The notes under the pieces were generated by a model, which ran no database searches, was not told where the DNA came from, and saw nothing but the letters and a program-made list of their open reading frames with translations. A DNA stretch of 64,000 nt, from IMG/VR virus record IMGVR_UViG_3300037255_000025, positions 64,001 through 128,000 of that record; one strand, 5' to 3'. Numbering within the stretch: position 1 is the stretch's first letter; every line of letters begins with the position of its first letter. The translations under genes were made by a program, and so were the position numbers. Below, in pieces: positions 1-64,000 of the stretch. Source of the DNA: a virus. Its lineage: Duplodnaviria > Caudoviricetes.

Positions 1-840
1 ACGCTCGCCGGACAACCCACGGACGACTCCGAGCTGGCGCTGACGCTCGCGCGGTCGATCGTCGCGGCGGGCCGCTACAACGCCGACGACGCGCGCGCGG
101 GCTACGTCGAGTGGTACCGGTCGGGACCGTTCGACATCGGCGGCACGACCGCCGCGGCGCTCTCCCGACCGACGGGAGGAAAGCTCCCCGAGGCGAGCCA
201 AGCGAGTCAGGCCAACGGGTCGCTCATGAGGGTCTCGCCCCTCGGGATCGTCGCGGTCGGCTCGCCGGACCTGGCGGCCCGTTGGGCCCTACAGGACAGC
301 GCCCTCACGCACCCCAACGAGGTCTGCCGCTGGGCCTGCGTCGCCTACGTCGCGGCAATCGGGACCGCGATCCGTACCGGCAACGCTCGCCAGGCCTTCG
401 CGGCCGCGTCGGAGGCTGCGTCCGAAACGGACGAGCGGGCCCGCCCGATCCTTGAAGCCTTGGCCCGTGCCCGAACCGAACTGCCCGAGGACTTCGAGCA
501 CCAACAGGGTTGGGTCCTGACGGCGTTCCAGAACACCTTCTACCAGCTCATCCACGCGCCATCGCTCGAGGAGGGCGTCGTCGCGACCGTCGGGATGGGC
601 GGGGACACCGACACCAACGGGTGTATCGCGGGCGCGCTCCTCGGCGCGGTGCATGGCGTCGACGCCATCCCGTACCAGTGGGTCCACGCGGTCTTGAACT
701 GCCGGCCCGAGGCGGGGCCCGGCGTACGTCACCCACGGCCCCGACGGTACTGGCCGATCGACGCAATCCGACTGGCGGACCAACTGCTGCTGGTCGGTCA
801 GCGACTAGACCACAAAGACCTTGGGGTTGGTGGGACCTGA
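1..840 (+). CDS. ADP-ribosylglycohydrolase (DraG/ARH family), 5'-truncated by window edge
   Basis: Frame 1 is open from base 1: GQPTDDSELAL, FDIGGTT, ANGSLMRVSP, LTHP and GGDTDTNGCIAGALLGA are ARH motifs. Confidence 0.92.
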   Translation, partial: TLAGQPTDDSELALTLARSIVAAGRYNADDARAGYVEWYRSGPFDIGGTTAAALSRPTGGKLPEASQASQANGSLMRVSPLGIVAVGSPDLAARWALQDSALTHPNEVCRWACVAYVAAIGTAIRTGNARQAFAAASEAASETDERARPILEALARARTELPEDFEHQQGWVLTAFQNTFYQLIHAPSLEEGVVATVGMGGDTDTNGCIAGALLGAVHGVDAIPYQWVHAVLNCRPEAGPGVRHPRPRRYWPIDAIRLADQLLLVGQRLDHKDLGVGGT

Positions 841-847
841 AAGATAA

Positions 848-888
848 TCTCTTCTAAAACTTGCCAAACGTCTAACAATAGCTAAGCT
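848..888 (+). promoter_or_regulatory. Early-type promoter copy 1 (TCTCTTCTAAAAC-TTGCCA-16nt-TAAGCT); probably leaderless for ATG 896
   Basis: AT-rich island; the same motif recurs at ~3783, ~6542 and in degenerate form at ~8011. Confidence 0.75.
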
Positions 889-895
889 AGGTCCT

Positions 896-1387
896 ATGAC
901 GACGCTCAACGGTTACGACGACTGGAAGCTCGCCTCCCCGCCCGAACCGGGCGAACCGTTCGACGACGAGCAGCCCCCGCCGCTGCCACTCGGGTGGGAA
1001 GCGACCCCGAGTCCGCTCAGCGACACCGAGCCCCCGCCGACCCCCGCGACGTCGGGCGAAGTCCCCCGGGCGCTCGACTGGCGCCCGTTCGCCAAGGACG
1101 ACGGCTACGCATTCGCGGGCGCCGCCGACTTCGAACGCGGGACCGGGCCACGCGGGACCGGGCCACTCATCGCCGACATCGAGGTCGACGGTCGGGGCGG
1201 CATCGCGGTCCTGGACCGCAGCGGCTTGAGCCTGATCTGGTTCAACGCCAACCCCAAGGTCTCGTCGATCGACTCCGACGACCACGAGGCGCACGTTCAC
1301 CACCCGCTCGCCGCCCGCGCGGTCGCGCTGCTCCGCACGCCCACGACCTCGGCCGAGCTTCGCGCGCTCGGCGCCAACTTCAGCTAA
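896..1387 (+). CDS. Hypothetical protein
   Basis: ORF directly behind the promoter motif, GC-rich third positions. Confidence 0.7.
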   Translation: MTTLNGYDDWKLASPPEPGEPFDDEQPPPLPLGWEATPSPLSDTEPPPTPATSGEVPRALDWRPFAKDDGYAFAGAADFERGTGPRGTGPLIADIEVDGRGGIAVLDRSGLSLIWFNANPKVSSIDSDDHEAHVHHPLAARAVALLRTPTTSAELRALGANFS

Positions 1388-1410
1388 CCCTCAAGAAAGA
1401 AAGACAGAAA

Positions 1411-3057
1411 ATGAGCAAACTGAACCTCTTCAAGGCCGCGATCTTCACGCCCCTGGCCCGTGGCCGCTGGGGCCTGCCGCTACTCGCCTGGAGCACGCCG
1501 GGCGCCGCCAAGTCGGACCTCCTGCGGGAGATTTGCGAGAGCTTCGACCTGCCGTTCATCTCGCTGAGCCCCGGCGAAATGGGAGAGGGGGCGTTCGGCG
1601 TCGTGCCGGTGCCCGACAAGAGCGGCGTCATCAAGTACCCGCCCCCCGACTGGACCCTGACGGTCGCGACCGGCGGGGTGATCCTGATCGATGAGATTTC
1701 CTGTTTCGTCGCGGGCACGCCTGTCGACGCCGTTATCGGCGGAGAGGTCGTCCGCGTTCCGATCGAGAATCTCAAGATCGGCGACACCGTCGTGAGCGTC
1801 GACGTTGCCTCCGGGAGGAGCCGTTGTAACATGGTGTCAAACTTCTTCACCCGACGGGCGAATAACCTCGTCCGTGTGGAGCTGACCGATGGCCGACACC
1901 TCATCTGCACCTCCGACCACCGCTTCCTCACCGACGCCGGTTGGGTCTCCGCCGGAAACCTCCCCGCAGGATCCCGTCTCTGCGAAGGAACCCACTCGGG
2001 CGCGGGATATGTCGCTGCCGGCGACGATCGCTTCGATTCGAACGTTTCTTGGGCTACCGTTGGCACCGTCCACGCCCTGACCGAGGGCGCGCAAGTCTTC
2101 GATATCACGGTCGAGCGCGACCACAACTTCCTGGTGAACGGGGTCGTGGCGCACAACTGCGTCCCCCCTGCCCTCCAGCCTGCGCTGCTCGGGCTCGTGC
2201 TGGACGCGCGCATCGGCGGCACCGTGCTGCACCCGCGCGTTCGACGCATCGCGGCCGCCAACCCACCCGAGTACGCGGCCAACGGCTATGATATCAACGC
2301 GGCCCAGGCGAACCGCATGGGGCACATCGATTGGACCGCCCCCACGGTCCAAGAGCACACCGCATACATGATGCGCGGTACTACGGGCCACGGGGGCGCG
2401 GCCGAGCGCCAGTTCAGCGCCACCGCGGAGGAGGAGCGCGTGTTGACCGCGTGGGACGGCGGCGCGTGGGCCCGGGCGGTCGGACTCGAGACGTCCTTCC
2501 TGGCCGCGCGGTCCGACCTCAAGAACAAGTGCCCCAAGGCGAGCGATCCGGCGGCGTCGCGCGCGTGGCCGTCAGACCGGTCGTGGACCATGGCGACCCG
2601 GGCGCTCGCGAGCGCCGACGTCCACGGGTTGTCGCCCGCCGATACCGACGAGTTCGTCGGGGCGTTTATCGGTCACGAGACCTACGCTGAGTGGGCCACG
2701 TACATCCGCGAGGCCGACCTGCCCAACACGGCGGACCTGCTGGACGGCCGGGTCGATTTCAAGCACTCGGCGGACCGCCTGGACCGTACGGTGGCGGTCC
2801 TGAACGCCTGCTGCGCTTTGGTCGCGCCCGCCGAGGCCCCTCGGCGCGATGAGCGCGCCACCGCGCTGTGGGGTCTGTTGTCTAAGCTCTTCACGACGCC
2901 CGGCACGTCCCAGGACCTCGTGTTGGACGCGTGTCTGGCGCTCGTCCGAGCAAAGGTCGCGCACAACGCAACGAGCGCCAAGGTCCGCGCGGCGTACCAA
3001 CAGCTCGGACAGCATCCAAAGTTCATTCCGCTGATGAAGGCCGCGGGGTTCTCGTGA
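1411..3057 (+). CDS. MoxR/AAA_5-type ATPase containing a mini-intein
   Basis: Walker A-like STPGAAKS, Walker B ILIDEIS, AAANPP, ANRMGH; ATG 1411 follows an A-rich leader. Confidence 0.88.
   Translation: MSKLNLFKAAIFTPLARGRWGLPLLAWSTPGAAKSDLLREICESFDLPFISLSPGEMGEGAFGVVPVPDKSGVIKYPPPDWTLTVATGGVILIDEISCFVAGTPVDAVIGGEVVRVPIENLKIGDTVVSVDVASGRSRCNMVSNFFTRRANNLVRVELTDGRHLICTSDHRFLTDAGWVSAGNLPAGSRLCEGTHSGAGYVAAGDDRFDSNVSWATVGTVHALTEGAQVFDITVERDHNFLVNGVVAHNCVPPALQPALLGLVLDARIGGTVLHPRVRRIAAANPPEYAANGYDINAAQANRMGHIDWTAPTVQEHTAYMMRGTTGHGGAAERQFSATAEEERVLTAWDGGAWARAVGLETSFLAARSDLKNKCPKASDPAASRAWPSDRSWTMATRALASADVHGLSPADTDEFVGAFIGHETYAEWATYIREADLPNTADLLDGRVDFKHSADRLDRTVAVLNACCALVAPAEAPRRDERATALWGLLSKLFTTPGTSQDLVLDACLALVRAKVAHNATSAKVRAAYQQLGQHPKFIPLMKAAGFS
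1702..2157 (+). mobile_element. Mini-intein (152 aa) just after Walker B of the AAA ATPase
   Basis: CFVAGTPV start, TSDHRF block B, VFDITVERDHNFLVNGVVAHN|C end; no endonuclease. Confidence 0.95.
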
Positions 3058-3305
3058 TGGACTGCGCCGAGATCACCAAGGCGATCGAAGTGGCGCGCCG
3101 CTGCCTCAACGTGGCACAGCGCTACCTCGAAAGCGGCGACTCGACCAAGTCGGCGGAAGCGCTCGACCGCGCAGCCCTCTTGGCCCAAGCGGCGGGTCGC
3201 ATCCAGCACCCCATCTTGTCTGACGCCAAACGCGCCGAAAGCGATGTCCTCATCCGCGCGGCAATCCTCCGCGTCGTAGCTGACCTCGACGCGGATCCGC
3301 AGTGA
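3057..3305 (+). CDS. Hypothetical protein
   Basis: TGATG overlap with the upstream stop; MDCAEITKA... Confidence 0.65.
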   Translation: MDCAEITKAIEVARRCLNVAQRYLESGDSTKSAEALDRAALLAQAAGRIQHPILSDAKRAESDVLIRAAILRVVADLDADPQ

Positions 3306-3778
3306 AACCCCTCCTCGAGTGCCCCGACTGCGGTTGCTTCTACCGCGGCCTCGGGGCCCACCGGGGATCGACGCCGTGTCAGGTGCAGGCGCGGCGGCGC
3401 GATCTTCGCGCGCTTGGGCTCGAGCGAACCGTGCGTGTCGCGAAGCTCCGGGATGCCGGTTGGCCCGTCGTGCGGGCAATGACGGGCCTTGAGAAGTACC
3501 CGAAGCGGAGCGTGACGCAGCAGACATGGGTCCCGGAGCTGGGGGCTTTGCTGGTCCACTACCACTATGGCGGCTACCTCCTGCCCTACGCGGATGGGGT
3601 GCGGCGCCTGCGCGCTGTGTTCGAGCTTCCCGAGGGCGCCAAACGGGCCCTCCTGGCGACCTACCTGCTGGGCGGTCACCCCGCGCTACAGGACGCGATG
3701 GCCGCGGAAGTCCCGGGATGGAGCGACCCGCCGCGGCACCGGACCGAAGCCGAGTTCCTCATGCAGACCAGTGTCTAA
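3302..3778 (+). CDS. Hypothetical protein with N-terminal CxxC...H...C Zn-finger
   Basis: ECPDCG...GAHRGSTPC; GTGA overlap. Confidence 0.7.
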   Translation: MKPLLECPDCGCFYRGLGAHRGSTPCQVQARRRDLRALGLERTVRVAKLRDAGWPVVRAMTGLEKYPKRSVTQQTWVPELGALLVHYHYGGYLLPYADGVRRLRAVFELPEGAKRALLATYLLGGHPALQDAMAAEVPGWSDPPRHRTEAEFLMQTSV

Positions 3779-3782
3779 CAAT

Positions 3783-3823
3783 TCTCTTCTAACACTTGCG
3801 TTTCGTGGCAGACGTCTTAGAAT
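3783..3823 (+). promoter_or_regulatory. Early-type promoter copy 2 (TTGCGT-16nt-TAGAAT)
   Basis: TCTCTTCTAACACTTGCG motif; GGAGG RBS at 3831. Confidence 0.78.
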
Positions 3824-3841
3824 AGCTCTCGGAGGTCCTGA

Positions 3842-4495
3842 ATGAGCTACGAATCCGCCCCCGCGACCAAGATGTTGGCAACCCAGTGTGCGTGCTGCGG
3901 CCGGCCGTTGGTCGACGCCGCGTCGATTGAGGCCGGCATGGGCCCGATCTGTCGCAAGCAACACGGCTACGCCGCGGCCCAGGTCGCGCCCGATTGGAAG
4001 TCCGTCCTGTCCGAGACCGACGGCGCGCTCTCCGTGTCGGAGATCCTGGGCTTCCGCCACGAGGCCGCGACCGAGCTGAACCTGCTCGAGGCCTCGTGGC
4101 TTCTCGGGGGGCTCGAGACCCGCCGGGTCGCCAACGCCCTCGTCCACCGCATCGCGGTCGACCAGGACGGCCCGCAGGTCCTCCAACTCACCAACGCGAT
4201 CCGGGCCCTCGGGTTCACGAAGCTCGCGGACCGGATCGCCCACCGCCTAGCGAAGATCGTCATCACGGTCGAGGGCGACGCCCTCTTCGTCGAAGCGCCC
4301 TTCTCGGACGCAAAGGTCGAGGCGTTCCGTAAGGTCCCGGGCCGATCACGCGACAAGGATCGCGGCCGCTACGGCGCCGACCGCTTCCCCCTCACGTCCA
4401 AGCGGTCGCTCTTCACCGCCCTCAAGTCCGCGTTCCCGGGCGCCACCGCGGTCGGCCCCAAGGGCCTGTTCACCATCAACTCCGACCACGCATAA
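3842..4495 (+). CDS. DUF6011-like Zn-ribbon protein
   Basis: CACCGRPLVDAASIEAGMGPIC motif. Confidence 0.75.
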   Translation: MSYESAPATKMLATQCACCGRPLVDAASIEAGMGPICRKQHGYAAAQVAPDWKSVLSETDGALSVSEILGFRHEAATELNLLEASWLLGGLETRRVANALVHRIAVDQDGPQVLQLTNAIRALGFTKLADRIAHRLAKIVITVEGDALFVEAPFSDAKVEAFRKVPGRSRDKDRGRYGADRFPLTSKRSLFTALKSAFPGATAVGPKGLFTINSDHA

Positions 4496-4505
4496 AGGAC
4501 GAATC

Positions 4506-4937
4506 ATGGCCTGGCAAGCTCAGCTCTTCATCGGTCAACCCGTCCGTTCCTACGAGGAAGCGAGGGCGATCCTTACGAAACTCGGCGTCACCTCCGCCCT
4601 CGCGGAGACCGGGGACACCGACCTTCCGAACGTAATCTGGAAGGTGATCCCGATGACCTATCTCGGGAAGAAGTTCGCGGGGGAGGTCTACTTCTCCATC
4701 GAACGCGAGGGCGGCTCCCGTTTCCCGACCCCGAAGGGTCAAAACCAAAACTACACTGACGCGGCCGTCGTTCTCGACCTCACGAGCCGCTACGAAGGTT
4801 CCATCCTCGACGCGGAGGAAACGCACGGCCGTCCGGAGCCGTTCGTGTTCGACCCGATTGAGGTCGCGGACCTCCTGACCCAGGTCCGGGCTGTCTGGCC
4901 CGAAGCTCAGGCCCTCATCTGGGGCCGCTGGTACTAA
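4506..4937 (+). CDS. Hypothetical protein
   Basis: AAGGA RBS, clean ORF. Confidence 0.75.
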   Translation: MAWQAQLFIGQPVRSYEEARAILTKLGVTSALAETGDTDLPNVIWKVIPMTYLGKKFAGEVYFSIEREGGSRFPTPKGQNQNYTDAAVVLDLTSRYEGSILDAEETHGRPEPFVFDPIEVADLLTQVRAVWPEAQALIWGRWY

Positions 4938-4966
4938 CCAACCGAAAGCGAAAAGGCCCCACCGCC

Positions 4967-6271
4967 ATGACGGAATCACGAAAGCTCGTCCTCAAGCCGC
5001 TCACGGCCGCTGAAATCGAAAAGGCGCGCCAAACGATGGCGGCCGGGCGCTACCTCGCGCGTAAGGCCGCGCCGTACTTCCAGCGGATCCTGATGAAGCT
5101 GGTGATCCGCGAGGTCCCGCCGATGGTCGACCTCGCGGGCAACATCCTGTTCGGCACCGTCGGGGTGTCGGAGTCCATGATCATGTACTCGTGCATGGAG
5201 TACGTCGCGACCCTGACGCCCGAGACGATGGCGGGCGACTTCCTCCACGAGAGCCTCCACCTTTTCATGCGCCACGCCCAGCGCCGGGGCCTCCGCGACC
5301 ACGAGCGTTATAACCGGGCCGGAGACTTGGCCATCAACACGATCACGCGCGACATGGGCGTGAAGCAGACCCCGGTGGCGATCTGGCCCAAGGACTACGG
5401 CTTCGACGAGCACCTCTCGGCCGACGAGTACTACATGCTGCTCGAGAAGCTCGAAAAGAGCGGCAAGGGCAAGAAGGGCCAGGGCGGCTCAGGCCAAGAC
5501 GGCAAAGGGCCACCAAGCCCCGGCGCAGGTCACTGTGGCTCGTGCGCGGGCCACAAGCTCCCGATCGAGGGCGACGACCCCGCGGGCCGGACCGAGACCG
5601 AGGTCGAGTCCGCGGTGCGCGAGGTCGCGATGGCGATCAAGTCCCATGCCCAGAGCCAGGGCAAGCTCCCGGCGGGCCTCGCGCTGATGGCGGACGACAT
5701 GCTGGCGCCGCCAAAGGTCCCCTGGCAGCAGCACCTCTCGCGGGTCGTCCGGGCGTCGTGTGCCTGGACGTCCGGCGCGGTCTACGCGCGGTACAATCAC
5801 CCTAGCCGACGCCAGGCCGCGATCGGCTACGGCGTCGGGCGACCCATCCTGCCGGCCCTGCGCCGGCCCACCCCTCGGGTCGCGGTCGTGGTCGACACGT
5901 CGGGCTCGATGGGCTCGGGTCCGGGCTCACCGCTGGCGGCGGCGACATCGGAGGTCATGGGGGTCGTGAAGGCCGTCGGGGCCGAGGTGCAGTTCATCGC
6001 GGTCGACGCCGCGGTCCACGCCAACGCCAAGGTGCGGGGGGCGCAGGACCTCCTCCAGAACATCAAGGGCGGCGGCGGAACCAGTTTCGTGCCGGGGTTC
6101 GAGGCCGCGGAGAAGCTCCGGCCCCGCGTCAACGTGGTGATCTACATGACCGACGGCTGGGGGGACGCACCCCCCGAAGCCCCGCGGGGAATGCGGGTCA
6201 TCTGGTGCCTCATCGGCAAGGGCGCGCCGCACCCTGCGACGTATGGCGAGGTCGTCCGGATTGAGGACTGA
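4967..6271 (+). CDS. vWA-domain/HExxH metallopeptidase-like protein (DUF2201 type), MoxR partner
   Basis: LHESLH, AGDLAIN, VDTSGSM MIDAS, GGGGTSF, MTDGWG. Confidence 0.92.
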   Translation: MTESRKLVLKPLTAAEIEKARQTMAAGRYLARKAAPYFQRILMKLVIREVPPMVDLAGNILFGTVGVSESMIMYSCMEYVATLTPETMAGDFLHESLHLFMRHAQRRGLRDHERYNRAGDLAINTITRDMGVKQTPVAIWPKDYGFDEHLSADEYYMLLEKLEKSGKGKKGQGGSGQDGKGPPSPGAGHCGSCAGHKLPIEGDDPAGRTETEVESAVREVAMAIKSHAQSQGKLPAGLALMADDMLAPPKVPWQQHLSRVVRASCAWTSGAVYARYNHPSRRQAAIGYGVGRPILPALRRPTPRVAVVVDTSGSMGSGPGSPLAAATSEVMGVVKAVGAEVQFIAVDAAVHANAKVRGAQDLLQNIKGGGGTSFVPGFEAAEKLRPRVNVVIYMTDGWGDAPPEAPRGMRVIWCLIGKGAPHPATYGEVVRIED

Positions 6272-6277
6272 GGCGCG

Positions 6278-6532
6278 GTGTTCTACCTCCAGTTCATCGA
6301 GGACGAGGACAAGCGCGCGATGTACGCGCGCCTCGGCGGCTACGAAGGCGACGACTCGTATCTGACCCAGTACGACTTCATCACACGCGACTTCGCTCAG
6401 GCCCACCCCTACGCCTGCGTAGAAACCGCCGAGCACACCCTTCGGCGAAGCCGGTACTCCGACGTCCTCCGGGTCGTCCCCGAGGCCGACATCCTCCTGT
6501 CCCGCGAAGCTCGGCGGCAAGTACGAAGGTGA
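6278..6532 (+). CDS. Small protein, dispersed member of the 'ADELLEREA' family
   Basis: N-terminal FYLQ, C-terminal VVPEADILLSREARR. Confidence 0.7.
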   Translation: MFYLQFIEDEDKRAMYARLGGYEGDDSYLTQYDFITRDFAQAHPYACVETAEHTLRRSRYSDVLRVVPEADILLSREARRQVRR

Positions 6533-6541
6533 GCGCGATAT

Positions 6542-6582
6542 TCTCTTCTAAGACTTGCGCATTATCAAACTCGACTTAAACT
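6542..6582 (+). promoter_or_regulatory. Early-type promoter copy 3 (TTGCGC-16nt-TAAACT), leaderless GTG 6589
   Basis: TCTCTTCTAAGACTTGCG motif. Confidence 0.78.
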
Positions 6583-6588
6583 AGTCCC

Positions 6589-7827
6589 GTGAGCAAGAGA
6601 ACCTACCCCGCAAAGTGCGCGACCCTGTGCGGCCGCGCGGCCGTCACGGGGCAGAACCTCTGCGCTCGGTGCAAACAACAACTCGTATCCAGGGAAACCA
6701 ACATCATGGCAAAGCGCGGCAACAAGGCTTCCGGTGCAGACAACGCCAAGGGCTACCCGGTCCAGCTCGTAATCGACGGCGAGCGCCAGCTCTCGGTCGA
6801 GGAGATCATCGACCACCTCTTCGAGGTCGCGGCGGACGCGACCTCGCCGGACCAGTACGGGCTCGCGGACCGCGGGACGGCCGAGAACCTCCTCAAGGGC
6901 ATGGGCAAGCCCGGGCGCAACGCTCTCGCCCGCGCGGTCGCGAAGCGCGCGTCCGAGACTCCGGCGACCGTCGCGGCTCCGGTCACGGCGCTCGACCCCG
7001 CAGGCCCGGACGACGACTTCGAGCCGGAGGTCGGCAGCTACGAAGCTCCGGCGGACGTCCCGGAGATCGCCGCTCCCCCGGCGGTGGCAAGCCCGGCGCC
7101 CAAGCCCGCGGCCCCCGCCCCGGTCAGCGACGACGCCCGAACGGCGCGCATCGAAGCCCTGCGGGCCATGACGCACGAGCAGCTCGAGTCCGTTTGGGGC
7201 AAGACGACCCCGGCGAAGGACTCGCTCCTGCGATGTTGGATCGTCATCCGCGAGTTCGGCAATGGAAAGGTGGCAAAGCCGGCCCCCGCGGCCAAGGCCC
7301 CGAAGGCGCCGAAAGCCCCCAAGGCGGCGCCCAAGACCGCGGCCGATCCGGTCGACCCGCGGCTGGCGTTCGCCAAGCTCGTGACGCTCACGTTCGACGC
7401 CTTCAAGGCGCTCCAGGACAAGCGCGGCCAAGAGATCGTCGCGGGCAGCGCGTTCGCGGCGCTCAACGGAGTCGTGAACGCCGTCCTGGATGACGCCGCG
7501 GCGGCCGTCGATGTGCCCGACGGCGACGAGCGCGTGGCCGAGACCGAAGAGATCCAGGTCCACACGGCGGAAAGCCCGGCGGCAAGCGCGCCTCCCGCGG
7601 TCTCCGAGACGCCCGCGGCGGCAAGCGCACCCGAGGCAAAGGCCCCGGGTCGCATCGCCGACATCGCCCCGGCGCACCAAGCGAAGTACATCGACGCCCT
7701 CACGGCCGAGCAGATGCAGGCCCTGACGGTGCTGGACCGCAAGGGCGGGCTCACGACATGCCGCACCGCGGACGGCGCGGTGGTCTCGATCAAGTCCAGC
7801 CACCTCGTGACCCGGACGGCCGCGTGA
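6589..7827 (+). CDS. Ala/Pro/Lys-rich hypothetical protein (alternative start ATG 6706)
   Basis: KAP repeats, N-terminal Cys cluster. Confidence 0.75.
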   Translation: MSKRTYPAKCATLCGRAAVTGQNLCARCKQQLVSRETNIMAKRGNKASGADNAKGYPVQLVIDGERQLSVEEIIDHLFEVAADATSPDQYGLADRGTAENLLKGMGKPGRNALARAVAKRASETPATVAAPVTALDPAGPDDDFEPEVGSYEAPADVPEIAAPPAVASPAPKPAAPAPVSDDARTARIEALRAMTHEQLESVWGKTTPAKDSLLRCWIVIREFGNGKVAKPAPAAKAPKAPKAPKAAPKTAADPVDPRLAFAKLVTLTFDAFKALQDKRGQEIVAGSAFAALNGVVNAVLDDAAAAVDVPDGDERVAETEEIQVHTAESPAASAPPAVSETPAAASAPEAKAPGRIADIAPAHQAKYIDALTAEQMQALTVLDRKGGLTTCRTADGAVVSIKSSHLVTRTAA

Positions 7828-7997
7828 AGCTCTTCCGCGACAACCTCTCGCCCGAGGAGCAGGCGGCGTTCCGCCGGTGGGCTCGGGACCACTACAAGGT
7901 CTTCGAGCCCATCCAGGGCGTCTGGCACCCGCTGGTTCAGCAGGAATGCGTCGAGATGAACCGAGAGGCTTCAAGGAACCTCAAGGACGTCTCGTAA
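7824..7997 (+). CDS. Small hypothetical protein
   Basis: GTGA overlap; FRRWARDHY...WHPLVQQEC. Confidence 0.65.
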   Translation: MKLFRDNLSPEEQAAFRRWARDHYKVFEPIQGVWHPLVQQECVEMNREASRNLKDVS

Positions 7998-8010
7998 CGC
8001 CAAGATCGTT

Positions 8011-8046
8011 TTCTCTTGTAAAACGACTCGATCCCCATACTATTCT
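8011..8046 (+). promoter_or_regulatory. Degenerate early promoter copy 4 (TTCTC-TTGTAA-16nt-TACTAT)
   Basis: AT-rich intergenic island resembling copies 1-3. Confidence 0.6.
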
Positions 8047-8067
8047 AGATCGGAAGGGACGCGCGCC

Positions 8068-9018
8068 ATGACCGTGTACGCAGTGCCGGAACAAGAAGAC
8101 GCGGGCAGCGTCGTGTACTGGCGTCTCCAGGGCGCAGTCGACCCGGACCACCTGGCAGCCGCGTGGGAGGCCGCGGGGCTCGACCCGGCGGACCTGCCGG
8201 AGCTGCCGTCACCTGCGACGGCGCTCAACCGGACCCTCAAGGCATTCCAGCGAGGCAGGACGCTCATCCGACCGCTCGCGGCCGGTGGCTACGCGGTGGT
8301 CCAGGAGACGGCGCGGCGCGAGGCCCTCGAGTACGACACCGTGCTGACGGCGCGGCTCGACTCGGTGGGGCGGCTGGTCTTCAGCCGCGAGGCCCAGGCG
8401 ACGTGCGACTGCGGCTGGGCCGAGAAGTCCGACGAAGAGCGGGCCACGTCGCTCCACACCAAGGCTTGCGCGGTGCGCGTAGCCGTCGAGGCCGCGGGCG
8501 AGGCCCATCCCTTGGCGCCCGCGATCCGCACCGCCTACGCGACGACGATGAACGAATTGGCGCCGGTCGACGTCGTGCCGTGGCTGGTCGACCTGCTGTA
8601 CCGACGGTGCGACGCCGTGGCGCTCCGAGACCACGGCGGCGTCTACTACGTGCCCCGAACCGGGACCGAGCGGTGGCGCGCGATCCTGGGCGCGATCCGC
8701 GAGGTCAGTCAGCACCGGGTCTTCGAGATCCCCGCGCTGTCCAGCAAGGAGGTGCTGTCGGCCGTGCTGGACGCCGTGGAGCGCGAAGCCGCGCGCGAGG
8801 CGGAGGACATGGCGGCGGAGCTGGCCTCCGGTGTCTCAGAGCGCGTCGCCAAGACCAGGGTCGCGCGGTGCGATGCCGTGGAGCAGAAGGTCACGCGGTA
8901 CGAGGCTATCTTGGGGGAGCGACTCGAGGGCATCCGGGCGAAGCTCGCGGAGCTTCGCGGCGGGCTCGCGAGCGCGATGCTCTCGAACGAGGCGGCCGAG
9001 CAAGCGGCGGCGGAGTAA
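8068..9018 (+). CDS. DUF6744/DUF3150-like protein
   Basis: GSVVYWRL, LRDHGGVYYVP, coiled C-terminus with YEAILG. Confidence 0.65.
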   Translation: MTVYAVPEQEDAGSVVYWRLQGAVDPDHLAAAWEAAGLDPADLPELPSPATALNRTLKAFQRGRTLIRPLAAGGYAVVQETARREALEYDTVLTARLDSVGRLVFSREAQATCDCGWAEKSDEERATSLHTKACAVRVAVEAAGEAHPLAPAIRTAYATTMNELAPVDVVPWLVDLLYRRCDAVALRDHGGVYYVPRTGTERWRAILGAIREVSQHRVFEIPALSSKEVLSAVLDAVEREAAREAEDMAAELASGVSERVAKTRVARCDAVEQKVTRYEAILGERLEGIRAKLAELRGGLASAMLSNEAAEQAAAE

Positions 9019-9020
9019 CG

Positions 9021-9659
9021 ATGAACGCTGAAACGGCAGAGATCGCGGCCCGGGTGGTCAACGAGGTCGTGGTCCAGTACGCGTTCCGCGTGCGCGCATG
9101 GTGCGACGAGCGGGACCTAGCGCAGCACGCGTGGGAGGTCGTGATGACGACGCTCGCCGCCGGGGGCCACGACCCCGCGAAGGGCCCGCTGGCCCCCTAC
9201 CTGGCGAACGCGCTGCGACGCCAGCTTGGCGAGCAGCTCGTCCGGCAACACGCGCCCGTCTCCGCCCGGCGTAGCGAGGTGTACAAGCTCCACCCGACCC
9301 GGGGCGAGTCGCTCGAGGGGTTCCAGGACTACGGTGAAAACCGACGATTGGACGGCCGGCAACAAGGCGGCAAACTGAAGCTCACGCCCGAAGCCACGCA
9401 GGAGCCCGTGCGCTGGGTCGACCAGATCCTGGCGGACCGCGAGTGGCACTACCGCGTGTTGACCCGGCTCACGGCCGTCGTAGGCGACGACGGCTTCGAT
9501 GGCCTGTTGGACCTGCTGCGCGAGGGGCCGCGGCGCACCGAGGGCGGAACGCCCGTAACGGGCCGGGCTCCCTGGGACCTCGAACAGTCCCGCGCGACCG
9601 CATGTATCCGGATCGCCCAAGACCCCGAGCTGCGTACGCTCGCGAAGGAGCGCCCGTGA
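9021..9659 (+). CDS. Sigma70 region-2-like protein (putative phage sigma factor)
   Basis: DLAQHAWEVV...HDPAKGPLAPYLANALRRQL resembles sigma region 2. Confidence 0.6.
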   Translation: MNAETAEIAARVVNEVVVQYAFRVRAWCDERDLAQHAWEVVMTTLAAGGHDPAKGPLAPYLANALRRQLGEQLVRQHAPVSARRSEVYKLHPTRGESLEGFQDYGENRRLDGRQQGGKLKLTPEATQEPVRWVDQILADREWHYRVLTRLTAVVGDDGFDGLLDLLREGPRRTEGGTPVTGRAPWDLEQSRATACIRIAQDPELRTLAKERP

Positions 9660-9982
9660 CGACCAAGCTCGGAGACCCCCTGTCGCCCCGCCAGCAAGAC
9701 GCGCTCAAGGCCATCCAGCGCCACATCGCCGCCCGGGGCTACAGCCCGACGATCCGAGAGCTGGGCGAGGCGCTCAACGTCAGCCCTAGCGGGGCTGCGG
9801 CTCTACTCGAGGGCCTGAAACGCAAGGGGGCGATCCGCCGTCACCCCGACAGGGCGCGGACTATCGTGGTCGCCGTTCCTGTCGTCGGTACGCTCTTCTA
9901 CCTCGTCCTAGACGATACCGGCACGCCCCGGGTCTGCCGCGAAGGCGTCAAGGTTGGTCCAGACGGTCGGGTGCCCGCGTGA
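9656..9982 (+). CDS. LexA-type N-terminal wHTH repressor, no peptidase domain
   Basis: LSPRQQDALKAI...GYSPTIRELGEALNVS...LKRKGAIRR...ARTI. Confidence 0.88.
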   Translation: MTTKLGDPLSPRQQDALKAIQRHIAARGYSPTIRELGEALNVSPSGAAALLEGLKRKGAIRRHPDRARTIVVAVPVVGTLFYLVLDDTGTPRVCREGVKVGPDGRVPA

Positions 9983-10752
9983 CCAAGCAGAAGATCACCC
10001 CCGCCGTCGTTGAATCCTCGGAACCGCCGACCTGGCGCACGCTCGCGTTCCCGCTCGACGACCGGCTCCGCGAGCCCCCGGGGCCCAACCCGAACGTCAT
10101 GTCCGAGCAGGACCTCCAGTTGCTCGCGGACAACATGCGCCGGACCGGCTGTGTCCAACCCGTGCTGGCGCGGGTCCTACCCGGGACCGACCTGCCGCCG
10201 TCCGTCCCGGGCAACGACGACGCGCGTTGGCTCGACACCGCCGCGCTCGAGGTCATCGACGGGTCCCACCGGGTCGAGGCCGCGCGGCGCGCGGGGTTCA
10301 CCGAGATCCCCGTGACGGTCGCGAGCTTCTCCGATGAGCGCGCTCGGGCGCTTCGGATCGGCATGAACAAGCTCCGCGGCGAGCTAGACCTGAACGCGGT
10401 CGGCGCGAGCCTGACGCAGCTCGCGGACCTCGCGGCGATCGACGGTGGCCAGGCCGACCTCCAGCTCACGGGCTACGGCGCCGAGGACATCGCGGACCTG
10501 ATCGCGGCCGTGCAGCCGAGCGACGATGAGGCTAACGCGATGGCGGCGCTCGGCGGGGTGTCGAACGACGCCCCGGAGCCCGCGGCGCCCAAAGAGCGAC
10601 GCTACCTGCTGGAAGTGTCGTTCGCGGACAAGGCCCAACGGGACCGCTGCCGGCGGGTGCTCGATGGTCTCGGCGGCGGCGACCTCCGGGCGGGCTTGCT
10701 GCTCGCGCTCGAGCAGGCGGGTGAGGGTGAAGACGAGGAAAAACATGAGTAG
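9979..10752 (+). CDS. ParB/Srx-like domain protein
   Basis: NPNVMS, GCVQPVL, VIDGSHRVEAA, MNKLRGE. Confidence 0.85.
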   Translation: MTKQKITPAVVESSEPPTWRTLAFPLDDRLREPPGPNPNVMSEQDLQLLADNMRRTGCVQPVLARVLPGTDLPPSVPGNDDARWLDTAALEVIDGSHRVEAARRAGFTEIPVTVASFSDERARALRIGMNKLRGELDLNAVGASLTQLADLAAIDGGQADLQLTGYGAEDIADLIAAVQPSDDEANAMAALGGVSNDAPEPAAPKERRYLLEVSFADKAQRDRCRRVLDGLGGGDLRAGLLLALEQAGEGEDEEKHE

Positions 10753-11068
10753 GATCAAGCGCTTGAGCAAGTCTGACGAAATGATGCGTATGGATGGTTT
10801 CGTGACCGCCATGGAGGTCCATGAGGCCACCGGCCTGGCGCTCAGCGCGATCCACAAGGGCATCGAAGACGGCCGGATCCCGGGCCGGAGCTTGTACGTG
10901 TCCGACAAGTACAGCCACAAGTACGTCGACATCCGCGCATACGTCTCGATGGGACTGTACCGGGGCGCGACCACGATTGAGGCCAACCTGGCCAAGCTGG
11001 TCGCAGCAGTCGACGCCATGAAGGGCAAGTCCGTGGCGTCGACCCCACGGCCCGCATCCGACTCCTGA
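10745..11068 (+). CDS. Small HTH (excisionase/MerR-like) DNA-binding protein
   Basis: TAMEVHEATGLALSAIHKGIEDGRIPG. Confidence 0.6.
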   Translation: MSRIKRLSKSDEMMRMDGFVTAMEVHEATGLALSAIHKGIEDGRIPGRSLYVSDKYSHKYVDIRAYVSMGLYRGATTIEANLAKLVAAVDAMKGKSVASTPRPASDS

Positions 11069-11086
11069 CACGCGGGGGCCTTTGCC

Positions 11087-13861
11087 ATGATGATCCGCCT
11101 AACCAACCGGGTCGCGACGTTGGTACGCGCGACGCCCGAGGAGCGCGACTACGTCCGCGGCTACCTGTCGATCCCTGACCCGCAGGCGTTCTTCAAGGGC
11201 AAGGAAGAGGCGACGTACAACCTCTACACCGAGGCCACGTCGTCGTTCTTCGGTGGGTTCCTGCCTGGGCTGCGCAAGGCCGCGGCGGCCGAGGGGTTCA
11301 CGGTCGAGATCGTGGACAACCGGGTCCAGCCGGTCGCGCGCGACCCCGCGGCGGACCTCGCGTGGCTCCGGGACTACCAACGCGAGGCCGTGGACGCCGT
11401 AGACAGCCATGTACATGGCATCATTTGGCAAATTACGGGATGTCTCGTCGGAGACACCTCCCTCGTCGTCAACCGGGGCGGAGCCGCTCGTCCAGTGGCG
11501 CTGAAGACCTTGGTGAGTCGTATGCGTGGGGAAGCTACGCGAAACCACGGCGGTAAGGGACGAACGTGCGCGTGGGACCTCTCGATCCCGACCTACACAC
11601 AATCGGTCGATCCCGAGGGGTATCTCCGCCTCAATCAAATCGTCAACGTCCACGATAACGGGGAGGCGGACGTCTTCTGCCTCAAGCTCACCGACGGGCG
11701 GTCGATCCGCGGAACGGCGGACCACCGCTTTCTTCAAGAAAGCGGCGAGTACACGCGGCTGGGTGACCTAGCCCCGGGCGACGAGGTCATGATCATCGAG
11801 TGGCCCAAGAGCCTGGCCAAGCTCGCGCATCACGACAAGGTCGACGACTACGAGCTGATCGACAAGATGTACAACCACCCGTATGCACAGTGGACGAACT
11901 GGTCGCGCACGGGGAAGCTCGTGCGCGTCCCGAAGCACCGACTCGTTGCCGAGGCCCGCCTGAACAACATCAACCTGTTCGAGCTTGTGGGCCGAATCAT
12001 CCTCAACGAGATTGAGGGCCTGACCTTCCTCGGGCCCGAGGTCCACGTCCACCACAAGGATGAAAACAGGCGAAACAACGACCCCGACAACTTGGAGGTC
12101 CTCCCGCGCAAGGAACACCTCGCGGAGCACGGACGCCGCGGTGGTTGGAAGAACGTGTCCGGTCGCGCGGTTCCCGCCGTCGTCGCGAGCATCACGCCCT
12201 GCGGCCGAGAGCCTGTGTACGACCTGACGATGGCGAGCCCGATGTCGAACTACGTGGCCAACGAGTTCGTCGTCCACAACAGCGGCAAATCGGACGTTGC
12301 GGTGGGACTCACGCGCGCGTTCCCCTGCCACTGGTTGTTCATGGCCCCGAGCCTCTCGTTGGTGAACAGCATGGCGGACCGCTTCGTGTTGCGGAACACC
12401 GAGCACGGAGTCGACCTGGGTGAGCCCGGCCGGATCGGCGAGGGTCGGTGGACCGAAGGCGCCCGCCTGACGTGCGCCACCTACCAATCGATCCAGCGCA
12501 GCCTGGCCAACCCGAGTACGCGGGCACTGCTCGAGCGCACCGGGGGCCTGGTCGTCGACGAGTGCTTCGTCGCGGGCACGCCTGTGGGTGACGTACCCAT
12601 CGAAGCCGTGCGCGTGGGGGACTACGTCCCCTCGTTCGACACGGACGCGGACCCTTGGGACCCGGTCCAGCGTCGTGTCCTGCGGACGATGCGGCGGCGG
12701 CCCGAAGTGCTCACCCGCGTCTGGCTATCGACCGGCGAGAGCTTCGTCTGCACGCCAAGCCATAAGTTCTGGACCCCATGTCGCGCAACAGAGCACCGTT
12801 GGACGCCCGCGGAGTCGCTCGAGGGCCACCTCCTGGTCGACGCCTACGCGGCGCCGGTAGGTGCGCCCCCGCTGGTCCGGGTCGATCGAGTACAGGCGCT
12901 TCACCCCGGGGCCGACGGAACCTTTGAGGGCGCGTGCCCCGACGGGTACGTGTACGACCTCGAAGTCGAAGGGACGCACACGTTCCTGGTGGGGTCCGGC
13001 ATCGTGGTCCATAACTGCCACCAGGTCCCCGCGCGCACGTTTCTGGAAGCGACGAGGGCCTGCAACGCCTACTGGCGTGTAGGGTTGTCGTCGACCCCGA
13101 TGGCCCGTGGCGACATGAAGTCGGCGCTCACGATGGGCGTCACGGGTCCGGTGATCCACCGCTACACGGCCCAGCAGGCCATCGCGGCCGGCGTGGTCTC
13201 GACCGCCCGGGTCCGGATGATCACTGTCAAGCACCCGAACCCCGCGGGCTACACGTACGCTGAGGTTTACCAGGAGCTGATCGCGCGGTCCGCACAGCGC
13301 AACGCGATGGCGGTCGCGGCGTTGAAGAAGGCGGCCAAGCCCGCCATCGCGTTCGTCAAGCACATCCAACACGGCCGGACGCTGCTCAAGCTGCTCCAGC
13401 AGGCGGGCATCTCGGCGGAGTTCGTCTGGGGCACGCACAAGGCCGCGGAGATCGAACGCCACATCAACGACCTGCGCCGCGGCGACACCGAGGTGATCGT
13501 GTCGAGTGCGGTCCTAAGGCAAGGAATTGATGTCCCGGAGCTGCGAACGGTCGTGAACTTGTCGGCGGGTCGGAGCGTCATCGACGTGCTCCAGAAGCTG
13601 GGCCGCGGGTCCCGGGTCGAGCGCGACGCCGCCGGCAACGCGGTCAAGACCTCGTTCGAGCTGGTGGACTTCTACGACATCTCGTCGGAGTGGCTCGAGG
13701 ACCACGCGAAGAAGCGGCGGCGCGCCTACCTCGGCGAGGGCTACTCGGTGGTAGTGGAAGGCGAGATCCCCCGGAAGCACGTGCGGGCCGACCCCGCGCG
13801 GGTGTCTTGGGGCCTGGCCGACGCGCCGGCAAACAAGCGCGAGATCGGTAAGGGGCCCTGA
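11087..13861 (+). CDS. SF2 DExH helicase (UvsW/Rad25-like) with two inteins
   Basis: LRDYQ; TG|SGKS; VVDE|CH; GLSSTP; QGIDVP; QKLGRGSR. Confidence 0.93.
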   Translation: MMIRLTNRVATLVRATPEERDYVRGYLSIPDPQAFFKGKEEATYNLYTEATSSFFGGFLPGLRKAAAAEGFTVEIVDNRVQPVARDPAADLAWLRDYQREAVDAVDSHVHGIIWQITGCLVGDTSLVVNRGGAARPVALKTLVSRMRGEATRNHGGKGRTCAWDLSIPTYTQSVDPEGYLRLNQIVNVHDNGEADVFCLKLTDGRSIRGTADHRFLQESGEYTRLGDLAPGDEVMIIEWPKSLAKLAHHDKVDDYELIDKMYNHPYAQWTNWSRTGKLVRVPKHRLVAEARLNNINLFELVGRIILNEIEGLTFLGPEVHVHHKDENRRNNDPDNLEVLPRKEHLAEHGRRGGWKNVSGRAVPAVVASITPCGREPVYDLTMASPMSNYVANEFVVHNSGKSDVAVGLTRAFPCHWLFMAPSLSLVNSMADRFVLRNTEHGVDLGEPGRIGEGRWTEGARLTCATYQSIQRSLANPSTRALLERTGGLVVDECFVAGTPVGDVPIEAVRVGDYVPSFDTDADPWDPVQRRVLRTMRRRPEVLTRVWLSTGESFVCTPSHKFWTPCRATEHRWTPAESLEGHLLVDAYAAPVGAPPLVRVDRVQALHPGADGTFEGACPDGYVYDLEVEGTHTFLVGSGIVVHNCHQVPARTFLEATRACNAYWRVGLSSTPMARGDMKSALTMGVTGPVIHRYTAQQAIAAGVVSTARVRMITVKHPNPAGYTYAEVYQELIARSAQRNAMAVAALKKAAKPAIAFVKHIQHGRTLLKLLQQAGISAEFVWGTHKAAEIERHINDLRRGDTEVIVSSAVLRQGIDVPELRTVVNLSAGRSVIDVLQKLGRGSRVERDAAGNAVKTSFELVDFYDISSEWLEDHAKKRRRAYLGEGYSVVVEGEIPRKHVRADPARVSWGLADAPANKREIGKGP
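11441..12280 (+). mobile_element. Intein (280 aa) with HNH endonuclease, in Walker A
   Basis: CLVGDT...TADHRF...HRLV...VHHKDENRRNNDPDNL...VVHN|S. Confidence 0.95.
12563..13015 (+). mobile_element. Mini-intein (151 aa) inside the DECH motif
   Basis: CFVAGTPV...TPSHKF...VYDLEVEGTHTF...VVHN|C. Confidence 0.95.
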
Positions 13862-13953
13862 TGCAGTATGTACGCTGGGTCACGTCCACGCACTACTTCT
13901 ACTACCTGGCCTACGCCACCGAAGCGGTAACGCCGCACGGGAGAGGGCGATAA
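13861..13953 (+). CDS. Putative 30-aa peptide (MQYVRWVTSTHYFYYLAY...)
   Basis: Preceded by the GGTAAGGGGCCC motif; TGATG overlap; fills the gap to 13956. Confidence 0.4.
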   Translation: MQYVRWVTSTHYFYYLAYATEAVTPHGRGR

Positions 13954-13955
13954 CG

Positions 13956-14465
13956 GTGCCGTTCATCCTGTGTAAGCGAAGAGACGCACATCGGTCGCTG
14001 TACCTACACACCTGGCCTACCCCAGGCCAAGTCGCAAAACTGGTCCAACGTTGGGAAGAAATGGGCCCATCCGCGGCAGCATCGGACCCCTACGGCTTTT
14101 GGATCCCCCTTTCAGACCCCCGCGAGCACCATCTCGCTCTTTTGGCGGACCGCTTCGTGTTGCGGAACACCGAGCACGGAGTCGACCTGGGTGAGCCCGG
14201 GCGCATCGGAGAGGGCTCTTGGGATGAATACGCCTGGTGGGGGGACCACCCCGGCGGCGCGAAAGGCTACAAGGACAAGGCCGCGCTCGTGGCGTTGGCC
14301 GAGGCTCGGTTCGCCGCCCTCCCCGAGGTGTTTCATACGTCGAAGGGTCGACCCGTCTGGTGGCCCAAGCTGAAGTCGGTCATCATCGTCGACCAGGCGC
14401 AGGAGATGCTCCGGTACGCCGCCAAGGGCCCGCGCGACGAGTGGGGCCGACCGATCGGGCGATAG
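13956..14465 (+). CDS. Divergent 'ADELLEREA'-family protein carrying a captured helicase segment
   Basis: MPFILCK... start, IIVDQAQEMLRYAA end; 14143-14200 is identical to 12372-12429. Confidence 0.65.
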   Translation: MPFILCKRRDAHRSLYLHTWPTPGQVAKLVQRWEEMGPSAAASDPYGFWIPLSDPREHHLALLADRFVLRNTEHGVDLGEPGRIGEGSWDEYAWWGDHPGGAKGYKDKAALVALAEARFAALPEVFHTSKGRPVWWPKLKSVIIVDQAQEMLRYAAKGPRDEWGRPIGR

Positions 14466-14616
14466 CGCCCCGGGTCGCGGCGCTTTACGACCGACCCCGA
14501 ACCGGGGTAGGGTCGCCCTTCGGCCGCGCCGCGGCCCCCGACCTCAAACCCCAAATAGACGTTCGCCCCGGCTCACTTTCCAGGGCAAGCCAGGGCGACG
14601 TCTGACAAGTGACTAT

Positions 14617-16398
14617 ATGACTATACACACGCGTTCGTCGTCGATCAAGCCCGATCCGCATCCCGCGCGGCCTTCGCCGGGCGTCGTCGTAAAGCCCGCG
14701 AACACGAACTGGGAGGTCGCCGGGGGCGAGACACTGCCCGTCGACACCATGGAACGGAAGCTCGGGCGGAACACTTGGGCGGTCTACCGGTGCCTCGCGA
14801 CCTGCCGCGACCCGCGCAACGGGCTCACGCGCATTTGGAACGAGACGATCGCCCGATACACGGGGATCCACCTCGACGTCGTCAAGGATGCGACCGCGAA
14901 GTTGAAGCGGTTGGGCCTCGTCGAGAGCGGCAAGGTCAAGGACGAGCCGGACCTCGGGGTCCTGGGCTTCCGCAACTTCCACCGCCCCGCCCGGGGCATC
15001 TGGCGGGCCCTCAACACGAAGGTCTACGTCCGGCGCATCCGGGGGTCGGCCGCCGTCGGAGCCGTCGGGGCCGACCGGGTCTGGATCCTTCCCGCCGAGG
15101 CAAAGCGCCGCATCACCGCCCCCGACCCGCGGGGGGGCCCGCGACCCGGGGCAGGTCGCCCCAAGGGGTCGGGCAACCTGCGTTACCCCCGCCCCGCCCA
15201 CGGGCCCGCGGGGTGGGGCATCCGGGCATGGATGTGGGACCAAGATCCGAGCTACGTCGCCCCGGTTGAGGTGCTCTCCGGGGTCGATTTCGTCGGTGAC
15301 CAGGATATCAAAAAGCCCCCGACGGGCGACGCCGAAAAGAATCAAAACCACCGTCGACGATCTGATCCGGATCTGGGATCTCCTCCGGATCTGGATCCGG
15401 ATCCGGATTCTTCTTCGAAGAATCCCGCGCGTGCGCGCGAGTTGGATTTTCAGATCCAGAGCCCGGACGGCACGCGGACCGGGTGCACGGATCACGACCC
15501 GATCCAAACCACCGCGACCCCTTCGACGTCGACCGCGGGTAAGATTCCGGGTCCGCCCCCGATGACGAACCCGACGCTCATGACTCCAACGCAGGACCCC
15601 GCCGGGGTTGCGCAGAACCGACCCGAGAACGCGTCGGGGGGTTCCAACCCAAGCGAGACCCTGTCGCGGGTCTCCGGAGCCGTTTACGACCCCGCTACGT
15701 CGGCCGACACCGTACCCACGATGACGCCCGAAGAAGAGCTGGCGTTGCCGATCGGGACGTTCTTGCGACTCGCGGGGTTGCCCCGTACGCCGTCGCTGAA
15801 CGATTTCTTGGTGGAAACTCCGCCCCCCGCGAGGCTCGCGCCGGAGACGACCCCCTACGAGCGTGCGCGGCTTTTGGTTGCGACCTACCTGAGCGGGCTC
15901 GAAAAGCGCTACCCGGACGAACCCATGCGGGACTTTCGCGGCAACCTCGCAAAGTCCAAGCACTACGACAACCTCGTGGCGGCGGCCGCGGCGATGATTC
16001 CGCTCAACGTGGCGCCGGCCGCGTGGGTCTTGTATTCGTTCGATGTCTGGGAGCGCGGCGGCGGTATGCGGACCGGTGTGGTCCCGCCGCCGCGATTCGT
16101 TTTCGACCCGAAGCGCTTGAGCCGTCAGGGCGTCGCGATGTTCAACAAGGTCGAGCTGGACTACCGGGCCGTCCCCAACAAGATCACCGACGAGTTCCGG
16201 GAACTGACGCGCGCGTACAACCGGGCGATGCGGTTGGCGAGCGAGGCGCCGTCGTTGGCGGCCGCGCGTGTCGTGGTCGCGACGACGTTGGCGGAGAGGG
16301 GCTGGGAAACCCTGTTCAAAGCCGCGACCAAGGCGACACAGGTCGCGAGGGCGGCGCTCGCCGCGCGGATCGCTTCGGGCGAGATGGTTTGGGGCTGA
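14617..16398 (+). CDS. Putative replication initiator (N-terminal wHTH, low-complexity linker)
   Basis: ETIARYTGIHLDVVKDATAKLKRLGLV wHTH; DPDPD/PARARE linker; directly upstream of DnaB. Confidence 0.65.
   Translation: MTIHTRSSSIKPDPHPARPSPGVVVKPANTNWEVAGGETLPVDTMERKLGRNTWAVYRCLATCRDPRNGLTRIWNETIARYTGIHLDVVKDATAKLKRLGLVESGKVKDEPDLGVLGFRNFHRPARGIWRALNTKVYVRRIRGSAAVGAVGADRVWILPAEAKRRITAPDPRGGPRPGAGRPKGSGNLRYPRPAHGPAGWGIRAWMWDQDPSYVAPVEVLSGVDFVGDQDIKKPPTGDAEKNQNHRRRSDPDLGSPPDLDPDPDSSSKNPARARELDFQIQSPDGTRTGCTDHDPIQTTATPSTSTAGKIPGPPPMTNPTLMTPTQDPAGVAQNRPENASGGSNPSETLSRVSGAVYDPATSADTVPTMTPEEELALPIGTFLRLAGLPRTPSLNDFLVETPPPARLAPETTPYERARLLVATYLSGLEKRYPDEPMRDFRGNLAKSKHYDNLVAAAAAMIPLNVAPAAWVLYSFDVWERGGGMRTGVVPPPRFVFDPKRLSRQGVAMFNKVELDYRAVPNKITDEFRELTRAYNRAMRLASEAPSLAAARVVVATTLAERGWETLFKAATKATQVARAALAARIASGEMVWG
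15359..15460 (+). repeat. GATC/GGATCC-rich iteron-like cluster, candidate origin inside the initiator gene
   Basis: GATCTGATCCGGATCTGGGATCTCCTCCGGATCTGGATCCGGATCCGGATTC followed by CGCGCGTGCGCGCG. Confidence 0.55.
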
Positions 16399-16412
16399 TA
16401 GGAGCGCGAACG

Positions 16413-17795
16413 ATGGCGACTGACCGGAGCTACTACTGGCTGGATCTAAGGTTCGAGCGGCGTGTCGTCTTTTTGGCGTGTACGTCGCCGAAGTTTTGGG
16501 CTCGGCTGGGCCACGAGATCGAAGCCGAGAACCTGAACGCCGAAGAGGCTCGGTGGGCCATGCGGGCCGCCCGGATGATCGTGGCCGAGACCCACCGCCC
16601 GCCCGACTCATTTGTTCTCGTGCTCCAGCGGCTCAGGACGCTCATGGACGACGGCAAGGTCAGCTACGCCGAGGTCGAGGCCGTGGGTGACTACTTCATC
16701 GCGGGCGCGGAGGACTCGATCGCGTACGACGCCGTCGTGGACCAGCTCGCGCCCGTGTTGGCGAAGCGACTGCGCAACAAGGTTGTCTTGGCGGTCATGC
16801 AGGAGGCAGCACAACCCGACGGCGAGGAGGGTCCGTTCCCGGAGGCGCGTAAGTTGGTCGAGCGGGCGGCGGCGGTGGGCCGGGACGCCGAGGTGACCGA
16901 CGTCGGGGTTGTGCTCGGTGAGGGTAGCTACGACGCGATCAAGGCTGTGCGCGGCTTGGTTCGGCTTGGCACCGGCATCGAGGATTTGGACGCGCAGCTC
17001 AACGGGGGACCGCGGCGAGGAGGGTTCACGATCTGGATGGGCTCGACGGGGGCGGGAAAGTCGCTCAGCCTCACGCACACGACGAGCCACGCGTTGCGCC
17101 ACCAAAAGGTCGTCGCGTTCGCGACGCTGGAGCTGCCACTGGACCAGCAGTTCTCGCGACTCAAAGCCAACCTCACGGGTTTCCAAATCGACGACGTCCA
17201 GGACGACCCCGACTGCACCCGCGGTTGGTTCGCGGTGAACGGCGGCGGGCTCGGGCGCGCGTACCTCCAGGCGTTCCCTTCGCACGCCACGACGGTGGCG
17301 GATCTACGAAAGTGGGTGGACGAGGTCGAGTTGCGTGAGGGGGCATGCCGGGGTCTCGCGGAGGGGACGCGACATTCGATCGACCTGTTGGTCATCGACT
17401 ACGGGGACCTTTTGGCCGTGCCGTCTTCAGTGGGTAAAGACGCGGACCACGGTTACTCGGTGGGCAAGCACGTGTTCGGCGAGTTGCGCGACTACGCCGA
17501 GGGCCAGAAGCAGCCCGGCGACAAGGGGCACCCCGGGGGGCCCATCTGGGTGTCGACCGCGTGTGCCGCGACGCGTGGAACCGCGTCAGCCAAGCGCAAG
17601 TACCTGTCGTCGGACGACATCGCGGACTCGATCCACAAGTCGCGACGCGCGACCCTGATGATCTCGATCAACCCACGCGACGACGGCACGGAGTATTGGG
17701 TCGCGAAGAACACGCACGGCAAGGACCTGTTTCCGGTGGGGCCGATCTTTGGCGAGCGCGAGAAGGGCCGCATCGCGCCGCTGTACAGCGTGTGA
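16413..17795 (+). CDS. dnaB: DnaB-like replicative helicase
   Basis: LGTGIEDLD, GSTGAGKS, TLEL, LVIDYGDL, IADSIHK, VAKN. Confidence 0.9.
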   Translation: MATDRSYYWLDLRFERRVVFLACTSPKFWARLGHEIEAENLNAEEARWAMRAARMIVAETHRPPDSFVLVLQRLRTLMDDGKVSYAEVEAVGDYFIAGAEDSIAYDAVVDQLAPVLAKRLRNKVVLAVMQEAAQPDGEEGPFPEARKLVERAAAVGRDAEVTDVGVVLGEGSYDAIKAVRGLVRLGTGIEDLDAQLNGGPRRGGFTIWMGSTGAGKSLSLTHTTSHALRHQKVVAFATLELPLDQQFSRLKANLTGFQIDDVQDDPDCTRGWFAVNGGGLGRAYLQAFPSHATTVADLRKWVDEVELREGACRGLAEGTRHSIDLLVIDYGDLLAVPSSVGKDADHGYSVGKHVFGELRDYAEGQKQPGDKGHPGGPIWVSTACAATRGTASAKRKYLSSDDIADSIHKSRRATLMISINPRDDGTEYWVAKNTHGKDLFPVGPIFGEREKGRIAPLYSV

Positions 17796-18253
17796 AGTCG
17801 AAACACGAGCGCGCGTCGACTTGGTGCAGTCTCCGGACGCTCGGGGCCGCGCGGCGCTGCGCCATCATCTACCGTGGTGGGGGCTACTGCGCGTGGTGCC
17901 GGGTTCCGCTCACGCAGGACACGGCCCAGATCGACCACGTCGTGCCCCGGCGTCACGGCGGATCGAACGACCCGGCGAACCTGGTCGCGGCGTGTTCGGA
18001 ATGCAACGCGCGTCGCCCCGACGTGACGGGCGACCTCGCGCAGCTTTGCGAGCCGTTGGACACCGCTGCGGGCTTCCAGTTGGCGCTCTGCTGGTACCCA
18101 TGGTTGCCCGCCCGCTACGCTGACAAGGAAGCGCGCAAGCGCAACGCTCGGGACCAACAGCGCGAGCGCCAACGGGCCGCGCGACTCGAGGGCCTCGGTG
18201 GCGACGCGTTCCCGTTTGGCGCCGCGGAGCCTGAAGCCGCGGCGGCGGAGTAG
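17792..18253 (+). CDS. HNH endonuclease
   Basis: CAWC...IDHVVPRRHGGSNDPANLVAACSECN. Confidence 0.9.
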   Translation: MKSKHERASTWCSLRTLGAARRCAIIYRGGGYCAWCRVPLTQDTAQIDHVVPRRHGGSNDPANLVAACSECNARRPDVTGDLAQLCEPLDTAAGFQLALCWYPWLPARYADKEARKRNARDQQRERQRAARLEGLGGDAFPFGAAEPEAAAAE

Positions 18254-18307
18254 CGCCGTGGGGTTGGTCGTCGCAAAGCCGGCCCGCTCGGGGTAAGGGT
18301 CGCGTCG

Positions 18308-19333
18308 ATGACGACCCCTCGCGCGCTCCTGTACACGTTCGCGGACTACCGACGCGACATGAACCTCGTCCTCGTCGAGCCCTCGTGGGGGGACTACGAA
18401 GTGCACTGCGACGCCAAAGGGATCCCGCCGCGTAAGCCCGACGGCGACATCAACAACTGCGCGCTCGTTCACGGGGAATCGGCGCAGGATTGCCAGGTGT
18501 GCCCGGGCCGGTGCCCCGACGCCGTCCGGCTGTTCCAACGGGCCGCGGGGGCGTCGGTCGTGACCGCGGCGGAACTGGAGGCGGAGCCCGCCGCGGAGCG
18601 GGCGGCGGAGCCGACCGAGCCCGCGGCCGCGGAGGACGCGACGCCGCTGGCGCACGCGTTCGCACACTCGAGCGCCAGCGTGGAGCACTACAGCCCCTTC
18701 GGCCTTGTCGGCGCGGCTGCCCGGGTCTTTGGTGGGACGATCGACCTGGACCCTGCGAGCTGCGAGGCCGCGAACGAGTACATCGAGGCCACGACGTATT
18801 ACGACGCCGCGACCAACGGTCTGAAGCAGGCCTGGGCGGGCAGTGTGTGGCTAAACCCGCCCGGGGGTCTGTGCGACGAGGACGGGCGACCCTGTTACCC
18901 CCGGACGCGCAAGCGCGAGGGCTGCACCGTGACGGGCGCATGTGGTCTCGAGCCCGGGCACCAACATAAGGGCGTGACCAGCTCGGCCAAGCACTGGTGG
19001 GCGAAGCTCGCGCGTGAGTGGTCCGCGGGGCACCTCACGCAGGCGGTGTTCCTGGGGTTCTCGCTCGAGCAGCTCGGGTCCACGCAGTCCGACGTCGGTC
19101 CGGGCTTGCTGACGCCGCTCGACTGCATCCTGTGCCTGCCGCGCAAGCGCGTGCGGTACCTGCATCAGGACCCCGACGGCGCGCTGGTCTCGGGCGACGC
19201 CCCGCCGCACAGCTCGTTCCTGGCCTATCTCGGCCCCAACACGAAGGCGTTCACGGCGGCGTTCGTGCCGTTCGGCCGCGTGTTGGTCGGGCACCACGAC
19301 CTGCGATCGGTGTGGTGGGACGAGACGCCATGA
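18308..19333 (+). CDS. Phage DNA N6-adenine methyltransferase-like protein
   Basis: EHYSP, IDLDPAS, NGLKQAW, VWLNPPG (NPPY variant). Confidence 0.8.
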   Translation: MTTPRALLYTFADYRRDMNLVLVEPSWGDYEVHCDAKGIPPRKPDGDINNCALVHGESAQDCQVCPGRCPDAVRLFQRAAGASVVTAAELEAEPAAERAAEPTEPAAAEDATPLAHAFAHSSASVEHYSPFGLVGAAARVFGGTIDLDPASCEAANEYIEATTYYDAATNGLKQAWAGSVWLNPPGGLCDEDGRPCYPRTRKREGCTVTGACGLEPGHQHKGVTSSAKHWWAKLAREWSAGHLTQAVFLGFSLEQLGSTQSDVGPGLLTPLDCILCLPRKRVRYLHQDPDGALVSGDAPPHSSFLAYLGPNTKAFTAAFVPFGRVLVGHHDLRSVWWDETP

Positions 19334-19965
19334 GCGTCATCGAGACCACGCCGGGGCCGCCGTACGCGGCGATCCAGGGCCTGCTGCCGGGTGACCGGGT
19401 GAGGTGCCGGGATTGGCGATATGGTCGTCTCGTAGACGGGACGCACGTGGGCTTCGTGGCCAAGACGCGGCTCGCGCGTGTTCGGCTCGTCGTGGGGCCA
19501 GCGGCGCGAGCCAAGGAGGCCGCTTACCTGCTCGAGGGCGAGGCGGGGGTGCCGCGCGAGCGAGACGTGACCTACAGCGACGCCCTGCACGGCCGTGCGC
19601 CGTGCTCGGTGTCGAGCCTGTCGCTGAGCGTCCTGCGGGACTTCTCCGTCGGCGTGCGCGGGTTCTCGTGTTCCGACGTCGTTGAGGTGTTGGACGGCGG
19701 CGGGACCAAGGGCCGGGTTGAGCGGCTCGCCGACATCATCCGTTGTAACGCCGCGGTTGATGCGACGCCGCAGCCGTCGTTCCTCCAGCCGGGCAAGCTC
19801 TTCGCTAGGCGAGGTTGCCCTGGTTGCTTGGCGTTCTGGCTCGACCAGAATGACTTCCTGGCGCCGCACGATCCTCGCTGTATTGGCGAGGTGCTGGTGC
19901 CGGAGCTGGCGGCGGCGCTCGAGGTGCTGGGCCACTACGGCCCGACGGGTGTGCTCGGTGGTTGA
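19330..19965 (+). CDS. Hypothetical protein
   Basis: ATGA overlap; MSVIETTPG... Confidence 0.65.
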   Translation: MSVIETTPGPPYAAIQGLLPGDRVRCRDWRYGRLVDGTHVGFVAKTRLARVRLVVGPAARAKEAAYLLEGEAGVPRERDVTYSDALHGRAPCSVSSLSLSVLRDFSVGVRGFSCSDVVEVLDGGGTKGRVERLADIIRCNAAVDATPQPSFLQPGKLFARRGCPGCLAFWLDQNDFLAPHDPRCIGEVLVPELAAALEVLGHYGPTGVLGG

Positions 19966-20212
19966 GGTCGGCGACTACGTGCGCGATGTGACCTTGGATC
20001 GGAAGACAGGTAAGGCGCTTCGGACTGGCTGGATGCGGGCCATATTACGCGTGGGAGCGCGGACATTCTCAACCGAATGCGCGACGTACCTCCTGGACGG
20101 GCGTCGGTCCCCGTTGAGGGTGTACGGGCAAGGGGCGACAGTGCACGTTGCCCGTCGGGTGCCCAACCACGAGGTCGCGGCCGCGATGCTTGAGCACGAG
20201 GCAGCTCGATGA
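19958..20212 (+). CDS. Hypothetical protein
   Basis: Overlaps both neighbours; VEVGDYVRD... Confidence 0.55.
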   Translation: MVEVGDYVRDVTLDRKTGKALRTGWMRAILRVGARTFSTECATYLLDGRRSPLRVYGQGATVHVARRVPNHEVAAAMLEHEAAR

Positions 20213-21126
20213 GTACCCGATCGGGCGACCGTGCGGTGCTCGAGGCGGTCGCGGGGAAGCGCCCTGGGCCCAGCGGGTGGGTCCGGGGCAACTGCCCGTC
20301 GTGCGAGACCCGCGTGGGCAAGGTCGACCGGCGGCAGTGCCTCGGGCTCAACGTCTACACCGCGCGCTGGGTTTGTCATCGGTGTGGTGACGGTGGCCGT
20401 ATCGGCCGCATGCCCGACGAGTGGAGTGACCTGGAAGCCCCCGCGCCCCGCGCCGCCTCGGGCCCGAAGCTGCCCACGATGGACCCGCCCGACGGGTTTT
20501 TTGAGCTGTTCAACGGCGACGGTGCTCGTTCGCGTTCGCTCGACCCCGCGCGGCACTACCTCACGCAGGTCCGGGGGTTGTCGCCGGAGGTCCTGCGTGA
20601 GGCCCGCGTGGGCGCGTGCGTCGCCGGGACCTTTGCCGGCCGGGTGGTCGTGCCGGTGTTCGGGGTCGAGCCCGACGAGGACACGGGGGAGCTTCCCTGG
20701 GTTGGCTACAGCACGCGACCCTGGGTCAAGAACTACACGGGAATGGGCTACCGGTACCCGCGGGGCATGCCGTTGGCGACGCTGCTGTACAACGCCGCAG
20801 TGCTCCAGGTCGAGACCGACGAGCCCGTGCTGGTCGTCGAGGGCGTGTTCGATGCCCACGCGTTGTGGCCTGACGCGGTCGCGGCCCTCGGCGGGACCAA
20901 GGAGGGGCACCGGGAGCAGTTCATGTCGGCGCGCCGACCCGTCGTGTTGCTACCAGACGGCGACGCTTGGCATAAAAGTTGGCTTTTCTCAATGCAGCTC
21001 CGCTTCGAGGGGCAGCGCGCGGGGCTGGTGAAGCTCCCGCCCAAGCGGGACCCCGATGAGGTCCCGGTCGACGTGTTGCGCGCGGCCGCGCGCGAGTCAC
21101 TTGATCGAGACTGGGTTGCGGTGTGA
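20209..21126 (+). CDS. DNA primase (Zn finger + TOPRIM)
   Basis: NCPSC...CHRC, GRVVVPV, VVEGVFDA, LPDGDA, KRDPDE. Confidence 0.92.
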   Translation: MSTRSGDRAVLEAVAGKRPGPSGWVRGNCPSCETRVGKVDRRQCLGLNVYTARWVCHRCGDGGRIGRMPDEWSDLEAPAPRAASGPKLPTMDPPDGFFELFNGDGARSRSLDPARHYLTQVRGLSPEVLREARVGACVAGTFAGRVVVPVFGVEPDEDTGELPWVGYSTRPWVKNYTGMGYRYPRGMPLATLLYNAAVLQVETDEPVLVVEGVFDAHALWPDAVAALGGTKEGHREQFMSARRPVVLLPDGDAWHKSWLFSMQLRFEGQRAGLVKLPPKRDPDEVPVDVLRAAARESLDRDWVAV

Positions 21127-21295
21127 TCGATCGGGATCTCAACGCTGCCATCAACTTGAAAGATTTGGCCGGGAGTTCCCCGGTGTCAGCCTGTCGCCCT
21201 GGAGGCTCTGGTGCTGCTCTTACGAGCGGTACGAAACCTCTGGTTGGGCAGGAACCGAACCAGGTATCAGCTTGCTGAACCTACCTCGGAGGACG
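21123..21295 (+). ncRNA. Orphan TnpB omegaRNA scaffold / tnpB 3'-end remnant
   Basis: 21123-21261 matches 49833-49971 at 133/139 nt, then a different hairpin and the same CGGAG(A/G)ACG terminus. Confidence 0.8.
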
Positions 21296-21341
21296 TAAGG
21301 GTCGCGGCGGGACGAAACGAACGAAAGGGTCGAGGTACGAG

Positions 21342-22331
21342 ATGCGGACGATTACGTGGACGGGTACGGCGGTGATCTTGGGTGTGGAGCGGCCCGTGGC
21401 GTTCCAGGGGCTTGGTTTGGCGCCCGGCGTGGCGGGAGGTACGTCGCCGTTGATGCTGGCCATCGGTGGGCTGTCGTCCGAAGAGGGTGCGGCGATCGTC
21501 GCCGCACTCGAGAAGATCCAGCCCGCGGAAGGGACGAAGACCTACAACTTCCGCGTCGAGATCCCTGGCGCCAAGCTGGACCAGACGCCCGTCATCCCCG
21601 GCGACGCACACAGGTCGTGGTGGGACGAGACGCCGAAGCCCGCCCCGGCTGCGGCGAAGCCGGCCGCGCCCGCTGCGACGACTCCGCCGGTCAAGACCGC
21701 GGTCCCCGCGACGGCCGCGGCGCAGCAGGCTGCACCCAAGCCGGCACCCGCGGCCGTCGCCCAGGCGCGCCCCGCCTCGACGCTAGCGGCCGTCGCTACG
21801 GCTGCGCCTCTCCCTGCCGCGAGGCCCGCGGCGGCTCCTGCGCCCGTGACAGTAAACCGGCCTGCGCCTGCTGCGAAGCCTGCCGCGGCGAAGCCTGCAC
21901 CCGCGGCAGCGGCTCCGCCGGCCGCGACTCGCCCGAAGCCCGCCGCGGCCCCCGCGCCGGTCGCGGCAATCGACCCGGCCGGACCCGACGAGGACGAAGA
22001 GGAGGCGCCCGAGGAACCCGATGGGACTGAGCCCGCGGCGGCGTCGGTTGACGACGATCCGGTGGGCTTGTCCTCGACGCCGATCCCGCCAGAGCTATTG
22101 GCGGCGAACGCAATGCTCCGGGCGGTGGTGGTCTGGGTCATTCAGCACATGATCGACACGACGGGTGAGCACCCCACGGAGGACCAGATCATCGCGGGCA
22201 TCGAGGCCCTCCGGGGCAAGGTCCCGCTGGTGACGCGGACGGTTGCCGCGGACCTCGCGCGCCGTGTCCCGCTGGTTCTTCAGGTCATCGGCAACCTGGG
22301 CCCGGCGCCCCGCGCGGACGCCGCGCAGTAA
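21342..22331 (+). CDS. Ala/Pro-rich hypothetical protein
   Basis: GAGG RBS; PAAA repeats; acidic patch. Confidence 0.75.
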   Translation: MRTITWTGTAVILGVERPVAFQGLGLAPGVAGGTSPLMLAIGGLSSEEGAAIVAALEKIQPAEGTKTYNFRVEIPGAKLDQTPVIPGDAHRSWWDETPKPAPAAAKPAAPAATTPPVKTAVPATAAAQQAAPKPAPAAVAQARPASTLAAVATAAPLPAARPAAAPAPVTVNRPAPAAKPAAAKPAPAAAAPPAATRPKPAAAPAPVAAIDPAGPDEDEEEAPEEPDGTEPAAASVDDDPVGLSSTPIPPELLAANAMLRAVVVWVIQHMIDTTGEHPTEDQIIAGIEALRGKVPLVTRTVAADLARRVPLVLQVIGNLGPAPRADAAQ

Positions 22332-22336
22332 CGCCC

Positions 22337-25300
22337 ATGCGCGACCTCCCGCTGTATTCTGCCTTGCCGGTCGCGGCCATCGAGGCGGAGCCGTCGCTCG
22401 ACCCCGACGACCGGTGCACCCGGTGCGAGCTGTCGGGGCTCCGCCGGGCGACGGATCCGGAGACCGGGGAGGAGCGGGTTGAGCCTCGCGATGCGAAGCG
22501 GCCCGGCCGCGTTTGTTTGGGTTCGGACGGGGGCAAGAACCCCCGTCCGGGCGGTGTCTTGGTCGTGGTCGATACGGTGACGCAGGACGACGACCGGCCC
22601 CACCCGGCCGGTCGCGTGTTGTCTGGCGTTGCTGGCCACATGGTCCGCCCGTTGGTGTCGAGGTGGTATCCCGGGCCCGTGACGTACGCGGCGGCGACGC
22701 GGTGCCGGCCCTTTCACAAGCTCGCGGTCGAGCACGTGGAGGCCTGTCGCGGCTACATGGCCCGGACGCTGGAGGATGTCCGGCCGGAGCGCATTATCGC
22801 GATGGGGTCGCTCGCGGCGCGCTCGATCCTGGGTCGGTCGGTCCAGCCGAACAACGTCCGCACCGGGTACGCGTACTTGCTCGCCGGGCGCTACCGCGAC
22901 CGACCCATCCCGGTCTACTTCGTCGGAGCGCCCAAGGGCGCGGTAGACAACCGGTTCCTGAAGACCCTGCTTGAACAGGACATCGAGTACGCGTTGACGC
23001 GGCCGCCGCCGCCGTTGCCACCCCTCGACGCGGTCGTGCGCGTGGTCGAGACCGCGGAGGACGCCGAGGCCGCGGTGGCGGAGATGAGCGCCGCGCCCTG
23101 GTGCTCGGTAGACGTGGAGAGCGCGGGGCAGTTGTTTGACCCGTCGTTCCGGCTTCTGTGCGTGACCGCGACCCCGGAGCGAGAAGACGAAGCCTTGTCG
23201 GAGGATACGTGGACGTGGGACGAGGCCGCGTTGGCGAACCCGGCGACGCGCGCGCCCCTGGCGCGTTACCTTGCGGACCCTCGCGCACGAAAGTGCGGCG
23301 CGAATGTCAAATTCGACCGGTCGGCGCTTGTGACGAATGGGTTCGCGGTCGCGGGGGTCGACGGCGACGTGCGGCTGTGGCGCAAGTTGCTCGAGGCCGA
23401 GGCGCCCGCCGACCTCGCGACGATGGTTGAGTTGGTCGGGATGGGCGGCATGAAGGACGAGCAGAAGTTGGCCGAGGCCCCGGCGGTCGACCGGATCACG
23501 TTCGGCGTCCACACGGAGCGCCGGTTGGCGAAGGCGAAGGAAGCCGACAAGAAGGTTGGCAAGCTGTCCGCCAAGGCCGCGGACGGGCTCGCGGCGCTCG
23601 CCGACCTCGACGCGCGTCTCCCGCACATCGCCGCGCTCGTTCGGGACGCGGGCGTTGAGTCGGGCGCTTGGGCCAAGGCGGTCGTACCGGACGACACGCT
23701 GCTCGCGTACAACGGTCGAGACGGTGTGGGGACGCGGCGTCTGTTGGCGCGGCTTCCGCGTGACCTAGCGATCAATCCACAGATCGACCGTATCCGGCGG
23801 CTCGTCGTAGACCGTGCCGCGCGCGCTGTGGCTCGGCTTGAGGAGTGGGGGGTCCCGGTCGACATGAACGCGCTCCGAGCCTTCGACGCGCACTGCACGC
23901 TATCGTTGCGCGTGACGCGTGAGAGGCTCGATGCGGAGGTGGGCGTGGATCTCAACCCCGGGTCGCCGCAGCAGCTAGCCGAGTTGTTGTATCGAAAGCT
24001 TGGGTTCAAGCCGACCAAGCTCACCGCGGGCGGACAGCCATCGGTCGACGAAGAGGTCTTGGAGAAGCTGCGCGGTAAGCACCCGGTGGTGGACCTCGTG
24101 CTGGATCACCGAAAGTACGCAGGACTGCGCTCTAAGTACGCAGGAGGCATGATCCCGCATGTCCGACCTGACGGCCGCGTTCATTGCTCGATTCTACTCG
24201 ATGGAGCAGCGTCGGGTCGTGCGTCTATCAAGGATCCCCCGCTACAGCAGATCCCTAGCAATAAGCGCGACCCTTTGTACGGCAAGATGGCGCGCGACGT
24301 CTTCGCGCCTGTGTTTGGTTTCCTTTTCCTACAGGCCGACTACAAGCAAGCAGAGTTCCGGGTGGCCGCGATGTTGTCTCAGGATCCTGTCATGATGGCT
24401 GACATCGCGGCGGGGTTGGACCCACATCTGGCGACGGCGAAGTTCATCTCGCGCGTGGCTTGGGGTATCTCGCCCGACGAGGTCACGGACGAGCACCGAT
24501 CCCAGACAAAGTCTGTTGTCTTCGGCGTGTTGTACGGGAAAACAGCGGGGTCTCTTGCCGCGATGTTCGGTTGTTCGAGAGAACAGGCGCAGAAGATCGT
24601 GGATGCCGTAATGGGCCGCTACAAGGTCCTGGCCCGGTGGATCAAGACGAACCTCCGAGAGGCTCAGAATACTGGGTATGTCTGGACTCAGTGGGCAGGA
24701 GAGCCCGCGCGTCGTCGGCCGCTGTTCGACCTTGGCCTGCGCGGCGATCAGAACGAGGGGCGGCGAGTTCACGCGGCTAACGCCGCCACCAACTGCCTCG
24801 ACGCCGAGACGGAGGCGCTTACGCGTCGCGGTTGGGTCCGCGGGTTTGATCTCCGTCCCGACGACGTCATCTTGACCAAAAACGCTGCGACCGGCGCGTT
24901 GGAATGGGAGACCATGACCGACCTTCGCCTCTTTCCCGACTATGAGGGCCCCGTTGTTGAATTCAAGTCGAGGAGCTTCAGCGCGGTTTCCACCCCCAAC
25001 CACCGATGGCTCGTTGAGACCAAGTCGCGCCAGCCTGGGCGTCGAACGTGCGAGCGGACTACTCGTACGCTCTCTCCGTGGGGAGATGACCGCATCCACC
25101 GGACGGGCGAGTACCGCCCCGACGTCGACAGCGTCTTGACGCCGGACGAAGCGGAGCTTCTTGGGTGGTTCGTCACGGACGGTTCGATCAGGAAGGCCCA
25201 TACGGTCGCTGGAAAGCAGAAGAACCGCAGGTATTCCACGACGAGCGCGAGGGCGCTCATCCACCAGAGCGGGACCGCGAACGCGGCTAACTGCTCCCGC

Positions 25301-26104
25301 ATCGACGCGCTTCTAGCTCGCGCGGCTCCCAGCGAAACTACTCGTAGGTCGCTGAAGAATGGGATGGTCGTGTGGAACCTCGGTCGTCGCCTATCGACGC
25401 TTCTTATTGGGCTATGCCCAACAAGGACTCTCATGTTGGGGGCCATGCTCCGCCTCAATCGGCCCGCGCTTGACCGGCTGCACGAGGCAATGGTCCTTGG
25501 CGACCGGCATAAGCGGGGCATCTGCACGGGTCGGCGCGAGCAGGCCGAGGCGTTTCAGATCCTCTGTACACTCACCGGCGCGCACGCGTCCGTTACGTAC
25601 CGAGACATGAGCCGATACAAGCTAAAGAAGTACCCAAGCATGGGGAACATCCCCGTGACCGAGGGGTGCTGGTTGTCGGACACGTTGAACCGGAAGACTG
25701 TCCAGGTCACTGCGGGCCAGCGCCGCGAGGTCGTGGCGCGCGTCCCGGTGTGGTGCCCTGTCGTGCCTAACACGTTCTTCGTCGCGCGCCGGAGTGACCA
25801 CGTGTTCATCACGGGAAACTCGCCCATTCAAGGAGGGGCGAACGAGTTCCAGCTCGCGAGCCTCGTAGAGGCCGTCGAGTGGATCGAGGTTGAGGGCATC
25901 GAGCGGGACGTGAAGCTCCTGCTGCCCGTTCACGATTCGCTCCTGTTCGAGGTAAGAGCCGATATGGTGAACGACGTTGCCAGGAAAGTGCGTCAGATCA
26001 TGACGAGCCACGATAGCGGTGGCGTCGCGATGGATGTTGACTGTGAAGTTGGGCCCGCGTGGGGCTCGCTCTCGAAGTGGAAGGACCCCGATGTTGTCGC
26101 GTGA
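22337..26104 (+). CDS. polA: Family A DNA polymerase with N-terminal UDG-like domain, 3'-5' exonuclease and an intein
   Basis: CTRCEL...TRCRP...ACR (UDG family 4-like); VDVES, NVKFD, YNGRD exonuclease motifs; ADYKQAEFR, RSQTKSVVFGVLYG, N|SPIQG, VHDSL. Confidence 0.95.
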   Translation: MRDLPLYSALPVAAIEAEPSLDPDDRCTRCELSGLRRATDPETGEERVEPRDAKRPGRVCLGSDGGKNPRPGGVLVVVDTVTQDDDRPHPAGRVLSGVAGHMVRPLVSRWYPGPVTYAAATRCRPFHKLAVEHVEACRGYMARTLEDVRPERIIAMGSLAARSILGRSVQPNNVRTGYAYLLAGRYRDRPIPVYFVGAPKGAVDNRFLKTLLEQDIEYALTRPPPPLPPLDAVVRVVETAEDAEAAVAEMSAAPWCSVDVESAGQLFDPSFRLLCVTATPEREDEALSEDTWTWDEAALANPATRAPLARYLADPRARKCGANVKFDRSALVTNGFAVAGVDGDVRLWRKLLEAEAPADLATMVELVGMGGMKDEQKLAEAPAVDRITFGVHTERRLAKAKEADKKVGKLSAKAADGLAALADLDARLPHIAALVRDAGVESGAWAKAVVPDDTLLAYNGRDGVGTRRLLARLPRDLAINPQIDRIRRLVVDRAARAVARLEEWGVPVDMNALRAFDAHCTLSLRVTRERLDAEVGVDLNPGSPQQLAELLYRKLGFKPTKLTAGGQPSVDEEVLEKLRGKHPVVDLVLDHRKYAGLRSKYAGGMIPHVRPDGRVHCSILLDGAASGRASIKDPPLQQIPSNKRDPLYGKMARDVFAPVFGFLFLQADYKQAEFRVAAMLSQDPVMMADIAAGLDPHLATAKFISRVAWGISPDEVTDEHRSQTKSVVFGVLYGKTAGSLAAMFGCSREQAQKIVDAVMGRYKVLARWIKTNLREAQNTGYVWTQWAGEPARRRPLFDLGLRGDQNEGRRVHAANAATNCLDAETEALTRRGWVRGFDLRPDDVILTKNAATGALEWETMTDLRLFPDYEGPVVEFKSRSFSAVSTPNHRWLVETKSRQPGRRTCERTTRTLSPWGDDRIHRTGEYRPDVDSVLTPDEAELLGWFVTDGSIRKAHTVAGKQKNRRYSTTSARALIHQSGTANAANCSRIDALLARAAPSETTRRSLKNGMVVWNLGRRLSTLLIGLCPTRTLMLGAMLRLNRPALDRLHEAMVLGDRHKRGICTGRREQAEAFQILCTLTGAHASVTYRDMSRYKLKKYPSMGNIPVTEGCWLSDTLNRKTVQVTAGQRREVVARVPVWCPVVPNTFFVARRSDHVFITGNSPIQGGANEFQLASLVEAVEWIEVEGIERDVKLLLPVHDSLLFEVRADMVNDVARKVRQIMTSHDSGGVAMDVDCEVGPAWGSLSKWKDPDVVA
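24794..25819 (+). mobile_element. Intein (342 aa) with degenerate LAGLIDADG endonuclease in PolA
   Basis: CLDAETE...TPNHRW...LLGWFVTDGS...VWCPVVPNTFFVARR...ITGN|S. Confidence 0.93.
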
Positions 26105-26303
26105 CCCGTACCAACCGAGCGCCGAGCGCATCGCGCTCGTGGACGCGCTGCGCGCGACCTTGATGCGGCTGCTCCCGGCCCTCGGGCCGTCCGCGGCCGA
26201 CGCGGGGGCATGCTTCCTGGTGCGCCGCCTCATCGTGGACAACCGCCGCACCGCACGCACGGTACGGAACGAGCGCGTCGCGTACGAAGGAGCTGTCTCA
26301 TGA
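26091..26303 (+). CDS. Small hypothetical protein
   Basis: AAGGA RBS; overlaps both neighbours. Confidence 0.5.
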   Translation: MLSRDPYQPSAERIALVDALRATLMRLLPALGPSAADAGACFLVRRLIVDNRRTARTVRNERVAYEGAVS

Positions 26304-26845
26304 GCGAGGCCGACGAATACCTCGCCGCCGCGGGCGATTACGGCAGCGAGCACCTGGCGCTCGATCCCGAGGCGCTCGACCCCGAGCCGGACGCTGGAGA
26401 GACCCAGATCCTGGAGGAGGAACTGGCGATCCGCGATCGGCTCCGGGTCGACCCGAGCAGCCTCGACGACGACCTCGCGCGGTGCGCCGGGGACATCGCG
26501 TACGCCGGCAGTCGGCAGGCGCGCGCGACGCTCCAGCAAGGCCGCGCGAAGATTCGGGCCAAGAAGACCAGGGCGATCGTCTATCTCCAATGCAAGGAAA
26601 CCGCGACCGACACGTACGGAGCCCGCGGCGCGACCGTCGACGTGATCAACGCCCTGGTGGACCAAGACCCCCGGTACCTCGACGCCGCCGAGGACGAGGT
26701 CGTGGCGGACGCGACGCTCACGGTGGCCAAGACCAACGTACAGGCCGCGTTGGCTCGCAAGGACATGGTGGTCCAGGTCGCGTCGTCCCTGCGCGCCGAG
26801 ATCGCGCGCGACGGTTACGTCGTGGAACGCCCGAAAAGAGCATAA
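26300..26845 (+). CDS. UvsY-like recombination mediator (helical)
   Basis: LRVDPSSLDDDL...INALVDQDPRY...RKDMVVQVASSLRAE; adjacent to SSB. Confidence 0.6.
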   Translation: MSEADEYLAAAGDYGSEHLALDPEALDPEPDAGETQILEEELAIRDRLRVDPSSLDDDLARCAGDIAYAGSRQARATLQQGRAKIRAKKTRAIVYLQCKETATDTYGARGATVDVINALVDQDPRYLDAAEDEVVADATLTVAKTNVQAALARKDMVVQVASSLRAEIARDGYVVERPKRA

Positions 26846-26956
26846 CGCGCTACCAAACGAGCCCAACATCAACTACAGTTTTCCTCGCGGTCGGGCCCTC
26901 GGGCTCCTCTCGCAAACTCGTCTGAATCTGCAACCGCTAACGAAAGAAGCAACGTC

Positions 26957-27859
26957 ATGCCTACGTCGAATCAACGCACCGCGGCCCCGAAGTCGAGCTT
27001 GCTCGACTACGAGGAGTGGAAGCCCGAAGACGCCATCGGGAGCGCCCAGGAAGTCGCGGCGGCTTCCGAGTCGGGCAACTTCTGGAAGCCCAAGGCGGGC
27101 GAGAACGTCATCCGGATCCTGCCCGGGCGGCGGGACCTCCATCGCACGCCGCTCGTGCCGACCTGGAGCCATTATGTTGAGATCGCCGGGGAGGAGCGGG
27201 GCGTTTCGTTCCTATGCCCGAGAAAGCACAAGGCTGGACACGCGTGCCCGGGGTGCATGCGGCTCGAGGAGCTTCGCGGCACGGGCAACCCCGCGGATTA
27301 CAAGGCCGCGGCCAGCTTCCTCCCCAAGCTGCGCGTCTACGCGAACGTCATCGACCGGCGCGATCCCGGTGTCGGGCCCCAGACGTTCGCGTTCGGCAAG
27401 ACCGTGTACGACCCGCTGATGTCTTACCGGTCTTCGGACCCCGCGATCGACATCCCGTTCACGAACCCGGACGACACCGGCTGCGACGTCGTGATCGTGA
27501 AGAAGGGCGAGGGCAAGCAGACCGAGTACAGCGTCCGGCTGGCCAAGGCGTTCAGCGCGCTGTCGCACGACGACGAGCAGGCGCTGGCGTGGCTCGAGGC
27601 CATGCGGGACCTGCGCAAGGAGACCCGGATCCTGTCGACCCAGGACATCTGGGCGAAGCTCACCGGGGACGATGGCGGCGGTCAGGGTCACGGCGGCGGT
27701 CGCCCCGCACCCGCGGGGGGTCGCGCTCTCGGTGGCGGCGGTCGTCCGGCGGCCGCGGGCGGGTCGGCCGTCCGGGGCGTGGGTGTCGCGCGCCCGCGGT
27801 CGGTCTCGGACGACATGGGGTACGGCCCCGCGGACGAGGAACTCGACCCCGCGGATTGA
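26957..27859 (+). CDS. gp32-like single-stranded DNA-binding protein
   Basis: FWKPKAGENVIRILP, HY, CP...CPGC, YANVIDR, FGKTVY, TEYSV, acidic tail. Confidence 0.85.
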   Translation: MPTSNQRTAAPKSSLLDYEEWKPEDAIGSAQEVAAASESGNFWKPKAGENVIRILPGRRDLHRTPLVPTWSHYVEIAGEERGVSFLCPRKHKAGHACPGCMRLEELRGTGNPADYKAAASFLPKLRVYANVIDRRDPGVGPQTFAFGKTVYDPLMSYRSSDPAIDIPFTNPDDTGCDVVIVKKGEGKQTEYSVRLAKAFSALSHDDEQALAWLEAMRDLRKETRILSTQDIWAKLTGDDGGGQGHGGGRPAPAGGRALGGGGRPAAAGGSAVRGVGVARPRSVSDDMGYGPADEELDPAD

Positions 27860-28037
27860 GAAGCTTGGTGGGCAGGCCCGGGTAAGAGCCGGGCCCGTCC
27901 TTTGGTGAAACGCCGACCAAGGCGTCCCGTCTGGGTGCGCGCGCCCGTTGCTCTCCTCTTGCCAGACGGAGCGACGGGCGCATCCCTTCCCGCACCTCGG
28001 CGGGCGCCGCCAGCGGTCTTGCAAGGAGTGTTGAAGC

Positions 28038-29159
28038 GTGAAAGTTGCTCTCGTAGCGGACTGCCACGTGGCCTCGCACAAGCGGCTTGGCGGCGACCGC
28101 GTCGCGAGCCTGAACGAGCGCTGTCGGCGCACGCTCGACGTCTTCACGCGAGCGGTCGAGCGTAGCCTTGAACTGGACTGCGCGGCCTTCGTCGTGCTGG
28201 GTGACCTTCTGGACTCGCAGCGGCCGGAGCCGCAGATCCTCGCGGCGATCCAGACCGCGCTCGCGCCCGCGAAGGCCGCGGGCATGGCGGTCTACCTCCT
28301 GGTGGGCAATCACGACCAGGTGAGCGACCAGCCGGGGGACCACGCGCTCGGCCCCCTCGCGCCGTTCGCGACGATCGTGGACCGTCCGACGATCATTCAT
28401 GTGGACGGCCGTGCGCGCCCCTCGGGCTTGCTCGGTCTCGTCCCCTTCCGGACGGGCGCCGCGGATGCTTGGCTGCCCGAGACGCTACAGGGCTTCAACG
28501 CGCGCGTAGGCTCAACGAAGGCGCACCGGCTCTTGGGCGTTCACCTCGGCGTACGGGACAGCGCGACCGCGCCCTGGTTGAAGACCTCGACGGACGCGAT
28601 TGACGTTGAGGTCTTGGCCGCGGCGGCGCGGGACGCAGGGTTTGGATCGGTCGCGGCGGGCAACTGGCACAACCGGCGTAGCTGGACCGTCGATGGCGTC
28701 GAAGTGCTTCAGGTCGGCGCGCTGGTGCCTACGGGGTGGGACAACCCCAACGTGGCCCCGTACGGGTCTGACCCGTACGGGACGCTGGCGGTCTGGGAGG
28801 ACGGCGTGTTCTCGAACGAGGTGCTGCCGGGCCCGCGGTTTGTCCTGACGGACGCCGCGGGGCTCTCCGAAGCCGTGCGTTGGGCCGAGCAGCGCGGCCA
28901 TACCCTCTACGCGCAGGTCAAGGCGCCGCCCGAGAGCCTCGCGGCCGCGGTCGCGGCGCTCGAGGCATCGGGGGTCGCGGGTGAGGTCGTGGTCGATGGT
29001 AAGGCCGTGGAGGCGAAGGCACGCGAGGCCGCGGAGGCCGCGAGCAGCTCCAAGACCGTCGAGGCCGCGTTGGCCGCGTATCTCGACCGGTTTCCTTTGG
29101 AGCCCGGGGTAAGTAAGGAAGCGCTGGACGAAGCCGTGCGCGGCTACCTCGCGCGCTGA
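28038..29159 (+). CDS. sbcD: SbcD/Mre11-like metallophosphoesterase nuclease
   Basis: ADCH, LGDLLD, VGNHD, GNWH. Confidence 0.9.
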   Translation: MKVALVADCHVASHKRLGGDRVASLNERCRRTLDVFTRAVERSLELDCAAFVVLGDLLDSQRPEPQILAAIQTALAPAKAAGMAVYLLVGNHDQVSDQPGDHALGPLAPFATIVDRPTIIHVDGRARPSGLLGLVPFRTGAADAWLPETLQGFNARVGSTKAHRLLGVHLGVRDSATAPWLKTSTDAIDVEVLAAAARDAGFGSVAAGNWHNRRSWTVDGVEVLQVGALVPTGWDNPNVAPYGSDPYGTLAVWEDGVFSNEVLPGPRFVLTDAAGLSEAVRWAEQRGHTLYAQVKAPPESLAAAVAALEASGVAGEVVVDGKAVEAKAREAAEAASSSKTVEAALAAYLDRFPLEPGVSKEALDEAVRGYLAR

Positions 29160-29173
29160 AAGGGTCAACGACG

Positions 29174-29428
29174 ATGAACTGGGAACGGGCTCGACTGATC
29201 GCGAAGGACTTGTTTCCCCGACGGCGGCCGGTCCGGATGGGCTTGGTTGAGCGGCGCGGGGATCTCCTGGTCTTGAGCGTCGAGGGCAGCGAGGACGTGT
29301 TGGTGCTGTACGGCGAGGGGCTTCAGGGTGTCCTGGAGGGCGCGGCGGCGGCCCGCGACTGTGTGGTCGTGCGCGAGAGTGAGCTGCCCGGCTTCTTCGG
29401 CCACGTAGGGCAGAAGCTTCCTGCATGA
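29174..29428 (+). CDS. Hypothetical protein
   Basis: Lies between sbcD and sbcC, ATGA overlap. Confidence 0.65.
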   Translation: MNWERARLIAKDLFPRRRPVRMGLVERRGDLLVLSVEGSEDVLVLYGEGLQGVLEGAAAARDCVVVRESELPGFFGHVGQKLPA

Positions 29429-31200
29429 GGGTCTTGGAGATCCAGACCGAGCGCTTCATGGCGCTGGCGCCGACGCGGATCCGGTTTCCTCGGTCGGGTG
29501 TCGTGTTGATCACCGGAGGCAACGGCGCGAGCAAGACGAGCCTGCTGGAAGCCATCGCGGTGGGCCTGTACGGCAAGACTCTCCGGGGCACGCCTTGGTG
29601 GCCGGCGGGCGCGCTCGGGTCTTCGGCGGTCGTCGTGACCGACCTGGTTGAGGCGCGTCGCGTCCGTAAGGGCGACAGGGTCTCGCTCGCGTGGAGGCCG
29701 AACGGCAACGAGCCCGCGGGGCGCGCGCTCTTGGCTTCGCGGGGGCTCGAAGGGGCCTCGATGGACGAGGAGTTCAAGAGCTACGAGACCGCGACGCAGG
29801 CCCAGGAGGCGCTGTCGGCGGTCATCGGGACGTTCGACTCATGGCGCCGGTCGAGCTGTTTCAGCGCGGACGACGCCCAGCACTTCAGCGGCGCGACCGA
29901 CGCGGAGCGCAAGCGGCTGCTCGAGGCGATGCTGGGGTTGGATCGGTTCGATGCCGCGCTCGAGGCGTGCCGCGCGGACCTGCGGACCTTTTCCGACCTT
30001 GCGGTGTCGTGCGCGTCGATCCAGGACACCCTACAGCGCGAGCGCGACGTCCTGCGGGCACGGTTGACCCAGTACGAGACCGAGTTGGCCCGGGCGTTGG
30101 AGGACCTGGTGGTCCTGGTGTGCGATGAACTGCCCCGCGGGCGGTCGAGTGCAGCCTTGCGCGTACCCCCGTCGGACGCGATGGTCGCGGCGGCGTTGAA
30201 AGACGCGAGAGCACTAGACGCGATCGAGGCTGAGGCGATCCAGGCGGTCGGGCGCGTGCAGTCCGACTTGGTGCGAGCCCGCCGGGCCGTTGGGCTGTTC
30301 GCTTCGGGTCGGTGCCCGACGTGCGGCGCGGACGCGGTGGGCTTGTGCGACGACCATGCGGCCGAGGTCGACCGGGCGCTCGTGGCGGAGCAGGAGGCCG
30401 CGTACGCGCGCAACATCGCCCGGGCGGACGCCGAAGAGGCTCGGTGGTTGTTGTCCGCGCTCCAGCAACGCCGCGTGGAGCACACCGTGGCCGAGGACAA
30501 GTTCAAGACCGCGGCGATTGCGCGCGGGCGAGCGAACGGTCGTGTACGCGAATACCAAGAGGGAGTGGACAGGCTCAAGGAGGAACTGGAGGCGAGTCGG
30601 GTGGCTTGGGAGGATGCGGCGCATAACCGCGCGCAGGCCGACCAGCGTGTTCAGCTCCTCCGGGCAGCCGAGGCTGTGTTGGGACTACGGGGGTTCCGCG
30701 CACACCTCCTGGCCGACAACCTCGCGGGCCTGTCGGCGGTCGCGAACGCGTGGCTTCCTCGCCTCGGCATGCCCGACATCCGGGTCAAGCTCCACCCGTA
30801 CACGGAGAAGAAGTCGGGCGGCGTCTTGGACTCGATCAGCCTCGACGTCGCGGGCGTCGGGGACGGCTACGGCTACCGCGCGGCTAGCTCGGGGGAGCGT
30901 CGCCGCATCGACGTCGCGATCCTGTTGGCGCTCGCGGAGGTCGGGCAGGCCGCGGCGGCTCAGACGGGCAGCACGCTTTGCTTCGACGAGGTCTTCGACC
31001 GGCTCGACAGTACGGGCATCGCGGCCCTGATGGGTGCGCTCGAGGACCTGGCGCGAGACCGGGTTGTCCTGTTGGTGACACACAACGAAGAGGTCGCGCG
31101 AGGGGTAAGGGCGGCGATGACGATCCGGATGGACGCGGGCGTCGCGACGGTCTCTCCCGAGCAGGCCTTCGACGACGCAGGAGACACGCGCGGTGGCTGA
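29425..31200 (+). CDS. sbcC: SbcC/Rad50-like ATPase
   Basis: GGNGASKT, coiled coil with CPTC zinc hook, SSGERRR signature, FDEVFD, LVTH. Confidence 0.93.
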   Translation: MRVLEIQTERFMALAPTRIRFPRSGVVLITGGNGASKTSLLEAIAVGLYGKTLRGTPWWPAGALGSSAVVVTDLVEARRVRKGDRVSLAWRPNGNEPAGRALLASRGLEGASMDEEFKSYETATQAQEALSAVIGTFDSWRRSSCFSADDAQHFSGATDAERKRLLEAMLGLDRFDAALEACRADLRTFSDLAVSCASIQDTLQRERDVLRARLTQYETELARALEDLVVLVCDELPRGRSSAALRVPPSDAMVAAALKDARALDAIEAEAIQAVGRVQSDLVRARRAVGLFASGRCPTCGADAVGLCDDHAAEVDRALVAEQEAAYARNIARADAEEARWLLSALQQRRVEHTVAEDKFKTAAIARGRANGRVREYQEGVDRLKEELEASRVAWEDAAHNRAQADQRVQLLRAAEAVLGLRGFRAHLLADNLAGLSAVANAWLPRLGMPDIRVKLHPYTEKKSGGVLDSISLDVAGVGDGYGYRAASSGERRRIDVAILLALAEVGQAAAAQTGSTLCFDEVFDRLDSTGIAALMGALEDLARDRVVLLVTHNEEVARGVRAAMTIRMDAGVATVSPEQAFDDAGDTRGG

Positions 31201-32143
31201 CCTAGGGCGACGGCTACAGATCGTAAGCGGGGAGAAGGGGAAAGGCCGGAGCTTCACCGCGGAGGTCCTGGCGATGGCCAGCGCGAACGTGTGGGACAAG
31301 CACGAGTCCAACGCGACGAAGGAGCGGCCCGCGTTCGTGATGCTGGCCTGTCAGCAAGAGGAAGCGCTGCCGGTCTTGGCGAACCTTCGAGCGGGCCACG
31401 GTGCGTTCCTGTCGGGTGAGGGTGTATACGGGAAGGGCGTCGCGTTCGAGACGTTGAAGTCCTCGCGGTACCGTTGGGGGTCGCAGCGGATCGCGCTCCC
31501 GCGGGGCCAGGGTGCGGTCGTGTTGACCGGGCGCGTACCGGGCGTGACGCTGGTGGACCCCGGGCCGCAGGACCCCGCGGCCGACGTCAACTTCCTGATC
31601 GTGCCGCCGCGCGCGCGTCTCGAGCAGGAGACCGCGCGGTTGCCCGCGCGGGAGATGCTCGAGTACGGGGCTGCGCTGCTCCGTCCGCAGCTCTTCCGCG
31701 ACGGGGGCGAGCGGTGGAACCGGGCCGAGGTCCCGGTGGACGGACCGCTATGGCGTTTCATGCCCGCGATGGCGCTGTGGTTCTGTGCGTGCTTGGACCG
31801 CCGCACGGGTGTGCCGATCTTGCCGGACCCGCTCTTTCAGGTGCGCCTGTACTTGGCGGCCCTGTACGCGGGGCTCGCGAGCTGGTCGAAGCACGACGGC
31901 CAGAGCAACTACGGGAGCGACGTGCGGTTCGGTCGGCGCGGCGTCTACCTGTCGGAGTGGGGGTACGCGGGGTCCGGGCTCGCCCCGGGTGTCGCGTGTT
32001 CGACGAGTCAGGAACGGCTCCGCGGCCTGTTGGTCCAAGAGGTCCGGGCGTGGGGCCGGGACCGCGTGCTGGGCTCGACCCGGACCCCGGCCCAGTTGAA
32101 GCTTTGGCGTGCTGAAGGCGATCACGAAGAGGAGGCCGCGTAG
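31193..32143 (+). CDS. Hypothetical protein upstream of the MTase-helicase
   Basis: Long ORF with GGAG RBS. Confidence 0.7.
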   Translation: MADLGRRLQIVSGEKGKGRSFTAEVLAMASANVWDKHESNATKERPAFVMLACQQEEALPVLANLRAGHGAFLSGEGVYGKGVAFETLKSSRYRWGSQRIALPRGQGAVVLTGRVPGVTLVDPGPQDPAADVNFLIVPPRARLEQETARLPAREMLEYGAALLRPQLFRDGGERWNRAEVPVDGPLWRFMPAMALWFCACLDRRTGVPILPDPLFQVRLYLAALYAGLASWSKHDGQSNYGSDVRFGRRGVYLSEWGYAGSGLAPGVACSTSQERLRGLLVQEVRAWGRDRVLGSTRTPAQLKLWRAEGDHEEEAA

Positions 32144-32343
32144 TGGGCGCACATCTGGTCCGTGGAGAGTTTCAGTCCGATAAGTACCCCACCTGTCCGC
32201 CTGGCAAGGTCCCGTTGAGCGTACGGGACCCGATGGCGCAGGATCTACTCTGGGAGTACGCGCAGAGACGAAGGGCGGTCGACGCCGAGTTCTCGGATGA
32301 CCTCGAGACCGCGCTCCTTGCCGCAGGTTACGTGGCCGCTTAG
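32143..32343 (+). CDS. Small hypothetical protein
   Basis: TAGTG overlaps on both sides. Confidence 0.65.
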   Translation: MGAHLVRGEFQSDKYPTCPPGKVPLSVRDPMAQDLLWEYAQRRRAVDAEFSDDLETALLAAGYVAA

Positions 32344-35300
32344 TGGCGCGCGCAGCGGCACAGGCACTCGCGGGGTATTTCCCGGCGCCCAACGAGGCCG
32401 TCGATCTCGCGCTGTCGCGCGTCGCGCTCGACCCGGGCAACCACGTCGTGTTCGACCCATGCGCGGGTGAGGGGGCCGCGGTCTACCGCTTGGCCGCGGG
32501 CTTGTACGCGTCGCTGCCGCCGAAGGAGGCGAGCTACGTCGCGTACGACGACGCGCGGCCGACCTTGCCGGCGCTCAAGCATGTGTTCGCGTGTGAGATG
32601 GAGGCGGGGCGGCACGCGAAGCTTGACCAAGCGCGCTGGCAGCACCTCGGCAGCAAGGTGCCGGTCACGACAGCACGCGGCGACGCGTTCGCGCTCGACC
32701 TGGGACTCGACAGCAATAGCGACCCCGTGGGGCAGTGCTCGATCCTGTGGGCAAATCCGCCGTACGACCAGGACCCCGAGGCGGGTCCGGGCGGGCGTTT
32801 GGAAGAGCGTTGGCTGAAGCGGTTTACGCCCGCGCTGGCGCCGGGCGGGGTCCTGTTGTTCCTCGTGCCGTACTACGCGCTCGCGGCCTCAGCCGACACG
32901 ATCGCGCGTGAGTACGGCGTGGTGGAGTGTTGGCGGTTGCCCGGCGCGCTGTTCGACCAGTTCAAGCAGGTGCTGCTGGTCGCGCGGCGCGCTGCGGTGC
33001 CGCTGCACGAACCCGACGCCGCGGTCGCGCATCAGGTCAGGGCTTGGGCGGATGACGCTGACGCCACCCCCGAGCTGGGCGCAAGCCATCCGCCGCCCGT
33101 ACGGGTCCGCGGCCTAGAGGACGCGGCCACGGGCTTCGACGCGTTCTCGGTCCGCGCGCTGGACCTCGCGTTGGTTCGGGCTGCGTTGACCCCGTGGGAG
33201 TTCATCAAGCGAGGGTCCCGGGTCGCGGGCCGCGGTGTCCTGCCCGAGGGTCCGTTCGCGGACCTCATCACACGTCGTTACCCCGTTGCGACGCCGCCGC
33301 GCCCCCCGCACATCGCCGCCGGTATCGCGGCCGGCGCGTACAACGGCGCCCGTCTCCACAGCGACACCGCGGGCCTGCCCGACCTCTTGGTCAAGGGTTC
33401 GTTCTCCAAGCGGTTCCAGTGCGTCGAGGAGAAGTTCAATAAGGACGGGGATGTCGTGGCGGAGCTACAGGTCGAGCAGCCCCGGCTGGCCGTGACCGTG
33501 CTGGACCCCGCGGCGGGCCTGTACGTCGACCTGAAGGGTGAGGTCACGCCGAAGGTTGGGGCGACGCCGAAGCTCGCGGACTTCTCGGTGGGCGACCTCC
33601 TGCGACACTACGGGTCGTCGCTGATCGAGGTCCTGCGGCACCAGTGCCCCGCACTACATGACCCCTCACGCGACGAGGGCGTTCAGCCGGCGAGCTTTAC
33701 GCGGCAGCTCTTCCCGGCGCAGCGACACACGATCGCGGCGATCGTGAAGCTTCTCAAGGGAGAGGATCGGGCTGCCTTGCTGGTGGGCGAGACAGGTTGC
33801 GGCAAAACTGGGTGCAGTATCGCGGCCGTGACAGCGATGGGTTACCGCCGCCCGCTTGTGATGGCCCCCCCACACCTCGTTACCAAGAGCTGGCCCGACC
33901 AGGTTCGGGCTTGTTTGGGGGCCAAGGCGCGCGTCGTCGTCCTCGACAGCTTGGAGGCGGTCGACCGGCATGCCCGCGACCAGGATCCTGACGTTGTGTT
34001 TGCGATCTTGTCGCGGGAGGCCGCGAAGCTAGGCCACGCTTGGGAGGGCGCGGACCCTGGGTGGCGGACGGGACTGCCGCTCGCCGCGGGCTCGAAGGCT
34101 GGCGCGCGGGGCAAGAAACTCAAGCCGGTCAACCGTTGCCCTCGGTGCGGTTCACCCGTTCCGGTCGACGCTGACCAGGAGCCGTTGATGCCGGAGGTGC
34201 TGGCGCGTCGTCGGGTCCGGTGTGAGGTGGAGCTACGGGTTCCGAAGCTACCGGAACACCCGGCGGCCCCGACGGACGAGGAGCGGCGCGAAGGGTCGAT
34301 GGCCCGTTGGGCTGAGCGCCTCGGGGCTCTCTTGGGCCCGTGTGCCCCGTCGGACGCGTTGGTGCGGGAGGTCGCGCCCCGCGTGACCCGGTGGCAGATG
34401 GCGCGTCTGCTCAAGAAGAAGCAGTCGCGACCCTGGACGGCGGAGCGCGGCCGCGCGGCCTTCCTGTTGCTCGCGGCGGAGCTTCGACGGGCTTGGCAGC
34501 GGGGTGCGGAGGTCGCGCCCGTGGACGCGAGGCTCTACCTCTTGGCGCTTCACGCGGCCGCGGACCCTCGGGCGGTCTTGTGGGAGGCCCGGCGGCTCTA
34601 CTGGGCCTCGCGGACCAACGTGGAGGACTCCTATGGGCGCGAGGAGGGTCTGCGCGGGCTCGCGCGGGAGCTGTTGCTGTTGCTGCCGCGGGCCGAGCAA
34701 GACCTCGCCGCCGTGGAGCTTCGCGGTCGAATTGAGCTGAAAGGTCGCTACGGCTGGGACTGGGACGACTGGAATCGGGCGCGGGTCGACGGGGGCGCGC
34801 GTTGGATCGGGGGGTTCTATGTAGAGACCCGCGGAATTTCTGTCACGGTCGACAAAGCCGCGTCGGGTTCGATCGAGGCCGCGCGCGCCGTGTTGGCTTT
34901 GGTCATGGCGTCCGCAGCCTGGACGACCTTGCCCCCGTGCGGGGAGCCCTTGTTCCAAGCAGTGCCGCGGCCCCGGCGTTACCCGCTGGCGAATTACATT
35001 CGGGAACGTTACCCGCGCTGTTTCGACGCGTTGATCCAGGACGAGGCCCATGAAAACGCCTCAATCGGCAGTGCCCAGGGTCTCGCGTCGCAGCAACTCC
35101 TGAACCTGCGGCTACCGACGATCGCCTTGACGGGCTCGGTGATGAACGGGTACGCGAGTTCGCTGTTCACGCTCTTGTGGGGCTTGTCGTCGAGGTTCCG
35201 CGCGGAGTACGCGCGGGCCGACCAGGTCCGGTTCGTGCGGGACTGTGGGTACGTGAAACGGATGGTCGAGGTGAGCGCCTCGGGCGCAACCAAGGAGACC

Positions 35301-36329
35301 AACTTTGGGGCCCAGACGGACCTCCGCGACGGGGGGAAGATCGTCGGGCAGGCGCCCGGGGTGCTGCCGGCGCTTCTGCTGCGCCACCTCCTGCCCATCG
35401 CGGTGCCGCTCCAGCTCGAAGACCTCGAGCAGGCGTTGCCGCCCAAGACCGAGATCACGGTCGAGATTGAACCGTCTCCTGAGCTGCTCCGGCGGTACCA
35501 GAAGATGGAGCGCGGCCTGCGCGACCAGATCAAGCAGGACCGCTTCGTGAAGGGACTGTCCGGCCGGTTGTTCGGCGCTCTGACCGAGATGGTGTCGGCG
35601 CCCGACCGGCTCTCGCACGACACCGGCAACGAGGGCGCGTCGCGGCCGAACGCGTGGGAGACGCGCTACCCCCCGGGGTGCAGCGCTGCGGGTGGTCTTG
35701 TGGCGAGCGCGGAGGCGTTCCCGGTCGACCACCTGTTGCCCAAGGAGCGGTGGTTGATCCGGACGCTATGGGCCGAGCGCGCGGAGGGCCGGCGCGTGAT
35801 GGTGTTCGGGTGGCACCGGTCGGTCCTCGACCGGCTCGCGCACCTGATCGCGGACCTGACGGAGGAGGCGGTCGTGGTGTTGGACCCGGGAAAGGTGGCG
35901 CCGAAGGTCCGGGGGGCCTGGATCGATCGGGAGGTTGTCGCGAAGGGCGTACCGTTCTTGGTCGTGAACCCCGTGTGCGTTCAAACTGGCCTAAACTGTC
36001 TCACCTGGTTCCACTCGGTGGTCTGGTATGAAAACCCAAATTTCAGCCCGACGATCCGTCGGCAGGCCAACGGGCGGATTCGTCGGATCGGCCAGGAGAA
36101 GGAAGCGCGCTTCTTCACGCCGACCGTGTCGGACACGATGCAGCCGCTGGCGATGGAGCTGCTGATGGTGAAGCAGGGCGTCTCCGAGGCGACCGAGGGG
36201 CTGGACGCCGAGGCGTCGTTCACGGCCTCGGGCGTGGGCGACCCGAGCAGCGTGATCGCGGGGCGGGAGATCGGCCAGGTGTTGTTTGAAAAGATGCAGG
36301 AGCGCGACGACGCCGCCAAGAAGCTCTAA
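32343..36329 (+). CDS. DUF6094-like N6-adenine methyltransferase fused to an SNF2-like helicase
   Basis: GYFPAP, FDPCAGEG, ANPPYD; GETGCGKT, QDEAHE, LTGSVMNGY, TGLN, QANGRIRRIGQ. Confidence 0.88.
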   Translation: MARAAAQALAGYFPAPNEAVDLALSRVALDPGNHVVFDPCAGEGAAVYRLAAGLYASLPPKEASYVAYDDARPTLPALKHVFACEMEAGRHAKLDQARWQHLGSKVPVTTARGDAFALDLGLDSNSDPVGQCSILWANPPYDQDPEAGPGGRLEERWLKRFTPALAPGGVLLFLVPYYALAASADTIAREYGVVECWRLPGALFDQFKQVLLVARRAAVPLHEPDAAVAHQVRAWADDADATPELGASHPPPVRVRGLEDAATGFDAFSVRALDLALVRAALTPWEFIKRGSRVAGRGVLPEGPFADLITRRYPVATPPRPPHIAAGIAAGAYNGARLHSDTAGLPDLLVKGSFSKRFQCVEEKFNKDGDVVAELQVEQPRLAVTVLDPAAGLYVDLKGEVTPKVGATPKLADFSVGDLLRHYGSSLIEVLRHQCPALHDPSRDEGVQPASFTRQLFPAQRHTIAAIVKLLKGEDRAALLVGETGCGKTGCSIAAVTAMGYRRPLVMAPPHLVTKSWPDQVRACLGAKARVVVLDSLEAVDRHARDQDPDVVFAILSREAAKLGHAWEGADPGWRTGLPLAAGSKAGARGKKLKPVNRCPRCGSPVPVDADQEPLMPEVLARRRVRCEVELRVPKLPEHPAAPTDEERREGSMARWAERLGALLGPCAPSDALVREVAPRVTRWQMARLLKKKQSRPWTAERGRAAFLLLAAELRRAWQRGAEVAPVDARLYLLALHAAADPRAVLWEARRLYWASRTNVEDSYGREEGLRGLARELLLLLPRAEQDLAAVELRGRIELKGRYGWDWDDWNRARVDGGARWIGGFYVETRGISVTVDKAASGSIEAARAVLALVMASAAWTTLPPCGEPLFQAVPRPRRYPLANYIRERYPRCFDALIQDEAHENASIGSAQGLASQQLLNLRLPTIALTGSVMNGYASSLFTLLWGLSSRFRAEYARADQVRFVRDCGYVKRMVEVSASGATKETNFGAQTDLRDGGKIVGQAPGVLPALLLRHLLPIAVPLQLEDLEQALPPKTEITVEIEPSPELLRRYQKMERGLRDQIKQDRFVKGLSGRLFGALTEMVSAPDRLSHDTGNEGASRPNAWETRYPPGCSAAGGLVASAEAFPVDHLLPKERWLIRTLWAERAEGRRVMVFGWHRSVLDRLAHLIADLTEEAVVVLDPGKVAPKVRGAWIDREVVAKGVPFLVVNPVCVQTGLNCLTWFHSVVWYENPNFSPTIRRQANGRIRRIGQEKEARFFTPTVSDTMQPLAMELLMVKQGVSEATEGLDAEASFTASGVGDPSSVIAGREIGQVLFEKMQERDDAAKKL

Positions 36330-36368
36330 CGCGGCGCTGACGAGGTAAGGAGCCCGCGGGAGGTCGTG

Positions 36369-36572
36369 ATGGCGAGGAAGCTAGGTGAGGCGGTCTGGGT
36401 CGCGGCGGGCGTGTTGGACAGCGCGCTCGACGTCGCGGAAGCGATGGTGCCGGGGTTCTCGCGGTCGCGCCTGGACTGGTGGGCGACGCGTGTCTGCTTC
36501 CGCTGGATTCGGGTCGCGGTTGCGCTCGGGTACGACGGCCCCGGCGGCGCTCACGAGCGCGGCGAGGCGTAG
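36369..36572 (+). CDS. Small hypothetical protein
   Basis: GGAGG RBS and upstream GGTAAGG motif. Confidence 0.5.
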   Translation: MARKLGEAVWVAAGVLDSALDVAEAMVPGFSRSRLDWWATRVCFRWIRVAVALGYDGPGGAHERGEA

Positions 36573-36574
36573 CG

Positions 36575-37099
36575 TTGAGCACGGATGCCTACATGTTCGT
36601 GGAGCACCAGACGCCCGACGGCTCCTGGTCTCTGGTCGAAAAGCGGGCGATTTTGGTTCGACGTCAGGCACGCAAGCTCTACCGGGCCGGCCCGCTGAAT
36701 GCCTCGCGGCTCCGCGCGGGCGAGGCCGCGCTGTTGCTCGAGTCGGAGTCGCTTGACCCGTTTCGCCGGTACGATCAGAACCGCTGGTTTCTGGAGCGGG
36801 ACTACGTGTTGTTCGGTCTGCTGTCGGGCGCGCGTGACCATCGCCAGCCGGTCTATTCTGTGCGGGGTTTCCCGGCGGATCTCAGCGACCTAGGTCGCGC
36901 GCAGTTGCCGCTTGGCCTGCTGGCGTGGGATGCCTACGGGACTTGGCTCACGACGGCGGAGCTTCGGGCGGTTGATACGGTCTACAGGGCCGTGACCGGG
37001 TTTCCGCAACACAGCACCGCCTTGTTCGTTGACACGATTCGTCCGATGCTATGGGCGGGGCCCCCGGACCGCGTCCGCGCCGTCATGTGGTTCTCTTGA
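36575..37099 (+). CDS. Conserved-looking phage hypothetical protein
   Basis: TDAYMFVE...RDYVLFGLLSGAR...RGFPADLS...RVRAVMWFS. Confidence 0.7.
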   Translation: MSTDAYMFVEHQTPDGSWSLVEKRAILVRRQARKLYRAGPLNASRLRAGEAALLLESESLDPFRRYDQNRWFLERDYVLFGLLSGARDHRQPVYSVRGFPADLSDLGRAQLPLGLLAWDAYGTWLTTAELRAVDTVYRAVTGFPQHSTALFVDTIRPMLWAGPPDRVRAVMWFS

Positions 37100-37527
37100 G
37101 CCTTCACCGGACCAGACCAGACGCCGGGTGGATCGCGGGGAAGCTCGCGGCGTGTCGCTATTGCGGGGGGCCGATCCCGTCGGGGCGGAGGACGTTTTGC
37201 TCGGGCCAACGGGGCCGGTTCCGTCGCGACCGCGGGGTCCTGCGGTTCCTCGTGCTTCCGGGTGGCTGCGTCCACGAGTTCTGCGTCCGGTCCAACGCTG
37301 CGTACGCGCGCAAGTGCGTTGAGGTCCGAGACGGTCGCGTGTGTGCTGTTTGCGGCGTCATGCAGCCCCGCGATGGTTGGCAGGCGGACCACATCGTGCC
37401 CGTCAGCCGGGGCGGCGGCGAGACCGGGCTCGACGGCTTGCGCACGCTGTGCACGGAGCACCACCGAGTCGAGACGAAGAAGCTGGCGCAGGAGCGCGCA
37501 GCCGAGAGGAGAGCGAAGAGATGTTGA
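37096..37527 (+). CDS. HNH endonuclease
   Basis: CRYC...RDGRVCAVC...WQADHIVPVSRGGG...LRTLCTEHH. Confidence 0.88.
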   Translation: MSLHRTRPDAGWIAGKLAACRYCGGPIPSGRRTFCSGQRGRFRRDRGVLRFLVLPGGCVHEFCVRSNAAYARKCVEVRDGRVCAVCGVMQPRDGWQADHIVPVSRGGGETGLDGLRTLCTEHHRVETKKLAQERAAERRAKRC

Positions 37528-38081
37528 AGACGAGGAAACGACTCTTGTGCGACGTCGACGGCGTGCTGGCCGACTTTGCGTCCGCCGCGACGGCCGTGGC
37601 GGTTCGCGTTCTCGGGATGCCGTTCCCTGCGAACGCCCAGGACGAGTGGGACATGTTCCGGCACCTCCAGCCGGAAGATCGAGCCCGCGTGTACGAGGCT
37701 CTGCACGAGCCGGGGTTCTGTCGTGGGCTACTGCCGCTCCCTGGTGCTGTCGAGGGAATGCGCGAGTTTCGGGGGGTCGCGGACGTGTACTTCGTTACGA
37801 GCCCCATGCAGGGCATGACGTGGACACGCGAGCGCGAGCTGTGGCTGGCCGAGCACTTCGGGGCGTCGACTCGGGAGATTATCCACACGTCCGCGAAGCA
37901 CGTGTGCGTCGGTGACGCCCTGCTGGACGACAAAGTGCAGAACGTGGTGTCGTGGCAACGCTACCACCCTGAGGGGGTCGGCATCGTGTGGGACGCGCAG
38001 TACAACCGTCGGGCTGCCGTGCTTCACCGTGCTCGATCGTGGTCGGACGTGACTTCGATTCTTGGAGGAGAACCAACATGA
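37521..38081 (+). CDS. 5'(3')-deoxyribonucleotidase (NT5C, HAD family)
   Basis: DVDGVLADF, FVTSP, LLDDK, YN. Confidence 0.9.
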   Translation: MLKTRKRLLCDVDGVLADFASAATAVAVRVLGMPFPANAQDEWDMFRHLQPEDRARVYEALHEPGFCRGLLPLPGAVEGMREFRGVADVYFVTSPMQGMTWTRERELWLAEHFGASTREIIHTSAKHVCVGDALLDDKVQNVVSWQRYHPEGVGIVWDAQYNRRAAVLHRARSWSDVTSILGGEPT

Positions 38082-39658
38082 TGAAGCGAACGATCCTGGG
38101 CGGCGTACGTGTGCTCTTGATCGACGACCTGTCTCCCGAGGACTTGGCCATGTGCATGGCCCTTTACGCGCGCTCCGGCGAGAGCGTCGAGGTCCACTAC
38201 GAGAAAGTCATGAAGGCGCGGCGGCGAGCGCTCTCGAGGGCGCTGGATCCGTGGGACTACCCCAACGGCGACCCGGAGGGCGACATCGTGGACGCCGTGA
38301 TGGATGTTTGGGGCGACAACCACCCGACCGCGCGCGCGGAGAAGCTCGGGAAGCAGTACGTTGTGGGGTACGGACACCGCAGCATCGCGGACAACGGGTA
38401 CACCGCACTGTTCTTCGAGGGCGTGTCGATGCTGGCCGCGAAGGCGATCCAAGACACGCCGCTGTACAACGGCCAGGAGATGTCCTCGCGGGCGGTTGAC
38501 TGTGGCGAGCAGCCCTACGTCGATCCGGTCGGTACCCCGGAGTCCCGCGCGGTGTTGGAAGGATGGCGCGCGTTGTACCGGCGCTGCTTGCTGGCTGCCG
38601 TGGACGAGACGATGGTGCGTCACCCGCGGCGCGAGCCCGAGGAGGACTTGGGCCAGTACAACCGCGCGGTCAACATGCGCGCGTTTGACGTCGCCCGGGC
38701 GATGCTGCCTTTCGGGTGCGCGACCCAGGTGGGTTGGAGCGGGACGCTGCGCCACGTCGGCGAGCGCCTCGGGGTCCTCAAGCACCATCCGAGCGCGGAG
38801 GTGCGGGCGCTCGCGGAGGTCGCGATCGAGCTGTGCCACGGGCGCTACCCGGGGTCCGGTTTCGGGGATGCGGTCGCGTCGGGCGTCGGGCTGCTGAACG
38901 AGCCGACCGAAGGCGCCATGGCACGCGACGCTTGGACCGCGCTCGCCGCGTCACTCGTGACCTACCGGCCGGAATTGGGTCGTCCGCTCAAGGAGAGCGT
39001 TTGCTACGACTTCGGTGAAATGAAGTCTGGCTGGCTCGGGAGCCCCGACCCCGACCTCGTGGAGGGTGAGCAGGCCTTTACCGAGAAGGTTCGTGATCTC
39101 CTCCAGTTGCGGCCGCGCGGCGCTTTGCTCCCGTGGAGCCTGACGAAGTACGGGCTGGCGGACTTTGAGTTCCCGCTGGACATGGGGTCCTGGCGCGACC
39201 TCCAGCGGCAGCGAGCGATGGTGGTGCCGACGCCGCTGCTCACGGCGGACCTCGGGTTCGAGCCGTGGTACCTCGACCAGTTGCCGGCACCCGGCGGCGA
39301 CAAGCGCGCGGGGAGCCTGGGGGACATCGGCGCGGAGGTCACGGCGTTGCTCCACCGGGCCAAGGCCGTGACGGACGACCCCGTGGCGCGGCAGTATTAC
39401 TTGCCGCTGGGCGCGAGGGTCCGCGCGCGCGTCTCGGCAGGTCTGCCGGGGCTCGTGTACTTCTTGGAGCTTCGGACGGGCAAGACCGTCCACCCGACGC
39501 TCCGCGCCCGGGCGCTCGAGATGGCACGTGCGTTCCGCCGGGGGTTTCCGGACGTTGCGATCCACGTTGACGAAGACCCGGATGGTTGGAGCCTGCGCAG
39601 GGGTGCCGCAACGCTCGCGGAACGCGTTAAGGTGGTTGAGTCAACGACCCCTCTCTGA
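38078..39658 (+). CDS. thyX: FAD-dependent thymidylate synthase (long two-domain ThyX type)
   Basis: ALYARS, YVVGYGHRSIAD, QEMSSR, FDVARAMLP, RDLQRQR, ELRT...HP. Confidence 0.8.
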   Translation: MMKRTILGGVRVLLIDDLSPEDLAMCMALYARSGESVEVHYEKVMKARRRALSRALDPWDYPNGDPEGDIVDAVMDVWGDNHPTARAEKLGKQYVVGYGHRSIADNGYTALFFEGVSMLAAKAIQDTPLYNGQEMSSRAVDCGEQPYVDPVGTPESRAVLEGWRALYRRCLLAAVDETMVRHPRREPEEDLGQYNRAVNMRAFDVARAMLPFGCATQVGWSGTLRHVGERLGVLKHHPSAEVRALAEVAIELCHGRYPGSGFGDAVASGVGLLNEPTEGAMARDAWTALAASLVTYRPELGRPLKESVCYDFGEMKSGWLGSPDPDLVEGEQAFTEKVRDLLQLRPRGALLPWSLTKYGLADFEFPLDMGSWRDLQRQRAMVVPTPLLTADLGFEPWYLDQLPAPGGDKRAGSLGDIGAEVTALLHRAKAVTDDPVARQYYLPLGARVRARVSAGLPGLVYFLELRTGKTVHPTLRARALEMARAFRRGFPDVAIHVDEDPDGWSLRRGAATLAERVKVVESTTPL

Positions 39659-39852
39659 AGGGAGGGGCTTGAGAAAGGAAGATTCACCACCTCTCCGATC
39701 AAGAGACCAAACCGTTGACTAGACATGTCGAAAGACAAGCTGAGCCAGCTAACCGTGGTAGGTTGAAACGACGTCTCGGGTGTCCCGCTAGCCCGGACCT
39801 TCTCGGCAGGCCAGCGTCGAAGCGAAGTACAGACAAGGGGCTTAACGCCATC
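39640..39852 (+). ncRNA. IsrB omegaRNA (HEARO-like) scaffold; guide is the upstream flank
   Basis: GTCAAC...GTTGAC pairing, multi-hairpin leader directly before a PLMP ORF. Confidence 0.82.
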
Positions 39853-40896
39853 ATGTTCGTTCCCGTCGTAGATCAGAAAAACCAGCCGCTCATGCCGACC
39901 TCGCCGGCACGAGCACGTCGCTGGATTGAAACCGGAAAGGCTACACCTTTCTGGAAACGCGGTGTGTTTTGCGTTCGCCTGAACGTCGAGCCCTCCGCAC
40001 GAGAGACGCAAACCATTGCCGTCGGGATTGACCCCGGCAGCAAGCGAGAGGGGTACACCGTCAAGAGCGAAGCACACACGTACCTGAACCTTCACGTCGA
40101 AGCTCGTACCGGCGTCAAGGAGGCCGTCGAGGCTCGCCGAAACATGCGGCGTGCGCGCCGCTTCAGAAAGACGCCGTGCAGGAAGAATCGTCTAAACCGA
40201 AGTCGAGGAGGGCTCCCGCCGAGCACGAAGGCTCGCTGGCAGTGGAAGCTTCGGCTAGCCGGATGGCTGGCGCGAATGTTTCCGATCGTTCGGTTCGTCG
40301 TAGAAGACATCGCTGCCGTGACGAAGAAAGGTCAGCGACGGTGGAACAAGTCGTTCAGCCCTCTCGAGGTGGGCAAGAAGTGGTTCTACCGAGAGTTGGC
40401 GAGAGTCGCTCGGGTGAGCACGAAGAAGGGCCACGAGACGAAAGAGATGCGGGACGCTTGCGGTCTCAAGAAGACCAGCAAGAAGCTCGAAGAGACGTTC
40501 GACGCGCACTGCGTTGACAGCTGGGTACTGGCCAACTCGTTCACCGGCGGCCACAACAAGCCCGACAACGTGGAGATCCTGTGCGTCGCGCCGCTCGCTC
40601 TGCGTAGACGCCAGCTTCACCTGATGCAGCCAGCCAAGGGCGGAGAGCGTCGACGTCATGGAGGAACGAGAAGTCTCGGGCTTCAACGAGGCAGCATCGT
40701 AAAGCACCCGAAGCACGGAATCACTTTCGTCGGCGGGACGCTGGGAGATCGTGTGAGTCTGCACGCGCTCGACACCGGCAAACGCCTCACGCAGAAAGCA
40801 AAGCCGGCTGATTGCCGAGTGCGCTCTCATAACTCGTGGCGTACCTGGACGCCCGAAATCAGCAAGAAAACCGAACGGGGCTCCTCCCCGACCTGA
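39853..40896 (+). CDS. isrB: IsrB RNA-guided nickase (PLMP + split RuvC + bridge helix, no HNH)
   Basis: PLMP, GIDPGSK, RRNMRRARR, VVEDI, HCVDS; 347 aa without an HNH domain. Confidence 0.88.
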   Translation: MFVPVVDQKNQPLMPTSPARARRWIETGKATPFWKRGVFCVRLNVEPSARETQTIAVGIDPGSKREGYTVKSEAHTYLNLHVEARTGVKEAVEARRNMRRARRFRKTPCRKNRLNRSRGGLPPSTKARWQWKLRLAGWLARMFPIVRFVVEDIAAVTKKGQRRWNKSFSPLEVGKKWFYRELARVARVSTKKGHETKEMRDACGLKKTSKKLEETFDAHCVDSWVLANSFTGGHNKPDNVEILCVAPLALRRRQLHLMQPAKGGERRRHGGTRSLGLQRGSIVKHPKHGITFVGGTLGDRVSLHALDTGKRLTQKAKPADCRVRSHNSWRTWTPEISKKTERGSSPT

Positions 40897-40925
40897 AGGA
40901 ACGGGGTTTCCGCCCCGGAAAATCG

Positions 40926-41501
40926 ATGACCGACGTTCGGATTGCCCTCGCGGGCGCAAGTGGCTGTGGGAAAACGACCCTCATGGACTTCCTCGCGCAG
41001 GAGCTAGGGCTTCCCGTGAACCCCGTGGGGTCGAGGTCGGTCGCGCTCGCGATGGGGTTCATGAACCCGTACGATGTTGACGCCGCGGGCCAACGGCCCG
41101 CGTTCCAGGAGCGCCTCGTGCGGGACAAGATCGCCTGGGAAGCTAAGACGCCGTCATTCGTCACCGACCGGACGACGGCGGACAATCTCGCGTACCACGC
41201 GCTGCACGCGCTCGACGACCTCACGGGCTTCGTCATCGACGCCGCGGCCGAGGGGATGCGGCGCTACACGCACGTTCTGTACTGCCCGCTGGCGGAGCAC
41301 CAGTCGCTCGCGGGCGACGCGGTACGCCGCGCGGGCCGGTCATACCACGAGGTCTACGACGCGCTGTTGTACGGGCTGCTGCACCGGTTCTGCGGCGACG
41401 CGGTCGTGCGGGTTTCGGGCGATGACCTCGCGCGCCGTAAGCAGTTCGTCCTCGCGACCGTGACGGGGTGGTTGTCGCCCTCGGCGGAGTCCCGGCGGTG
41501 A
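40926..41501 (+). CDS. P-loop NTPase/nucleotide kinase (AAA_28-like)
   Basis: IALAGASGCGKTT, FVTDRTTADNLAY. Confidence 0.8.
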   Translation: MTDVRIALAGASGCGKTTLMDFLAQELGLPVNPVGSRSVALAMGFMNPYDVDAAGQRPAFQERLVRDKIAWEAKTPSFVTDRTTADNLAYHALHALDDLTGFVIDAAAEGMRRYTHVLYCPLAEHQSLAGDAVRRAGRSYHEVYDALLYGLLHRFCGDAVVRVSGDDLARRKQFVLATVTGWLSPSAESRR

Positions 41502-41640
41502 GCGCGCGACCGACGCGTTGGGGCGAAGCCGTCAACCTGTTGACGTACAGCGTACCTTTTACGCGGCCTCGGGCTTTCTCGTGCTTCGGGATCGAACACG
41601 AGGTTTTCACGGTCCGGGCGCTCGCTGAGGCGCTCTTCGG

Positions 41641-42606
41641 GTGGATCCCGTGACTGGTATTGAGGCCCTGCCGGCGCCCGGGGATCCTGACGCGGTCTAC
41701 TGTTTTGACCTGAACGGATTTATCTGGCGGCTTGCTTCGAGTCCGTTCATGGCCGGCAAGGCCGCGCTGGGGTTCGCCCGGACGCTGCGTCGGATCCTGC
41801 GGGAGCGACGTCCGGGTTACCTGGCGGTTGCGGTCGACAACGCGCTGCCGACGTTCCGCCACGACCTGTTCCGGCAGCACTCGGCCATGTTGGGCGCCGA
41901 GGACTACAAGGCCGACCGGGTCAAGCGGATCAAGCCCCACGAGCGCGCGGCCGTGTTGGAGCAGATTCGCACGGCCCAGGAGCTGCTCGAAGACGCGTAC
42001 GGCGTCCGGTGCCTCGCGGCCCGGGGGTACGAGGGGGACGACGTCTTGGCGACGCTGGCCCAGCGCGGGCTCGACGCTGGGCTGAAGGTCGTGGTGGTCG
42101 CGTATGACAAGGACATGTTCCAGCTCGTGCAGCAGGACCGCTGTTGGGTCTGGGATGGCGAGGGTCGGGTGTTCGACGCCGCGGCGGTCGAGGCCAAGCT
42201 CGGGTGCGCGCCGGACCGCGTGGTCGACTTCATGTCGATCGTGGGCGACTCGACCGATGGCGTGCGGGGCGTCGTCGGGGCCGGACCGGTCGCGGCGTTG
42301 AAGGTCTTGGCGGCGTTCCCAACGCTCGATGCCGCGCTAGAGTCGGCGGAGCGTGGCGACCAGGACCACCCGCTGTGGCAGCAGGATCCGCGGCTCTGGG
42401 CCAAGGTGGTGTCGCAGCAGCGTCAAGCGCAGCTTTGCCGCCAGCTTGTGACGCTCGCGCGTGACGTCCCGCTGGCCGTGACGCTCCAGGAGCTGAGCCT
42501 GTCGGCCTCGATGGCGGTGGAGCTAGCGCTCCAGGACACGACGGCGTCCGAGGCCGACCCTGTTGACGGTCCCGAGGCGTTCGAGTGGTCGGTGGCGGAT
42601 GTTTAG
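41641..42606 (+). CDS. 5'-3' exonuclease (PolI N-terminal/FEN)
   Basis: TFRH...YKADR, GYEGDDVLAT, DKDMFQL, GDSTDGVRGVVGAGP. Confidence 0.93.
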   Translation: MDPVTGIEALPAPGDPDAVYCFDLNGFIWRLASSPFMAGKAALGFARTLRRILRERRPGYLAVAVDNALPTFRHDLFRQHSAMLGAEDYKADRVKRIKPHERAAVLEQIRTAQELLEDAYGVRCLAARGYEGDDVLATLAQRGLDAGLKVVVVAYDKDMFQLVQQDRCWVWDGEGRVFDAAAVEAKLGCAPDRVVDFMSIVGDSTDGVRGVVGAGPVAALKVLAAFPTLDAALESAERGDQDHPLWQQDPRLWAKVVSQQRQAQLCRQLVTLARDVPLAVTLQELSLSASMAVELALQDTTASEADPVDGPEAFEWSVADV

Positions 42607-42632
42607 TCGCACCGCGGGGTAAGGTGGACGAA

Positions 42633-43436
42633 GTGAGCATCCTATCTGACAGCGCGGTCCTGGTCGCCATGGACCAAAAGCGCATCGTGATCGATCCGTT
42701 CGACCGAGCGCGCCTGGGGTCAAACAGCTACGACGTTGCGCTCGGCCCGCGCCTGCTGGTCTACGAGACCGAGGAGCCGATCCTGCGTCCGGATGGCCGC
42801 GTTTTCTTCCCGGGCGCGCCGACCATCCTGGACGTCCGAAAGCAAAACCCGACGATGACGGTCGACATCCCGGAGTCCGGGATCGTCCTGCACCCCGGGC
42901 AGCTCTACCTGGGCTCGACGATTGAGCGGACCGAGAGCCACGACTTCGTGCCGGTGCTGTGTGGCAAGAGCAGCCTCGGTCGGTTGGGCCTTTCCGTGCA
43001 CGTTACCGCAGGATTCGGGGATGTAGGATTCTGCGGGGCATGGACGTTGGAGCTGATGGTCGTGCGCCCGCTCCGCATCTACGCCGGCATGCCGGTGGCG
43101 CAGATCGCCTGGCACACCGTCGAGGGTTTGGTTCTGCGACCGTACGGGTTCAAGCCGGGGGCGAAGTATGCGAACCAGTCGGCGGACCCGGTGGCGTCGG
43201 AGATGTGGCGGAACTTCGACGGCCTGAAGCCTGACGAGTGGCGACCGACCCCTAGCCGCGACCTTCCGCCGTTTAAGCTCAAGCCCGACGAGCGATCACA
43301 GCGCTGGCGCGACGCCGAGGCCCTGTGTGGTCCAGGCTACTGCCCACCCGACGCGCTCAAGATCATCGAGGAAGAGCAGGCCGCGTACGACGCCAAGCTG
43401 TCCGCAGTAAACCTCGACGGTGTGGGGCGGCCGTGA
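42633..43436 (+). CDS. dcd: dCTP deaminase
   Basis: ILSD, NSYDV, GKSSLGRLGL, TAGFGDVGFCG, TLEL, KY. Confidence 0.95.
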   Translation: MSILSDSAVLVAMDQKRIVIDPFDRARLGSNSYDVALGPRLLVYETEEPILRPDGRVFFPGAPTILDVRKQNPTMTVDIPESGIVLHPGQLYLGSTIERTESHDFVPVLCGKSSLGRLGLSVHVTAGFGDVGFCGAWTLELMVVRPLRIYAGMPVAQIAWHTVEGLVLRPYGFKPGAKYANQSADPVASEMWRNFDGLKPDEWRPTPSRDLPPFKLKPDERSQRWRDAEALCGPGYCPPDALKIIEEEQAAYDAKLSAVNLDGVGRP

Positions 43437-43681
43437 GCTACGTGGTCCGGATATCAAGCGGGTATGACCGCTTGGCCTCCTTTTACGTGGCCGACGACGG
43501 GAGGATCACGGCGCAATTCGAGGATGCTAAGGAGTACCCGACGGTGGAGGCGGCCGAGCGAACGACGTTCTGGGTTGCGCGTGTCTGGGTAGGTTATGAC
43601 GTACGTGTCGTAGACCTTGCGGAAGAACTCCTGACGCGAGAAGCCGCGCGTCAGGTTGGCGTCGAGGACCCGCTGTGGTGA
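43433..43681 (+). CDS. 'ADELLEREA' family small protein
   Basis: YVVR...AKEYPTVEAA...VVDLAEELLTREAAR. Confidence 0.75.
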   Translation: MSYVVRISSGYDRLASFYVADDGRITAQFEDAKEYPTVEAAERTTFWVARVWVGYDVRVVDLAEELLTREAARQVGVEDPLW

Positions 43682-43983
43682 GCGGCGCCGCGTGGTTGTT
43701 GGTGATGCCGCGACCCCCGGGGGTGAGCCGGCCTGCGCTGATGTGGTATGTTGGGGGCGCAACCTGGACGTACGACGCGCTCCGCGCGACCGCGTTCCCG
43801 ACCGCCGAGGCCGCCAAGGCCCAGGTCGACGCCGCCGCGATGGGGCTCGGCCCCAAGGTCGCGTTGCGCGTCCGGGCGGTGCTGTTCGCGGAGGTGCTGC
43901 GCGAGAACGAGGCGGTGCTGCGGCGTGCGGTGCCTGTCCTGACGGACCCACGGGGCGGTCCTGGGGGACGGGGCCGTGGTTAG
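43678..43983 (+). CDS. 'ADELLEREA' family small protein
   Basis: WLLV...ATAFPTAEAA...VLFAEVLRENEA. Confidence 0.7.
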   Translation: MSGAAWLLVMPRPPGVSRPALMWYVGGATWTYDALRATAFPTAEAAKAQVDAAAMGLGPKVALRVRAVLFAEVLRENEAVLRRAVPVLTDPRGGPGGRGRG

Positions 43984-44235
43984 GCGCCAAGGGCCTTTCG
44001 TCGTTCGGGTCGAGACCTGGGAGGAAGACAAGCCCGTGGCCTTCTGCCGTTGTCACCCGCGTGCTCGCGGCGAGGTCGCCTGACGCGTCACCCGTCGTTG
44101 GCCGCGGCGTTCGCGGTCGTTGGCCAAGCAAACGTTCTGGCCACCCGATACGCCCGAAAGTACGGGTGGACCCGCACCTCGCGCGTTGTCCCGCTCGCTG
44201 ATGCCCTGTTGGAGGTTGAGGCGGGCCTTGTCTGA
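43976..44235 (+). pseudogene. 'ADELLEREA' family member split by an apparent frameshift
   Basis: GTG 43976 frame (PFVVRVE...) stops at 44083; family tail VVPLADALLEVEA is in another frame. Confidence 0.55.
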
Positions 44236-44500
44236 GTTCTTGATCCGGTTACACAGAGACGGAGTCTGGCCGTACTACTGGACCCAGTATTACTTGGGTT
44301 GGGTGACAGAGCCCTCGCGGGCGACCCCCTACTTGGAGGAGGAAGCGCGCGAGGAACTCAAGCGCGTGATCCACTACTTGGAGGAGGACGCGCGCGAGGC
44401 ACTCAAGCGCGTGATCCGTCGGACAAGTCAGCCGAGTCTCGACGTCGTTCCGTTGTCCGACGCGATGTTGGACCGGGCCGCGCGCTATCCCAACCTCTAG
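44228..44500 (+). CDS. 'ADELLEREA' family small protein with a 45-bp internal duplication
   Basis: FLIRL...WVTEPSRATPY...VVPLSDAMLDRAAR. Confidence 0.72.
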   Translation: MSEFLIRLHRDGVWPYYWTQYYLGWVTEPSRATPYLEEEAREELKRVIHYLEEDAREALKRVIRRTSQPSLDVVPLSDAMLDRAARYPNL

Positions 44501-44742
44501 CCCAACGCCTCCTCTTCGAAGTGGCGCAGGCCGTGGAGGGACCTCGGCGCGCGCAACGCGGCGCTCGGGCGCGAGCGTGCGACCGCCGCCCAGACGGCCT
44601 CCGCGGCTTCCTCAGCCGCCGACAGGATCGGCGGCGGGTACTCGAGCGCGCTCAGGGGGGCCGTGACCCGCGTACGCCTCGCCGGGTACGGGGCCGCGTA
44701 GGGGTTGCAGATTTTGGCAGACTGGGGCACAAAGCTCATCAC
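44497..44742 (-). CDS. Possible small hypothetical protein
   Basis: GAGG upstream on the - strand; convergent overlap with 44500. Confidence 0.4.
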   Translation of the reverse strand: MMSFVPQSAKICNPYAAPYPARRTRVTAPLSALEYPPPILSAAEEAAEAVWAAVARSRPSAALRAPRSLHGLRHFEEEALG

Positions 44743-44767
44743 GTTGACCTCTTGCTCAGGTTGACCA

Positions 44768-44800
44768 GGCCCTCGGCGTTACCCGCGCCGGGGGCTTTCG
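44768..44800 (+). terminator. Hairpin, possible intrinsic terminator
   Basis: GGCCCTCGGCG-ttacccg-CGCCGGGGGCT followed by a short T tract. Confidence 0.4.
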
Positions 44801-44989
44801 TTCGTCTGAGAAGCTAAAACCGGGCCGGAGTCGCGGCCCTGGTAACTTAAGGCTTTTCTAGCAATTCTGCACGGCCGGTAGACGCAAAAACGCATCACAC
44901 GTCCTACAATTGCGCATCGGGGCGATCAACCCCGGGCGTAAGGGCGGCGCGGGTTCCGAAGCGTCGCCCGCGGGGGTAAGGATCCGGGC

Positions 44990-45238
44990 GTGGGCGAACA
45001 GCATGTCGGCGCGTGGATCGTGAAAGTAGTCGGCGGACACGTAGACGTGTCCGCGGCGTGGGTGGTGCGCATCGGCGCGATGACAGGGGCCAGCCGCGTC
45101 ACGACCGAGCCCGGGAAGGCGGTGTTCACCACCCGAGCCACGGCGCTCGACTGGATGAAGGCAAACCACGCGTCCGCGGGGTGCGCGGTTCCGCTGGCTG
45201 ATGAGCTGCTTGAGTGCGAGGCCCGACGGACGCCATGA
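44990..45238 (+). CDS. 'ADELLEREA' family small protein
   Basis: AWIVK...VFTTRATA...AVPLADELLECEARR. Confidence 0.78.
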   Translation: MGEQHVGAWIVKVVGGHVDVSAAWVVRIGAMTGASRVTTEPGKAVFTTRATALDWMKANHASAGCAVPLADELLECEARRTP

Positions 45239-45498
45239 AGCAAGCGTGGATCCTGCGGGAGTTGCCTGACGAGCCTGACGTGGCGCTCTCGTCGGTCTGG
45301 CGGAGACCTACGCTCTACGTAAGCGTGTACGGTGACGATTGCGCGGTCTTCGCCCTTTCGGCAGCAAAGGTGTTCCGGTCGGCAGCTTGCGCAGAGCGTC
45401 ACCGTCGTCGTCTTTTGATGCCCGATCGGTGGACCGTGGTTCCGTTCGCGGACGCGATGCTCGATTACGAGGCGGCGCGCCATGAGGCGGCCCGATGA
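45235..45498 (+). CDS. 'ADELLEREA' family small protein
   Basis: AWILR...AKVFRSAACA...VVPFADAMLDYEAAR. Confidence 0.78.
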   Translation: MKQAWILRELPDEPDVALSSVWRRPTLYVSVYGDDCAVFALSAAKVFRSAACAERHRRRLLMPDRWTVVPFADAMLDYEAARHEAAR

Positions 45499-45758
45499 GC
45501 CGCGATGCTGGCTGGGTCCTGAAGTCGCGGATGACGGCGGAGTACTTTGTGGCTGGGGTTCGGACGGGAGGTACTTGGTACACCGGGGTTCGGACGGGAG
45601 GTGCTTGGTACACCGTCGCGCCCTACTGTTCGATGGGCCGCGTGTTCTGGACGGAAGCCGACGCCCAGGAGGCCCGCGGTCGCCTCGACGACCCGGAGAC
45701 GTGGATCGTGGTCCCGTTGGCGGATGAACTGCTGGAACAGGAGGCCCGACGCCGATGA
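45495..45758 (+). CDS. 'ADELLEREA' family small protein with a 30-bp duplication
   Basis: WVLK...VFWTEADA...WIVVPLADELLEQEARR. Confidence 0.8.
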   Translation: MSRDAGWVLKSRMTAEYFVAGVRTGGTWYTGVRTGGAWYTVAPYCSMGRVFWTEADAQEARGRLDDPETWIVVPLADELLEQEARRR

Positions 45759-46045
45759 CCTGGGTCTTGGTCTGTAGACGCCCCGGCGCGCAACGCGGCG
45801 CGCAACGCGGCGCGCAACGCGGCGCGCAACGCGGCGATACTTATTACGCCCGGGACCTGCGTTCGCACGGTGAAGACTGGCCATACACGCTCATGCTCGA
45901 CTTCGCCCAGGAGTTCTCGACCGAGCAAGCCGCGCTCGCGCATCGGATAGAGCACCCCAGCGATGATCACGAGCTTGTGGTGGCGGGTCCTTGGATCGTG
46001 GTTCCGCTGGCGGATGAGCTGCTGGAACGGGAGGCGCGGCGCTGA
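45755..46045 (+). CDS. 'ADELLEREA' family small protein with (GAQR)4 repeat
   Basis: WVLV...AQEFSTEQAA...WIVVPLADELLEREARR. Confidence 0.8.
   Translation: MTWVLVCRRPGAQRGAQRGAQRGAQRGDTYYARDLRSHGEDWPYTLMLDFAQEFSTEQAALAHRIEHPSDDHELVVAGPWIVVPLADELLEREARR
45785..45836. repeat. 12-bp tandem repeat (GGCGCGCAACGC)x4
   Basis: Read directly from the sequence. Confidence 0.95.
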
Positions 46046-46323
46046 TGAGCTGGGTCCTGAAGCAGGCGGCGTTCCACGACGGCCGTGTACCTAAGGAGCC
46101 CCCCGCGCCGTACTACCTGGGCAGGACTCGCCCCGTGGCTCAGGACTCCGCGGCGGCGTGGTACACGAGTCCTGGGGACGCGATCGAATTCACGACCGAG
46201 CAGGATGCACGGGACTTCGTTCAGGAGCGGGGGATCCTCGGGGAGTGGCGACCCGTTGATCTCGCGGGTGAACTGCTGGCGCGCGAGGCTGCGGGCCCGA
46301 GCGGCAAGCCGGACCGCGGATGA
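46045..46323 (+). CDS. 'ADELLEREA' family small protein
   Basis: WVLK...AIEFTTEQDA...VDLAGELLAREAA. Confidence 0.8.
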   Translation: MSWVLKQAAFHDGRVPKEPPAPYYLGRTRPVAQDSAAAWYTSPGDAIEFTTEQDARDFVQERGILGEWRPVDLAGELLAREAAGPSGKPDRG

Positions 46324-46330
46324 GGACCCG

Positions 46331-46555
46331 ATGCCCTGGATCCTGAAGCAGGACAGACCCTGGCCCTGGTACGTGTGGCGCGCGTTCCCAGCGCTCGTCG
46401 CCAACGGGGCGTACCACATGACCGATAGCCCCGGGAGGGCGCTCGCGTTTGACACGTGGGCCGAGGCCGACCGCTTCCGTAGCCCCAGTCTCGACCTCCA
46501 TTGTGTCAACCAGGCGGACGAGACGCTGTCGTGGGCCGCGGCCCAGCACCCGTGA
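46331..46555 (+). CDS. 'ADELLEREA' family small protein
   Basis: MPWILK...ALAFDTWAEA...VNQADETLSWAA. Confidence 0.75.
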   Translation: MPWILKQDRPWPWYVWRAFPALVANGAYHMTDSPGRALAFDTWAEADRFRSPSLDLHCVNQADETLSWAAAQHP

Positions 46556-46571
46556 AGGCCGCGAAGCCCGT

Positions 46572-46817
46572 GTGGATCGTGAGATTCGGGTCGCGACGAT
46601 CGACGATGTGGGCCTGCCTTGCTGGCTTTACTTGTACATGGACGCCAACGACGACGTTGAGGCGACGAGCTGGCTTGACCTCGCGACCGAGTTCCCTCGT
46701 TCGGGGGAGGCGCGCCGGCTTCTGAAGCGGGGGGGTCTAGGCCCCGTGGGCTGGGAACCCGTGGACCTCGCGGACGAGATGCCTGAACACGCGTTGGAGC
46801 ACGAGTCGCGGCGCTGA
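46572..46817 (+). CDS. 'ADELLEREA' family small protein (true start may be GTG 46552 with a frameshift)
   Basis: ATEFPRSGEA...VDLADEMPEHALEHES. Confidence 0.6.
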   Translation: MDREIRVATIDDVGLPCWLYLYMDANDDVEATSWLDLATEFPRSGEARRLLKRGGLGPVGWEPVDLADEMPEHALEHESRR

Positions 46818-46844
46818 GTCGCGGCGCTGAGTCGCGGCGCTGAG
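46803..46844. repeat. 13-bp tandem repeat (GAGTCGCGGCGCT)x3 spanning a stop codon
   Basis: Read directly from the sequence. Confidence 0.95.
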
Positions 46845-47080
46845 CAGAAACCTGTCTGCGGGGCGTTCGGGCTCAACGGCGTAGGCGCGCTCTAGCGTGC
46901 GTCTCCGTGGAGCCTCCTTGGGAACCCGGGCCAGTATATCGCCGGACGCGCCAGAAGCGTCTCGTGTGGCCGCGACGCCCCCCGGGCGCCCGCTCGGAGC
47001 TTCCTCGGAGCTTCCTCGGAGCCTCCTCCCGCGCCCCACGCTTGCGGCAAGGGCTGCCGCGCCGGTACAATGCCCTCTCC

Positions 47081-47935
47081 ATGCCGAGAAAGTTCCGTCC
47101 CCCGGTCGACCCCGCGCTGCGCCAGAAGCGCCCCGCGCTGCCCCGTACGCGCGCGCTCTACGATGAGTATGTCGAGCAGTTCCGCCGGGATAGCCGCATC
47201 GCCCGGGTCGCCGCCCACTTCGGCGTCACGTGGACGACGGCCCGGATCGTCTACCACGACGGGTGGGTCGGGATCCCCTGGGCCCGGCCGATCAAGAAGG
47301 TCCTGGAGCAGGACGTCTTCGAGGAGGAGAACCGGTCCCGGGAACAAGCCCGCCGCGACCGCGCCCGGGAGCTAGAGGCCCGGGAAGCCGAGCAGGAAGC
47401 GAAGCGCGAGGCCCTGAAAGCCGAGCGACAACGGGCCCAAAACGAAGAGGCCACGCTGGTCACCAGCACCCGCCGAGGCCTCCAGCAGCTTGCCTCAGTC
47501 GTGCTGGCGCTGAGCCCCGCGGCGGCCCAGATGGTCCGGGTCGTGATGCGCGAGGCGTTCGACGAGACCGTCGGGCCGGACGGCAAGCCCCAGTACACGC
47601 CCAAAGCCATCCCGACGATCAAGCCCGACGCCGCGATGAAGTACCTGAACGCCATGGCCCAGATGGCGGCCCGCGTGACCGTCGCGGGCGTGGATCTTTC
47701 GCACTTTGCCGCCGAACGCCGTGGGCCGGAGCCCACGGTGGGCGCGGTTGAGATGACGGAGGAGGAGAACGAGGAGGCGTTGCAGCACGCCCGCTCCATC
47801 CTGTGGAGCCTCGACGAGGAGGCCCGGCTGAAGCGGGAGGACGCGTACCCGCGGCCCGAGGCCCCGGCGGTCGCGCGGGAGGACGCCCCGGACAAGCCCT
47901 CGATCGGGCCCCAAAACCCGGGCGAAGTGCACTAA
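47081..47935 (+). CDS. HTH-containing protein, possibly terminase small subunit
   Basis: IARVAAHFGVTWTTAR...DGW, then a coiled coil; TTGCGG/TACAAT promoter upstream. Confidence 0.5.
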   Translation: MPRKFRPPVDPALRQKRPALPRTRALYDEYVEQFRRDSRIARVAAHFGVTWTTARIVYHDGWVGIPWARPIKKVLEQDVFEEENRSREQARRDRARELEAREAEQEAKREALKAERQRAQNEEATLVTSTRRGLQQLASVVLALSPAAAQMVRVVMREAFDETVGPDGKPQYTPKAIPTIKPDAAMKYLNAMAQMAARVTVAGVDLSHFAAERRGPEPTVGAVEMTEEENEEALQHARSILWSLDEEARLKREDAYPRPEAPAVAREDAPDKPSIGPQNPGEVH

Positions 47936-48000
47936 AGGTATATACCTTTGCTTGCGGGTATATACCTTTGCTTGCGGGTATATACCCGAAGGTATATACC
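47934..48000. repeat. Four GGTATATACC palindromes (candidate operator array)
   Basis: At 47937, 47957, 47977 and 47991; the first three have a 20-bp period. Confidence 0.9.
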
Positions 48001-48008
48001 CCGGATTC

Positions 48009-48425
48009 ATGGCAGCTAAACAGAAGCGACTGTTGGTTTGGTCGGCGAGGGCAGAGGCGGCCCTTCGTCGCGCGGAAACGGAGCGGAGGGCCTCCTTGGG
48101 TCGGGAGCTTCTCCCGCGCGAGAAGTCTGCAAGCTCCGTTGTGCTCTGGGCCCTTGAGTCGGTCGGGTCTCCGCGACCTACTATCCGTGAGCGTGTCCGC
48201 GAGAAGGTTGTGCAGGCTCATGTGTATCTTGAGGGCGACCCCGTGGGCGAGCAACACGACGCTGCCGTCGCCATGGCTAGGCTGCGCGAGATCGAGGCGC
48301 ACCCTGAGCGCCTCGTGAGGGGCGAAGAACTGGGGAAGCTCCTTGATGGGCTGGCGGAGTTCCCCGAGCCCTTGGTCGAGTACGACGACCCTCGGGTTGC
48401 CGCGAAGAAGGCCCGGCGCGGGTAA
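48009..48425 (+). CDS. Possible ribbon-helix-helix-type regulator
   Basis: KQKRLLVWS strand, helix, then SASSVVLWALE helix; follows the palindrome array. Confidence 0.5.
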   Translation: MAAKQKRLLVWSARAEAALRRAETERRASLGRELLPREKSASSVVLWALESVGSPRPTIRERVREKVVQAHVYLEGDPVGEQHDAAVAMARLREIEAHPERLVRGEELGKLLDGLAEFPEPLVEYDDPRVAAKKARRG

Positions 48426-48435
48426 GGACCGGGGC

Positions 48436-48768
48436 GTGCCCTGGATCATCAAGCTCACGGAGCTGGCCACGACGCACTGGCCCTCCCCGGGACGGACGGC
48501 GTACCTGCGGGCGTGGCCCCAAGGCCCTGTTGGGTGGCGCGCCGTCCAGATGACGCACATCGTCGCGACCGACGGCGCGGCCGTTTGGGTGCCAGAGCTG
48601 AGCCTGGCGAAGGTGTTCGCCACCGAGGAGATCGCGCGCGCCGCGGCGGACCGATGCCGGTCCAAGATCGGGGAGGCGCGGTTTGTGCGGCTTGAGTTCG
48701 CGGACTGGGCGGGGGAACTGTTGGAGCGAGAAGCCGCCCACGCTGGGGGTAAGGGACCGCGAACGTGA
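48436..48768 (+). CDS. 'ADELLEREA' family small protein
   Basis: VPWIIK...AKVFATEEIA...ADWAGELLEREAA. Confidence 0.78.
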   Translation: MPWIIKLTELATTHWPSPGRTAYLRAWPQGPVGWRAVQMTHIVATDGAAVWVPELSLAKVFATEEIARAAADRCRSKIGEARFVRLEFADWAGELLEREAAHAGGKGPRT

Positions 48769-49988
48769 AGATCCTCCGAGCGTACAAGACCGAGCTGGAC
48801 CCCACGGTCTCCCAGACCGAGCAGCTCCTACAGCACGCCGGTTGCGCTCGCTGGGCTTACAACTGGGGTCTCCGAAGGAAGATCGAGTCCTACGAAGCTA
48901 CGGGCAAGAGTCCGTCCTGGGTGGATCTCAACCGCGAGCTGAACGTGATCAAGAAGCTCCCCAAGGAAGCCGGCGGGGTCCCGTGGATGTACGAGTCCTC
49001 GAAGTGTGCCCCGCAGGAAGCGCTCCGAAACCTTGATCGAGCCTTTGAGGGCTTCTTTCGTCGGTGTAAGAGCGGCTCGAAGCGGAAAGGCTTCCCTCGG
49101 TTCAAGTCTCGTAAGCGGGGCATCGGTAGCTTCAAGTTCAGCGGAACGATTCATGTAGAAGAGCGACGGGTTCAGCTTCCCCGTCTCGGGAAGATCAAGC
49201 TCAAGCAACGCGGGTACCTCCCGACCTCGGGGGTGAAGATCCTCTCAGCTTCGGTCTCGGAGCGAGCGGGGCGGTGGTTCGTTTCGATCCAGGTTGAACA
49301 GGGGCTACCGGATCCCGCACCCAAGCCCACGTCGGTTCTCGGGATCGACGTTGGGATCAAGAATCTCGGGGTCACCAGCGAAGGCGAGGTCTTCTCCAAC
49401 CCGAAGGCGCTCCTGGCAGCGCAGAAGCTTCTCCGAGCGCGTCAGAAGTCTCTCGCGAGAAAGACCAAAGGATCGAACAACAGGAGGAAAACGGCCGCTA
49501 GGGTCGCCCGTCTACACGCTAGGATCTCCAATATCCGGAGGGATTCGATCCACAAGATGACGACTGCGATCACCAAGCAGGCGTCGGTTCTCGTGATCGA
49601 GGATCTCAACGTCCTTGGGATGCTGAGAAACCACTGTCTCGCCCGGTCTCTGTCGGATGCCTCCCTCGGGGAGATCCGCCGGCAGCTCACCTACAAGAGC
49701 AAGTGGCGCGGGGTCGAGCTTCGGGTAGCGGACCGCTTCTATCCAAGCAGCAAGAGGTGCTCGGGGTGTGGAGCGGTCAAGGTCTCGCTCTCGTTGGCCG
49801 AGAGGGTCTACCGATGCGAGCTTTGTGGTCTCGTGATCGATCGAGACCTGAACGCTGCCCTCAACTTGAAAGATTTGGCCGGGAGTTCCCCGGTGCAAGC
49901 CTGTCGCCCTGGAGGCTCTGGTGCTGCTCTTACGAGCGGTACGAAACCTCTGGTTGGGCAGGAACCGAACCGGGAGGCTTCCTCGTGA
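48765..49988 (+). CDS. tnpB: TnpB RNA-guided endonuclease (IS605/IS607 OrfB), no adjacent transposase
   Basis: RAYKTELDPT, ARWAYN, GFPRFK, GIDVG (RuvC-I), IEDLN (II), CSGC/CELC, DRDLNAA (III). Confidence 0.96.
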   Translation: MKILRAYKTELDPTVSQTEQLLQHAGCARWAYNWGLRRKIESYEATGKSPSWVDLNRELNVIKKLPKEAGGVPWMYESSKCAPQEALRNLDRAFEGFFRRCKSGSKRKGFPRFKSRKRGIGSFKFSGTIHVEERRVQLPRLGKIKLKQRGYLPTSGVKILSASVSERAGRWFVSIQVEQGLPDPAPKPTSVLGIDVGIKNLGVTSEGEVFSNPKALLAAQKLLRARQKSLARKTKGSNNRRKTAARVARLHARISNIRRDSIHKMTTAITKQASVLVIEDLNVLGMLRNHCLARSLSDASLGEIRRQLTYKSKWRGVELRVADRFYPSSKRCSGCGAVKVSLSLAERVYRCELCGLVIDRDLNAALNLKDLAGSSPVQACRPGGSGAALTSGTKPLVGQEPNREASS

Positions 49989-50009
49989 AGCAAACCGGCC
50001 CGGAGAACG
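49833..50009 (+). ncRNA. TnpB omegaRNA scaffold overlapping the tnpB 3' end
   Basis: Expected position for a TnpB omegaRNA; conserved with the 21123-21295 copy, ending CGGAGAACG. Confidence 0.7.
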
Positions 50010-50512
50010 TATTCGGTCCGTTCTTTCAAGTCGTCGACTGCGCGGCCGATGCCCCGCCGGCCGCGGCGGTCTCGCCCATCGACTTCCTCAACGCCCAGCT
50101 CACCCAAGTGACGCAGGAGCTCGACGAGGCGCTGGAGAAGCTCGAACGGATGCCGTGCGGTCACGCGCGGTTCGAGCAGCACCGAGAGATGCACGCGAGC
50201 GCTACGCCGTACTGCACGGTCTGCCGGATCAACCACGACTACCGGGTACTCGAAGAAGAGGAAGCGCGTCTCGACCTAGCGCTCGAGAAGACCCAACAGG
50301 AACTCGATCGTGTCCGCACCGCGCTGCAAGAGGCCTCCGTGGTTGCGACGAAGGCCACCGATAGGCTTCTGGATTCCCTGCCCGGTCGGGTCCTTCGCCC
50401 GTTGCGCGAGGCGGTCGATGCGCTGCGCAAGTCCGGCGACATCGAGGGCGTGATGAACGCTCAGCGCGACATCATCGATGCAGCGCTTGTGCTGTTCCCA
50501 GAAGCAACCTAG
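49985..50512 (+). CDS. Coiled-coil hypothetical protein
   Basis: GTGA overlap; MPCGH...YCTVC; start uncertain. Confidence 0.6.
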   Translation: MKQTGPENVFGPFFQVVDCAADAPPAAAVSPIDFLNAQLTQVTQELDEALEKLERMPCGHARFEQHREMHASATPYCTVCRINHDYRVLEEEEARLDLALEKTQQELDRVRTALQEASVVATKATDRLLDSLPGRVLRPLREAVDALRKSGDIEGVMNAQRDIIDAALVLFPEAT

Positions 50513-51210
50513 CGATCAGCCCGTTCGGCACGGGCGATCATGTCGTCGTTCGCCGCCCTGTGGGCTTCCCTGTCGTGGTGATCTTCCGCGTGCGCGTGAG
50601 TCGACGCCATCAACGTGTTGCTGGCCTTCTTCCACGCGTCCTTCGCGTCGGAGTGGGCTTGGGCTGCGTTCTGGTGAAGCTCTTCGAGGGTTTGGTCACC
50701 GCGAGTGACCCCCGCGTTAGCCAACTTCGTGGCAGCGTTAGCGGCCGCCGACGCGGTCTTCGCCGCGTTTTCCTTCGCCGATGTCTTCTGCGCCGCCACG
50801 TCTAGGGTCTTCGCGTCGCCTTGGTGCGCGGTCGCGGCCGCTTCGTGCGCCGTGGCCGCTTTGTCGTGTTGCTCGACGGCGTTCTCGTGGGCGTATGCCA
50901 TGTCCGGCGTATCTGTCTTCTTCTGCTTCTCATGGTCCGCGGAGGCTTCCTTGTGGGCCCCCGCAGCCTTCAGGTGCGCGGCAGCCGCATCCTTGTGCGC
51001 GGAAGACGTACCCTTGTCCTGGGCCGCGCGCGTCGCGGCCCCAGCTGCTTGTGACAGTTTCGCCGCGGCCCCCGACTTCCCGCCGAGGTCTTCAGTTCCC
51101 GAACCGCGGCGCTCCGCCGCGTTACCCGCGCCGGTAGACGCGAACCGGCCGTGTTCATCACGCTCGGCCTTCGTCACCAGGAAGCTCAACCGCTTTCGAG
51201 TCGTTTCCAT
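50509..51210 (-). CDS. Ala/His-rich putative internal head protein
   Basis: LVTK|A then RDEHGRF; AAxAH repeats; GGTAAGG leader. Confidence 0.7.
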   Translation of the reverse strand: METTRKRLSFLVTKAERDEHGRFASTGAGNAAERRGSGTEDLGGKSGAAAKLSQAAGAATRAAQDKGTSSAHKDAAAAHLKAAGAHKEASADHEKQKKTDTPDMAYAHENAVEQHDKAATAHEAAATAHQGDAKTLDVAAQKTSAKENAAKTASAAANAATKLANAGVTRGDQTLEELHQNAAQAHSDAKDAWKKASNTLMASTHAHAEDHHDREAHRAANDDMIARAERADR

Positions 51211-51238
51211 CGCAGGTACCTTACCTCAAGCGGGTGTT

Positions 51239-52054
51239 TTAACGGAGACCGAGCGCTCGGAGCTTCTTTTCCACAGTTGAGCGGGCACGGCCGAGATCCC
51301 GGGGCCAGTCGACGACCTTGACGATCTCGAGGCGCTCGAGCGCCGCGTTGCGCGCGGGAGTCGGCTCGGGCTCGGCCTTCCAAAGACCGTTGACGCCAAG
51401 CCGGCTTCGCTCCGCCGTTTGCTCCGGGGGCGCCGCGCTGGGCTCCTGGCACTTCTTGACCCGGCCGTCCGCGACGTCATCGATTTGCTCCGCCGGCAGG
51501 ACCTCGTTCCCCGCGTCGGCGTCGACGCCCGCCCGGAGGAACAAACCACGGGTCCGCGCCGACCGGGAGGAACTCGACTTGGCCGTGGGTCCCGCCGCGG
51601 GGGCCCCGGGTTCAACGATCTCGGCCAGCATCCACAGCGGCTTGTTCAGTTCGTGCAGGACGTCATCGAGCACGCGGTACGTGTCGGGATCGCGCTCGCC
51701 CGCGACGCTCGCGCGCGTGCTGCTGAGCCGCCGCACGACCGTCTGGAGCATCGTCCGGATCGCCGCCGCGACCGCGATGCCCGTGAGACCCTCGAACGAC
51801 GGCGTGGGCAAGTCGGTCACGACGGTCTCGGCGACGCCGCCCAGCGCCCGCACGCGCTCCATCACGGCGTCGGCATGCTCGGTCAGCAGCCCCTCGTAGA
51901 GCCGCTCGAGGAACCGATGGAGCGCCAGGAACTGCGGGCCCGTGACGTTCACGTGCGCGTTGTGCGCCGCCAACCCAAGCGCGTTCAGCTCCGAGGCACG
52001 CCGGTTCAGCTCCGCCACGAGAGAAGATCGCTCAACGTCGGGCATCGTCATCAC
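51239..52054 (-). CDS. dps: Dps/ferritin-like protein with C-terminal extension
   Basis: HNAHVNVTGPQFLALHRFLE...HADAVMERVRALGG...KPLWML. Confidence 0.85.
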   Translation of the reverse strand: MMTMPDVERSSLVAELNRRASELNALGLAAHNAHVNVTGPQFLALHRFLERLYEGLLTEHADAVMERVRALGGVAETVVTDLPTPSFEGLTGIAVAAAIRTMLQTVVRRLSSTRASVAGERDPDTYRVLDDVLHELNKPLWMLAEIVEPGAPAAGPTAKSSSSRSARTRGLFLRAGVDADAGNEVLPAEQIDDVADGRVKKCQEPSAAPPEQTAERSRLGVNGLWKAEPEPTPARNAALERLEIVKVVDWPRDLGRARSTVEKKLRALGLR

Positions 52055-52139
52055 CTTGTACCTCTACCAGCGAGACGCGCGGACCGCGAGTTCTTCGGAC
52101 CAAGAGCTGCGCGCAGTTGAGAGCCAAAGGCGGAAAGAG

Positions 52140-55100
52140 CTAGACGGGCGTTCGCCTAGCCAAACCACTGATGCTCCAACCAGTGTACTGGCCCGCCTTG
52201 ATCTGCGCCCAAATCTCGTCGTCGACCACCCTACAGGCGAGCAACCAAGTCCCCTTCGCGACCTTACGGCCGTTGATGATCAGGTCACAGGGTGCGATGT
52301 AACTTTCTACCGGTCGCAAATGCCCGTTCACGAGGACCTTATGCTGGAGATCGATGTTCCGGTAGTCCTCCATCCAGCGGTGCGCCGACTTGGCGATCTC
52401 ATCGGCGTCGTAAGTGTCGAATTGCGCGTCCACCGACGGGGACGGCTTCAGCACAATTCCAAGGATGTACCGCTGCTCTACTGGAGCCGCGTCGTCGGCT
52501 TTCCCGACCTCGACGATCTCGACCTCGCGCTCGTCGGCCTTACGGACGTGGCGCTCGTTGATGAACCCTGGGTCGCCCGTACCCTCGGCTGCGGGCACGA
52601 CCGGGATGAACGGCCGCGTCATCGAGTCCGCGGAGTCGCTGGCCTTCTGGGCGAGACCTTCGAGTGAGCGGTCTGGCGTCGGCGTGTTGCCCTCGGCGGC
52701 GCGCAACGCGGCGCGCACGTCAGGACCCGCGGCCTTTTGGGCGAACTTCCCGTCGTCCTCGCGTGGCTGGTCACCGCCAGACCCCGCGCCCTTGTCGTCC
52801 GCCTTTGAGCCGGTTCCGTCGGGCTTCGCCACCGCGACCTTCTCGGCGTGAGCCTGGCCCGCGTCGAGTTCTCCCTGGAGGTCGGCCCAAGCCTTCGGGT
52901 CGTCGATGTCCGAGTGGAGCCGGTCGAGCGCGTCGTGGGTCTTCTCGGCTGCGGTCTTGTGACCCTCGGCGGCCTCTTGGTGGCGCTCAACGCCCGCCTT
53001 GTCGCCCGCCTCGGCGGCCGCGACGGCGGCGCGCGCGTGCTCCGCCGCGGCTTGCTCGTGGTCCCCGGCGACCTTTGCGGCCGCGGCGGGGTCGGGCTTC
53101 GCGGCCTTGTCCCCGTTGAGCTTGTCTCCGCCGGGCTTCTTTCCGTCAGCGGCGATCTGCCGCGAGGTCGTGCCCGCGCGATCGGAGGCGTGCTGCGAGA
53201 CGATGTCGAGTGCGTTGGACACGACGTTCAGCGTCGAGTGGAGCAGGCTCCGGGCATCGGTGATCTGTGCGGCCTCGTGCAGCAGGTCTAGCCCATGGCC
53301 CGCGCGGGGTGCGGCTCCGTTGGCCGTGCTACCGCTTCCCGAAGCGCGCGGGGTCTTACCGCCCGAAGCCGCCCGCGGGGCCCGGTCCTCGCCCGACAGG
53401 GGCGCACGGCGGTCGTGTTCGCTCACGCGCGCGCCGGTCGAGCGATGGTGCTCGTCGACGTGGACCGACGCCTTCGCGACCGCGGCCTCGTTGATGTCGT
53501 CGAGGAGCTTGCGCGCGGCAGCCGAGCACGACGCCTTCACGTCCGCCGGCAGGTTTGACTGCGGGATCCGCGCGAGCGCGTTGCGCACGTGGGCCGCGTC
53601 GGGCTTGCCGTCCGGACCCCGGACCGGGAAGTGCCGGAGCGTCTTGGGCGTCGTCTTGCCGTCGACCTTCTCGCCGCCGGACTCGACGTGGAGGAACGCG
53701 GAGTCCGGAAGGTCGTTTACCTCGGCAGAACTCCACTCGGCTTTGCGAACCTCGGCGAGGTCGAGCGCCGCCGCCACTGAGTCCTCAAACGCGTCCGCCA
53801 GGAGCGCCTTCGTGACCTCGGCGGGTTCGAGACCCAACAGGGCCTTCACCATCTGCACCGACGTGGTCTGGATGCACTTCAAAGTCGCCGAGGGCTCGTG
53901 TTCTTCGAAGGCTGCCGCCGCCTTGTCGGCGTCCTCGAAGCCAAAGAGGATTGCGTACTCGGAAAACTGGCTGTCGGCTTTCTGGTGTACGGCCCATTGG
54001 GCGCGAGTATCGTTCGCCTTCGGCCCGAGGAAGACGTCCAGGCCCGTCCCGACATCCCCCGCGATCCCGGGGATGAATCCGTAGTCGAACTTGTAGACCA
54101 AGTCGCCCAATTCACTCTTCTGAACGAACCCCGCGGGGCGGTCGACGTGGACCGGGACGCCTTGGTAGTCGACCTTCTTGATGACGGGACCGCGGGGTGC
54201 GCGTCCCGTCGGAAGTGGCTGGCCGGGGGCGTCGTAGCCCTCGGTGTGCCCCTCCTCGCCGACGACCTTCTGCGATACCGCGTAGCCCACGGGGGTGTCG
54301 CGCCGGACCGTGTAGCCCGCGCCGGGCTCGGCTCCGCCGACGCGCTCGTCAGGACCGGGAACCTGCGGGCTGTTCTTCGCCGCGGGCTCGATGCCGTCGT
54401 CCTCATCCGACGGGAGCTTCGCTCCCTTACCGGGCGCGGGAGGCCGCGGCTTTCCCGGAGCCTTCGGGGTCCTGGCCGCAACGCCGCTCTTCGGCGGCCC
54501 CGCCGTGGTGTCCGCGGGGTCCTCCCCAGGCGGGGCCTTGCCGTCGGGACCCGTCTGGTCCTCGCCCTGTCCGGCGAAGTCGCCCAGGCCCGCGCCTTCG
54601 GCGGAGTCCGTCGGCGCAACGCCACTCGTCAGGTCGTCCCAGTCCTTGTCGGTCATGGACGCCAACGCGTCCTGGATGCCGGCGAGGATCGTGTTGGTGA
54701 ACAGCTCGGTCCCGTCGTCATCGCCGAGGTCGGCCTTGAACGTGACGCCGATGGCACGCTGGGCCGCGTGCTTCGCCAAGTGCTCGACCGTGTGTTCGGC
54801 CGCGTGAGCCGCCAGGTGGTGCGCCAGGGCCTCGGCAAAGTGCGGGACGGCGTGCTCGATCGCGGACCCAACGGCGTGTCCGACGCCGGGCAACGCGGCA
54901 CCAACGGCGGCGAACGCGAGCTTGACCGCGACCTTGAGCGCGACGGTCCGCATCGCGGCCTTCTGCTCTGGCGTGACTTCTTTGCCCGTAACGGCGCTCT
55001 TGAGCCCCTGAGCCGCGGTCTTGACCAATCCGACCTCGTGCATGACCGCGCCCTTGAGCGCCTGGGGCGCGCCCTTGATCTTCTCGACCGCGGACGCCAG

Positions 55101-55631
55101 CGCGCCCTTGACCCCGGCGGCGAGCTTCGCCGCGCCCCCGGCGGCGCGCCACGCCGCGACCTCGGCCTTGTTCGGCTGGGTCAACGGGGTCGCGCGCGGG
55201 TCGGGTGAACCGTTCGGCTTGGCGCCCGCGGGACCCGCGTCGGGCTTGTCCCCAGCCGGCTTGGCGCCCGCGGCCCGACCCTTAGGCTCCTTCGCGGGGT
55301 TCACGTCGGTGTACTGGTTGTGATGCGCCTTGCTGACGTCCCAGTCCTTCAGCAGGCGCGTGAACTTGTCCTCGTGCGCCTGGTCCGGGACCAGCATTCC
55401 ACCCGAGGCCAAGTCGCTCTCGCCCACCGGACCCCCGGCGAGCTTGTGGAGCGACTGGACCGCCGACTTGGCCGCGCGGGCGAGCCGGTCCTGGGCAGCG
55501 CTTTGCGCCATCGCGATCTCGGCCGCGAGGTCACCCCGCAGGCTCCGCACGACCTGGCCCGCCCGGGCCGACAGCGCCGCGGGCGTGATCTCGGATTCCT
55601 CACGCGGCGTGAGCTTCGTCGGCAGGGGCAT
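52140..55631 (-). CDS. Multidomain head protein: phage PPase-like domain, DUF6582-like domain, C-terminal XkdF-like prohead serine protease
   Basis: YKFDYGFIPG...LDVFLGP; VNDLPDSAF...RHFP...HVRNALARI; QRYILGIVLKP, DLQH, ESYIAP, KGTW, WAQIKAGQYTGWSISG. Confidence 0.85.
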   Translation of the reverse strand: MPLPTKLTPREESEITPAALSARAGQVVRSLRGDLAAEIAMAQSAAQDRLARAAKSAVQSLHKLAGGPVGESDLASGGMLVPDQAHEDKFTRLLKDWDVSKAHHNQYTDVNPAKEPKGRAAGAKPAGDKPDAGPAGAKPNGSPDPRATPLTQPNKAEVAAWRAAGGAAKLAAGVKGALASAVEKIKGAPQALKGAVMHEVGLVKTAAQGLKSAVTGKEVTPEQKAAMRTVALKVAVKLAFAAVGAALPGVGHAVGSAIEHAVPHFAEALAHHLAAHAAEHTVEHLAKHAAQRAIGVTFKADLGDDDGTELFTNTILAGIQDALASMTDKDWDDLTSGVAPTDSAEGAGLGDFAGQGEDQTGPDGKAPPGEDPADTTAGPPKSGVAARTPKAPGKPRPPAPGKGAKLPSDEDDGIEPAAKNSPQVPGPDERVGGAEPGAGYTVRRDTPVGYAVSQKVVGEEGHTEGYDAPGQPLPTGRAPRGPVIKKVDYQGVPVHVDRPAGFVQKSELGDLVYKFDYGFIPGIAGDVGTGLDVFLGPKANDTRAQWAVHQKADSQFSEYAILFGFEDADKAAAAFEEHEPSATLKCIQTTSVQMVKALLGLEPAEVTKALLADAFEDSVAAALDLAEVRKAEWSSAEVNDLPDSAFLHVESGGEKVDGKTTPKTLRHFPVRGPDGKPDAAHVRNALARIPQSNLPADVKASCSAAARKLLDDINEAAVAKASVHVDEHHRSTGARVSEHDRRAPLSGEDRAPRAASGGKTPRASGSGSTANGAAPRAGHGLDLLHEAAQITDARSLLHSTLNVVSNALDIVSQHASDRAGTTSRQIAADGKKPGGDKLNGDKAAKPDPAAAAKVAGDHEQAAAEHARAAVAAAEAGDKAGVERHQEAAEGHKTAAEKTHDALDRLHSDIDDPKAWADLQGELDAGQAHAEKVAVAKPDGTGSKADDKGAGSGGDQPREDDGKFAQKAAGPDVRAALRAAEGNTPTPDRSLEGLAQKASDSADSMTRPFIPVVPAAEGTGDPGFINERHVRKADEREVEIVEVGKADDAAPVEQRYILGIVLKPSPSVDAQFDTYDADEIAKSAHRWMEDYRNIDLQHKVLVNGHLRPVESYIAPCDLIINGRKVAKGTWLLACRVVDDEIWAQIKAGQYTGWSISGLARRTPV

Positions 55632-55715
55632 GGTGGGGCGAAGCCTACATCGGAAGACGCCGCGGCGTCACCTCACCCGCGCTAAGGCGGCGCCGACCGG
55701 GTAAGATGCTTCGCG

Positions 55716-55913
55716 ATGCCCTACCGCCTGACGATCGACCTTTCCGACGCCTACGCGGCGAAGCTCCGGGCGCTCGCGGAGACCCGGAAGCGGTCCCCCG
55801 AACAGTGCATCCTGGACTTCCTCGCGGCCTGTCAGCCCGGCGGGTCGGGTTGGCGTAACCCCGCGGACGACCACCACGAACGGGCAGACGAACCTGAAGG
55901 TGAAAAACCGTGA
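55716..55913 (+). CDS. Small RHH/CopG-like DNA-binding protein
   Basis: RLTIDLSDAYAAKLRALAETRKRSPEQCI. Confidence 0.7.
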   Translation: MPYRLTIDLSDAYAAKLRALAETRKRSPEQCILDFLAACQPGGSGWRNPADDHHERADEPEGEKP

Positions 55914-56134
55914 CCCCGACGGCGTCTCAGCAGCGCGTGCTCGAGTGTCTACGGGCGACGCCGGGTTGGCTGAGCCGCATGGCGATCGTCCGCGCGACAG
56001 GCTTGGGCCGCGAAGTTGCGGCGGAGGCGCTACACGCCCTACGACGCGCTGGCCTCGTGGAGCGGACGTTCGAGGACAGTGGGATCTGGCGATGGGTGCA
56101 AACGAGCACCCCCGGGGGTAAGGGGCCCGTATGA
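55910..56134 (+). CDS. Small wHTH protein
   Basis: RVLECL...LSRMAIVRATGL...LHALRRAGLVE. Confidence 0.72.
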   Translation: MTPTASQQRVLECLRATPGWLSRMAIVRATGLGREVAAEALHALRRAGLVERTFEDSGIWRWVQTSTPGGKGPV

Positions 56135-56370
56135 AGCCCGCCGAAGTAACGATGCCCGCCCCCGCCCGCATGACCAAGATGCTGAACGACGCCGCCTACG
56201 ACGTGGAGCTGGTGGTGCGACGCCGCGCCGAGTCCACTGCGGACCCTGACGCGCTCACGATGCCGTTCGAGATCCCGATCGGCGCCGATGAGCAGCGCAA
56301 GATCCAGGGCCTCATCGCCGCGAGCCAAGAGGGCGACGAGGGCCCAAAGTTCGGACCGCCCGCGGAGTAG
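56131..56370 (+). CDS. Small hypothetical protein
   Basis: GGGGGTAAGGGG leader, ATGA overlap. Confidence 0.65.
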   Translation: MKPAEVTMPAPARMTKMLNDAAYDVELVVRRRAESTADPDALTMPFEIPIGADEQRKIQGLIAASQEGDEGPKFGPPAE

Positions 56371-57003
56371 CTACTCCGACGAGAACTTTCCGTGGTCGTC
56401 GCGGTGGACGCCCGGGCCAGTCTTCGGCCTAGGGTTCCCACTCGTCGTTGCCATGTTTTTGAGGCCCTCGGCCACCGCTCGGGACAACGCAACCCCGCGT
56501 GCGCCGCCGTACTGAGCGCGGAACGCCTTCGCGGCCTCGGCGGCGCGCTTTCCCGCTTCCATGTCGATGACGCGCTTGGCCTGGTTCCGTAGGGCCTTCC
56601 AGTCGATCGTTACACCGGAGGCTTTGGCGTACGCGGTCCACTGCCGCGTCGTCTTGTCCTGCTTGGCGCTGTTACAGGACAAGCAGCAAGTCAGCATGTT
56701 CTTCGCGTCGGACCCGGCACCATCAAGGTTGCGCGCCAGGATGTGGTCGATCGTGAGCCCCACGCCCTGCCCAGTCGGGTCCTTCGTGTGGCAGTAGGCG
56801 CACGAGTGCCCATCGCGGGCGTACACGGCGTGGCGCGTGGGCTCATAAATCTTCACCGTTTTGGCGCTCTTGCGGAGGAACGCGAGGGCTTTGCGGGTCG
56901 CGCGGACCGCCTTCATCTCGTGACCCGGCGGCGCCACGGCGTTCTCCGGCTGCGAGACCTCCTGGAGCTTCGCGGGCTCGGTACCTAGAAGGAAGTGGCG
57001 CAC
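56371..57003 (-). CDS. HNH endonuclease with C-terminal RDDHGKF motif
   Basis: VYARDGHSCAYC...LTIDHI...NMLTCCLSCNSAK; start may be ATG 56916. Confidence 0.88.
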   Translation of the reverse strand: MRHFLLGTEPAKLQEVSQPENAVAPPGHEMKAVRATRKALAFLRKSAKTVKIYEPTRHAVYARDGHSCAYCHTKDPTGQGVGLTIDHILARNLDGAGSDAKNMLTCCLSCNSAKQDKTTRQWTAYAKASGVTIDWKALRNQAKRVIDMEAGKRAAEAAKAFRAQYGGARGVALSRAVAEGLKNMATTSGNPRPKTGPGVHRDDHGKFSSE

Positions 57004-57015
57004 GGTCCGAGAGCG

Positions 57016-57924
57016 TCAGGCCGGGACGTAGCTGACGCGGACCTGGACGGGGTTCTCGCCCAGCATCGCGACCTTGCCGTCGAAGATGTACGGGACGCTG
57101 TAGAATGTGTCCTGGTAGCAGTACACGACCGAGTCGACGTAAACCTCGCGGGGCCACGGTCCCTCGCCGCACATGTTCCCGGTCTCGGGCTTCGGCGGGT
57201 ACCGGAGGTTGAGCGCGGCGCGGATCGCTCGCTCGACGGTGTCGAACGAGGGCCCGACGGCCTTGGCGACGCCGCGCATGTCGAGCGCCTGGTCTTGCTT
57301 GGTGACCTCGCGGACCGGGACCACGCCACCCTCGACCTTCCCGCGGTCGGTCGGCTCGGGCTCCTTGGTCTGCGCCCGGACGTCGTCGCCCGTGCTTCCC
57401 TTCTGAGCCTTGGCCTTCTCGGATTCTTCCTCCTTGGCGATCTTCGCGGCCTTCTCGATGGCATCGTCGCGGCGCGAAGGGTGGCCCTTGAACGCCGCCG
57501 CGAGGTCCTGGGGCCACGCCTTCGCAGAGGCTTCGAGCGCGGCCTTGGCCGCCATCTCGACCTCGGTCGAGTCCCCGCCGTCGTCGTCTTTCTTGGCGGG
57601 CGCGGGCGGCGCCTTCATCTTGCCCACGAGGTCGAGCGCGGCCTTGGCGGCGGCCGAGAGCTTGAGCGGGGTCTGCTCGCCCTGGATGTTGGCGGAGGCG
57701 TTGGGCTTGACCTCGTTGGCGTCCGCGGCGGTCGACGAGTCGTGCGTCGTGGCCCAGGGCATCTCGGTCTTGGCCACCGGGATCAGTTCGTCGCCCCGCC
57801 GGTGCGTGAGGTCCTGTGCCGCCTTCGCGACGGAGCTGTACGTGGCGGTCACCGGGGCAGGCGCGACGCGCTCCCGGAGCCTACGCGCCTTCGCTTCTGC
57901 CGCGACGTCTTCGATGATGGCCAT
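57016..57924 (-). CDS. Putative head/scaffold-associated protein
   Basis: Multiple VAKA/IEKA sites; C-terminal EVYVDSVVY...YSVPY...V domain. Confidence 0.65.
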   Translation of the reverse strand: MAIIEDVAAEAKARRLRERVAPAPVTATYSSVAKAAQDLTHRRGDELIPVAKTEMPWATTHDSSTAADANEVKPNASANIQGEQTPLKLSAAAKAALDLVGKMKAPPAPAKKDDDGGDSTEVEMAAKAALEASAKAWPQDLAAAFKGHPSRRDDAIEKAAKIAKEEESEKAKAQKGSTGDDVRAQTKEPEPTDRGKVEGGVVPVREVTKQDQALDMRGVAKAVGPSFDTVERAIRAALNLRYPPKPETGNMCGEGPWPREVYVDSVVYCYQDTFYSVPYIFDGKVAMLGENPVQVRVSYVPA

Positions 57925-58010
57925 GTCGGGCAGCCTACACGCGCCCGCCTAGGTGTTCAACGTCGTGCTGTCCCGGCGCGCCCGGGCGAGGTAGGCTGCC
58001 CGACATGGCC
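57919..58010. repeat. Perfect 20-bp inverted repeat containing both divergent start codons
   Basis: GGCCATGTCGGGCAGCCTAC (57919-57938) / GTAGGCTGCCCGACATGGCC (57991-58010). Confidence 0.95.
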
Positions 58011-58439
58011 GACGACCCGTACCGTTACGCCGCCCCCACAGGGAACACACCAAAGAAGGACGGCGCCACGGCGTGGTCGGTCGCCGGGCCCCACGGCGAG
58101 GCCTGGATGCGGAGCCTGTCCCCGATCGACGCCACGAACTTCAACGCGACCGGCGCGATCAACACGGTCCCGACGGGCTACTCGACCTATCCCAGCGCCC
58201 CCGGGATCGACCTCGTGGCGCTGAGCAAAGCGCGCAAGAGCGACTCAAATGGCGATGGCACCGGTGTGGGGCGCCGCGCCTCGGGGTTCCTCGCGGCCGA
58301 CAGCACGGGCGGGACCGTCGTGTTTACGACAGGATCGGGCCAGGTTGAGACCTGGGTCGTGCCGGCGGGCGGTGGGGCCTCGGTCGAGATGACGCACCTC
58401 GCCGCATACAGTGGCACGAACCTGATCGTGTTCTGGTGA
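58005..58439 (+). CDS. Putative virion accessory (beta-rich) protein
   Basis: Gly/Thr-rich, ends NLIVFW; heads a fibre-like operon. Confidence 0.6.
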   Translation: MADDPYRYAAPTGNTPKKDGATAWSVAGPHGEAWMRSLSPIDATNFNATGAINTVPTGYSTYPSAPGIDLVALSKARKSDSNGDGTGVGRRASGFLAADSTGGTVVFTTGSGQVETWVVPAGGGASVEMTHLAAYSGTNLIVFW

Positions 58440-59743
58440 GCGCCGCGATGAACCGGCCAACGAAGCTCGCGCGAGGACTCGCGATCCTCGCGCTGGGCCT
58501 CACGATCGGTGCGTGCGGTCAGTGTGGCCCCGCACCGACGCGCGTGGCGTCGACGTCGGAGACCAGCACGAGCGCCGGCAAGCTCGTCGTCCCGGAGGTG
58601 CAGTTCCCGGTGAACGGTCGGAGCCCGTGGCAACCCGGCGGTGTGGAGGGTCCCGGGGGGCCGTCCATCATCGCCTCCGCCAACTTCACCGCGCTGGCGA
58701 CGAGCGGAGGGGTGTTCACCGTGCCCCCGTCGTGGCTGTCGATCTCGTGCGCGACGACGGGCCGAACGGTCCAAACGAGCGCCTCGACGATCGTGTCGGG
58801 AATCGGCGCGAACGCCTGGCGAGCCCGTAACGTCGGTAGCGGGCTTGGTCTATCCGTCGAGTCGAACCGTACCAATTTCGCCACATATGGAGCGTCCGGG
58901 ACCTCGGGGTGGTCCACAAACGGGGCCACGATCACGGCAGCATCCGGGCCAGACGGAACGGCGAATGCTGCCGTCACCGTCGCGTGGACCGCAGGCACGT
59001 CCGTCGCGGGATACGCCGGCGGAGGAGCCTCCAGCAATGCCGTCTCGTTTTGGGAGCGCGACTTGGGCGGGTCTCAGACCATCGGCTTTTTCGACATCCA
59101 AACAGGCTCACCGACGATGGTGCTCAATACCGCGCCGACATGGGCTCGGTACTCGACCTCTGCGTGGGCTGCTATCAGTCCACAAGGGCTGGGTTGGGGC
59201 TCGTGGTCGGGAGCGCCAAATCCAAACGGTTCTGGGACTGTGTGGGGATCGCAAATCGAGACAGGGCTATATCCGTCGAGCGTGATCCCAACGAACGGGT
59301 CTGAGGACATCCGCGCCGCTGACACGCTGAGCACGACGACCGCGATCGCGCCGTCTGGGCGGCTCAACATGACCGAGGTCGTCGCGCCCAACTTCGCGAG
59401 CGGCGAGCAGGGTGTTGACTCGCCGATCCTTTGGTGGAGCTCGACGAATCAGATATACCTCCAGCAGAGCACCGGCAAGGTCGTCGTCGATGTCGGTGGC
59501 TCGCCGGTCCTCACGAGCGCGGCGCTCACGTGGTCGCGCGAGCAGGCGATTACCGTTGCCGTTCACCTCACGCCCTCCGGCGCGCTCTCCCTCACCGTGA
59601 GTGGAGCGACGACGGGCAACGGCACCGTCAACACCACCGGCGTCGGCACCTTCAGCACGGGCGCGACCTCCTATCTGCTCGGTACGTCGAGCGGCGCGCA
59701 AGAATGCGCAGACCTCCGCAGCGTGAGCTTCGCGGCGCCATGA
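58436..59743 (+). CDS. Head-spike/fibre-like beta protein with N-terminal signal/lipobox-like segment
   Basis: GLSVESNRTN, WGSQIETGLYPSSVIPT...RAAD motifs; LALGLTIGAC. Confidence 0.65.
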   Translation: MSAAMNRPTKLARGLAILALGLTIGACGQCGPAPTRVASTSETSTSAGKLVVPEVQFPVNGRSPWQPGGVEGPGGPSIIASANFTALATSGGVFTVPPSWLSISCATTGRTVQTSASTIVSGIGANAWRARNVGSGLGLSVESNRTNFATYGASGTSGWSTNGATITAASGPDGTANAAVTVAWTAGTSVAGYAGGGASSNAVSFWERDLGGSQTIGFFDIQTGSPTMVLNTAPTWARYSTSAWAAISPQGLGWGSWSGAPNPNGSGTVWGSQIETGLYPSSVIPTNGSEDIRAADTLSTTTAIAPSGRLNMTEVVAPNFASGEQGVDSPILWWSSTNQIYLQQSTGKVVVDVGGSPVLTSAALTWSREQAITVAVHLTPSGALSLTVSGATTGNGTVNTTGVGTFSTGATSYLLGTSSGAQECADLRSVSFAAP

Positions 59744-61377
59744 TCATCGACCGATACCCGAAGCTTTCCGCCGCGCTCATGGTGGTCCTCTCGGTTACGT
59801 TGGCCGTATCCATCACGCAGCTCCTCGGACTTCTCGGGCTCGACGCCCGCGCCCCCGCGTACGCGCCTATTGCGCACCCCGTAACGGCACGCGTAACGAC
59901 GTACAGCGACGCCACGGTGGTCGACACGGTCCTGGGGCCGCTGGACGGCGGGTTCCGCACCGGTGACCTCGCGACGCTGGCTCGCGGGTCGACCGGGCTG
60001 TCTGCGTCTACGGTGTTCGCGACCGGGGCCATGACCGCAGGAGACGGCGCGGGAGGAACGTTTATCTGGGCCCCCTCGGCTCCCACGGCCGACGACGGCT
60101 GCACCGTGATCGTGCCAATCGACAGCTCTGGACACCCGTCGCCTGGTGCGTGGGTCCGCCAGTGGTCCGGTCCGATCGACGTGCGCTGGTGTGGCGCAAG
60201 TAGCTTCGGATCCGCCGCCGCAAACACCGTCGCGATCAACAACGCCTACAAGCTCGCCGTGGCGCGACAGAGCGCATACCTCGGCCAGTCCGCGGTGCTC
60301 CTCAGCGGCTCGTTTCGCATCTCCGGGACGATCCTGGTAGGGGCACCGGGTGGCGGTTACACCTCGGTCAGCACGATCGGGGAGGGCAATTTCGCGAGCG
60401 GGCTGCAATGGGATCCGTCTGACGAGGCACTCGACGCCGGTGTGGGCGACGCGGGCACCGATGCCGGCGTCGACGGGTTGCCGGTCGCGCAGAACATCGC
60501 CGTGCTGTATTGGAACAATATCGGCGCGACGATGCGAAATGTTACGATCCAGTATGTCGGCGCGACACCCGCGACAAATTCTGTAGGGCTAGCGTTGTCT
60601 GGCCCGACCGCGTCGATGGATTCGAACCAAGACACCTTCGACACAGTGACCGTGTACGGCTTCGCTACCGACGTGGCCGTTGGTGGCGTCAACACTGCGG
60701 TGGCGGGCCAAGACTGTGCGGCTCAGATCGCCTTCAACGATACCTATCTCGAGGGCGCGACCTATGCCGGAATCCAAGGCGGCGGGGACGGTAACTCTCT
60801 GGAGATCAGCTTCAAAAATGGCGGATTGGCCGGAAACTACATTGGGGCTGCCCTGGGAACAGCGGGGGGTTGGTCATTCGAAGGCGGCGGCAGCAGTGGC
60901 AACACCTTCGCCACCTTCGTTTTCCTAAGCGAGTGGCAAGGTCCGTTCAGCTTGCGAGACTGGCGCTTTGAGATGGCAGCCGGCGAGATCGCGATGAGCG
61001 GCGCGACGCAAGCCACCGTTGACGGCTGCACATTCCAGATGACCGCCGCGCCGACTGGATACAACGTGCCGATCTCGCTGTCTGGATATACGGCTGCCAA
61101 GATCACAATCCGCAACTGCGCCTTCGCCAATAACTTCGGATCCGACTACCCCGAAATCGCGGCCCCGTCGAACACCACAGGGTCGGTTAGCGCGATCGAG
61201 TTCGTCAACAATCGACTCGATAACCCTGCTTCTGTGCCGTTCTTTTTGTACCCAGGTGGCGCATCCAACGGGATGCGCTACTCGATGTGGGGAAACTACC
61301 TCGACGGCGGGAATCAGGGGCTGCACATCGGCACGATCGTCGACGGCGGAATGGTCGACTCGGTGTCGTCACCGTAG
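59740..61377 (+). CDS. Beta-helix (pectate-lyase-like) tailspike/depolymerase-like protein with N-terminal hydrophobic segment
   Basis: GDGAGGTFIW...DDGCTVIVP...W.R; IDVRWCGA...NTVAINNA; N/G-rich beta repeats. Confidence 0.72.
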   Translation: MIIDRYPKLSAALMVVLSVTLAVSITQLLGLLGLDARAPAYAPIAHPVTARVTTYSDATVVDTVLGPLDGGFRTGDLATLARGSTGLSASTVFATGAMTAGDGAGGTFIWAPSAPTADDGCTVIVPIDSSGHPSPGAWVRQWSGPIDVRWCGASSFGSAAANTVAINNAYKLAVARQSAYLGQSAVLLSGSFRISGTILVGAPGGGYTSVSTIGEGNFASGLQWDPSDEALDAGVGDAGTDAGVDGLPVAQNIAVLYWNNIGATMRNVTIQYVGATPATNSVGLALSGPTASMDSNQDTFDTVTVYGFATDVAVGGVNTAVAGQDCAAQIAFNDTYLEGATYAGIQGGGDGNSLEISFKNGGLAGNYIGAALGTAGGWSFEGGGSSGNTFATFVFLSEWQGPFSLRDWRFEMAAGEIAMSGATQATVDGCTFQMTAAPTGYNVPISLSGYTAAKITIRNCAFANNFGSDYPEIAAPSNTTGSVSAIEFVNNRLDNPASVPFFLYPGGASNGMRYSMWGNYLDGGNQGLHIGTIVDGGMVDSVSSP

Positions 61378-61761
61378 CTAGCCGCGGGGCTTGGGCCGCT
61401 CGAGGACCAGTTCCGAGCCGGTCGCGCTCAACGTCCCACCGCACCCGTGGCACTTCACCGACTTGGTCGAGCGCATCGACGTCGGGTGTTCAAAGTCCCG
61501 CACGGCGGGCGTCGGGTTGGTCCGCGAGGGCTCGCCGACGGGCGCGCAGCTCGTCGTCACGCCGGACTCCTCGAGCCCCCAGTCGTCCGCCAGTACCATG
61601 ATGGGCTTGCGGCACCCCGGGCAGCAGACGACGTAGCTGAAAGCCTTGCCCTTGTGGGCCCAGCGGCGTGCATCACCAGGCAGCATCTTCTGGGCACACC
61701 CCCACGGAGGGTACGGGCGGATCAGGGCTCGGACGACCGGTTCGAGCGGGCTCAGTTTCAC
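61378..61761 (-). CDS. Zn-ribbon hypothetical protein
   Basis: CCPGC ... CHGC. Confidence 0.65.
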   Translation of the reverse strand: MKLSPLEPVVRALIRPYPPWGCAQKMLPGDARRWAHKGKAFSYVVCCPGCRKPIMVLADDWGLEESGVTTSCAPVGEPSRTNPTPAVRDFEHPTSMRSTKSVKCHGCGGTLSATGSELVLERPKPRG

Positions 61762-62021
61762 CGTCGACCCGAGCGCGCTGCGCGATAGATATCGACGGCG
61801 GCGTCCGTAGGGTCCGCGTCAAACCAACCGAGGTTTTCTTGGTCCGAAAACAGGACCCCGCGATACCCCTTGGGCGACGCCCGGACCGTGTCACCGATCC
61901 CGACCGCTTCAGTGTGGTACACGACCGCGATGCCTCGCGCGTCCAAGGCAGCCCACGTGTTGGAACCCCGCCAAGGTTTCGCCGGACCCCACGTCGCGCC
62001 AGGTAGGCGGGGGGCCGTCAC
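61758..62021 (-). CDS. Hypothetical protein
   Basis: Overlapping operon. Confidence 0.55.
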   Translation of the reverse strand: MTAPRLPGATWGPAKPWRGSNTWAALDARGIAVVYHTEAVGIGDTVRASPKGYRGVLFSDQENLGWFDADPTDAAVDIYRAARSGRR

Positions 62022-62338
62022 GGCTCCACCATGAGCCGTGCGACCGTTGCGGTCAGTTCAGCCACACGACCGAGCGCGCTGTGTAGCTCCACCCGCAGAC
62101 GCAGCGCCTCTTCCTCCCAGGTTTCGACCCGACCGACACGGCCGTCCTCGAACGTGACCGAGGTCGCGCGGCCCCCGCGGTCGACATCACTGATCGGGTA
62201 GGTCTCGCGCGGCTGCTTGCGGCCGAAGCCTTGGCGTGGCGGGCGTTCGAGCCTGACCTGCGCCGAGGCCGACACGTACTCGGGCAGGGTCGCTAGACCG
62301 CCCTCGTGCCAAACGGGAACGTCGTGGTGCCGACCCAT
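62018..62338 (-). CDS. Hypothetical protein
   Basis: Overlapping operon. Confidence 0.6.
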   Translation of the reverse strand: MGRHHDVPVWHEGGLATLPEYVSASAQVRLERPPRQGFGRKQPRETYPISDVDRGGRATSVTFEDGRVGRVETWEEEALRLRVELHSALGRVAELTATVARLMVEP

Positions 62339-62661
62339 CAGCGCGTCTTCTTTGCGGGCTTCGGCTTCGCCGGCCGCACCGGAACCTGGAGGAAGTCTTT
62401 CACTTCCTTTCGGGTTGCCGCCAACCGCGCGAGCTGTAGCGCTTCGCCGAACCCTCGTGCGTACCCCGCGGCCTCCTCGAGCGTTGCGCCCCCGAAAAAC
62501 ACAGCATCGGGCGAGACTCCCAGGACCACGAGGTGTTCGGACGGACCGTACACGAAGAGGTGGTCGTAGCCGCGTTCGTTCGTCTTCGGTCCGTCGAGGT
62601 AGGGCGAAACCTTCACCCGGTTCAGAAGGCTGTTGAGCGTGTCGTAGTCGCGTGTGTTCAT
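62338..62661 (-). CDS. Hypothetical protein
   Basis: GGGTAAGGGG leader 8 nt before ATG. Confidence 0.65.
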   Translation of the reverse strand: MNTRDYDTLNSLLNRVKVSPYLDGPKTNERGYDHLFVYGPSEHLVVLGVSPDAVFFGGATLEEAAGYARGFGEALQLARLAATRKEVKDFLQVPVRPAKPKPAKKTR

Positions 62662-62692
62662 ACGCGGGCCCCTTACCCGCCGCGGCGCGCGT

Positions 62693-64000
62693 TCATTCGC
62701 CCGAGGGCGTCACCCACTCAAGTAGCTTGGCCACCGAGACCTGGACCTTCGTGATGTTGTGGCGCTTGAAGTAGGCCGCGAGCGCGTCATCACCGCCTGG
62801 CTCGGCCGCGGCTCCACCGGAGCCCACTGAATTGGGGAGCGGCGCGCCCGCGGGGGCTGTCTTGGGTTCCTGGTCGTCGCCGGGCTTGCTCGCCCCCGGC
62901 GGGGGTCCGCCCGGAGGGGCCGAACCGTCGCCGCCAGGCTCTCCCGGTGCCCCCGGAGCGCCGCCCGCGGGGGGTGTGGCCGCGCCTCCGTCGAGGCCCA
63001 TGATGCCCTGGAGCACGAGAGGAAATGGCGCGTCGGCCCAAGGGGTGTCCAGCTTCTTGAACTCCTTGTTGAGCGCTTCGCTCGCGGCGGCCCGGACCTC
63101 GTTGGTCGTCAGGCCCCCGGCGGTCGCCAACTGGGTCACGAGCGTAACCAACTGCGTCGGGTCCGAGGCGGGCGCGGAGTTGGTCTTGAACGTCCAGTAC
63201 CGGATGCCCATGTCGGCCAACACGCGGCGGTTCATCACGTGGTCGAACTGTTCCCGGAGCGGCTCGAAGACCTGCTGCTCCGCGAACTGGAGCACCGCCT
63301 GGGCCTGGGCCCGGTTGACCTCCTGCGATACGCCGCGGAGCAGCTCAGGCAGCCGGAACTGGCTGCCGATCTTGCTCGTCCCGTTCTTCTCGTACTCCTG
63401 GAACAGGGCATCCTTGAGCTGGGCCTCCGTGAGGGGTCGCAGCTCCACCTTGACGCGCGACGCGCTCGACATCGCCTGGGCCGGGTTGGACTCGGCCTCG
63501 ATCAGCAGGACCGAATGGAAGTTGGCGCGGCCCTGGATGGTCTCCTTGAGATGGTTCTTGATGAGGTCCACGGCCCCCGCCTTGAGCGAGCCGCCGCTCA
63601 CGAGGATGGCCATCGGCGGGATGCACTTCTGGTCGAAGTAGCTGAAGTTGATTTCCTCGGACGCGCGCAGCCCCAACACGTTCATCGTCGCCCCGACCCA
63701 GCGCGGGATCCCGTACGGTCCGATGGGGCTGAAGACCGACCACCACAGGATCTCTGTGGCCTCGACCGCTAGCTCGCCCTCCTTGTCCTTCAACTCCTCG
63801 GGCGACGCATAAAAGTTGCCCGTCTTGGCCGACAAGATGCGGGTGTCGCCGAACTCCTTGAAGTACACGGCGATCAACCCGTTCACCAACTGCACGAACG
63901 TCCTGAAGCGCCGCGGGACCGGTACGGTCGTGTACTTCAACGGGCTCATCTTCTGGGGCGTGTCGACCAGCACGTGCTCGATGTGGATCGGACGCAGCCG
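62693..64000 (-). CDS. Portal protein (PBSX/HK97-like), N-terminus beyond the window
   Basis: YFKEFGD, YGIPRW, NFSYFD, DALFQEY, FRLPELLRG, NRA, FEPL, LTTNEVR. Confidence 0.88.
   Translation of the reverse strand, partial: RLRPIHIEHVLVDTPQKMSPLKYTTVPVPRRFRTFVQLVNGLIAVYFKEFGDTRILSAKTGNFYASPEELKDKEGELAVEATEILWWSVFSPIGPYGIPRWVGATMNVLGLRASEEINFSYFDQKCIPPMAILVSGGSLKAGAVDLIKNHLKETIQGRANFHSVLLIEAESNPAQAMSSASRVKVELRPLTEAQLKDALFQEYEKNGTSKIGSQFRLPELLRGVSQEVNRAQAQAVLQFAEQQVFEPLREQFDHVMNRRVLADMGIRYWTFKTNSAPASDPTQLVTLVTQLATAGGLTTNEVRAAASEALNKEFKKLDTPWADAPFPLVLQGIMGLDGGAATPPAGGAPGAPGEPGGDGSAPPGGPPPGASKPGDDQEPKTAPAGAPLPNSVGSGGAAAEPGGDDALAAYFKRHNITKVQVSVAKLLEWVTPSGE

Follow-up and report, generated by a model that had tools for sequence, protein, structure and literature searches.

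The gap between the DNA primase gene of this phage and the gene that follows it was found to be occupied by the 3' 174 nt of a tnpB-omegaRNA unit (21123..21296, + strand), from the RuvC DRD codons onward, and this orphan is probably the decayed right-end remnant of a tnpA-less, IS607-derived tnpB-omegaRNA cassette whose native guide has been retained. The orphan is also likely to have no dedicated regulatory role and to carry no sign of upkeep by selection. The stretch of DNA analysed, referred to as the window, is 64 kb long and corresponds to bases 64001-128000 of a 169,748-bp IMG/VR record, the ends of which overlap by 210 nt with two mismatches; positions are those of the window unless the genome is named.

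The orphan right end and its scaffold

The features of the orphan (copy B) and of its immediate surroundings are the following.

20209..21126, + strand: DNA primase gene (PHROG 47 DNA primase, E 1.6e-14)
21169..21183, + strand: first scaffold stem-loop (CCGGG, loop AGUUC, CCCGG), helix 1 of the family model
21262..21282, + strand: type-2 (variant) terminal hairpin, AGGT-ATCAGCTTGCTGA-ACCT, common to remnants E and F
21293..21296, + strand: scaffold end ACGT, the same at 6/6 right ends of the genome and ACGG in relatives
21297..21312, + strand: predicted guide of the orphan omegaRNA, AAGGGTCGCGGCGGGA, the first 16 nt past the model boundary
21297..21341, + strand: native leader of the downstream gene and original target DNA, aligned with positions 2011-2067 of relative L041
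21342..22331, + strand: downstream gene from the ORF list, 329 aa, Ala/Pro-rich
22337-26104: DNA polymerase gene, next after the 329-aa gene

Positions 21123-21264 are 95% identical over 142 nt to 49833-49974 of the intact copy A, the orphan starting within tnpB codon 354 and its left end being absent. Past this repeat the hairpins of both copies differ (AGGT..ACCT vs CCGG..CCGG) and their termini are alike, GGAG(A/G)ACGT. Compared with the other copies, the 142 nt hold a single private substitution, which is compensated in the hairpin. The variant hairpin, seen in copies B, E and F and in no intact copy of the genome, carries the stop codon that the parent tnpB would use (an in-frame TGA), implying that the parent of these three remnants was a working variant; a compensated pair of its stem, AGGT/ACCT in the orphan, reads GGGT/ACCC in remnant E. 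On the upstream side, the primase stop TGA (21124-21126) lies inside the repeat, the last residues and the stop being found at the deletion joint with the orphan, and the primase, compared with its counterparts in relatives L015 and L016, is 3-5 residues shorter at the C-terminus, with a tail unlike that of L041.

An assembly artefact was ruled out by the identical sequence in Logan contig L046, which comes from a different run. The exact 329-aa protein is also present in other assemblies behind the same orphan, and the spacing from primase to next gene is likewise 216 nt in an ENA contig with the exact primase. No match to the 329-aa protein was obtained in Pfam or PHROG, and exact-pattern scans of viral and metagenome contigs with the 3' flank of the orphan gave none either. 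In the contig with the exact primase in SRR8556310, the methyltransferase-primase block is preceded by an HNH endonuclease gene (PF01844), which is a second homing-like nuclease type in the same replication module.

Rfam at gathering thresholds gave no match across the 64-kb window. A covariance model, R1, was built from 15 tnpB 3' regions of foreign phage contigs (46-73% aa), with none from this genome, and the orphan matched it at 21129-21296 with 90.5 bits (E 7.7e-23) over model positions 1-194. This is the top score among the copies of this genome, the intact copies A, C and D reaching 89.4, 89.3 and 83.4 bits respectively and each covering all 194 positions as well, while remnants E and F obtained no R1 score with the filters off too. 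Among the 18 members of the family, in an alignment fitted to the model, 91.4% of cells are paired and compensatory changes are seen in 19/24 pairs; 0/500 shuffles came as high and slid controls fell far below too. For helix 1, 97.8% of cells are paired and four of its five pairs show compensatory changes (18 sequences).

The initial annotation had proposed a covariance model as the way to place the boundary between scaffold and guide, and the R1 match does stop at 21296 after a complete scaffold. The shared terminus had been read as ACG-TA; the shared end was recovered but the boundary was not, given that the scaffold stops at ACGT (21296) according to both R1 and the empty sites of relatives. 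With the scaffold ending at this ACGT, the GT of which is a dinucleotide also present in the target, the guide runs from 21297 to 21312. The orphan is, as predicted from the model, an omegaRNA with a complete and well preserved scaffold. The scaffolds of the three intact copies are 91-96% identical to it over the shared 142 nt and depart from it mainly in the hairpin that is variable across the family. In the predicted minimum-energy fold, part of the orphan guide pairs with the scaffold segment GCCUGUCGCC, a pairing which could possibly hinder function.

Copies in the genome, empty sites in relatives and family assignment

The initial annotation had assumed a single intact TnpB, an assumption that did not hold: the genome has three intact close paralogues (A, C and D), three distant tnpBs and three remnants (B, E and F), with E and F lying outside the window. 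Both of the latter have the orphan's hairpin variant.

48747..48750, + strand: inferred TAM GGGT, directly 5' of the left end of copy A
48751..50010, + strand: intact copy A (left end 48751-48764, 14 nt; tnpB 48765-49988, 407 aa; scaffold 49839-50010)
50011..50028, + strand: guide of copy A, ATTCGGTCCGTTCTTTCA, with a perfect 18-nt match in L042
Genome 159718-160938: intact copy C (92% aa)
Wrapping the record ends: intact copy D (about 88-92% aa)
Genome 149667-149760, − strand: remnant E (locus L005), about 92 nt of right end kept
Genome 12366-12557, − strand: mini-element F (locus L006), MITE/PATE-like

The TnpB of copy A has the Pfam domains OrfB_IS605, Cas12f1-like TNB and HTH_OrfB and was aligned with ISDra2 TnpB structures at E 9e-64, the D/E/D motifs GIDVG, IEDLN and DRDLN being aligned and present. 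The three distant tnpBs share 30-39% aa, and two of them adjoin Y1 tnpA genes in IS200/IS605-type elements at genome 19597-21097 and 34484-35988, each composed of a Y1 tnpA and a distant tnpB (30-36% aa to A); the third, at genome 27541-28716, has a weak omegaRNA-model match of 31 bits.

Mini-element F consists of a left end with about 100 nt of tnpB, a GCTT microhomology joint and the last 28 nt of the right end, and is identical in the independent Logan contig L045. The lengths of right end kept by the remnants, 174 nt in B, about 92 nt in E and 28 nt in F, look like graded decay at the sequence level. Remnant E shows a compensated stem (GCGC/GCGU), is without helix 1 and is followed by TGCAAG, not by the leader motif described below. 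Look-ups with P0121, P0122 and the gene upstream of F gave no other contig.

At the left end, GGGT stands ahead of AAGG in copies A, C and F, while D is preceded by AGGT. The left end of D (genome 463-536, − strand) measures about 75 nt, begins with AAGGGATGCCC and contains an internal GGT|AGGGTCGAAG like the short left end of C. Left ends are thus heterogeneous and the copies mosaic, F having a leader like that of A and a coding start like that of C. A left boundary at the GTG start codon was ruled out by the empty site L043, which places it at GGGT|AAGGG. A small ORF (MSNCATCDAAGPFGIYHPGCPRV|FGPFFQVVDC...) that is continuous in L042 is split here (genome 537-602, − strand; window 50011-50512, + strand), with its 5' half adjoining the left end of copy D and its 3' half after the right end of copy A, which, from the sequence, points to a recombination or inversion between two inverted tnpB copies or else to an assembly chimera at the repeats. 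The idea that the ORFs flanking copy A fuse in frame on excision was rejected, L042 placing the 5' half of the true ORF beside copy D. Elsewhere in the window, two repeats in a coding region are unrelated to the orphan: five spaced copies of a 45-nt repeat at 44184-46041 and a 12-nt tandem repeat (GCGCGCAACGCG) at 45769-45840.

Relatives without the insertions were recovered for three sites. In contig L041 (JGI metagenome; primase 94% aa, 93% nt) the site of the orphan is free of any insertion and is part of an 88-nt intergenic region, ...GAAC-N14-GT|AAGAGGGTCGGGGCGG..., followed by the same leader and gene as the window from 21297 onward, its positions 2011-2067 coming directly after GGGGCGT. 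Contig L042 (QGNH01001869.1, 94-98% nt) has an uninterrupted ORF, ...CCGCGGGT|ATTCGGTCCGTTCTTTCA, in which GGGT precedes 18 nt that match the copy A guide perfectly, and L043, from the JGI sample shared with L041, reads ...CGCCGGGT|AAGGGGTAGCGCGTG, where GGGT precedes 15 nt that match the copy C guide. The three empty-site sequences (CGGGT|ATTCGG, CCGGGT|AAGGGG and GGGCGT|AAGAGG) place the insertion point at GT|A, in most cases as GGGT|AAGG within the leader motif of the phage, and give a TAM of about GGGT; the element's own left end starts with AAGGG. All three testable sites (A, C and the orphan) are polymorphic among close relatives, and the intact copies A and C stand, by these alignments, in a classical homing configuration towards related phages.

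As had been claimed, the guide corresponds to the 3' flank and starts with the phage leader motif, this flank being homologous to the leader at the L041 empty site. The orphan guide and the L041 allele are nevertheless mismatched from position 4, and GCGT stands where GGGT is expected, which could be divergence or a resistant allele. The empty site that had been sought was found in L041, but not as the exact sequence of GGG followed by the guide, and the proposal that the orphan directs cutting of the unoccupied locus drew no support from this single empty allele.

The assignment to IS607, also made in the initial annotation together with a G-rich TAM, was borne out by the relatives and by the GGGT inferred at the empty sites. 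In the closest relatives, L017 (73% aa) and L019, a serine recombinase gene lies directly upstream of tnpB, which identifies the family as IS607-type, and the insertions show no target duplication, a dinucleotide shared by target and right end, and a G-rich TAM, as is usual for IS607-like elements. In this phage itself no match to Resolvase (PF00239) was found in the whole 169,748-bp genome. The Y1 TnpA and subterminal hairpins of the IS200/IS605 type were not found with the close copies: both Y1 tnpA genes lie only beside distant tnpBs (genome 19.6 and 35.6 kb), and A and C have just 14-17 nt ahead of the start codon, so that there is no space for a left-end hairpin. No catalytic loss of the TldR type was seen, GIDVG, IEDLN and DRDLN being retained, and of the two ends kept by PATE- or MITE-like elements the orphan lacks the left one while element F retains both. 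The scaffolds of relatives all terminate in GAACGG. In phage GenBank records the sole tnpB was a distant one, from a 485-kb uncultured phage, and a scan of genome contigs with the helix-1 sequence gave just two distant bacterial relatives, both ending in GAACGG, with no clue to the host.

Probable truncation of the cassette, the leader motif and other explanations

The history that fits these observations best would start with insertion of the cassette into the leader motif before the gene at 21342, between the GT and the AAG of that motif. A later deletion, at a joint with 2-3 nt of microhomology that reads GCGGT|GTGATCG, would have taken the last primase codons, the native stop and about 50 nt of intergenic DNA, together with the left end and tnpB codons 1-353, and would have left the full omegaRNA scaffold and native guide on the same strand as the replication genes. 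The simpler alternative already offered in the initial annotation, that of a decayed IS in a GGG|TAAGG site, thus agrees best with the L041 empty site, the deletion and the two sister remnants, and the graded series of 174, 92 and 28 nt indicates deletion end points that are random relative to the RNA. Neither promoter nor terminator was predicted between the primase and the next gene. Since it shares the strand of the replication genes and no terminator is predicted in between, the orphan is probably transcribed with them, and as catalytically intact paralogous TnpBs are present, loading in trans would be possible and binding of its RNA by the TnpBs of A, C and D is plausible on sequence grounds. 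Its sole natural target would be the unoccupied, matching allele of the junction in related phages (homing or retention).

Some observations sit less easily with decay. The scaffold has no private mutation outside the compensated hairpin pair and has the top R1 score, so that decay of the RNA itself is not visible; recent truncation, gene conversion or selection could also account for an intact scaffold. Independent assemblies contain the orphan in identical form, and the predicted pairing of its guide with GCCUGUCGCC also has to be accommodated.

It is possible, though unlikely, that selection keeps the orphan as a cheap extra guide, with which a paralogous TnpB cuts co-infecting relatives that are without the primase–polymerase insertion, and in this way drives the inheritance of both the orphan and the DNA around it, a form of non-autonomous homing or marker exclusion. 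The complete, top-scoring scaffold just mentioned would be expected of such a guide, as would three intact TnpBs with scaffolds 91-96% identical to it over 142 nt, intact copies in true homing configuration with polymorphic insertions, and stability across samples. However, the sole empty allele found is unmatched past position 3 and has GCGT, not GGGT; the sister remnants E and F are cut within the scaffold, so that deletion end points look random; and the deletion of the orphan ends 46 nt upstream of the first structured element, at no RNA boundary.

The remaining explanations involve the leader motif of the phage. This motif is phage-wide and bipartite, with AA at -16/-15 (29 and 25 of 38 sites, respectively) followed by GGTAAGG; its spacer is GC-rich and often palindromic, and GGGTAAGG(G/A)nCC follows, GGGTAAGG being counted 26 times where 6.4 would be expected. 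The usual distance from the motif to the start codon is 7-8 nt; a distance of about 20 nt with an intervening GGAGG is seen in some cases (examples of the motif in the window are at 13847, 18292, 48748, 56117 and 62677). The motif may act as a promoter of leaderless mRNAs or as a ribosome-binding signal. The landing of cassettes in this motif explains the AAGGG at the start of the B, C and D guides. At both validated leader sites (L041/orphan and L043/copy C), the right end gives AA(A) at the same distance to GTAAGG as the native upstream half. Insertion thereby seems to restore a motif to the displaced gene, the original one being taken over by tnpB, a geometry that is backed by the empty sites and whose function is putative.

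Deletions may accordingly remove tnpB but not a right-end tip that serves the downstream motif, and the remnant could persist because its last about 30 nt are now the upstream half of the leader or promoter-like motif of the downstream gene (GAAC-N14-GTAAG), the rest being a passenger. This was judged decidedly improbable. It is consistent with the bipartite layout of AA at -16/-15 and GGTAAGG; with GAAC-N14-GTAAG being found in both the empty L041 site and the occupied site, in the latter with a GAAC from the right end; with the same arrangement in copy C vs L043; and with the presence of the right-end tip in 3/3 remnants, F retaining 28 nt only. Against it, E is not followed by the motif, 30 nt are accounted for and not 174 nt, and the role of the motif as promoter or ribosome-binding signal is itself putative.

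A broader reading, equally doubtful, would see the tnpA-less TnpB cassettes of the phage lineage as a family in which the joined ends imitate the bipartite leader motif, such that insertion at GGGT|AAGG gives tnpB a native leader and rebuilds that of the displaced gene, and in which nuclease-less guides stay active via paralogous TnpBs, serving in the replication module as independent guides for homing or exclusion when relatives co-infect.

The regulation of phage promoters put forward in the initial annotation, in which the orphan guide would steer TnpB by a short seed to the phage's own leader or promoter motifs and tune transcription without cutting, is highly improbable. The TAAGG sites given for it at 13849, 18294, 48750, 56119 and 62675 all exist, and GGGT followed by AAGG is present in every leader motif. 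A leader match of the guide is found at the following feature.

18291..18304, + strand: methyltransferase gene leader, in which GGGT precedes 10 nt that match the start of the orphan guide (18295-18304)

A 10-nt guide has been described to let active ISDge10 TnpB bind without cutting (PMC13507860), which counts in favour of such tuning. The 11-nt match claimed for the methyltransferase leader is real (10 nt of guide plus T) but not special: among 61 GTAAGG sites, 15 have at least 10 nt in common with another site and 6 have at least 12, which makes the secondary matches of the orphan guide ordinary. The longest of these, 12 nt at genome 136210, was rejected as a promoter target, being inside a minus-strand ORF. 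Moreover, the guide is the native insertion flank according to the empty site of L041, and the TnpB nuclease residues are kept, unlike in known repressor derivatives. The seed matches are at the chance level of the motif family, and the truncated cassette remains the preferred explanation.

Comparison with known systems

TnpB homing has been shown in the laboratory; to our knowledge, there are few reports of natural populations in which occupied and empty alleles coexist. The phage lineage described here has three intact cassettes and three remnants, and close relatives provide the matching empty sites, two of which are fitted exactly by guides. It offers a natural system in which to ask if RNA-guided nucleases behave like phage homing endonucleases, and if a guide without a nuclease gene can ride on paralogous TnpBs. 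The orphan by itself is an ordinary decay product unless its use in trans is demonstrated.

The closest known system is the IS607 TnpB-omegaRNA of CboIStron (Zedaveinyte et al., bioRxiv 10.1101/2023.11.20.567912), with which the present copies share a RuvC-intact TnpB, an omegaRNA overlapping the 3' end of the gene, a guide taken from the 3' flank and a G-rich TAM. The published IS607 TnpB has the TAM TGGG, a scaffold end UCGG and a shared GG core, and tells self from non-self at position -3; likewise, scaffold end and TAM share the crossover dinucleotide here and differ at -3 (TGGG/UCGG in IS607; GGGT/ACGT here), and the guides of copies A and C match empty sites in a homing arrangement. Unlike IS607, however, the phage is without a serine recombinase, the left ends of A and C are just 14-17 nt long, the shared dinucleotide is GT and not GG, and the orphan has neither tnpB nor left end.

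Protein-less elements often encode omegaRNAs that need TnpB in trans (Meers et al., bioRxiv 10.1101/2023.03.14.532601), and like the PATE-type protein-less derivatives of IS200/IS605 the orphan omegaRNA has no nuclease gene of its own and would need TnpB from elsewhere. PATEs have both ends and are mobilisable, whereas the orphan has no left end and cannot transpose; F (genome 12366-12557) is the better analogue. TldR repressors (Wiegand et al., PMC10705468) also use a guide RNA derived from an omegaRNA scaffold, and their targets are promoter regions. They are nuclease-dead, in contrast to the D/E/D residues kept here, and the guide of the orphan is an unmodified insertion flank with no conserved promoter target seen.

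Finally, the cassettes resemble phage homing endonucleases (T4 seg/mob; the PhiPA3 intron endonuclease, PMC11620839) in being selfish, in lying between or within genes and in being present or absent among close relatives; with those endonucleases the unoccupied allele is cut during co-infection. Targeting here differs in depending on an RNA guide and a TAM, and for this reason a guide can persist on its own after its nuclease gene is lost, provided that paralogues are still present.

Follow-up and report, generated by a model that had tools for sequence, protein, structure and literature searches.

The multigene families (MGFs) of African swine fever virus and the gene 'accordions' of poxviruses are tandem paralogs whose copy number changes via homologous recombination and which are linked to interaction with the host. 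Both belong to another virus realm and their proteins are unrelated to those described here; the phage array is likened to them by the behaviour of the array and not by any link to host range or immunity. Among bacteriophages, Bacillus phage G carries about 35 copies of a zinc ribbon, a lineage-specific expansion (Iyer et al. 2021, PMC7824862). The present locus resembles that of phage G in having dozens of copies of a small domain in one large phage, with a function inferred from context only, but here the domain is alpha/beta and has no metal ligands, and the copies lie in tandem, overlap at their starts and stops, and show documented turnover between close relatives. Domains of polyvalent proteins are also found as solo genes; the 2H and InPase domains are assigned specifically to polyvalent proteins of the phage type, which act early in infection, and the proteins carrying these two domains are predicted to be packaged (Iyer et al. 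2017, PMC5512222). The family reported here is new, while the kind of phenomenon, lineage-specific expansion, is already known.

A tandem gene family behind the dCTP deaminase gene

We analysed a stretch of 64,000 nucleotides (the window; positions 64,001 to 128,000 of the IMG/VR record IMGVR_UViG_3300037255_000025), for which a preliminary description had listed about 11 head-to-tail, mostly translationally coupled ORFs of one layout, together with a further one at 48436 and two dispersed copies, as a diversified family of paralogs with no recognised name. A family profile was built from the 12 arrayed members of the window (m01 to m12, Table 1), the copy at 6278 being left out of the build. 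Profile searches gave 27 matches across the whole record of this uncultivated high-GC soil phage (169,748 bp), in arrays of 12 and 11 and as single genes. The 11 copies of the second array (array 2) lie on the minus strand at 165.7-168.7 kb of the genome, and about 7 kb of this 170-kb genome is taken up by a single unnamed domain. All but one of the ORFs listed earlier were in the right frame, the exception being 43976, which is out of frame; a shared head, an A..F.T...A block and the tail were indeed seen in them, and start and stop overlap by 1-8 nt at most array junctions, including that between the dCTP deaminase gene and m01. As for the dispersed copies, the one at 6278 is a clear member, while that at 13956 has the head and the tail but is borderline in its profile score.

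Table 1. Position and supporting evidence of array 1, its neighbours and the dispersed copies in the window
Feature	Position	Strand	Evidence
Dispersed member, 84 aa, directly after vWA/DUF2201 gene	6278..6532	+	E 9e-9, profile built without it
Probable divergent member, 169 aa, long insert	13956..14465	+	E 0.02-0.09; head PFIL.K, tail IIVDQAQEML
dCTP deaminase gene	42585..43436	+	Pfam DCD, E 5.8e-34; stop overlaps m01 start
m01, 82 aa	43433..43681	+	profile E 4.6e-22; L085 ortholog 84% identical
m02, 102 aa, variant tail VLFAEVLRENEA	43675..43983	+	profile E 1e-19; ortholog 98% identical, dN/dS 0.19
m03, 61-aa N-terminally truncated remnant	44050..44235	+	profile positions 37-82 only
m04, 90 aa, 45-nt in-frame tandem duplication	44228..44500	+	profile match; variant P0022 without duplication
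Small ORF, 81 aa, interrupts array, non-member	44497..44742	-	GC3 0.89; called in L004 and L085
Phage motif RAAS-N15-TAAGG	44958..44981	+	end 8 nt before m05 start
m05, 82 aa	44990..45238	+	profile E 2e-20; ortholog only 65% identical, dN/dS ~1.1
m06, 87 aa	45235..45498	+	profile E 7e-25; ortholog 64% identical, dN/dS ~0.9
m07, 87 aa, 30-nt in-frame duplication	45495..45758	+	AlphaFold-modelled member, pLDDT 86; variant P0002 without duplication
m08, 96 aa, 12-nt x4.4 repeat (AQRG)	45755..46045	+	profile match; variant P0050 has two units
m09, 92 aa, recombinant of two adjacent L004 paralogs	46045..46323	+	DNA alignment with L004
m10, 74 aa	46331..46555	+	profile E 9e-20
m11, 81 aa	46572..46817	+	profile E 5e-16
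Non-family gene inside array, 284-342 aa	46907..47935	+	99% identical in L085, dN/dS 0.05 (highly conserved)
Non-family gene inside array, 109-157 aa	47952..48425	+	99% identical in L085
RAAS-N15-TAAGG, second copy	48404..48427	+	end 8 nt before m12 start
m12, 110 aa, last member ahead of inversion breakpoint	48436..48768	+	profile E 8e-23
TnpB (IS605-type) at array 1/array 2 breakpoint	48765..49988	+	Pfam OrfB_IS605, Cas12f1-like_TNB, HTH_OrfB_IS605

The codon-position GC of the members is the same as that of the Pfam-supported genes (GC2 0.39-0.59, GC3 0.71-0.88), a gene-like pattern which is absent from long antisense ORFs. The paralogs are only 20-40% identical to each other and their pI ranges from 4.5 to 11.1, a spread of charge so wide that the family carries no uniform DNA-mimic signature. 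Adjacent members were found to be more alike (mean score 48.8) than all pairs taken together (39.7; permutation p 0.0002), which points to growth by local duplication. Thus, with its copy number, the likeness of neighbours and a content that differs between relatives, the array is a lineage-specific expanded multigene family in tandem. The three non-family genes inside it (44497..44742 on the minus strand, 46907..47935 and 47952..48425) had no match in Pfam or PHROG. The motif RAAS-N15-TAAGG, which precedes m05 and m12, is present 7 times in the window, where shuffled sequence gives an expectation of 0.46.

Fold of the members and their constant tail

The preliminary description had regarded the middles of these proteins as unrelated and only the tail as constant. 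Instead, the middles are homologous, as a leave-one-out profile from which the tail had been removed still recovered 18 of the 23 members (E < 1e-3). Structure prediction, which had been suggested earlier, gave for m07 an AlphaFold model with pLDDT 86 and pTM 0.76, and a second model from an independent alignment reached pLDDT 84 and pTM 0.73. Both models agree in the order strand-strand-strand-helix-strand-helix, and the alignments behind them match each other with an hhalign probability of 98.5% (E 1.8e-15). Strongly conserved residues, among them A57 (37/38), A48 (36/38), L80 (35/38) and W38 (32/37), are present in every element of secondary structure. Most of the variation falls in the loops that join strands 1-3 and in the one that leads from helix 1 to strand 4. 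The pattern of the conserved residues, mostly hydrophobic or small, suggests that they form the core of the fold, tail included. The constant tail itself consists of strand 4 and of two parts of helix 2, namely the D/P with which it begins and its A-x3-L-x3-A face, and the best-conserved residues of the tail are V, D/P, A, L, L and A. Read in this way as fold core, the tail would need no common docking partner to explain its constancy.

At the DNA level, the likeness of tails quoted in the preliminary description does exist, the stretches 45702-45769 and 45992-46059 being 87% identical. At identical tail residues, codon identity was 0.39 as against 0.44 expected from codon usage, which indicates that the likeness of tail DNA is a by-product of protein conservation. 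The suggestion that the tails serve as recombination anchors therefore did not hold, since their DNA is not alike beyond the amino-acid level and the two crossovers that we mapped lie outside the tail, one in the first helix and one near the N-terminus.

The possibility that the family is an already characterised one was checked, and neither Pfam nor PHROG gave a match above threshold for 38 members, the best values (E 0.003-0.3) being scattered over unrelated families. Similarly, no sequence match to the members was found among solved structures, and, in the comparison with anti-CRISPR and other known anti-defence proteins, the best match, chain 8g9s_A of a type I-C CRISPR-Cas3 entry, had a Z of 3.0-3.2, which is within noise. 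The N-terminal domain of HicB-type antitoxins has a similar order of three strands, helix and strand, with a 'T..eA'-like helix start. Unlike HicB, the members have no DNA-binding C-terminal domain, and Foldseek against HicB gave E 2.6-5.5 and a TM of about 0.2. A diversity-generating retroelement or the switching of silent cassettes into one expression site was also considered and rejected, as the genome has no RVT_1 match, the members are all entire genes that each have a start, and the tails are no more conserved in their DNA than their protein sequence accounts for.

The core domain was found in tandem, as 6-7 repeats, in giant phage proteins with 2H-phosphoesterase (Acb1-like) and InPase domains. 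When compared by hhalign with an alignment of 45 such repeats, alignments A2 and A4 gave 95.3% and 95.8% (E ~1e-8), and A4 took no part in selecting the giant-protein repeats. By this profile comparison, the strand-strand-strand-helix-strand core of the members is distantly homologous to the repeats. Unlike repeats of polyvalent proteins, the members are free-standing and have an extra C-terminal helix, and no Pfam model of the named LPD families matches either members or repeats (E up to 0.001-0.01).

Turnover, inversion and distribution of the arrays

The comparison of array content across related genomes, which had been called for, revealed that content differs. Members m03 and m04 are absent from the relative L085, and m08 has no ortholog in the relative L004 but two m08-like genes in L085. 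Recombination between paralogs, as had been supposed, does reshape the array: in m09, a clean chimera, the 5' part corresponds to L004:1399 and the 3' part to L004:1650, both intact in L004, with the switch in the AIEFTTEQDARDF block of the DNA alignment, and one gene of L085 is likewise chimeric, joining two genes that are neighbours in the window's genome. In-frame loop repeats vary even between near-identical strains (m04/P0022, m07/P0002 and m08/P0050), and the tail is missing in the copies at genome positions 166728 and 149929 while it is present in their orthologs P0014 and P0042. The array thus evolves by birth and death, through gain and loss of genes, fusion of neighbours, change of loop repeats and loss of head or tail. 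The centre of array 1 has 82% DNA identity to L085, as against 92-97% in the flanks. Values of dN/dS were 0.19-0.59 for m02, m07 and m08, and about 0.9-1.3 for m05, m06 and m11 (short genes in one genome pair); the values near 1 need not mean positive selection and may stem from relaxed constraint or from replacement by a non-orthologous gene. Orthologs of array 2 are 92-100% identical, which shows that not all members evolve fast.

Furthermore, in L085 the genes of array 2 stand directly behind m12, so that both arrays are one array, which is co-directional, overlapped at starts and stops, and placed directly behind the dCTP deaminase gene as array 1 is here, within a block of replication and nucleotide-metabolism genes. 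An inverted copy of the TnpB gene at the breakpoint spans the contig ends beside array 2. In this genome the ancestral array was broken into arrays 1 and 2 by an inversion between two TnpB copies of opposite orientation.

Among 1.84 billion representative proteins, only 48 hits to the family were obtained (E up to 0.001). Relatives occur only within one clade of uncultivated phages with high GC, the arrays of some of these being longer, and two contigs (L093 and L094) consist almost wholly of family members.

Possible roles of the family

We consider that there is an even chance that this lineage-specific expansion of a single-domain protein of about 80 residues serves as a small repertoire of binding or inhibitor modules. 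The loops of the paralogs would make them specific for different proteins, of the host or of competitors, in the conflict between phage and host, and their gene position suggests that they are probably made together with the replication genes. The kinship of the core to repeats in the 2H (Acb1-like)/InPase giant proteins points toward a role in conflict, and, as far as these distant repeats permit the association, the array has the look of a viral multigene family deployed in conflict with the host. More tentatively, and with less likelihood, the repertoire may be one that recombination diversifies on a single scaffold, where unequal crossing-over between neighbours and slippage of loop repeats would continually give rise to new specificities, directed at host defence or at proteins of competitors, and where other phages would string this scaffold inside their packaged polyvalent proteins.

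The preliminary description had proposed a different role, in which the constant C-terminal helix docks on a common partner (ATPase, protease or RNA polymerase) and the variable face recruits targets. It is true that the tail is the longest contiguous conserved block, and that in this clade the semi-conserved acidic residues D77, E78, E81 and E83 would lie opposite the A76/L80/A84 stripe on a helical wheel. However, the best-conserved tail residues read as strand core, helix start and packing face, both models place the helix within the domain at high confidence, the body holds equally conserved residues throughout, and proteins of a distant clade stop only a few positions beyond 'LL' and have not retained the acidic residues, all of which makes docking through the helix unlikely. 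To a similar degree we doubt that the members are small proteins associated with the virion or ejected from it, or modules that assist packaged giant multi-domain proteins, with the solo genes as a free-standing form of the repeat. This is favoured by the tandem core domains in 2H/InPase proteins, which are predicted to be packaged (PMC5512222), by the XkdF-protease and InPase protein of 1163 aa that this phage itself encodes, and by a member that lies between Gp80-like and lysozyme genes in one relative; but the arrays, coupled to dCTP deaminase, belong to the block of replication and nucleotide-metabolism genes and not to the structural genes, and a profile search found no family repeat in the phage's own InPase protein.

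The coupling to the dCTP deaminase gene, seen in L085 as well as here, along with a single copy that follows a 5'-3' exonuclease gene and is coupled to it in a distant phage contig of 41% GC, would also agree with accessory factors of DNA replication or nucleotide metabolism, such as regulators or partners of these two enzymes. We hold this to be improbable, as about 27 diverged copies, rapidly gained, lost and fused, are more than a housekeeping partner would call for, and the dispersed copies sit in unrelated gene contexts. Least probable of all, in our view, is a largely neutral or selfish expansion in which duplicated small genes persist in decay without useful function. Truncated or tail-less copies (m03 and those at 166728 and 149929), dN/dS near 1 in some members and a copy number unstable between relatives speak for it, but paralogs of such low identity keep their core residues while the likeness of their codons at conserved tail residues does not exceed that expected from codon usage, orthologs can be recognised from one relative to another, several of them with low dN/dS, and the family is kept in several phage lineages.

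The family represents a large genome investment in an undescribed function, to the point that related contigs are made up of it almost entirely. Its compact scaffold, for which the models are confident and solved structures offer no clear relative, lends itself to structural and binding work, the more so as natural variation is already mapped to the loops, and the unexplained repeats of 2H/InPase polyvalent-type proteins gain a free-standing form open to expression on its own. The comparison of three relatives details how a phage array changes, by fusion, deletion, loop repeats and a split through IS-mediated inversion. If the reading of a repertoire diversified by recombination is true, the family would be to bacteriophages what multigene families are to large eukaryotic viruses, with a fold that has no solved relative.

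Genomic setting and distribution of the paralogs

The small ORFs of the array (array 1, members m01-m12) lie in a genome record of 169,748 bp with ~68% GC, whose bases 64,001-128,000 form the window, and are surrounded by a phage replication and nucleotide-metabolism block encoding a family A DNA polymerase, helicases with inteins, ThyX, an RRXRR/HNH protein, an AAA_28 protein, a 5'-3' exonuclease and a dCTP deaminase. They start immediately 3' of the dCTP deaminase gene, stop and start codons overlapping. All ORFs listed in the preliminary description were present in the frames given there, except the one placed at 43976, where the true feature is an N-terminally truncated remnant. Codon-position GC of the members was like that of Pfam-supported genes, and long antisense ORFs lacked such a pattern. 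The polymerase also carries a UDG-superfamily domain. Two genes inside the array do not belong to the family; both are 99% conserved in a relative (dN/dS 0.05 for the first), contrast sharply with the fast-changing paralogs on either side and had no match in PHROG or Pfam. Searches of the phage collection with the array DNA and with the polymerase protein found no close phage, and no tRNA genes were present in the window.

As to expression signals, the window has 7 copies of the motif RAAS-N15-TAAGG where 0.46 would be expected, and the copies upstream of m05 and m12, the two checked, end 8 nt 5' of the start codon. The motif could act as a phage promoter, as a ribosome-binding element, or as both. 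A promoter scan of the array region returned no sigma-70-like sites.

Coordinates of the arrays, single genes and other features
Feature	Reference	Position	Strand	Remark
Array 1, m01-m12	window	43433-48768		
Truncated remnant	window	44050-44235		61 aa
Array-internal genes	window	46907-47935; 47952-48425		
Array 2	genome	165.7-168.7 kb	minus	tightly packed
Single members	genome	7.2, 18.7, 149.9 kb		from profile matches
Gene matching start of L085 chimera	genome	168273-168500		
Gene matching remainder of L085 chimera	genome	168019-168267		
TnpB	window	48765-49988		adjoins m12
TnpB	genome	168780-169748 joined to 1-462		inverted; adjoins array 2
TnpB	genome	159718-160938		
Contig-end overlap	genome	1-210; 169539-169748		
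InPase/XkdF-like protein	window	52143-55631	minus	1163 aa
Two large replication-block proteins with inteins, and family A polymerase with UDG-superfamily domain	window	994-3054; 11087-13858; 22337-26101		one intein with HNH endonuclease
RAAS-N15-TAAGG	window	18275, 21277, 31087, 44958, 48404, 56100	plus	
RAAS-N15-TAAGG	window	62671-62694	minus	
P0034	L090	10001-10255	opposite	

The paralog family proposed in the preliminary description was confirmed and extended. Profile searches gave 27 matches genome-wide, 13 in the window, 11 in a second array (array 2) and 3 as single genes. A profile of the 12 arrayed members, from which the dispersed copy at 6278 had been left out, matched that copy at E 9e-9; the ORF at 13956 was a borderline match in which head and tail motifs are both present and flank a long insert. 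When 1.84 billion representative proteins were searched exhaustively with the profile, 48 matched at E up to 0.001, ~35 of them short proteins of this phage or of related uncultivated phages. The relatives come from peat and permafrost metagenomes; one of them, QGNH01001869.1, is a viral population contig recovered in a study of permafrost thaw at Stordalen Mire. On two more distant metagenome contigs of 72% GC (L094:1-6009 and L093:1-10304) nearly all genes are members, two-domain members of 145-176 aa among them, and these arrays are denser still than those of this phage. A phage contig of 41% GC holds just one copy, which follows a 5'-3' exonuclease gene and is coupled to it. A search for related loci with m07 alone had no match in viral contigs. 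In a relative (contig L090), member P0034 lies between Gp80-like and BubE/lysozyme genes; DNA of this genome did not align to the stretch holding it, so that members also insert singly, like morons.

One domain and the nature of the tail

No family in Pfam or PHROG matched above threshold. Profile search of PDB sequences gave no match, and Foldseek and VIA-align against the PDB gave only noise for both structural models described below, the best Z being 4.9 to the phage 812 neck protein with the first model (3.1 with the second). BFVD and the ESM Atlas returned only uncharacterised phage proteins, plus a weak DUF2849 lead. No named LPD model in Pfam matched the family domain, which therefore remains unnamed.

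The middles of the proteins had been described as unrelated by eye; this did not hold, as a leave-one-out profile with the tail columns removed still recognised 18 of the 23 members (E below 1e-3), and conserved residues run all along the chain. Conservation over 38 members from two clades was strongest for [VIL][VIL][KR] in the first strand, Tyr in strand 2, Trp in strand 3, the A..F.T...A block and the tail residues V, D/P, L, A, L/M, L and A. AlphaFold2 with A2, an alignment of family members, gave a confident strand-strand-strand-helix-strand-helix model (pLDDT 86, pTM 0.76), and a second model from A4, an independent alignment of distant members, had the identical order of elements (pLDDT 84, pTM 0.73). 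The two alignments matched each other with an hhalign probability of 98.5% (E 1.8e-15).

The 'VVPLADELLEREA' tail thus comprises strand 4, the D/P opening the final helix and that helix's A-x3-L-x3-A face. The pattern of residues and the high confidence of the models lead us to read these features as part of the fold core. Proteins of the distant clade stop a few residues past 'LL' and do not retain the acidic residues. It had been proposed that the constant tail serves as a common docking site, the family acting as adaptors to a hub; such docking may occur but is not needed to explain why the tail is constant. Co-folding of an m07 homodimer with A2 scored 0.00, which speaks neither for nor against a dimer. 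The tails had also been suggested as recombination anchors. Their likeness in DNA is real, the quoted pair being 87% identical across 68 nt, but over all pairs identical tail residues shared their codon in only 39% of cases, where codon usage predicts 44%. This codon test gave no sign of selection for DNA identity and ruled out a selected DNA anchor; the likeness arises because the protein is conserved in a GC-rich genome.

The remaining matches of the profile search were long proteins with up to seven copies of the strand-strand-strand-helix-strand core. An alignment of 45 such repeats matched A2 with an hhalign probability of 95.3% and A4, which had no role in selecting them, with one of 95.8%. 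Four of these long proteins have a 2H phosphoesterase domain, which is Acb1-like in one, and InPase is present in one of the four as well; PHROG search gave the repeat proteins no function. According to the literature, domains of the 2H and InPase types are specific to 'polyvalent proteins' of the phage type, which are likely to be packaged and to act early in infection, and whose unexplained domains occur as solo genes too (PMC5512222). The window itself encodes a protein of polyvalent-type architecture, with InPase and XkdF-like protease domains, from which the family-domain repeat is absent.

Turnover of array genes and splitting of the array

Comparison of the arrays with those of three relatives showed that genes have been gained and lost between this genome and its relatives. 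The related contig L085 is without m03, m04, m09 and m10 and has two m08-like genes, and another, L004, is without m08 and has two m09-like genes. Member m09 is a clean recombinant: L004:1399 matches its 5' part and L004:1650 its 3' part, with the crossover inside the shared AIEFTTEQDARDF block; conversely, a chimera in L085 takes its first ~45 nt from one gene of this genome and the remainder from another. In-frame tandem repeats lie in loops of m04 (45 nt x2), m07 (30 nt x2) and m08 (12 nt x4.4), and near-identical strains hold variants of loop-repeat members with fewer units. The tail is missing from two copies of this genome, although it is present in their orthologs. Array neighbours resembled each other more than random pairs did (p 0.0002). 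DNA identity to L085 was 82% at the centre of array 1 and 92-97% in its flanks. For one genome pair and short genes, dN/dS was ~0.9-1.3 for m05, m06 and m11 and 0.19-0.59 for m02, m07 and m08, with flanking genes at 0.05-0.23; some 'orthologs' in this comparison may really be other paralogs that have replaced the original gene.

In L085 the genes of array 2 come straight after m12 on the same strand, and in this genome m12 adjoins one of three TnpB genes (88-92% protein identity). The TnpB copy next to array 2 spans the contig ends, whose 210-nt overlap (99% identity) indicates that the record is circular or terminally redundant, despite its IMG/VR label of linear. The ~55 kb between this copy and the one beside m12 is inverted relative to L085, and the inversion splits the array, so that the two arrays are one ancestral array of ~20 or more members. 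Relatives of TnpB were uninformative as to the host: the best has 56% identity, and they are spread across Chloroflexota, archaea and others.

Possible function and standing of the family

Given the scale of expansion, the loop-centred variation on a fixed core, the fast turnover between relatives and the kinship with repeats of conflict-type giant proteins, our best reading is that the family may be a repertoire of small modules that bind or inhibit targets in phage-host conflict, a reading to which, taken whole, we give about an even chance. A general role as DNA mimics is unlikely given member pI values of 4.5-11.1, and a diversity-generating retroelement as the source of variation was ruled out, as no reverse transcriptase was found. 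The preliminary interpretation stands in part: a diversified paralog family with varying array content is upheld, and its unrelated middles and DNA anchor are not. The family is new and unnamed, and the phenomenon is a known one, lineage-specific expansion in large phages, resembling that of Bacillus phage G with its ~35 zinc-ribbon copies (PMC7824862).
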